Shown here: one piece after another, positions 1-19,926 of the stretch | How the letters are laid out: the number at the start of each line of letters is the position of its first letter | Position numbering within the stretch: the first letter of the stretch is position 1 | From: a virus | Lineage: Duplodnaviria; Heunggongvirae; Uroviricota; Caudoviricetes | Length of the DNA stretch: 19,926 nucleotides | Virus record (IMG/VR): IMGVR_UViG_2802428982_000005 | Span: 1 to 19,926 of that record | Strand: one strand, 5' to 3' | Translations under genes and position numbers: made by a program | The notes under the pieces: model-generated | What the model saw: only the letters and a program-made list of their open reading frames with translations | Told to the model about the DNA's origin: nothing | Database searches by the model: none

Positions 1-210
1 TCAGAATTTAACCGGAGCCGACAACTTGCGTTCGTCGCGCTGTAGGCACTTGATGCGCTGTTGCTTCCACTCGGTTGTGGAGCAGCGCTTGGCGCCGAAG
101 GTTCGGGGTGAGTGCTTCCATCGGTTGGTGTGCTCGGGGCAGTAGCGCAGCGGTGGGTGGACGAGGGTTAGGCAGTCTGTGTGTCCACAGAGCTTCGGGG
201 CTCTAGGCAT
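1..210 (-). pseudogene. HNH endonuclease (phage packaging-associated type), 5' part, apparently frameshifted
   Basis: ATG at 210 with RBS GGAAGGAG. MPRAPKLC..C.....YC.EH N-terminus and W..QR...LQRD are typical of phage HNH proteins. The frame stops at 1-3, but skipping one T at 23/24 gives K-C-R-L-R-L-N-S, which fits the RD...C.LR consensus. Confidence 0.65.
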
Positions 211-233
211 GGGTCTCCTTCCGTGGGTGTTGG

Positions 234-327
234 CCCCGCGCCCTGGTTGTCTGAGGACCAGAGTGCGGGGCCTCGGTGGCGTGGCAGCTGGGGGCGGGTG
301 GAGGACATCACCCGGTGCCGCGCCATC
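234..327 (-). terminator. Two consecutive GC-rich hairpins after the capsid gene
   Basis: ccccgc(234-239)/gcgggg(265-270) with inner ctggt/accag. ggtggcgtggca(275-286)/tgccgcgccatc(316-327) with inner gggtg/caccc. No U-tract. Confidence 0.4.
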
Positions 328-335
328 GCCTCCGT

Positions 336-1184
336 CTAGCTGCCGTCGGCGCCGATGCGAACGATGGCTTGTTCGTGCGGGTATCCGAACCCGATGCGCA
401 TGGTGGTGCGGATACCGAGCCGGTCGCTTTCGAAGTACCGGGAGCTGTCCACCACGAGGTCGGCGTCTTGTCGTACGACGACGAACAGCCGGGAGCTGTC
501 CACGGCCCAGATGACGCCGGTGTCGATCACGGTGTCGGGTACTGACCACAGTGGTACGCCGAGGATCTGTCGACGGGTGGGCAGTGTCGGATCGGCCTGG
601 AGCAGTGGTTCGTTGCTGCCGGTCTGCTTCTTGAGCTTGGACAGTGCCAGGACTGTAGAGGCGTTGGCGACGAACGCCGTCACGTTGGCACCGACGTTTT
701 CGGCCTTGGAGATTGCCTCGCTGAATGCGTCGATGTTGGTCAGCGGGACGGTGGCGGTGTTGACCAGCTGGTAGTTGGTTAGTGATTCCAGACCCGAGGG
801 GCCGTTAGACACGGTGTTACCGAAGAACGCGTCATCGAGCTTCCGCGCCAGATCCCGGGCGATGGACTGTCCGACAAGTTCGGTGGCTGCCGGTGAACTG
901 TCGTTGGCCAGCTCGTTGGAGATGATCGACAGAGCTGCCAGTTTCTTGGGGGTGACCGTGATTTCGTCTACCCCGGCGTCGGATGCGGCGATGTCCGAGC
1001 CTTCAGCGGTCCAGGCCGCAGTGGCGTCGGCGGTGACGATCGGGATACGGAAGTCGTGTGAGCCGGTGTGTACGACGGTGGCGATCTGCATTGCCACAGA
1101 TGCCTTTTCGACCGGCTGGACGACGAGTGCGCCGACTTCCTCTGGAGTGAGGATGCCTTCGGCACTCGAGGTGAGTAGTGCCAT
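336..1184 (-). CDS. Phage major capsid protein (HK97 fold)
   Basis: 282 aa with capsid motifs (AWTAEG, TPKKLAAL..IS.EL..DS, LA...D.AFF.G, LGVP, FESDR..IR...R.G). RBS GAAAGG upstream. Confidence 0.92.
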   Translation of the reverse strand: MALLTSSAEGILTPEEVGALVVQPVEKASVAMQIATVVHTGSHDFRIPIVTADATAAWTAEGSDIAASDAGVDEITVTPKKLAALSIISNELANDSSPAATELVGQSIARDLARKLDDAFFGNTVSNGPSGLESLTNYQLVNTATVPLTNIDAFSEAISKAENVGANVTAFVANASTVLALSKLKKQTGSNEPLLQADPTLPTRRQILGVPLWSVPDTVIDTGVIWAVDSSRLFVVVRQDADLVVDSSRYFESDRLGIRTTMRIGFGYPHEQAIVRIGADGS

Positions 1185-1333
1185 GGGTGTTGCCTTTCAG
1201 GTGGGTTGCACAACCGTGCGTTGATTGAGAGAACCGATCTGGGCCGTCTGGCCGTCGGTGTGCCCACCTGGGCTATGTCGTGCGTCGGGCCGGTGCAACT
1301 GCTGTGCTCGCGCCCGACGCTACGACAATTCTA

Positions 1334-1804
1334 CTACGACTTAGGCTTTGGGTTAAGCAGCTGGGACCACGACGTAGTGGACTGAGACGTGTCGATCTTG
1401 CTGTTGCCGGAGACATCGGAGGCTGGTGCCGCTGCGGGATTGAGTTTGGGCGCCCAATGCGGTTTGGCGGTGAGGATTTCAGCGATCTTGGCTTCAACCT
1501 TTTCACCGTCCACGCTGCCATCTTCTGCCAGAAGATCGGCAACATCGGCCTGGGACCACCAATCTGCCGGATCCACGACTCGACCCACGATTTGGTGTTC
1601 GACCAGTTGACGCTGCAGAGCAGTCACGGATGCGGACAGGGTTTCGACCTCACTCTTGGATGTCTGGTATTTCTTGCGCCACGACCGCGCTTCGCGGGCC
1701 AGCTCCGAGCCATCCTCTGGGGGGTCGATCGGTTCTGTCTGCGGGTTTTGTGTTGTGGCCGTGGGCTCTTCAGTGGGATCGGCGGCGGGGGTGGGCACAG
1801 TCAT
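1334..1804 (-). CDS. Putative capsid scaffolding protein
   Basis: 156 aa, acidic Pro/Thr-rich N-terminus, coiled coil (ELAREARSWRKKYQ...), KPHW motif near the C-terminus, directly upstream of the capsid gene. Confidence 0.7.
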   Translation of the reverse strand: MTVPTPAADPTEEPTATTQNPQTEPIDPPEDGSELAREARSWRKKYQTSKSEVETLSASVTALQRQLVEHQIVGRVVDPADWWSQADVADLLAEDGSVDGEKVEAKIAEILTAKPHWAPKLNPAAAPASDVSGNSKIDTSQSTTSWSQLLNPKPKS

Positions 1805-2230
1805 TTACTTCTCCTCTTCTTGTTGGGTCCAAATGGCTGCAGCACGACGGAGTTCAGCCAGATTGTGTGGATTGGTGCGCAGCCCGAGCGCCTGAGTGGC
1901 GTGCTCGGCGACAGCGGCAAGTAGGTGGTGCAAGCGTCCGTCGCGGGCAGCCTCTTGCATTGGGGGTTCGAACACTGCCGGGTCGCCAGTGGCCCAGCCC
2001 GCCAGGAATGTGGTGGCTCGTCGGAGATCTCGAGGATGAGGGGTGTGGTCAGGGTCATCGACCGGCTGACCAATCGCCGTCAGGTACAGCGCACCTGTCA
2101 GTGCGGCCGGGCTGCCGGTCCACCGATCCTGCAAATCGCTCAGGGTCAGGCCCTCGCCTCGGCGGGCACGGGTGATGAACTCGTTGACGAGCTGAACGGC
2201 GCTATCGAATTCGGTCTCTGGGTTAGGCAT
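1805..2230 (-). CDS. Hypothetical protein (141 aa)
   Basis: Abuts the scaffold start (TAA-ATG). Overlaps the stop of the upstream gene by 8 bp. Confidence 0.75.
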   Translation of the reverse strand: MPNPETEFDSAVQLVNEFITRARRGEGLTLSDLQDRWTGSPAALTGALYLTAIGQPVDDPDHTPHPRDLRRATTFLAGWATGDPAVFEPPMQEAARDGRLHHLLAAVAEHATQALGLRTNPHNLAELRRAAAIWTQQEEEK

Positions 2231-2456
2231 CGAGTTCTTCCTTCAATCGTTGGTTTTCAACCGCGACGGTGATTGCGGCGGCAAGTTCTAGTGCTGCACC
2301 CTGGGTTAGGGTGATGCCATCGCCTACGTGGACGGCGGCGCCATCGACGGTGACGGCGGGTGGCGTCTGCGATCTGCACTGAAGACACTGCCGATCAGGA
2401 TGATGGGTGCGGCGCCTGCACAGCTTGCAGCGCCTGGCATAGCGACGGTGGGTCAT
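2223..2456 (-). CDS. Small Cys-rich (putative zinc-binding) protein, 77 aa
   Basis: ATGA overlap with the replication gene stop. CKLC...CLQC motif. The track start at 2618 is probably too long. Confidence 0.65.
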   Translation of the reverse strand: MTHRRYARRCKLCRRRTHHPDRQCLQCRSQTPPAVTVDGAAVHVGDGITLTQGAALELAAAITVAVENQRLKEELDA

Positions 2457-4000
2457 CCAGCTCTCCTGCGGTCGTAGTTGCGCTTTGCTATGGCTTCGCT
2501 GTGTACGACCACGGCAGCCGGTTCGGGCACGGCACGGGTCGGCACCGGGGCCTCGGGGACGCCGTCGCAGTCGTCGCAGAACTCCCCGGTAGATGCCGCT
2601 GGCAGGATGACTGAGCAACGTTTACACATCATCGACTTAACCTGCTTCTTGGTCAGTTTCGGCGTAGGCGGACTATCGGGGATGACAGTCATTGAACTGG
2701 ACTTTCCCTCTGGACTGTCACCCGCAGCAGGTACAGGGTGTACCTCAGGTACACGGTCTTTCACCTGCAAATTCTGCGGGTGTACCCCAGGTACAGGGTG
2801 TACCTCAGGGACCATCCGATACCGGGTGCCGCGATCAACCTCTATAGCCAGGACTCTGCCCTCATCGGCTAATTCGGCCAACGCTGCGCCGAGGTGATCA
2901 CGAAGATCGGCTTTGAGCTTTGATCGAATCTCATTGGTAGGCAGCTCGTTGGCTCTCGCCAGCCACCGAAGCACCGCATCCTTGGCCCGCTGTAGTTTGC
3001 GGTCTGAGACGATTTCCTCTCGGTCGGCAGTGGCGTGGGCGCGTGCTCGGTTGGCTGCCTGACCGATCTTCTGGGCCTCATTGAGCATCCACTCGCGGGT
3101 GGTGTTGGACATCGCCATCACCGACGCCGACAGCTGCCAGTCCAGTTCGGAGACCACCGACCGCTGGTGCAGGATGGCCAGCAGCGCAGCTACCTTGCAG
3201 CGGGTGAGCATGGCGTGGCCGTCGAGTGCATCGGCTTCTCCGCGCTGGCGTGCCAGGTGTGCCGAGATGATCGTCTGGCTGATCTCGGCGGGGCCGTAGG
3301 TGATCTCCACGGCGCCGTTGTCTGCCTTCCATGCGGGCAGCTTGGTGTTGAGCGGAGCCGGTTCTGTCGGGGCTTCGGCGGGCATGGTCGGGTCGGTGGT
3401 GGGCATCCACAGAATCCGTTGCGGGGTGCCGCCGGTGGTGTCGTTGAAGAGCACGCCGGTATGTCCGGGTTGGGCGCCGATGCTCAGTCCTAGCCGGTAC
3501 GTGTGGGGCTCGACTATGCGGGTCGTTGCCGCGCTGGCATTCGTCTGTCCCAGTAGCTCGCCCATCAGTGCCGCCTTGAGCGTGGCCAAGATGGTGGAGC
3601 CCTGACGTGATGCAGTGCCGGCCAGCTGGTCGATCTCGGGCACGGAGATCAGCGCCCGGGTGATGTGCTCGCGTTCCTCCTTTTCGCGGGGTTGGCGGAA
3701 CACCTCGGCGATACCCTCTCCGCTACCGAGAGGCCGCTCCAGGATCGGTGTCGGCCACGCGGCACGAGACACCTTGTCGGTGATGCCCTTACCGCCGCCG
3801 CTGGGTGAGCAGAACGCCACGGCCAGGTTCAGTGAGGCTTGCCCACCGATGAGGCCAGGGAGGCGAACCTCCGGTCCCGTCGATACCGACACCCGCAGCA
3901 GGACTCCACCGAGCACGCCCCACGGAGCCGCGTACCGGGCGCGCGCCCAGGTGTAGATGGTGTTCAACTCTTTGGTGGCGTCGAAGAATTCGTTCTTCAC
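2453..4000 (-). CDS. P-loop replication ATPase/helicase (DUF3987/YfjI-like) with winged-helix-like region and C-terminal Cys4 motif
   Basis: 515 aa. Walker A-like SPSGGGKG, Walker B-like LISVPEID, C-terminal CKRC...CDDC. GTG start with RBS AAGGAG. Occupies the rep position of PICI/phiRv elements. Confidence 0.7.
   Translation of the reverse strand: MKNEFFDATKELNTIYTWARARYAAPWGVLGGVLLRVSVSTGPEVRLPGLIGGQASLNLAVAFCSPSGGGKGITDKVSRAAWPTPILERPLGSGEGIAEVFRQPREKEEREHITRALISVPEIDQLAGTASRQGSTILATLKAALMGELLGQTNASAATTRIVEPHTYRLGLSIGAQPGHTGVLFNDTTGGTPQRILWMPTTDPTMPAEAPTEPAPLNTKLPAWKADNGAVEITYGPAEISQTIISAHLARQRGEADALDGHAMLTRCKVAALLAILHQRSVVSELDWQLSASVMAMSNTTREWMLNEAQKIGQAANRARAHATADREEIVSDRKLQRAKDAVLRWLARANELPTNEIRSKLKADLRDHLGAALAELADEGRVLAIEVDRGTRYRMVPEVHPVPGVHPQNLQVKDRVPEVHPVPAAGDSPEGKSSSMTVIPDSPPTPKLTKKQVKSMMCKRCSVILPAASTGEFCDDCDGVPEAPVPTRAVPEPAAVVVHSEAIAKRNYDRRRAG
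2728..2809. repeat. Iteron-like repeats within the replication gene (candidate origin)
   Basis: 22-bp CAGGTACAGGGTGTACCTCAGG at 2728-2749 and 2788-2809 (60 bp apart), plus GGGTGTACCCCAGGTACA at 2778-2795. Each 22-mer contains the palindrome AGGTACA-ggg-TGTACCT. Confidence 0.6.
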
Positions 4001-4314
4001 GCGATCTCCTTATTCATGGGTATGTACGCGTCACCGCGGCCGTTGCGTATCGCTGAGGCGATAGCGGACCAGTCGGCGGCACGAGAAATGTCTTGGGATG
4101 CTTGGGCTCGCGATGCCTGCTCGGTGTCCATCCGCAGGGCGTGGTGCCGTGCAGCGTCGAGTACGGCGGCGAGCTTGGCCGGATCGGTGGGGTCAAGTAG
4201 CTGCCAGGCGGGGGTGCCAGCTTGCGGCCAGCACCCCACCTCCTGCAGCAGCGGTTGCACGAACTCGTGTACCGCCCACCAATCAACTTGTTTCGAGGTG
4301 AAATCGTCCGTCAC
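3997..4314 (-). CDS. DUF2742-family protein (Rv2656c/Rv1583c-like phiRv protein)
   Basis: WWAVHEFV.P......WP.AGTPAW..L...DP.K.AA..DAARH.ALR..T.Q.....AS..IS.AADW closely matches recalled Rv2656c. GTGA overlaps at both ends. Confidence 0.85.
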   Translation of the reverse strand: MTDDFTSKQVDWWAVHEFVQPLLQEVGCWPQAGTPAWQLLDPTDPAKLAAVLDAARHHALRMDTEQASRAQASQDISRAADWSAIASAIRNGRGDAYIPMNKEIA

Positions 4315-4691
4315 GGCACCGCCTTGATGTCGGGCAGCACGATCTCCTTGAAGTACTTCGGCACCGCTGCCAGGGTTACCGCTGCGGCGTGTTCGTTGGC
4401 CCGCAGCAGTAGCTCCTCTAAGTCGTGTGCCTCGGTCAGCCGCATGTCGATCTGGGTATCGAGATCCCGTGGCCCGCCTTGGATGTGGATGATCACGCGC
4501 GGGGCGCCGTCACCTTCTCTTTCGTTGAAGTGCACCCCGGCACCGATCGACAGCGGCTTTTGGTCGTCATCGAGATTGAAGGGTGTCCCGTCGCCGAGGG
4601 TCGGTAAGACGTAGGTGATGCGCTGATGATCACCGCGGCAGTCCGGTGACCCGCCGGTGCACCACGTGAATCCTCTGGTGCAGCTGTTCAT
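4311..4691 (-). CDS. Hypothetical protein (126 aa) with Cys/His-containing N-terminus
   Basis: ATGA overlap at 4688-4691 and GTGA overlap at 4311-4314. Confidence 0.7.
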   Translation of the reverse strand: MNSCTRGFTWCTGGSPDCRGDHQRITYVLPTLGDGTPFNLDDDQKPLSIGAGVHFNEREGDGAPRVIIHIQGGPRDLDTQIDMRLTEAHDLEELLLRANEHAAAVTLAAVPKYFKEIVLPDIKAVP

Positions 4692-5020
4692 CGAGCACCA
4701 CCGATCCATAAGTCGGCCAGGTCGGCAGCATCCGTCAACGCCTTGGCAACAGCTCGGGCATCGGCAATTTCGTAGGCGGTATCCCAGAGGTACACCCGAG
4801 GCGCGAGGCCGGGGTTGTCGGTAACGACTGTTCCGTCCGGGCGCTGAGCAATTACTGCCTGAACATTGTGGTTGGCCAGACGCTCAGGCAAGGGCATCGT
4901 GTTCGACCAGACCAAGCGGGCGAATCCTGCGTCGCCCTGGTCCTCGAAATCGCGCTCGCTCATCTCGTCGTCGGCGCCCGCTGGCAATGGCACGTCGGTG
5001 GCGGTAGGTATAGTGTTCAT
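4688..5020 (-). CDS. Hypothetical protein (110 aa)
   Basis: RBS GAAAGGA upstream. Translationally coupled to the next gene. Confidence 0.75.
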   Translation of the reverse strand: MNTIPTATDVPLPAGADDEMSERDFEDQGDAGFARLVWSNTMPLPERLANHNVQAVIAQRPDGTVVTDNPGLAPRVYLWDTAYEIADARAVAKALTDAADLADLWIGGAR

Positions 5021-5181
5021 CAGAGATCGATTCCTTTCATGGGAATTGATTGGTTGCCCTCGACCTGGTGCTTGGCAGTGCTGGTCGGGGGCAGTTCTTT
5101 TTTCGGACGTAGATCCGGGGTTCGGTCGGCCTCTAAATCAAGGCCAAGGTCGCAGTGCTCGGCCTGCGGCAGTCGTCGCAT
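5020..5181 (-). CDS. Small hypothetical protein (53 aa)
   Basis: Not in the ORF track. MRRLPQAEH...MKGIDL starts immediately after the xis stop (TAA-ATG) and ends in a TGATG overlap with the next start. Confidence 0.45.
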   Translation of the reverse strand: MRRLPQAEHCDLGLDLEADRTPDLRPKKELPPTSTAKHQVEGNQSIPMKGIDL

Positions 5182-5346
5182 TTAGACCGCCTCCAATTTG
5201 GCGATGTATTCGGCCAGCTGGTCATCCGTCGAGAACCGACGGCGCCCGATAGTGACGCTGGCCAGTTCCTTTGATCGCCACAGACGGCGGACTGTGGACC
5301 TGCTTACGCCGCCGAGTGCGAGCTGTACGGCGGGGCAATCGTTCAT
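5182..5346 (-). CDS. xis: Excisionase / recombination directionality factor (winged HTH, AlpA/MerR-like), 54 aa
   Basis: Not in the ORF track. MNDCPAVQLALGGVSRSTVRRLWRSKELASVTIGRRRFSTDDQLAEYIAKLEAV, with RBS AGGAGG, is the first gene divergent from the repressor. Confidence 0.8.
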   Translation of the reverse strand: MNDCPAVQLALGGVSRSTVRRLWRSKELASVTIGRRRFSTDDQLAEYIAKLEAV

Positions 5347-5368
5347 CTTCCCTCCTGATTATTCCTGA

Positions 5369-5387
5369 CACGAAGAGAACCTTCGTG
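5369..5387. promoter_or_regulatory. Inverted repeat, candidate repressor operator between divergent xis and repressor
   Basis: CACGAAG-agaac-CTTCGTG perfect 7-bp inverted repeat. Confidence 0.5.
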
Positions 5388-5439
5388 AATCTTGCGTGAC
5401 ACGTAGGACATTACTCCAGTATTCGACAGACGCAAGGAT

Positions 5440-6069
5440 TTGACCGATACTCAGCGTGTGGAGAATCAACGAGACGACAGCTGGGCGTCCGAACTGGTTA
5501 AACGGGTGGGCAAGGCCATGAAGGAGGCGCGTGGCGGCAGATCGGCCACATGGCTCAGCGACAAGACAGCAGAGCTGGGCTACCGGATTCCCGCGACGGT
5601 TATATCCAAGCTCGACTCTGGATGGCGCGGCAGTGTCCTTAGCGTGCCAGAGCTCGTTGTGCTTGCCGCCGCACTAGACATGGCGCCCGTCGCGCTCCTG
5701 TACCCGACGCTCCCAGACGGGAAGGTGGAGCTTCTACCGGGGAAGCCTGCCCGCTCACTGGATGCAGTGGAGTGGTTTTGCGGACACACACCGCGGTCCG
5801 AGATTGATGATGCGGGCGACCTAGACCCAGTCCGTATGGACTCCGAAGTGGCCAACCTCCGACGACTGCGACATTCCCGCATCCGGGAATCCCTTCGGAA
5901 GACGCTTCGCACGGCGCTGAGTAGTGAGCAAATTTCTCAGGCGTTCGCCGATGCAGGAGAGGTTGACTCCAATCCGCAGGCGATCAGGGGAATGATTGAG
6001 ATCTACCAGGAGAGGCTGGAACGTATGGAGGCTGAAATAGCTGCTCGGGGATGGGATATCGATGCCTAG
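5440..6069 (+). CDS. XRE-family HTH repressor of the satellite
   Basis: N-terminal HTH (VGKAMKEAR...SATWLSDKTAELG..I..TVISKL.SG.R...LSV.ELVVLA.AL). Overlaps the integrase start by 8 bp. The exact start codon is uncertain. Confidence 0.8.
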   Translation: MTDTQRVENQRDDSWASELVKRVGKAMKEARGGRSATWLSDKTAELGYRIPATVISKLDSGWRGSVLSVPELVVLAAALDMAPVALLYPTLPDGKVELLPGKPARSLDAVEWFCGHTPRSEIDDAGDLDPVRMDSEVANLRRLRHSRIRESLRKTLRTALSSEQISQAFADAGEVDSNPQAIRGMIEIYQERLERMEAEIAARGWDIDA

Positions 6070-7225
6070 GGAACGACTACGGCCTGGCGAGCACGGCCGC
6101 ATCGCCGAACGGTCCTCTGCTGGCAAGTTTTTCGCCAGCACCTACGTTCGTGATTCGGATGGCAAGCGGCGGCGCGTGGAACGATCAAGCGAGAAGTCTG
6201 CCGAAGACGCGCGCCGTATCTTGCAGCGGCACTTGGTAAAACGTCGCCCGCCAAAAGCCGGTCAGGTGGTGAATGAAAAAACCGTCCTCGGCGACCTGTT
6301 CGACTTGTGGGTCGAAGCGAAGGCTGCCGAGGACGGCGTTAAGCAACAGACAGTTGATCAGTATCGGGCGGTGTGGAAGACGCACGGCGCCGCGCAGCTG
6401 GGCTCATTACGCGTCACCGAACTGGAGACCCAAGACGCCCACAACTACATCCAGGGCATGGCGTCCAAGAGTCAGGCCAAACGGCTACGGATGGTGCTGA
6501 CAGGCATGTACTCGATGGCATGTCGGTTCGACGTGATGCCCGTCAATCCGATGCGCGAAACGAAGACAGTCAGCACCGGCAGGAGAAAACCTCGCTCAGC
6601 CGACGCGACGGAGCTTAGGCAGATCCGTGCCGCCGTACGCGAGTACGCCGACCGGAAGGGTCCGGGGCCGCGCCCTGGTCGTCTGCTGCCTGCGTTCGTG
6701 GATCTCCTCGTCGCCACCGGGTGCCGACCCAACGAAGTGTTGGCCACCCGCTGGTGCGACGTAGACCTTCTCGCTGACCCGCCAACTCTCACCATCACCG
6801 GTACGTTGATCGACCACGGTCGTGTCGCCGGGGTGCCGCTGCATCGGCAGGACGAGCGCAAGGCGGATGCTCCCGACCATACCGTGATCTTGCCCAAGTT
6901 CGGTGTAGAGACGCTGACGGCGCTAATCGGGGAGTCAGGCATGGACGGCCCTGTGTTCGCCAACCGAGACGGCGGCTGGATGAGCCTAGCCAATCTACGG
7001 CGCGCCCTGCGCGCCGCGCTGCCGGAGGAACTAAGTTGGGTCACCCCCCACAGCTTCCGTCGCACGGTCGCCACGGTCATCCGCGACGAGCTCGGCTCGG
7101 ACAAGGCGCGGCAGCAGCTCTCCCACGCCAAGCTGGCGACCACCGAGGCTCACTACCTACAGCGCCAAACTCAAGGCCCGGATGCGCGCGGTGCGCTGGA
7201 ACAGTACTGGGAAAGTAGCGCCTGA
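6062..7225 (+). CDS. int: Tyrosine integrase with N-terminal arm-binding region
   Basis: Catalytic motifs TGCRPNE (R), HSFRR (HxxR), LSH and HY (Tyr). Adjacent to the att core. Confidence 0.95.
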   Translation: MPRERLRPGEHGRIAERSSAGKFFASTYVRDSDGKRRRVERSSEKSAEDARRILQRHLVKRRPPKAGQVVNEKTVLGDLFDLWVEAKAAEDGVKQQTVDQYRAVWKTHGAAQLGSLRVTELETQDAHNYIQGMASKSQAKRLRMVLTGMYSMACRFDVMPVNPMRETKTVSTGRRKPRSADATELRQIRAAVREYADRKGPGPRPGRLLPAFVDLLVATGCRPNEVLATRWCDVDLLADPPTLTITGTLIDHGRVAGVPLHRQDERKADAPDHTVILPKFGVETLTALIGESGMDGPVFANRDGGWMSLANLRRALRAALPEELSWVTPHSFRRTVATVIRDELGSDKARQQLSHAKLATTEAHYLQRQTQGPDARGALEQYWESSA

Positions 7226-7244
7226 AAGTAGCGGGAAAGTATCA
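7211..7244 (+). repeat. Integrase arm-type binding repeats
   Basis: GAAAGTAGCG at 7211 and 7224, GAAAGTATCA at 7235, about 50 bp from the att core. Confidence 0.6.
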
Positions 7245-7293
7245 GATGGTGGGCGTGTCGCCCAGGCGGATAATTACTGTATTGCCTGATAAA

Positions 7294-7330
7294 TGGTGCG
7301 CCCGAAGGGATTCGAACCCCTAACCTTCTG
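7294..7330 (-). other. att core: 3' fragment of a tRNA (most likely tRNA-Arg(ACG))
   Basis: The minus strand reads CAGAAGGTTAGGGGTTCGAATCCCTTCGGGCGCACCA (T-arm, acceptor 3' strand, CCA). This matches the recalled mycobacterial tRNA-Arg(ACG). The anticodon region degenerates (CTACTGA vs CTACGGA) and the 5' half is missing. Confidence 0.85.
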
Positions 7331-7560
7331 GTCAGTAGTTCGAAACCCGTTGACCTGCATCGACACCGAGCCTACAGACCTAGTAGCGCACCGCAGCAGG
7401 CGGCGCGCAGCAGAACTCGAAGCCGATGCCGCATGACGCTACGGGTCTGGTTACGCATGTTTGCTGAATTCGACTGCCAGATGATCGGATCTTGCAGTTT
7501 GATAACAAACCCCTTGGAAATATCTGTGAATTTCCGACTTCGATTTACGGTTCCGCTCTA

Positions 7561-8565
7561 ATGACAACTACAAGGGGGACTGGACCGGCGCCGCTACCGG
7601 CGCCACCAGAATGGCAGGGGATAATCGCGAAGTACCGCACCGCTTTGGAGGCGGACGGTAGCCCGCGGACGACCATCGCGACACGCATGTCGCACCTTCA
7701 CCGATTAGCCCGCGGACTGGATGCGGCGCCCTATGAGGTAACCGAGGAAACGCTCATCGAGTGGTTTGCTAAGCAAAAACACTGGCAACGCGAAACTCGT
7801 CGCGGATACCGGACGACAACTCGGGGGTTTTTCGGCTGGGCGCATGCCAAGGGACACCTTTTGTCTAACCCAGCCGCCGGGCTGGAGGCCGTCTCGCCGG
7901 AGCCACCGGCACCTAAACCGGCACCAGATCGCGTGTGGAAAGAGTCGCTTCTGGCGGCCGACCCGCGCACCATGGTCATGCTGTACCTGGCCTGTGATGG
8001 CGGGTTACGACGCGGTGAAGTCGCCGCCGTGCACACAGACGACCTACTGGAGGGCATCGGGGGATACCTTCTGGTCGTTCATGGGAAGGGCGGCAAGGAT
8101 CGGACCATACCCATTTCCGATGACCTCGCGGACATGGTCGCGGCCGGGCCAGGTGGTCACACCCCGGGCCTAGGGTCGGGCGGGTATCTATTCCCTGGCG
8201 ACGACAACGGGCACCTGTCCCCGCGATGGGTCGGCAAGTTGTGTGCGAAGGCGATGCCGGGTGTGTGGACGATGCACAAGCTGCGCCACCGTTTCGCTAC
8301 ACGTGCATACCGGGGCACACGGGACATACGCGCCGTGCAGGAGTTGTTGGGCCACTCATCGGTTGCTACTACGCAGCTATACACCGCTGTGGATGACGAC
8401 GAAAAGCGGGCAGCCATGATGGCTGCCTCCTCTGGACCGCCCCCTCTAGCGAAGGCGGCAAGGTGGGCTGGCAGCGCAGTCGCAGGCGGCGCCGCTGCCG
8501 TCGCTGTTATTGCATCAACGGCATTACTATCTGATCAATTGCCCCCGTTATACCCCGGAAGTTAA
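7561..8565 (+). CDS. Tyrosine recombinase, Rv2646-like (no arm-binding domain), with hydrophobic C-terminal extension
   Basis: GLRRGE, HGKGGK, HKLRHRFAT, LLGH and QLYT motifs, with strong resemblance to recalled Rv2646. The ATG at 7561 is preferred over the track TTG at 7492. Confidence 0.9.
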   Translation: MTTTRGTGPAPLPAPPEWQGIIAKYRTALEADGSPRTTIATRMSHLHRLARGLDAAPYEVTEETLIEWFAKQKHWQRETRRGYRTTTRGFFGWAHAKGHLLSNPAAGLEAVSPEPPAPKPAPDRVWKESLLAADPRTMVMLYLACDGGLRRGEVAAVHTDDLLEGIGGYLLVVHGKGGKDRTIPISDDLADMVAAGPGGHTPGLGSGGYLFPGDDNGHLSPRWVGKLCAKAMPGVWTMHKLRHRFATRAYRGTRDIRAVQELLGHSSVATTQLYTAVDDDEKRAAMMAASSGPPPLAKAARWAGSAVAGGAAAVAVIASTALLSDQLPPLYPGS

Positions 8566-8590
8566 GCAGGCGCCGGTAGGGTTACGCCGC

Positions 8591-8887
8591 ATGCCTGCCC
8601 GCAAGTCACCTTGGCTAAACGCACGAGCAAACCTGCTCATCCAGACGCTAGCCGAGCAATACGGGCTGACCATCAGCGAGAGCACTGCCCGCGAGGACGT
8701 CTCCGCGCATGTGGATTTCGTTGCCGAGCGCATGCGGATTCAGCGGCGCGCGGCGAAGGCGTACGTCACCGAGGACGTTATCCACGGGTTAGCGGAGCAC
8801 ATCGCGAAATGCGTCAGGGAAGCGCTCGACGCTGCACCGGAGGGTGCAGCGGAACCGCCGAGACTCCGGGTCGTCGACCCTGAATAG
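8591..8887 (+). CDS. Hypothetical protein (98 aa)
   Basis: MPARKSPWLNARANLLIQTL...LRVVDPE. Follows the recombinase and ends at a strong hairpin. Start chosen at ATG 8591. Confidence 0.7.
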   Translation: MPARKSPWLNARANLLIQTLAEQYGLTISESTAREDVSAHVDFVAERMRIQRRAAKAYVTEDVIHGLAEHIAKCVREALDAAPEGAAEPPRLRVVDPE

Positions 8888-8924
8888 AAGGAGGGCCACC
8901 CATCCCCTCGGGTGGCCCTCCTTC
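8887..8924. terminator. Hairpin between convergent genes (probably bidirectional terminator)
   Basis: Perfect 15-bp stem GAAGGAGGGCCACCC / GGGTGGCCCTCCTTC with an 8-nt loop. Confidence 0.8.
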
Positions 8925-8935
8925 CCCTACAGCAG

Positions 8936-10120
8936 TCAGCGACCGGCGGCCACGAGCATGGCGTCCACACCGGTCGCCGCGAATTCGTTGGAGCGGTCGA
9001 CGTCGGCAATCAGCTGGGCGTACGACGTGACGGCCTGCATGACGCCGCCCGCGGTCATCTGGCCACCTTTGATGAAGTGGTCCAGGATTCCGCGCTGTTC
9101 GTCCTGGCTGTAGGACAGCTTCTTGGCCACGACCTCGATCACGTCGGCTGGGGCGGTGAGCGGGGTGCCGCTGGTCTCCTCCAGCTTCTCAATAGCGGTC
9201 TTCACGTAGTCGACGTTCATGAAGGAGGCTACGGCGTCGCGGACCTGCTTCTTGATCAGGTCGTTGGCGGCGTCGATGGTGTCTGCCGACCAGTTCACCT
9301 TGCCGTCGTCCAGCTTCTTGCCGAGGTGGATCTTGCGCATGGCGTCGGCGTTGATGGTGAGGCCGTTGTCGCAGATCCTGATACGCAGCTCTGGGGTGAT
9401 GGTGAGTGCGCCGCCGCCGGTCTCGCTGTTGGTGACCAGCATTCCGGCGTAGACGACGGGCAGGGTGTTGGCGGCTTCGCCGCCGTGTGCTGTGCCTGCC
9501 CAGGGTGAGCGGTAGCCCTCCAGCAGCTTGGGTGCAACGACCTCCAGCTCCGGTGCGGTCACCCGCAGGTACAGCCGCTCGTCGGACAAGTCGGCGCCGC
9601 GGATGTGCTGGGCGCCGAGACCGGCCGCGCGCATCCCATCGAGCAGTGCGAGCACGGTGTCGAGGTTGTCGCGGATGCCGTACCGGTCTGACAGCACGGC
9701 GCGGACGATGCCGTGGGTGCCGGGGTACATGGGGTCGCTGCCCGACAGCATGCGGACGAGGACCTTCTTGGCAGGGTCGTGCACCCGGGCCAGTTCGTTG
9801 ACGTTGGTGTCCATCAGTTCCAGGTGCTGCGCGCGCAGCTTGCGGACATAGCGGGTGGGGATGTCGAGGACGTCGCCGAGCTGGCTGTCGGAGCGGTCGG
9901 TCATCCGGTAGGTCCCGTTGAAGTCGGTGACGCCTTCGTCGTTGATGTCGGGCGCCTGGTCCGAGATGACCAGGTTGCCGCTGGTGAACCGGACGTCGGA
10001 GACGGGCATGACTACGTCTACCTTCTGCCGGTGCTGCTGCTCCAGCAGCGTGATGAGGTTTCCGATGTTGGCGTTGCGCAGGGTGCGGGCGGGTATTGCG
10101 GGCAGTGTTGGTGCGGTCAT
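8936..10120 (-). CDS. DUF932-like mobile-element protein (394 aa)
   Basis: RAVLSDRY..RDN, NSETGGGAL.ITP...RICDNGL and RKIHLG motifs resemble DUF932 family proteins. ATG 10120 with RBS AGGAGG. The track start at 10228 crosses a terminator. Confidence 0.75.
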   Translation of the reverse strand: MTAPTLPAIPARTLRNANIGNLITLLEQQHRQKVDVVMPVSDVRFTSGNLVISDQAPDINDEGVTDFNGTYRMTDRSDSQLGDVLDIPTRYVRKLRAQHLELMDTNVNELARVHDPAKKVLVRMLSGSDPMYPGTHGIVRAVLSDRYGIRDNLDTVLALLDGMRAAGLGAQHIRGADLSDERLYLRVTAPELEVVAPKLLEGYRSPWAGTAHGGEAANTLPVVYAGMLVTNSETGGGALTITPELRIRICDNGLTINADAMRKIHLGKKLDDGKVNWSADTIDAANDLIKKQVRDAVASFMNVDYVKTAIEKLEETSGTPLTAPADVIEVVAKKLSYSQDEQRGILDHFIKGGQMTAGGVMQAVTSYAQLIADVDRSNEFAATGVDAMLVAAGR

Positions 10121-10159
10121 GATTTCCTCCTGATTGATGTTTGCTTGACCGATAGCTCG

Positions 10160-10192
10160 AATGTATAGCGCACTATACGTTCTAGGCAAGCG
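10160..10192 (-). promoter_or_regulatory. Promoter with palindromic operator copy 1 (DUF932-like gene)
   Basis: GTATAGCGCACTATAC at 10163-10178. The minus strand reads TTGCCT-N18-TACATT with the palindrome between and overlapping these elements. Confidence 0.75.
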
Positions 10193-10200
10193 TGAGCATG

Positions 10201-10241
10201 AAGAAAAAGAAATCACCCCCGCCCACATGGGACGGGGGTGA
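10201..10241 (-). terminator. Intrinsic terminator after the 105-aa gene
   Basis: Stem TCACCCCCG/CGGGGGTGA extended by CCC/GGG, followed on the minus strand by TTTCTTTTTCTT. Confidence 0.8.
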
Positions 10242-10258
10242 GAAGTAACCAGGAGGAT

Positions 10259-10576
10259 TCAGTCGGCAACCGCGGGAATCACGCGGGGCCAGAAGTGGAT
10301 ACGGCCCTGGCGATGACAAGGCCCGAGGGATTCGATGGCCCTACGGATCGCGTCGACGTCGCCACCTCCCTGCCGGGCCGCCACTACCACCGCGACCTCG
10401 TATCCGAACTCGACGACACGGTCGCCGCGGTAGGCCAGGCACGGCGGCAGGTGACCCCGGCCGACCCAGTCGAATGCCGGACGTACGTCCGAGTGCGGTT
10501 CGTGAACAAGCATGGAGCGGCTGACTGCATCCAGCTCGTCCGCGGTCAGCGTGATTGCAGTGCTTGCAATTGACAT
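10259..10576 (-). CDS. Hypothetical protein (105 aa)
   Basis: ATG 10576 with AGGGAAGG upstream. Has its own promoter/operator upstream and terminator downstream. Confidence 0.7.
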   Translation of the reverse strand: MSIASTAITLTADELDAVSRSMLVHEPHSDVRPAFDWVGRGHLPPCLAYRGDRVVEFGYEVAVVVAARQGGGDVDAIRRAIESLGPCHRQGRIHFWPRVIPAVAD

Positions 10577-10615
10577 GGTGGGACCTTCCCTAGTGTTCGC
10601 TGGCAATCCTGCTTG

Positions 10616-10645
10616 AACGTATAGCGTGCTATACGTTGTGTCGAG
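10616..10645 (-). promoter_or_regulatory. Promoter with palindromic operator copy 2 (105-aa gene)
   Basis: AACGTATAGC-GT-GCTATACGTT (10616-10637), a 10-bp perfect inverted repeat. The minus strand reads TCGACA-N17-TACGTT. Confidence 0.75.
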
Positions 10646-10698
10646 AGGTTTATCGTCAACGCCCCCTTATCGCGGCTACCCCGGTTTAAAGTTCGGCC

Positions 10699-11148
10699 AT
10701 GAGAATTAGGTGGGGGCTGTACATGGCGGTTGCAGCGGCCGTGACAGCGGGGTGCAGCGGTGGGACGGTGCAGGAAGCGACGGCCACCGTGCCGCAGAAG
10801 CCAGTGATACTGCCCCAGGCGGCCGTCGACATGAGTGGATGGAAGGCCGAAATCATGGCCTCCAGCCCGGAGGCATCACCCGACATGGCGCGCCTGTACG
10901 AGCTGACCGTGGCCGACTGCGACAAGACCGTCGACGAATTCGAGTCGATGATTGCCGCCGACACCGACGGCACCATGGCCATCGTCCGGCGCGGGATGCG
11001 CTACGTGTGCCCAACCCGCCTAGAAAGGGTTAACCAGGCCCAGTCCAACAACAACCGCGGCGGCCGGGAGGTAGACCGGGCTTGCGCAACGGCACCAACA
11101 CAACGGACCGACAGACAGCGCGAGCTAGCCGACGCTACGGGCTGCTGA
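10699..11148 (+). CDS. Putative lipoprotein (DUF732-like C...YxCP motif)
   Basis: Signal peptide with lipobox TAGC (Cys19) and four further Cys residues. Confidence 0.75.
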   Translation: MRIRWGLYMAVAAAVTAGCSGGTVQEATATVPQKPVILPQAAVDMSGWKAEIMASSPEASPDMARLYELTVADCDKTVDEFESMIAADTDGTMAIVRRGMRYVCPTRLERVNQAQSNNNRGGREVDRACATAPTQRTDRQRELADATGC

Positions 11149-11153
11149 ACGCT

Positions 11154-11579
11154 CTACGCCGAACCACCCTCGGGCCATCCATTTGGGGTTCGCTGCCATT
11201 TTCCACCCTCGCACATCAGTAGAGCCAACTCTCGTTTCCGCTGAGCCCCTTCAGGTGTTGGGACGTAGGTGAGTCCCGGTACACCCTCTTGCGGGCATGA
11301 TGATCCGACACCGTTATCGGCGACTCTTATGGCCCACCAACGGCCCAACTCAGGCTTGTCATGACTTCGTTGTCGACACTCAAGCTCCAGACCCGAGGCG
11401 TCTTGCGCACGCCATTCATTGGACGGGCATTCGGTACCAGCTGCACGTATGGGTCGACCATATGCGCCTGTGGAAGTGGTGGGTACCGTCGGCTCGGACG
11501 ATGGCCTGTTGCACCCACTTACTGCGAGTAGTGTCACGAGTATCGTTGTTGCGAAACGTAATTGCTGTACTGTTACCAT
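11154..11579 (-). CDS. Putative lipoprotein; candidate immunity protein of the upstream effector
   Basis: Lipobox VSGC (Cys23), two G..C...L.C...W repeats. The start overlaps the last 7 bp of the effector gene. Confidence 0.75.
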   Translation of the reverse strand: MVTVQQLRFATTILVTLLAVSGCNRPSSEPTVPTTSTGAYGRPIRAAGTECPSNEWRAQDASGLELECRQRSHDKPELGRWWAIRVADNGVGSSCPQEGVPGLTYVPTPEGAQRKRELALLMCEGGKWQRTPNGWPEGGSA

Positions 11580-13819
11580 TTGCGATGCGCCTGATTGGTT
11601 CCGAGCGACTCCTGGGTGATCCAGTGATCCGTATCGAAGTTGTGTCGTTCTAAGGCCGCCTTCAAAGCAGTTTCAGCAGAAGGGTCCGCCCCAATTTTGA
11701 ACGGATCTAGTTGTCCGCCAGTGATGTAGCTAGCCAAGCCGTTGTCATTCGCAATGCTAGGGTCCGATTGGATGAGCCCGTCAAGAATGGCCCGATAGCT
11801 GTCGAGGGCGCTGAAACCGTACGGACCAGTGGTGACCATCTTGTTGGCGACATCCGCGGGGTTACTACTATTGCCTTGGAGTGCTTGGTCGATGGCTTCA
11901 ATCGGGTTGAGCACCTTGTCGATACCAAGTTGGCCAGTGATCCAGTCACCGAGCTTCTTGGTAGCTGGCTCATCCTCCTTGGTGTTGAGGGCGTCCATCG
12001 CGCCGTCAAGCATACCCTGTTGGATCTGACCGCCCACTTTGAATTCATGATCTCGCATTGCTCGGTGTTCTGGTGTATCGGTGGGCATTTGGGCGGCCTC
12101 GGACAGGTTGTGCGTGTATTCCTGGTAGGCGCCGCCGTTGATGATCTTGGCGGCGTCCTCGTTGCGGTCCAGGTTGGCCATCAGGTTCTTGGCTTGATCA
12201 GCGTTGTCGAATGCCTTGATCCCTGGGGCATCCGGATTGTCGGCACCGAACAGCTCGGCGACGTGTGAACCTTCAAGCCGCGCCGTAGTTTTGGCCAGTT
12301 CGGGGTTGGCCTCGGCCCACGAATCCCCAGTGAAATGCTGGCCCGGTCCCGGCAGGTCCCGCAAAGCATCCTGATGCCCTGGATCAGCCAGGTAGTGGGC
12401 CTGCTCGTTGGCGACCTGCTGCGCCAGCGGGTTGTTGGGGTCGTCGGCGGCCCATTCCAGGACATCATCGACCTTGGCGCCTTGATCGCCCCAGTGCTGT
12501 TCATTGAGCGCCCGCAAGAACGAGTCCGCACCCGGTGAAGCACTTTCGGGCTCGCGGGCCATTTCGGCGATGTCCACGTGATCGGCGCTGCCAGCCTGAA
12601 ACATATCGGCCACCGCAGACTTGAAATCACCGCGCGCATCGGTGGTGATGCCGCTGGTGAAGTCCTTCAAATCGTTGTTGTGGGTGTTGATCTCGGCATT
12701 GGAGTAGTCCGAGGCTGCGCCGAGCATCGCCTGGGCGGCCTCCGAGCCGTTCAGGTATCCGGGGGTGACGCCCTGGAAAATGTTGGCGACATCCTGCATA
12801 TCGGCGACACCGCGTAGCTCGGTCTGTGGCCCGCCGTACCCGCGCGCGGCGTTGTCGAACGAGACTCCCACCCGGTCGGCGCGAGTGAGTGCTTCGCGCA
12901 CCCCATCGGGCAGGTTCGCCACGCTGCCAGCGGTGGGGATGAAGTTGCCTCGGCTGGCTTCGGTGACCCCGGCCTTGTTGTCGATCCCCGAGCGAATGTT
13001 TTTGTTGGACACCATCGCCAGCGCGTCCTTGACTGCCGTGCGGTCCTGCGGGTTCTGTATCCCGTTGAGGAACGCATTGACCTCGCCGGGTGTCTTGCCG
13101 TCCAACGACCGGGACAGCTGGTACAGGTACTGCATCTGGTTGGACGGGATGGTTACCGGCTTGCCAGCGGCCAACGCGTCAACCTGCTCGGGTGAAAGGA
13201 CGCTGGCGGCCCGCACCCGTTTGATCAGCTCAGGATCGACATAGCCGCCTTGCAGCGCCGAGCCGTCCTCGTTACCGCGCGCGGCATCCAGACCGCCCAC
13301 CGGGGCCAGCAGGGTATCTAGGTCCATCGCGTCGGTCTGGCTGGCCGCTTCCAGGTCGGCAGCACCCCACGCGTCATACATCCGTTGTAGCCGCGCCTGA
13401 ATATTGGCGGCGTACTCCGCACCTTTGGCGACCTGTTCCTTGGACGCACCCGGTGGAGCGTCCCATTCCACAGTCAGGTCATCGGCAATTTTGTAGTGGT
13501 CGCCGGTCGCCTGGTCGTGCAGGCTGATACAGGCGTTCTGCTGCTCCAGCGCCCGCGATAGCGAGTCAATGACGTTGGGGGCGCCGTTGAGGATGGCTTG
13601 CCCGGCACCGAGAAACACCTTCTCATCGCTGCTGGCGGTCTCGCGTGCCGCATCGGATGCGGCGCCGTCCCAGTACTGGCCACCGGGACGCTCCACCGCT
13701 GTCTTGTAGTCCGCGCCCGTCTGCTGAATCTCGACCCCGGCCACCATCGCCTGACGCATCAGCTCGATATTGGCCTTCGTCGGCGTCGAGAGCAGCAGTT
13801 GATACGACCGCGCGGACAT
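11573..13819 (-). CDS. Putative type VII (ESX)-secreted polymorphic effector with N-terminal WXG100-like domain
   Basis: 748 aa with a helical N-terminus carrying a WDG motif near residue 50. TGATG-coupled to the upstream small WXG-like gene and followed by a coupled lipoprotein. The C-terminal domain is not recognised. Confidence 0.75.
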   Translation of the reverse strand: MSARSYQLLLSTPTKANIELMRQAMVAGVEIQQTGADYKTAVERPGGQYWDGAASDAARETASSDEKVFLGAGQAILNGAPNVIDSLSRALEQQNACISLHDQATGDHYKIADDLTVEWDAPPGASKEQVAKGAEYAANIQARLQRMYDAWGAADLEAASQTDAMDLDTLLAPVGGLDAARGNEDGSALQGGYVDPELIKRVRAASVLSPEQVDALAAGKPVTIPSNQMQYLYQLSRSLDGKTPGEVNAFLNGIQNPQDRTAVKDALAMVSNKNIRSGIDNKAGVTEASRGNFIPTAGSVANLPDGVREALTRADRVGVSFDNAARGYGGPQTELRGVADMQDVANIFQGVTPGYLNGSEAAQAMLGAASDYSNAEINTHNNDLKDFTSGITTDARGDFKSAVADMFQAGSADHVDIAEMAREPESASPGADSFLRALNEQHWGDQGAKVDDVLEWAADDPNNPLAQQVANEQAHYLADPGHQDALRDLPGPGQHFTGDSWAEANPELAKTTARLEGSHVAELFGADNPDAPGIKAFDNADQAKNLMANLDRNEDAAKIINGGAYQEYTHNLSEAAQMPTDTPEHRAMRDHEFKVGGQIQQGMLDGAMDALNTKEDEPATKKLGDWITGQLGIDKVLNPIEAIDQALQGNSSNPADVANKMVTTGPYGFSALDSYRAILDGLIQSDPSIANDNGLASYITGGQLDPFKIGADPSAETALKAALERHNFDTDHWITQESLGTNQAHRKW

Positions 13820-14148
13820 CAGCGATCACCCATCGGTACGTCACGGGTCAGCGCCAACCCTGCTGCCGACCGGATGGTCTGAGTGATGTGCTCCTCGGTG
13901 TCCCCGAACTGGGTCACCGTCTGCGCGGACAGGTCAGCCACGGTGTTCAGGCGTGCGGCCAAACTCCGCTGCATGTTCGGGATGGACTTGCTCACCAGCT
14001 TGCTGATAGCCACCGTCGCCGGGGAACGACCAGACTCACCGCCAGGGTGGCTACTGGCGGCCTTCGTCAGCCTGGTCGCCAACCCCTGTAAATCCGGCGA
14101 CAGCTTGCCCAGCGCCTCCAGATCAATTTTGAGTTTGTCGTCGGACAT
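13819..14148 (-). CDS. Small ESX-secretion-associated helical (WXG100/EspC-like) partner protein
   Basis: 109 aa, LKIDLEALGKL N-terminus, helix-turn-helix hairpin composition and C-terminal FxxxE (FGDTE), resembling the YxxxD/E type VII signal. Confidence 0.72.
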   Translation of the reverse strand: MSDDKLKIDLEALGKLSPDLQGLATRLTKAASSHPGGESGRSPATVAISKLVSKSIPNMQRSLAARLNTVADLSAQTVTQFGDTEEHITQTIRSAAGLALTRDVPMGDR

Positions 14149-14188
14149 TGGCCCCGCCCTAATCGGAAGTACTCCGCTATGTCATTGG

Positions 14189-14209
14189 GTGCACGGTAAC
14201 ACCGTGCAC
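14189..14209. repeat. 9-bp perfect inverted repeat between HTH gene and WXG-like gene
   Basis: GTGCACGGT-aac-ACCGTGCAC. Confidence 0.7.
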
Positions 14210-14232
14210 TGTGGACGTCAGCAGAAGGACAG

Positions 14233-14454
14233 CTAATCGTTGGAAGTCTGGCAAATCTTGTATATGCCGTCGCGTGTCACTTCGGCATCGCGCGCCAGTG
14301 CCGTTGCACCGACGCCCAGGTCCCGGGCTGCCTTTATCGCCGCGTAAAACTCGGCATCGAGGCGCTTGCGCGTGGTCTCGTGGCGGTGACGGCGACGTGC
14401 CAGACGTCGGACAGCCAACCGGGCTGCCTCCTGCGCATCCGACGTTGCACCCAT
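14233..14454 (-). CDS. Small HTH DNA-binding protein (73 aa), probable autorepressor, probably leaderless
   Basis: C-terminal HTH-like segment AIKAARDLGVGATALARDAEVTRDGIYKI. -10 hexamer TATACT lies 6 nt before the ATG, with no RBS. Confidence 0.78.
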   Translation of the reverse strand: MGATSDAQEAARLAVRRLARRRHRHETTRKRLDAEFYAAIKAARDLGVGATALARDAEVTRDGIYKICQTSND

Positions 14455-14460
14455 GGCCGC

Positions 14461-14477
14461 AGTATAGCGCGCTATAC
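14461..14477 (-). promoter_or_regulatory. Palindromic operator copy 3 overlapping the -10 of the HTH gene
   Basis: Perfect 16-bp palindrome GTATAGCGCGCTATAC at 14462-14477. The minus-strand TATACT is 14461-14466. Confidence 0.8.
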
Positions 14478-14505
14478 ACGAGTGGAGGCAACCGGCTGGT
14501 ACGGG

Positions 14506-14534
14506 AAAACGCCCCGGCCCGAAGGCCGGGGCGT
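14506..14534 (-). terminator. Intrinsic terminator ending the late tail/lysis transcript
   Basis: 11-bp perfect stem ACGCCCCGGCC/GGCCGGGGCGT, C(UUCG)G loop on the minus strand, followed by a short T run. Confidence 0.85.
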
Positions 14535-14554
14535 CCTCCAGCTATCGCGTGGGC

Positions 14555-14965
14555 CTAGGGGCGGCGGTCCTCCAGATCAGTCACCCGGTCGTACAGGGCG
14601 GTGTGTCTGCGGTTCTGCTCGCGAACGTCGCCGTGCAGGCCGCCAACTTCCTTGCGCAGGTCGGACATCTCCTCGCGGATACCGCGCAGGTCACGCATGG
14701 CATCGGCGAATCTGTCGACCAGATACTCGACGCCGCGGACTGCGCGGTCGACGTCGTCGCGCAGGTTGGTCTCGTGCGAGTTCACTACCTGCTCCTCCAC
14801 TCCTGCCAACTTCGCCTCGACCGCGTCGACGCTCTTGTTGACGGCGGTCACGTGCTTGCGGCTGGAGAAGTGCGAGGTGATGTATGCGGTGCCCCAGCCG
14901 CCGACGGCCGCTATGGTCAGGGCGGCTAGGTCCATCCAGGAATCAGCGCCCACTCCCCCGCTCAC
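14555..14965 (-). CDS. DUF2746-like lysis-cassette protein (one TM helix plus coiled coil)
   Basis: N-terminal TM segment and VVNSHETNLRDDVD motif, directly after the holin with a GTGA overlap. Confidence 0.8.
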   Translation of the reverse strand: MSGGVGADSWMDLAALTIAAVGGWGTAYITSHFSSRKHVTAVNKSVDAVEAKLAGVEEQVVNSHETNLRDDVDRAVRGVEYLVDRFADAMRDLRGIREEMSDLRKEVGGLHGDVREQNRRHTALYDRVTDLEDRRP

Positions 14966-15339
14966 TCAGCCGGGCCGCTCGTCGGGGCGATGCTGGGCGT
15001 GGTGTTGGTGTTGGCCGCCGCGAGCCCACCGCCCAACAGGATTGGGATGAGCGCAAGCCATGGCGCGATCTGGTCCTGGGTGAAGATGCCCCACCCGATG
15101 AGGAGGGTGGCACCGGCGCCGAGGACGGGGTACACCCAGCGCCGGAAGCCATCGGCGGTGTTGATGTGCGACAGGGTCGAGTCGAACACCGCAAGCAGCA
15201 GTGCCGCAACGAGGTTCGCTTTGGTGGCCGTCAGAATCCCCATGGTGACCAGGAAGACGGCCAACCCGGGTATTGCGGTGTGTATGAAGGCGCGGAGATC
15301 ACTCCACGTCTTGATGCCCAACAGTGAGGTGTCCTTCAT
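14962..15339 (-). CDS. Holin (multi-pass membrane protein)
   Basis: 125 aa with about four hydrophobic segments, immediately after lysin B. Confidence 0.8.
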   Translation of the reverse strand: MKDTSLLGIKTWSDLRAFIHTAIPGLAVFLVTMGILTATKANLVAALLLAVFDSTLSHINTADGFRRWVYPVLGAGATLLIGWGIFTQDQIAPWLALIPILLGGGLAAANTNTTPSIAPTSGPAE

Positions 15340-15392
15340 GTCAAATCCCTTTCAACAGTTGCATTTACACAGTTGCTGGACAGGCCCGCCGA

Positions 15393-16559
15393 TTAGGCGG
15401 GAGTTTGGAGTTGGGCAGCGACGTCGAATTGGAATAGCTGGTCCCAGTTGGACCAGGTGCCCGGGAGTAGGACGAGGGTGCAGCCTTTCGGGGCCACGCG
15501 GCGGATGTTGGCGGCGGCGTGGTCGACGGCAGTCATGCCGTCCCACAACGCATATGCCGGGTCGCCGTACTTTCCGTGTGCGTTGGTGGCGATGAACTTG
15601 ATGGCGTCGAACAGTAGGTACACCAGGTCCGGTAGCAGGGACAGCAGCTGCACGGGGTTGAGCAGCTGACCGATGGTCCCTGCCGGGCCGGTCGTCATGA
15701 GTCCGGCGAGGCCGGACAGCGCGCCGTGCAGGGGGTCGTCACTTGGGGCGAGGCCGAGTAGTTCCTGGAATGCCTGTTGTGGGAACTTTGTGAACAGGTA
15801 GATAGCGAAGTCCAGGGTCAGCTCGGCGCGGGTGAGGACCTGGTACAGCAGGAACAGCAGGCCGCGGGCACGTGGGTACCAGTCGCCGTCGATGGAGTAC
15901 GACCAGTAGCGGTCCTGTACCCATTGTGGTTGCGGCAGTTTGGAGATGCCCTCGCCGGGGTCGTTGCCCAGCAGGCTTCCCTCGGCGGGCATGGATGGGT
16001 CTCCGAAGGTGGTGACGCCGAGCACGAACTGGCGCCACTCCGGCGGCAGCGCAGTGAGGCACTTCTGCACGGAGACGCCGCCCATGGAGTAGCCGAGGAG
16101 CCAGATGTTGGTGCCCGCCATGGGCCGGTACAGGCGCATGAACTCGTCACGGAACTGGTCGGTGGCCTTGTTGAAGCTGTGCGCGTCGGGTGGGTTGAGG
16201 AAGGCCCGCGAGTCTGCCCAGACTCCCTGGATCGGGTACTTGGACCGGTAGACCGGCGCGACGTAGGCGCCGATGGCCTTTCGTACCGCCAGGTTCGCGA
16301 CGCCGTCGTCGCGGAGGGGCGTGGTGATACCCAGGCGGCGCAACCGCTCTACTTCGACAGGGTCGTTGTTCATGAAGCGGGTGATGTCCTGCACGGCCGC
16401 CGCGGTGCCGTCCGTGTAGCGGTCGTCGAGCATCACGCCGTGCTCCGCTGCGTGGCTGTTCTTCGGGTAGGCGCGCAGGAGTCGTCGCTCGATGTTGGCT
16501 ACCTCTGGGCTGACGTCGCCGGGGCCGTACCCGATCCACTTGCCGTCGGGGCCGTTCAC
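15393..16559 (-). CDS. lysB: Lysin B (mycolylarabinogalactan esterase), with N-terminal peptidoglycan-binding-like domain
   Basis: GYSMG nucleophile elbow, FGDP, DGDWY and AHGKY (Ser-Asp-His). Coupled to lysA by a GTGA overlap. Confidence 0.88.
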   Translation of the reverse strand: MNGPDGKWIGYGPGDVSPEVANIERRLLRAYPKNSHAAEHGVMLDDRYTDGTAAAVQDITRFMNNDPVEVERLRRLGITTPLRDDGVANLAVRKAIGAYVAPVYRSKYPIQGVWADSRAFLNPPDAHSFNKATDQFRDEFMRLYRPMAGTNIWLLGYSMGGVSVQKCLTALPPEWRQFVLGVTTFGDPSMPAEGSLLGNDPGEGISKLPQPQWVQDRYWSYSIDGDWYPRARGLLFLLYQVLTRAELTLDFAIYLFTKFPQQAFQELLGLAPSDDPLHGALSGLAGLMTTGPAGTIGQLLNPVQLLSLLPDLVYLLFDAIKFIATNAHGKYGDPAYALWDGMTAVDHAAANIRRVAPKGCTLVLLPGTWSNWDQLFQFDVAAQLQTPA

Positions 16560-17848
16560 GGCTTCGCCCCGAGCTTGAAGCCGGTCTTACCGGCGTCTGT
16601 CGACCCGGTGAGGTGGTCGCGAATCTCAGCGACTGCCTCGATGAGCGTCTGCCATCCCAGCATCTCCCAGCGTCCGTTGATCTGCTGGAAGGTCTGCTTG
16701 TCGAAGTCCGCGGGTATCGCGGTTGGTGACGGGTCCGGTGGCTGGACCACGGGTGTCTCGCCTGGGAACTGGTATCCGGCAATGTCCTTGGCGACCTCGC
16801 CGCGGAACCAGCCCATGTCGATGTTGCCCGGGTCCCACTTCACGTTGGGCGCGGCGGTCGCATACTCCTTGTGGCCGATGACGCGGTCGGCGCCGTAGCC
16901 GAGCTTGGTGAGGACGGCGGCCGTCGCGTCGCGCATGGTGATGATCTGTGCGTCCGGCCACCGCTGTCCTTTGTCAAAGCTGCCGTCCGGCTGGATGGTC
17001 GGCCACGCGCATTCGAAGCCGATGAGCCGCTGGTTGCCGGTGTTGGCGGCGATGCCTGGATACTTGCCGATCCCGGCGTGGTTGCAGGGGCCGACGGCGA
17101 TGAGATGGCACTTGCCGTCTGGGGTGATGAGGCACTGCGACAGTGGCCCGGCGAGGTCGGAGCGTCCGTCGCGGATGCCTGCGACGGTCTCCCGGTCGTT
17201 GCCGGTGTGGTGGATCATCACGCCCCAGATGTCGCCCATCTGGCCGCCGGTGCCGCGGTCTTTCCAGCCTGCCTCGACGACCAGTCGGTCGCCGAGTGCT
17301 GCGCGTAGTACGTCTTCTAGCCAGACGGGGTCTCCTGTGTAGCCCACGTTGTCTCCTTCGGGTGGTGTGGTTGCGAGGGCGCGGCGCACGACGTCCCATG
17401 CCTCGTCCCAGTGCTGCGCGTAGCGGTCGGGGTATGCCGATCCCTGGACGCGCTGGGCGAATTGTCCTGCCAGTGCGGGGTTTCCGGCTGCGGTGTGGTA
17501 GTCGCCGGACAGTCGACTTAGGAAAAGGTCGGCGGATTGGGCGAGTGTCATGCGTTGTGCGGGTGTGCCCCACCATGGGGGACGCTGTTGGAAGTAGCCG
17601 GATGAGTCCGCGTCATCGGATTCTGAGTCGTGTGGTAGCTGGAGGGTGTCGGGATCTGATTGGTTAGCGGGGCACCACCATTGGCGGTTTCCGTCGTCGT
17701 CGTCAGCTCCGACTTCGACGGCTACGGTCATGCAGGCGATGACGGTGGCTAGCTCGTCTAGGCCGCGTTGTAGTGCGACGGCATGTATTTCACGTGCTAC
17801 TTGTTCCCGGGTGCGCAGTGGGTGGTCGGCGAGCCAGGTGAAGGACAT
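16556..17848 (-). CDS. lysA: Lysin A (N-terminal peptidase-like domain + Amidase_2 + C-terminal domain)
   Basis: Amidase motifs MIHHTG, NHAG, IGFE and GHKE. N-terminal SGYFQQR...WG domain typical of mycobacteriophage endolysins. Confidence 0.92.
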   Translation of the reverse strand: MSFTWLADHPLRTREQVAREIHAVALQRGLDELATVIACMTVAVEVGADDDDGNRQWWCPANQSDPDTLQLPHDSESDDADSSGYFQQRPPWWGTPAQRMTLAQSADLFLSRLSGDYHTAAGNPALAGQFAQRVQGSAYPDRYAQHWDEAWDVVRRALATTPPEGDNVGYTGDPVWLEDVLRAALGDRLVVEAGWKDRGTGGQMGDIWGVMIHHTGNDRETVAGIRDGRSDLAGPLSQCLITPDGKCHLIAVGPCNHAGIGKYPGIAANTGNQRLIGFECAWPTIQPDGSFDKGQRWPDAQIITMRDATAAVLTKLGYGADRVIGHKEYATAAPNVKWDPGNIDMGWFRGEVAKDIAGYQFPGETPVVQPPDPSPTAIPADFDKQTFQQINGRWEMLGWQTLIEAVAEIRDHLTGSTDAGKTGFKLGAKP

Positions 17849-17849
17849 G

Positions 17850-17984
17850 TCAGTAGCTCGCTTCCATGTCGTGCTTGGCCTCGTATACGAATAGGGCGAT
17901 GCCGAGTCCGATGCCGACGAGAGCGCCGGTCGCTATTCCGGCCAAAATGGCGAAGGCGTGGGAATGGAAAACATGACTTAACAT
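17850..17984 (-). CDS. Small single-TM membrane protein (44 aa) upstream of lysA
   Basis: Not in the ORF track. MLSHVFHSHAFAILAGIATGALVGIGLGIALFVYEAKHDMEASY, RBS GGAG, stop 1 nt before the lysA ATG. Confidence 0.7.
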   Translation of the reverse strand: MLSHVFHSHAFAILAGIATGALVGIGLGIALFVYEAKHDMEASY

Positions 17985-18000
17985 GTTGTGCTCCAATGCT

Positions 18001-18198
18001 TTAGGGGAGACGCCAGAGAACGAGGGCGCTGAATAGGACGGCGCGACGATGGGGCCACTTGGCTGTGATGCCGCCGTGGATGGTGTGGTCGACGACGGGG
18101 CGTCCGCAGATCGGACACCGGTCCTCGGGGTGGCCTTCGTTGAAGGCGGGGAGGTCGGTTCCGTACTCGTCGCAGAGAGCGAGCACTTCCCGTATCAC
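18001..18198 (-). CDS. Hypothetical protein (65 aa), CPIC..H motif and hydrophobic C-terminus
   Basis: GTGA overlap with the upstream gene stop. Confidence 0.6.
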   Translation of the reverse strand: MIREVLALCDEYGTDLPAFNEGHPEDRCPICGRPVVDHTIHGGITAKWPHRRAVLFSALVLWRLP

Positions 18199-18545
18199 AG
18201 TCCAGCGCGCCGTATTTCGTTGGTGACGAATAGGTCGCCGTTTTTGATGGGCCGGATATCTACTACCGTTCGAATGTCGAATACCAGAGGGTGCTCTGGT
18301 TGGGACATTCCCACCGGCGCGCCGCCTGTCGGCTCCATCCAGTACGTGAAGAACGGGTACCGGCCCGCGGGGGCGTGGACGACTGCCGAGCCCTCGACAG
18401 TGCCGTTAGCGGTTGGCTGCCAATTGATCTGGCCGCGGCGATACTCCGGGTGTGGGGGTTCGCGGCCGTCTTCACCCGCCAGCCCGATGTAGACGGGCCA
18501 CACGACGACTTGGAGTATTCCGTCGGCTTTGGCCGGGGCGGTCAC
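18195..18545 (-). CDS. Probable minor tail/structural protein (116 aa)
   Basis: GTG at 18545 overlaps the stop of the upstream gene. YRRGQINW..T.NG...GS segment parallels YARAQTTW.S.S.G...GS of its neighbour. This is only the 3' end of the 432-aa track ORF. Confidence 0.7.
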   Translation of the reverse strand: MTAPAKADGILQVVVWPVYIGLAGEDGREPPHPEYRRGQINWQPTANGTVEGSAVVHAPAGRYPFFTYWMEPTGGAPVGMSQPEHPLVFDIRTVVDIRPIKNGDLFVTNEIRRAGL

Positions 18546-18892
18546 GCGATACCCAGCGAAGGGGTGAGAACCAGGTTGCCCGGGGTGGAAAAGATGGCTT
18601 GGGTGACGGCGCAGTTGTCGATCATGTTGGCTGCGCCGACTGCTGCGGCGGAAGCCATGATGGCGTGGGTGATGGTGGATGCCGGGACTGCGATGCTTAC
18701 CGCGGAGCCGGTTACGTTCCCACCTGAGCCGGATGTCCAGGTGGTTTGGGCGCGGGCGTAGCCGACGCCGGTGGACTCGTTGGAGGGTGTCTGTGAGGTG
18801 CCGGGTGCGCCGGTCGCGCACCCAAACCAGTTGCCTAGAGATTTCCATGCCTCGGCGAGGGATTGCCGCGTCTGGGGTACTTGAATTGCCAT
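18542..18892 (-). CDS. Minor tail protein (116 aa)
   Basis: NE.TG.GYARAQ.TW motif typical of actinophage minor tail proteins. RBS AGGAG. Confidence 0.8.
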   Translation of the reverse strand: MAIQVPQTRQSLAEAWKSLGNWFGCATGAPGTSQTPSNESTGVGYARAQTTWTSGSGGNVTGSAVSIAVPASTITHAIMASAAAVGAANMIDNCAVTQAIFSTPGNLVLTPSLGIA

Positions 18893-18900
18893 GTGGTCTC

Positions 18901-19926
18901 CTATTGCCTTGCGTAGAAGTGGGCTTCGCCGCGGGCACCCGCGTTGCCGTTGCTGAATGCGCCGCCGCCCTTGCCGCCTGAGCCGGGAGCGGCGCCGTCG
19001 CCTGTGCCGCCGGTGTAGGTCTGGCCGTTGAGGGAGACGTCGCGGTTGGAGTTGGCGTTTCCGCCGCCGACGGGGTCGCCGGACTGTGTGCCGATGCCGC
19101 CGCGTCCTGTTGCGCCAGGTGCGGTGACGAGGGTGGAGCCGTTGACGATGCCGGTTGTGGGGCCGCCGTTGCCGCCGTTACCTCCCCCGGTGCCTGCCGT
19201 GCCGCCGACTCCGATGGAGCCGGTGACTTGTGTGGCGGTCCATGGGAAATCGACGCCGCGTTCCCAGGTTCCGTACACCCATTGGCCGCCGTCGCCGCCC
19301 TGTGCTGGGGTGAAGGAGAATTGGGCGCCGCCACCGCCGCCCCCTCCGGGTAGGTAGGCATAGTCGATGTAGCGGCACCAGTACGGGATGTTGTAGGTGT
19401 AGGACCCGGTCGTTGTGATGTCGGTGCGTACCGGGGACATCGCCGGGAACGCTGCGCCGCACTGGAGGGTGCCGGTTGCGGCGAATGCCGCACCTAGTTG
19501 GTACTTCTGGGCTACCTGGACTGCCAGTGTGCCTGCACCGGCCAGGGCCGCGCCCAGCGTGTACGCCTGCGTTACCTGTGCGGCCAAGGTGCCCCCGCCG
19601 CCGAATGTGGCGCTTCGGGTGAACTGTTGGAGTAGTTGTGCCGATAGCGTGCCTGCACCAGCCAGTTGCGCCAGACGGTCTAGGCGGATCCGCGCATCTA
19701 CTGACATGCTGCCGGTGCCAGCCATGGCGGCCGTACGTTGGTACAGCTGTCGGACGTCGGCCGCCAGTGCGCCTGCCCCGTTGTATCCCGCTGTGATGCC
19801 GTATATCTGGGAGACCTGGGCGGTGAGGGTGCCCGCTCCCGCCATGTCGGCACCGACGGTGTACACCTGCGCAACGTCGACGGCCATGGTGCCCTCGGTG
19901 GTGAGGGCGGCTGTTCTATCGGGTAT
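18901..19926 (-). CDS. Minor tail (fibre/spike) protein with 20-aa repeats and Gly-rich C-terminal domain; 5' end outside the window
   Basis: The frame is open to the window edge (IPDRTAALTTEGT before the track Met). Seven or more 20-aa repeats, then a Gly-rich domain (IP.WCRYID.....GGGGGG). Confidence 0.85.
   Translation of the reverse strand: MPDRTAALTTEGTMAVDVAQVYTVGADMAGAGTLTAQVSQIYGITAGYNGAGALAADVRQLYQRTAAMAGTGSMSVDARIRLDRLAQLAGAGTLSAQLLQQFTRSATFGGGGTLAAQVTQAYTLGAALAGAGTLAVQVAQKYQLGAAFAATGTLQCGAAFPAMSPVRTDITTTGSYTYNIPYWCRYIDYAYLPGGGGGGGAQFSFTPAQGGDGGQWVYGTWERGVDFPWTATQVTGSIGVGGTAGTGGGNGGNGGPTTGIVNGSTLVTAPGATGRGGIGTQSGDPVGGGNANSNRDVSLNGQTYTGGTGDGAAPGSGGKGGGAFSNGNAGARGEAHFYARQ

Follow-up and report, generated by a model that had tools for sequence, protein, structure and literature searches.

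The integrase/lysis end of a MabK-type prophage

The window, by which we mean the whole 19,926-nucleotide stretch of DNA under analysis, comes from a cluster MabK-type Mycobacterium abscessus prophage, of which it forms the integrase/lysis end, and is contained in a provirus record of 83.9 kb. The prophages prophiGD43A-5 and prophiT37-1 belong to the same phage group, with 93% nucleotide identity over the region and a shared gene order. On the minus strand at 8936-10120 lies a gene for a 394-aa protein, which matches phrog_1362 (E 3e-97) and starts with an ATG at 10120 behind an AGGAGG ribosome site. The initial annotation described this protein as DUF932-like, which is possible as far as a language-model likeness goes (an atlas feature score of 0.97 to clusters with PF06067 in 16-30% of their members, a lead only), but Pfam returned no hit for it at E up to 1. 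Further along the same strand, at 10259-10576 with its ATG at 10576, is an open reading frame for a 105-aa protein, which has no Pfam, PHROG, NCBIfam or PADLOC match and is 70-99% conserved in relatives. Divergent from it, on the plus strand at 10699-11148, is a gene for a 149-aa putative lipoprotein, its signal and lipobox being read from the sequence; this gene has a leaderless-type -10 of its own (TAAAGT, 6 nt before the ATG) and is covered by RNA-library contigs.

The remaining genes run leftward from a small gene for a 73-aa helix-turn-helix (HTH) protein (14233-14454, minus strand), which carries the annotation "hypothetical protein" in both prophiT37-1 and prophiGD43A-5. Behind it on the minus strand come a 109-aa WXG/EspC-like partner (13819-14148; phrog_18870 at E 1e-28, and PF10824 at E 0.008, below threshold), a 748-aa EspA-like type VII secretion substrate of the polymorphic-toxin effector type (11573-13819; PF23275 TPR_23, E 2e-47), in whose C terminus no toxin domain was identified, and a 141-aa gene (11154-11579) placed at the immunity position by its location and matching no family in Pfam, NCBIfam or PADLOC. 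This succession of a small partner, a large substrate with an N-terminal secretion domain and a downstream immunity-position gene has the order described for ESX cassettes (PMC8092301), and the annotation of prophiT37-1 likewise names an ESX toxin-immunity cassette. Between the HTH gene and the cassette lies a hairpin or palindrome with a 9-bp stem and no U tract (14185-14205, minus strand; z -2.6), for which an attenuator, a processing site or another operator are possible roles.

A palindrome within predicted promoter cores

The palindrome GTATAG-N4-CTATAC occurs in three exact copies in the window, at the coordinates first reported for it: O1 (GTATAG-CGCA-CTATAC, 10163-10178), O2 (GTATAG-CGTG-CTATAC, 10619-10634), which is flanked by the divergent 105-aa and lipoprotein genes, and O3 (GTATAG-CGCG-CTATAC, 14462-14477), on the promoter of the 73-aa HTH gene. 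None of 200 dinucleotide-preserving shuffles of the window yielded a match. The initial annotation had found no other copy, and within the window this holds even at up to three mismatches, but the provirus has three more, two exact (54195 and 57701) and one with a single mismatch (57653); no two-mismatch copy occurs in its 83.9 kb. What had been presented as a regulon of three promoters hence numbers six across the whole prophage. The units behind the six sites are the HTH gene with the ESX toxin-immunity cassette, the 105-aa gene, the 394-aa gene, a BrnT-like toxin-antitoxin pair, a Ro/Y-RNA module and a block of unknown genes. An anti-defence function had been suggested for such units, but PADLOC gave no hit for the window genes or for any gene of the units, and the identifiable cargo consists of the secreted-toxin cassette, the toxin-antitoxin pair and the Ro/Y-RNA module.

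Alignment with an extended 22-bp consensus, AACGTATAG-N4-CTATACGTT, separates the three window copies: O2 is the best match, agreeing at 18/18 positions, O1 agrees at 17/18, and O3, with 12-13/18, is the weakest site in every genome examined. O1 is kept in prophiT37-1, prophiGD43A-5, the IMG/VR relatives and a divergent lineage (L105), and alignment across lineages shows that the half-sites of O3 are retained where the flanks diverge. Over 53 distinct site contexts, drawn from some 25 related prophage loci, the information is confined to the two hexamers, while the flanks and the centre drift, the latter being represented by 15 different N4 sequences. Such selective conservation fits an operator for a dimeric protein. 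Six syntenic copies each are present in prophiT37-1 and prophiGD43A-5, and 4-6 in each of five IMG/VR proviruses; ten further assemblies, whose 20-kb loci cover just the three mid-genome copies, keep all three. The L105 lineage, which has a different holin family and an HTH protein at 59-62% identity, retains three window-type sites with exact half-sites and diverged flanks.

All six sites lie in promoter-like sequences. At each of them a TANNNT box stands at the downstream edge of the palindrome, with a -35-like hexamer 17-19 nt upstream of that box and 4-5 nt upstream of the palindrome (8 nt at P3), and at four of the six an ATG follows after 6-7 nt, suggesting leaderless transcripts. The palindrome would thus fill the spacer and touch the -10 box, covering about -28 to -9 of six predicted SigA-type promoters, which supports the original reading of the window copies as putative operators within promoter cores. 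The three window promoters, read from the sequence by eye and all on the minus strand, are P1 (10160-10189), with a -35 TTGCCT (10184-10189), an 18-nt spacer and a -10 TACATT (10160-10165); P2 (10616-10644), with TCGACA (10639-10644), 17 nt and TACGTT (10616-10621); and the predicted leaderless P3 (14454-14491), with TTGCCT (14486-14491), 19 nt, TATACT (14461-14466) and a further 6 nt to the ATG at 14454. A consensus promoter scan of 8500-15500, the consensus being of the E. coli type, returned no promoter. O2 might also act on the divergent lipoprotein gene.

Two of these promoters directly follow strong intrinsic terminator hairpins on the same strand. That of the 105-aa unit, just upstream of P1, has a 12-bp stem and a U-rich tail (10213-10241; -25 kcal/mol, z -4.7), and the one that ends the lysis-side gene and immediately precedes P3 is followed by UUUU (14506-14540; -37 kcal/mol, z -5.1) and is kept throughout the four lineages aligned. 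RNA-library contigs, which are assemblies from which transcript starts are not resolvable, extend to 14506 and so begin 52 nt before the leaderless start predicted for P3. The HTH gene had been taken as a unit by itself; in this prophage the ESX cassette continues in the same direction, one RNA-library contig spans the HTH gene together with the cassette genes, and P3 probably also reads into the cassette.

The same arrangement could be accounted for in other ways: some other phage protein, e.g. the 246-aa product gp55 of prophiT37-1 from the P4 block, might bind the sites, the factor might be an activator, or the palindrome might be chiefly part of a shared promoter cassette copied before new cargo. 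The N terminus of gp55 does match DNA-binding PHROGs, and in the relative G409 the promoter-operator cassette of P4 precedes a different gene, which indicates that the cassette is portable. Moreover, the swappable ESX toxin-immunity cassette of the MabK prophages prophiGD43A-5 and prophiT37-1 is reported to be expressed in lysogens (PMC8092301), implying that some of these promoters, at least, are on in the lysogenic state. However, the upstream hexamer of the palindrome occupies the spacer, a part of SigA promoters that is not conserved, and yet is as invariant as the -10-proximal hexamer while the N4 is free, which argues for a symmetric protein site and not merely a promoter. Placement over the spacer and the -10 box is typical of repression, whereas MerR-type activation requires a MerR-family protein, and none was present among the proteins scanned. 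We hence regard this group of explanations as quite unlikely, and we infer repression rather than activation.

The 73-aa protein and other candidate binders

Several lines of evidence bear out the earlier description of the 73-aa product as a plausible HTH protein. It matches phrog_686 (E 2e-6), and its AF2 model (pLDDT 84) has four predicted helices, of which the region of residues ~29-70 superposes on the HTH domains of resolvase, IstA and ParB with an rmsd of 0.7-1.5 A over 31-36 residues, all Foldseek E-values against the PDB being >2. Whole-fold matches in AFDB are to small uncharacterised actinobacterial HTH proteins (TM 0.75-0.88, E 0.02-0.3), and a Pfam search at E up to 1 returned only DUF5983 (E 0.13). 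The HTH helices are preserved in its alleles (92, 65 and 59-62% identity), among which the recognition-helix residues R61, D62, I64, Y65, K66 and I67 are invariant. In all three of the alleles found (A, B and C) the gene's own promoter bears a site, O3 lying 7 nt upstream of the ATG. In prophiGD43A-5 the 73-aa gene stands alone without the cassette and its promoter still has the site; prophiFSAT01-1 has the toxin cassette as well, yet lacks both the 73-aa HTH gene and the motif. The family has 3 matches among 1.84 billion representative proteins, a narrow distribution that appears to match that of the motif. Judged from these comparisons the 73-aa protein is the most likely of the candidate binders. 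The proposed scan of related prophages did find motif and HTH gene together, but all instances come from a single phage lineage, so that their co-occurrence is weak evidence.

A competing candidate from within the regulon is a 76-aa HTH protein whose gene immediately follows that of Ro60 (provirus 54358-54585; gp49 of prophiT37-1) and belongs to the unit of the sixth promoter; the 73-aa gene would then be just another target. The 76-aa protein has a like build, with an N-terminal helix and a C-terminal HTH (HTH_31, E 9e-4), its stop codon abuts the operator O4, and all complete relatives checked have it. Nevertheless, it shows no homology to the 73-aa protein, and its homologs in Sparky, Farewell, BearBQ and Cashline (54-68% identity, always behind Ro) occur in genomes without GTATAG-N4-CTATAC even at two mismatches. 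What these genomes have instead is an everted palindrome upstream of Ro, either CTGTAC-TGCG-GTACAG or TGTAA-TGCG-TTACA, and MabK has CTATAC-CGCG-GTATAG at the equivalent place. The everted site would be a more natural target of the 76-aa protein, if it binds DNA at all, and we consider it unlikely that this protein reads the six promoter sites.

The motif had further been expected only in genomes that carry the HTH gene. This did not hold up, because the same 16-mer is found in Rhodococcus genomes without a homolog of the 73-aa protein, and the sequence of the site alone therefore does not point to that protein. In Rhodococcus the palindrome stands in tandem upstream of a conserved operon comprising a membrane-protein gene and the gene for an unrelated regulator, a 63-aa XRE protein, and 25 of 401 sampled genomes of the Rhodococcus family hold the 16-mer, suggesting that cellular regulators in this order make use of the motif. 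By extension, a host-encoded M. abscessus regulator might read the sites, the prophage having taken over a host operator for the promoters of its cargo. Yet the Rhodococcus XRE protein has no homolog in the provirus, loci with several copies all belong to this MabK-type prophage family among the high-GC IMG/VR loci examined, and in every lineage one copy sits on the promoter of the phage HTH gene, as autoregulation would predict. A host regulator is thus a very unlikely reader of these sites.

A proposed regulator of cargo promoters apart from the immunity switch

The view that this circuit and the immunity switch are distinct gained support from the repressor-excise region of the provirus, which has no copy of GTATAG-N4-CTATAC and instead contains GCAAGTG repeats. 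We propose, with somewhat less than even confidence, that a dimeric repressor encoded by the phage has the palindrome as its operator and acts on six cargo promoters independently of the immunity repressor, the 73-aa protein being the most likely candidate. The long N-terminal helix of this protein would presumably serve in dimerization and be followed by a three-helix HTH of the resolvase type. Once bound over the spacer and -10 box, the dimer would obstruct RNA polymerase at all six promoters, each of which is predicted to start a separate cargo unit. As O3 is the poorest match to the consensus, the protein might limit its own synthesis only loosely, with O1, O2 and the three sites outside the window perhaps being held more tightly.

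Comparable logic is known from other small regulators. Aca-type autorepressors are small HTH proteins that bind an inverted-repeat operator over the -10/-35 of their own operon, and the resulting feedback gives an early burst of expression followed by shut-down. The 73-aa gene likewise encodes a small HTH protein and has an inverted repeat on its own promoter, but PADLOC detects no anti-CRISPR or anti-defence gene alongside it, the protein has no XRE-type Pfam match, and the operator of Aca proteins serves one operon whereas six scattered promoters share the site here. KorA/TrfB of IncP plasmids (PF16509) is a small dimeric HTH repressor acting at one palindrome over the -10 of several promoters, including its own. 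In the present case too a mobile element has one palindrome over the -10 boxes of several of its promoters, that of the HTH gene included; however, the element is a phage and not a plasmid, and the 73-aa protein has no PF16509 match at E up to 1, KORA being a minority label on two look-alike clusters in the comparison of this protein (scores 0.89-0.90). Lambda-type CI/Cro operators are also dyads of 16-17 bp that overlap promoter elements and are read by HTH dimers, but they are clustered sites of the lysis-lysogeny decision, in contrast to the single, dispersed sites at cargo genes seen here. The stoperators of cluster A (L5 gp71) and MabJ phages similarly provide many dispersed sites in a genome for one mycobacteriophage-encoded protein, though these are asymmetric and orientation-dependent, measure 13-14 bp, number 14-30 and belong to the immunity repressor (PMC9934374), as opposed to six symmetric sites in promoter cores with none at the immunity switch.

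Term searches of PMC8092301 and PMC9934374 found no mention of the palindrome, of an operator or of shared promoters for MabK. The proposed switch is of an ordinary kind that, within these published descriptions, was not previously described for the MabK-type phage group; repression by a dimer bound to a palindrome within a promoter is a textbook principle, and the value of the observation is specific to this phage group rather than conceptual. ESX toxins, toxin-antitoxin pairs and other genes of M. abscessus prophages are thought to shape the fitness and virulence of this hard-to-treat pathogen. If the proposal is correct, one small repressor on six cargo promoters would offer a simple experimental handle, since loss of a single gene or titration of a single operator would be expected to switch the cargo set as a whole, and it would be explained how swapped-in cassettes come under control at once.

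A more far-reaching version, which we think possible but on the whole doubtful, is that MabK-type prophages have a dedicated "cargo master switch", i.e. a second, immunity-independent regulator that would co-ordinate all lysogenic-conversion modules of a clinically important mycobacterial prophage by means of a portable, mostly leaderless promoter-operator cassette placed before each new cargo gene. The regulator's own site would then be deliberately the weakest, and the related everted site of the Ro operon might be read by a second small HTH protein. Besides several unknown genes, such a switch would govern modules that include the ESX-secreted toxin, the Ro/Y-RNA module and the toxin-antitoxin pair.

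Distribution of the palindrome across MabK-type prophages

The window region shares 93% identity with one end of Mycobacterium phage prophiT37-1, the integrase/lysis end, and partially matches prophiGD43A-5; both prophages belong to cluster MabK and come from M. abscessus (PMC8092301, PMC9934374). The same 37-bp att core is found at window positions 7294-7330 and at 82534-82570 of the enclosing provirus record, marking both ends of the prophage and giving it a length of about 75 kb; window positions 1-7293 lie outside this MabK-type element. Its minus strand successively encodes lysin A, lysin B, a holin and a 136-aa protein, followed by a terminator and then by the 73-aa HTH protein, a 109-aa WXG/EspC-like protein, a 748-aa EspA-like (TPR_23) effector and a 141-aa protein. 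Beyond these lie a plus-strand lipoprotein gene, the 105-aa gene, a second terminator and the 394-aa gene, past which the integrase gene is found on the plus strand.

The palindrome GTATAG-N4-CTATAC occurs exactly at 10163, 10619 and 14462, which bears out both the positions and the palindromic nature reported in the initial annotation; none of 200 dinucleotide-preserving shuffles contained a match, and a scan of the window allowing up to three mismatches recovered no further copy. The count of three sites holds for the window; the provirus adds three sites outside it. One, at 54195, lies ahead of a block of unknown genes. The second, at 57701, is upstream of a BrnT-like toxin-antitoxin pair, and the third, at 57653 and with one mismatch, is divergent from it and faces genes for a small secreted protein, a Y-RNA array, Ro60 and a trailing 76-aa HTH protein. 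At two mismatches the provirus yielded no additional copy. Six syntenic copies are present in each of prophiT37-1 and prophiGD43A-5, 4-6 per provirus in five IMG/VR proviruses, and the three mid-genome copies are retained in ten further assemblies; a search of IMG/VR for relatives by peptide patterns yielded two loci. All multi-copy motif loci among the high-GC IMG/VR loci examined belong to the prophage family of the window, and a pattern scan of species genomes returned chance matches, with none from Mycobacteroides among the matches listed. Two sampled host-family genomes (G046 and G332; loci L243-L247) each contain 32-33 copies of the 16-mer, which were ruled out as part of the phage circuit, being the cores (GTATAG-CGGG-CTATAC) of a perfect extragenic palindrome of about 44 bp that looks like a REP-like repeat family.

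Predicted promoter architecture and constraint on the sites

On orienting all six sites by their downstream gene, a common arrangement was recovered. A -35-like hexamer (TTGCCT, TCGACA, TTGTTC or TTGCTT) ends 4-5 nt before the palindrome, or 8 nt before it at P3, the predicted promoter of the 73-aa gene, and at all six sites a TANNNT box (TACATT, TACGTT, TACAGT or TATACT) takes in the final bases of the palindrome. The ATG follows 6-7 nt past this box at four of the six, as in leaderless mycobacterial mRNAs; P1 and P2, the predicted promoters of the 394-aa and 105-aa genes, differ from these four in having leaders with ribosome sites. Terminators directly precede P1 and P3. These promoters were predicted solely by the mycobacterial TANNNT rule, because a scan of window 8500-15500 for promoters of the E. 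coli-type consensus reported none. The lipoprotein gene has a leaderless-type arrangement of its own at 10687-10701 (TAAAGT, 6 nt, ATG) and, judging from this layout, may be independent of the palindrome, which lies 65 nt upstream; in prophiGD43A-5 the toxin cassette comes after this gene in the same direction.

In a comparison of 53 distinct site contexts drawn from the family, the information lies in the two hexamers, the flanks carrying almost none, and the N4 center takes 15 different forms. A divergent relative lineage (L105), in which the HTH protein is only 59-62% identical, the 105-aa homolog 70% identical and the holin of another family, retains exact half-sites at each of the three window-type sites; the sequence from terminator to palindrome has drifted there. 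In SigA promoters the spacer, where the upstream hexamer falls, is unconstrained. This spacer hexamer mirrors the -10-proximal hexamer without variation, and the best explanation for such conservation is a symmetric protein dimer. Reading of the sites by some other phage DNA-binding protein or an activator, or as promoter elements alone, is less likely in view of the same symmetric conservation. Since a site overlying the spacer and the -10 box occupies the classic position for a repressor, we infer that the dimeric protein would act by repression.

Further variation in the cassettes was seen in the IMG/VR provirus G409 (L237, 5584 and 8871-8900), from which 1.16 kb carrying the toxin-antitoxin pair and both divergent promoters is absent, and in which the fourth promoter-operator cassette (that of provirus 54195) fronts a different leaderless gene; on this account the cassette appears portable. 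A distinct perfect palindrome with 9-bp arms (GTGCACGGT-N3-ACCGTGCAC), devoid of a U tract, lies between the HTH and WXG genes at 14185-14205 and is degenerate in the L105 lineage.

Candidate proteins for recognition of the operator

The 73-aa protein, encoded at 14233-14454, matches the phage HTH family PHROG 686 (E 2e-6), and searches against Pfam, NCBIfam and PADLOC returned no match for either it or the 76-aa HTH protein. Its structural model (pLDDT 84) comprises a long N-terminal helix and three short helices, the latter of which superpose on the HTH domains of resolvase, IstA and ParB, albeit with no significant Foldseek E-value against the PDB; the whole fold resembles small uncharacterized actinobacterial HTH proteins. 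The family is very narrow, with three matches among 1.84 billion representative proteins, and a word-based homolog search found nothing beyond its own clusters. In all three alleles the gene has a motif copy in its own promoter, including that of prophiGD43A-5, where inversion of the toxin cassette leaves it on its own. No variation was seen in the likely recognition-helix residues, although the proteins are only 59-65% identical. Moreover, prophiFSAT01-1, which shares the toxin cassette, has an unrelated 73-aa gene at the HTH position and no motif. Of the sites in each genome examined, the one next to the HTH gene agrees least well with the 22-bp consensus AACGTATAG-N4-CTATACGTT (12-13 of 18 positions versus 14-18 elsewhere), a pattern that would suit a loosely autoregulated repressor, without proving one.

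The second small HTH protein, encoded behind Ro60, could instead bind the operator: it is inside the regulon and always present in the relatives checked. However, its homologs in Sparky, Farewell, BearBQ and Cashline, which likewise accompany Ro, are from genomes that lack the motif even at two mismatches, and the 76-aa and 73-aa proteins are not homologous. Those four genomes have an everted palindrome upstream of Ro (CTGTAC-TGCG-GTACAG in Sparky and Farewell, TGTAA-TGCG-TTACA in the two Gordonia phages), whose MabK equivalent, CTATAC-CGCG-GTATAG, is an everted relative of the operator and immediately precedes the Y-RNA array and Ro at provirus 57233-57248 (L005 7234-7249), outside the window; the everted element was also recorded at 2952-2967 of L233 and L236. 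This co-occurrence indirectly suggests that the everted site is a likelier target of the 76-aa protein than the operator considered here; the everted site may be the target of this Ro-linked protein or the stem of a Y RNA.

A host regulator reading the sites was also considered, as two abutting copies of GTATAG-N4-CTATAC occur in Rhodococcus genomes (L229 4994-5025, L231 4976-5007, L232 4984-5015) upstream of a conserved operon encoding a 136-160-aa membrane protein and a 63-65-aa XRE-type HTH protein. This tandem has the appearance of an operator for host autoregulation whose half-sites are those of the phage sites, and no homolog of the 73-aa protein was found in those genomes. The motif is therefore present in genomes lacking the HTH gene, a finding that the initial annotation set down as refuting its proposal and pointing to a host regulator; here it counts against the proposal in a weak form, the locus and the genus being different. 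Host-family genomes were sampled in three sets of 400, with a best identity to the host of 72-75%. Taken together, the 73-aa protein is favored as the candidate binder. The BrnA-type antitoxin was set aside, as it has no recognizable DNA-binding domain, and the HTH genes beside the integrase are unlikely binders because they differ among prophiT37-1 (196 aa), prophiGD43A-5 (TetR-like, 98 aa) and the window, while the motif stays the same.

Relation to immunity, expression and cargo

The repressor-excise region (provirus ~82.1-82.25 kb) contains no motif copy and has GCAAGTG repeats in its place, which upholds the initial view of a circuit apart from the immunity switch. These repeats are probably the immunity operators; in the repressor/excise intergenic region of L239 (1600-1740, provirus about 82100-82240) there are three GCAAGTG-type copies, two of them forming a 13-nt inverted pair.

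According to Dedrick et al. (PMC8092301), lysogens transcribe the toxin-immunity loci, that of prophiGD43A-5 among them, while most prophage genes are silent. We used assembled RNA contigs from four libraries of one 2021 study, from which starts, ends, strands and levels are not readable. They bridge 14506-11889 and 11180-10733: a single contig joins the HTH gene, the WXG gene and most of the effector gene, and past a replaced segment the lipoprotein gene is covered too. Transcription from P3 into the toxin cassette would fit this pattern, although the contigs reach 52 nt past the predicted leaderless start on its upstream side. Short low-depth pieces cover the lysis genes, the 105-aa gene and the 5' half of the 394-aa gene, and are not to be read as silence.

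The prophage group and the toxin cassette have been published previously (PMC8092301, PMC9934374), and term searches of these two papers found no mention of a palindrome or operator for cluster MabK. The circuit is of a familiar kind and of moderate interest, on account of the organism and the cargo. Among the cargo, the identifiable modules are the type VII secretion effector cassette, the toxin-antitoxin pair and the Ro/Y-RNA module. The 105-aa gene, the lipoprotein and the 141-aa gene had no match in Pfam, NCBIfam or PADLOC, and scans of the Ro region for tRNAs and Rfam families returned nothing. For the 394-aa protein, the label "DUF932-like" reflects a language-model likeness, the Pfam model giving no match. 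The earlier suggestion of an anti-defense module found no support, as no gene of the units matches a known defense family in PADLOC. Outside the window, in the same orientation as the fourth operator-bearing promoter and some 8 kb downstream of it, a minus-strand gene (provirus 45619-46008) is 94-97% identical to proteins of relatives carrying the Pfam family Acb2_Tad1_hairpin, an anti-CBASS/Thoeris sponge fold; this likeness is the only hint of anti-defense cargo, and the link of the gene to the fourth promoter is putative.
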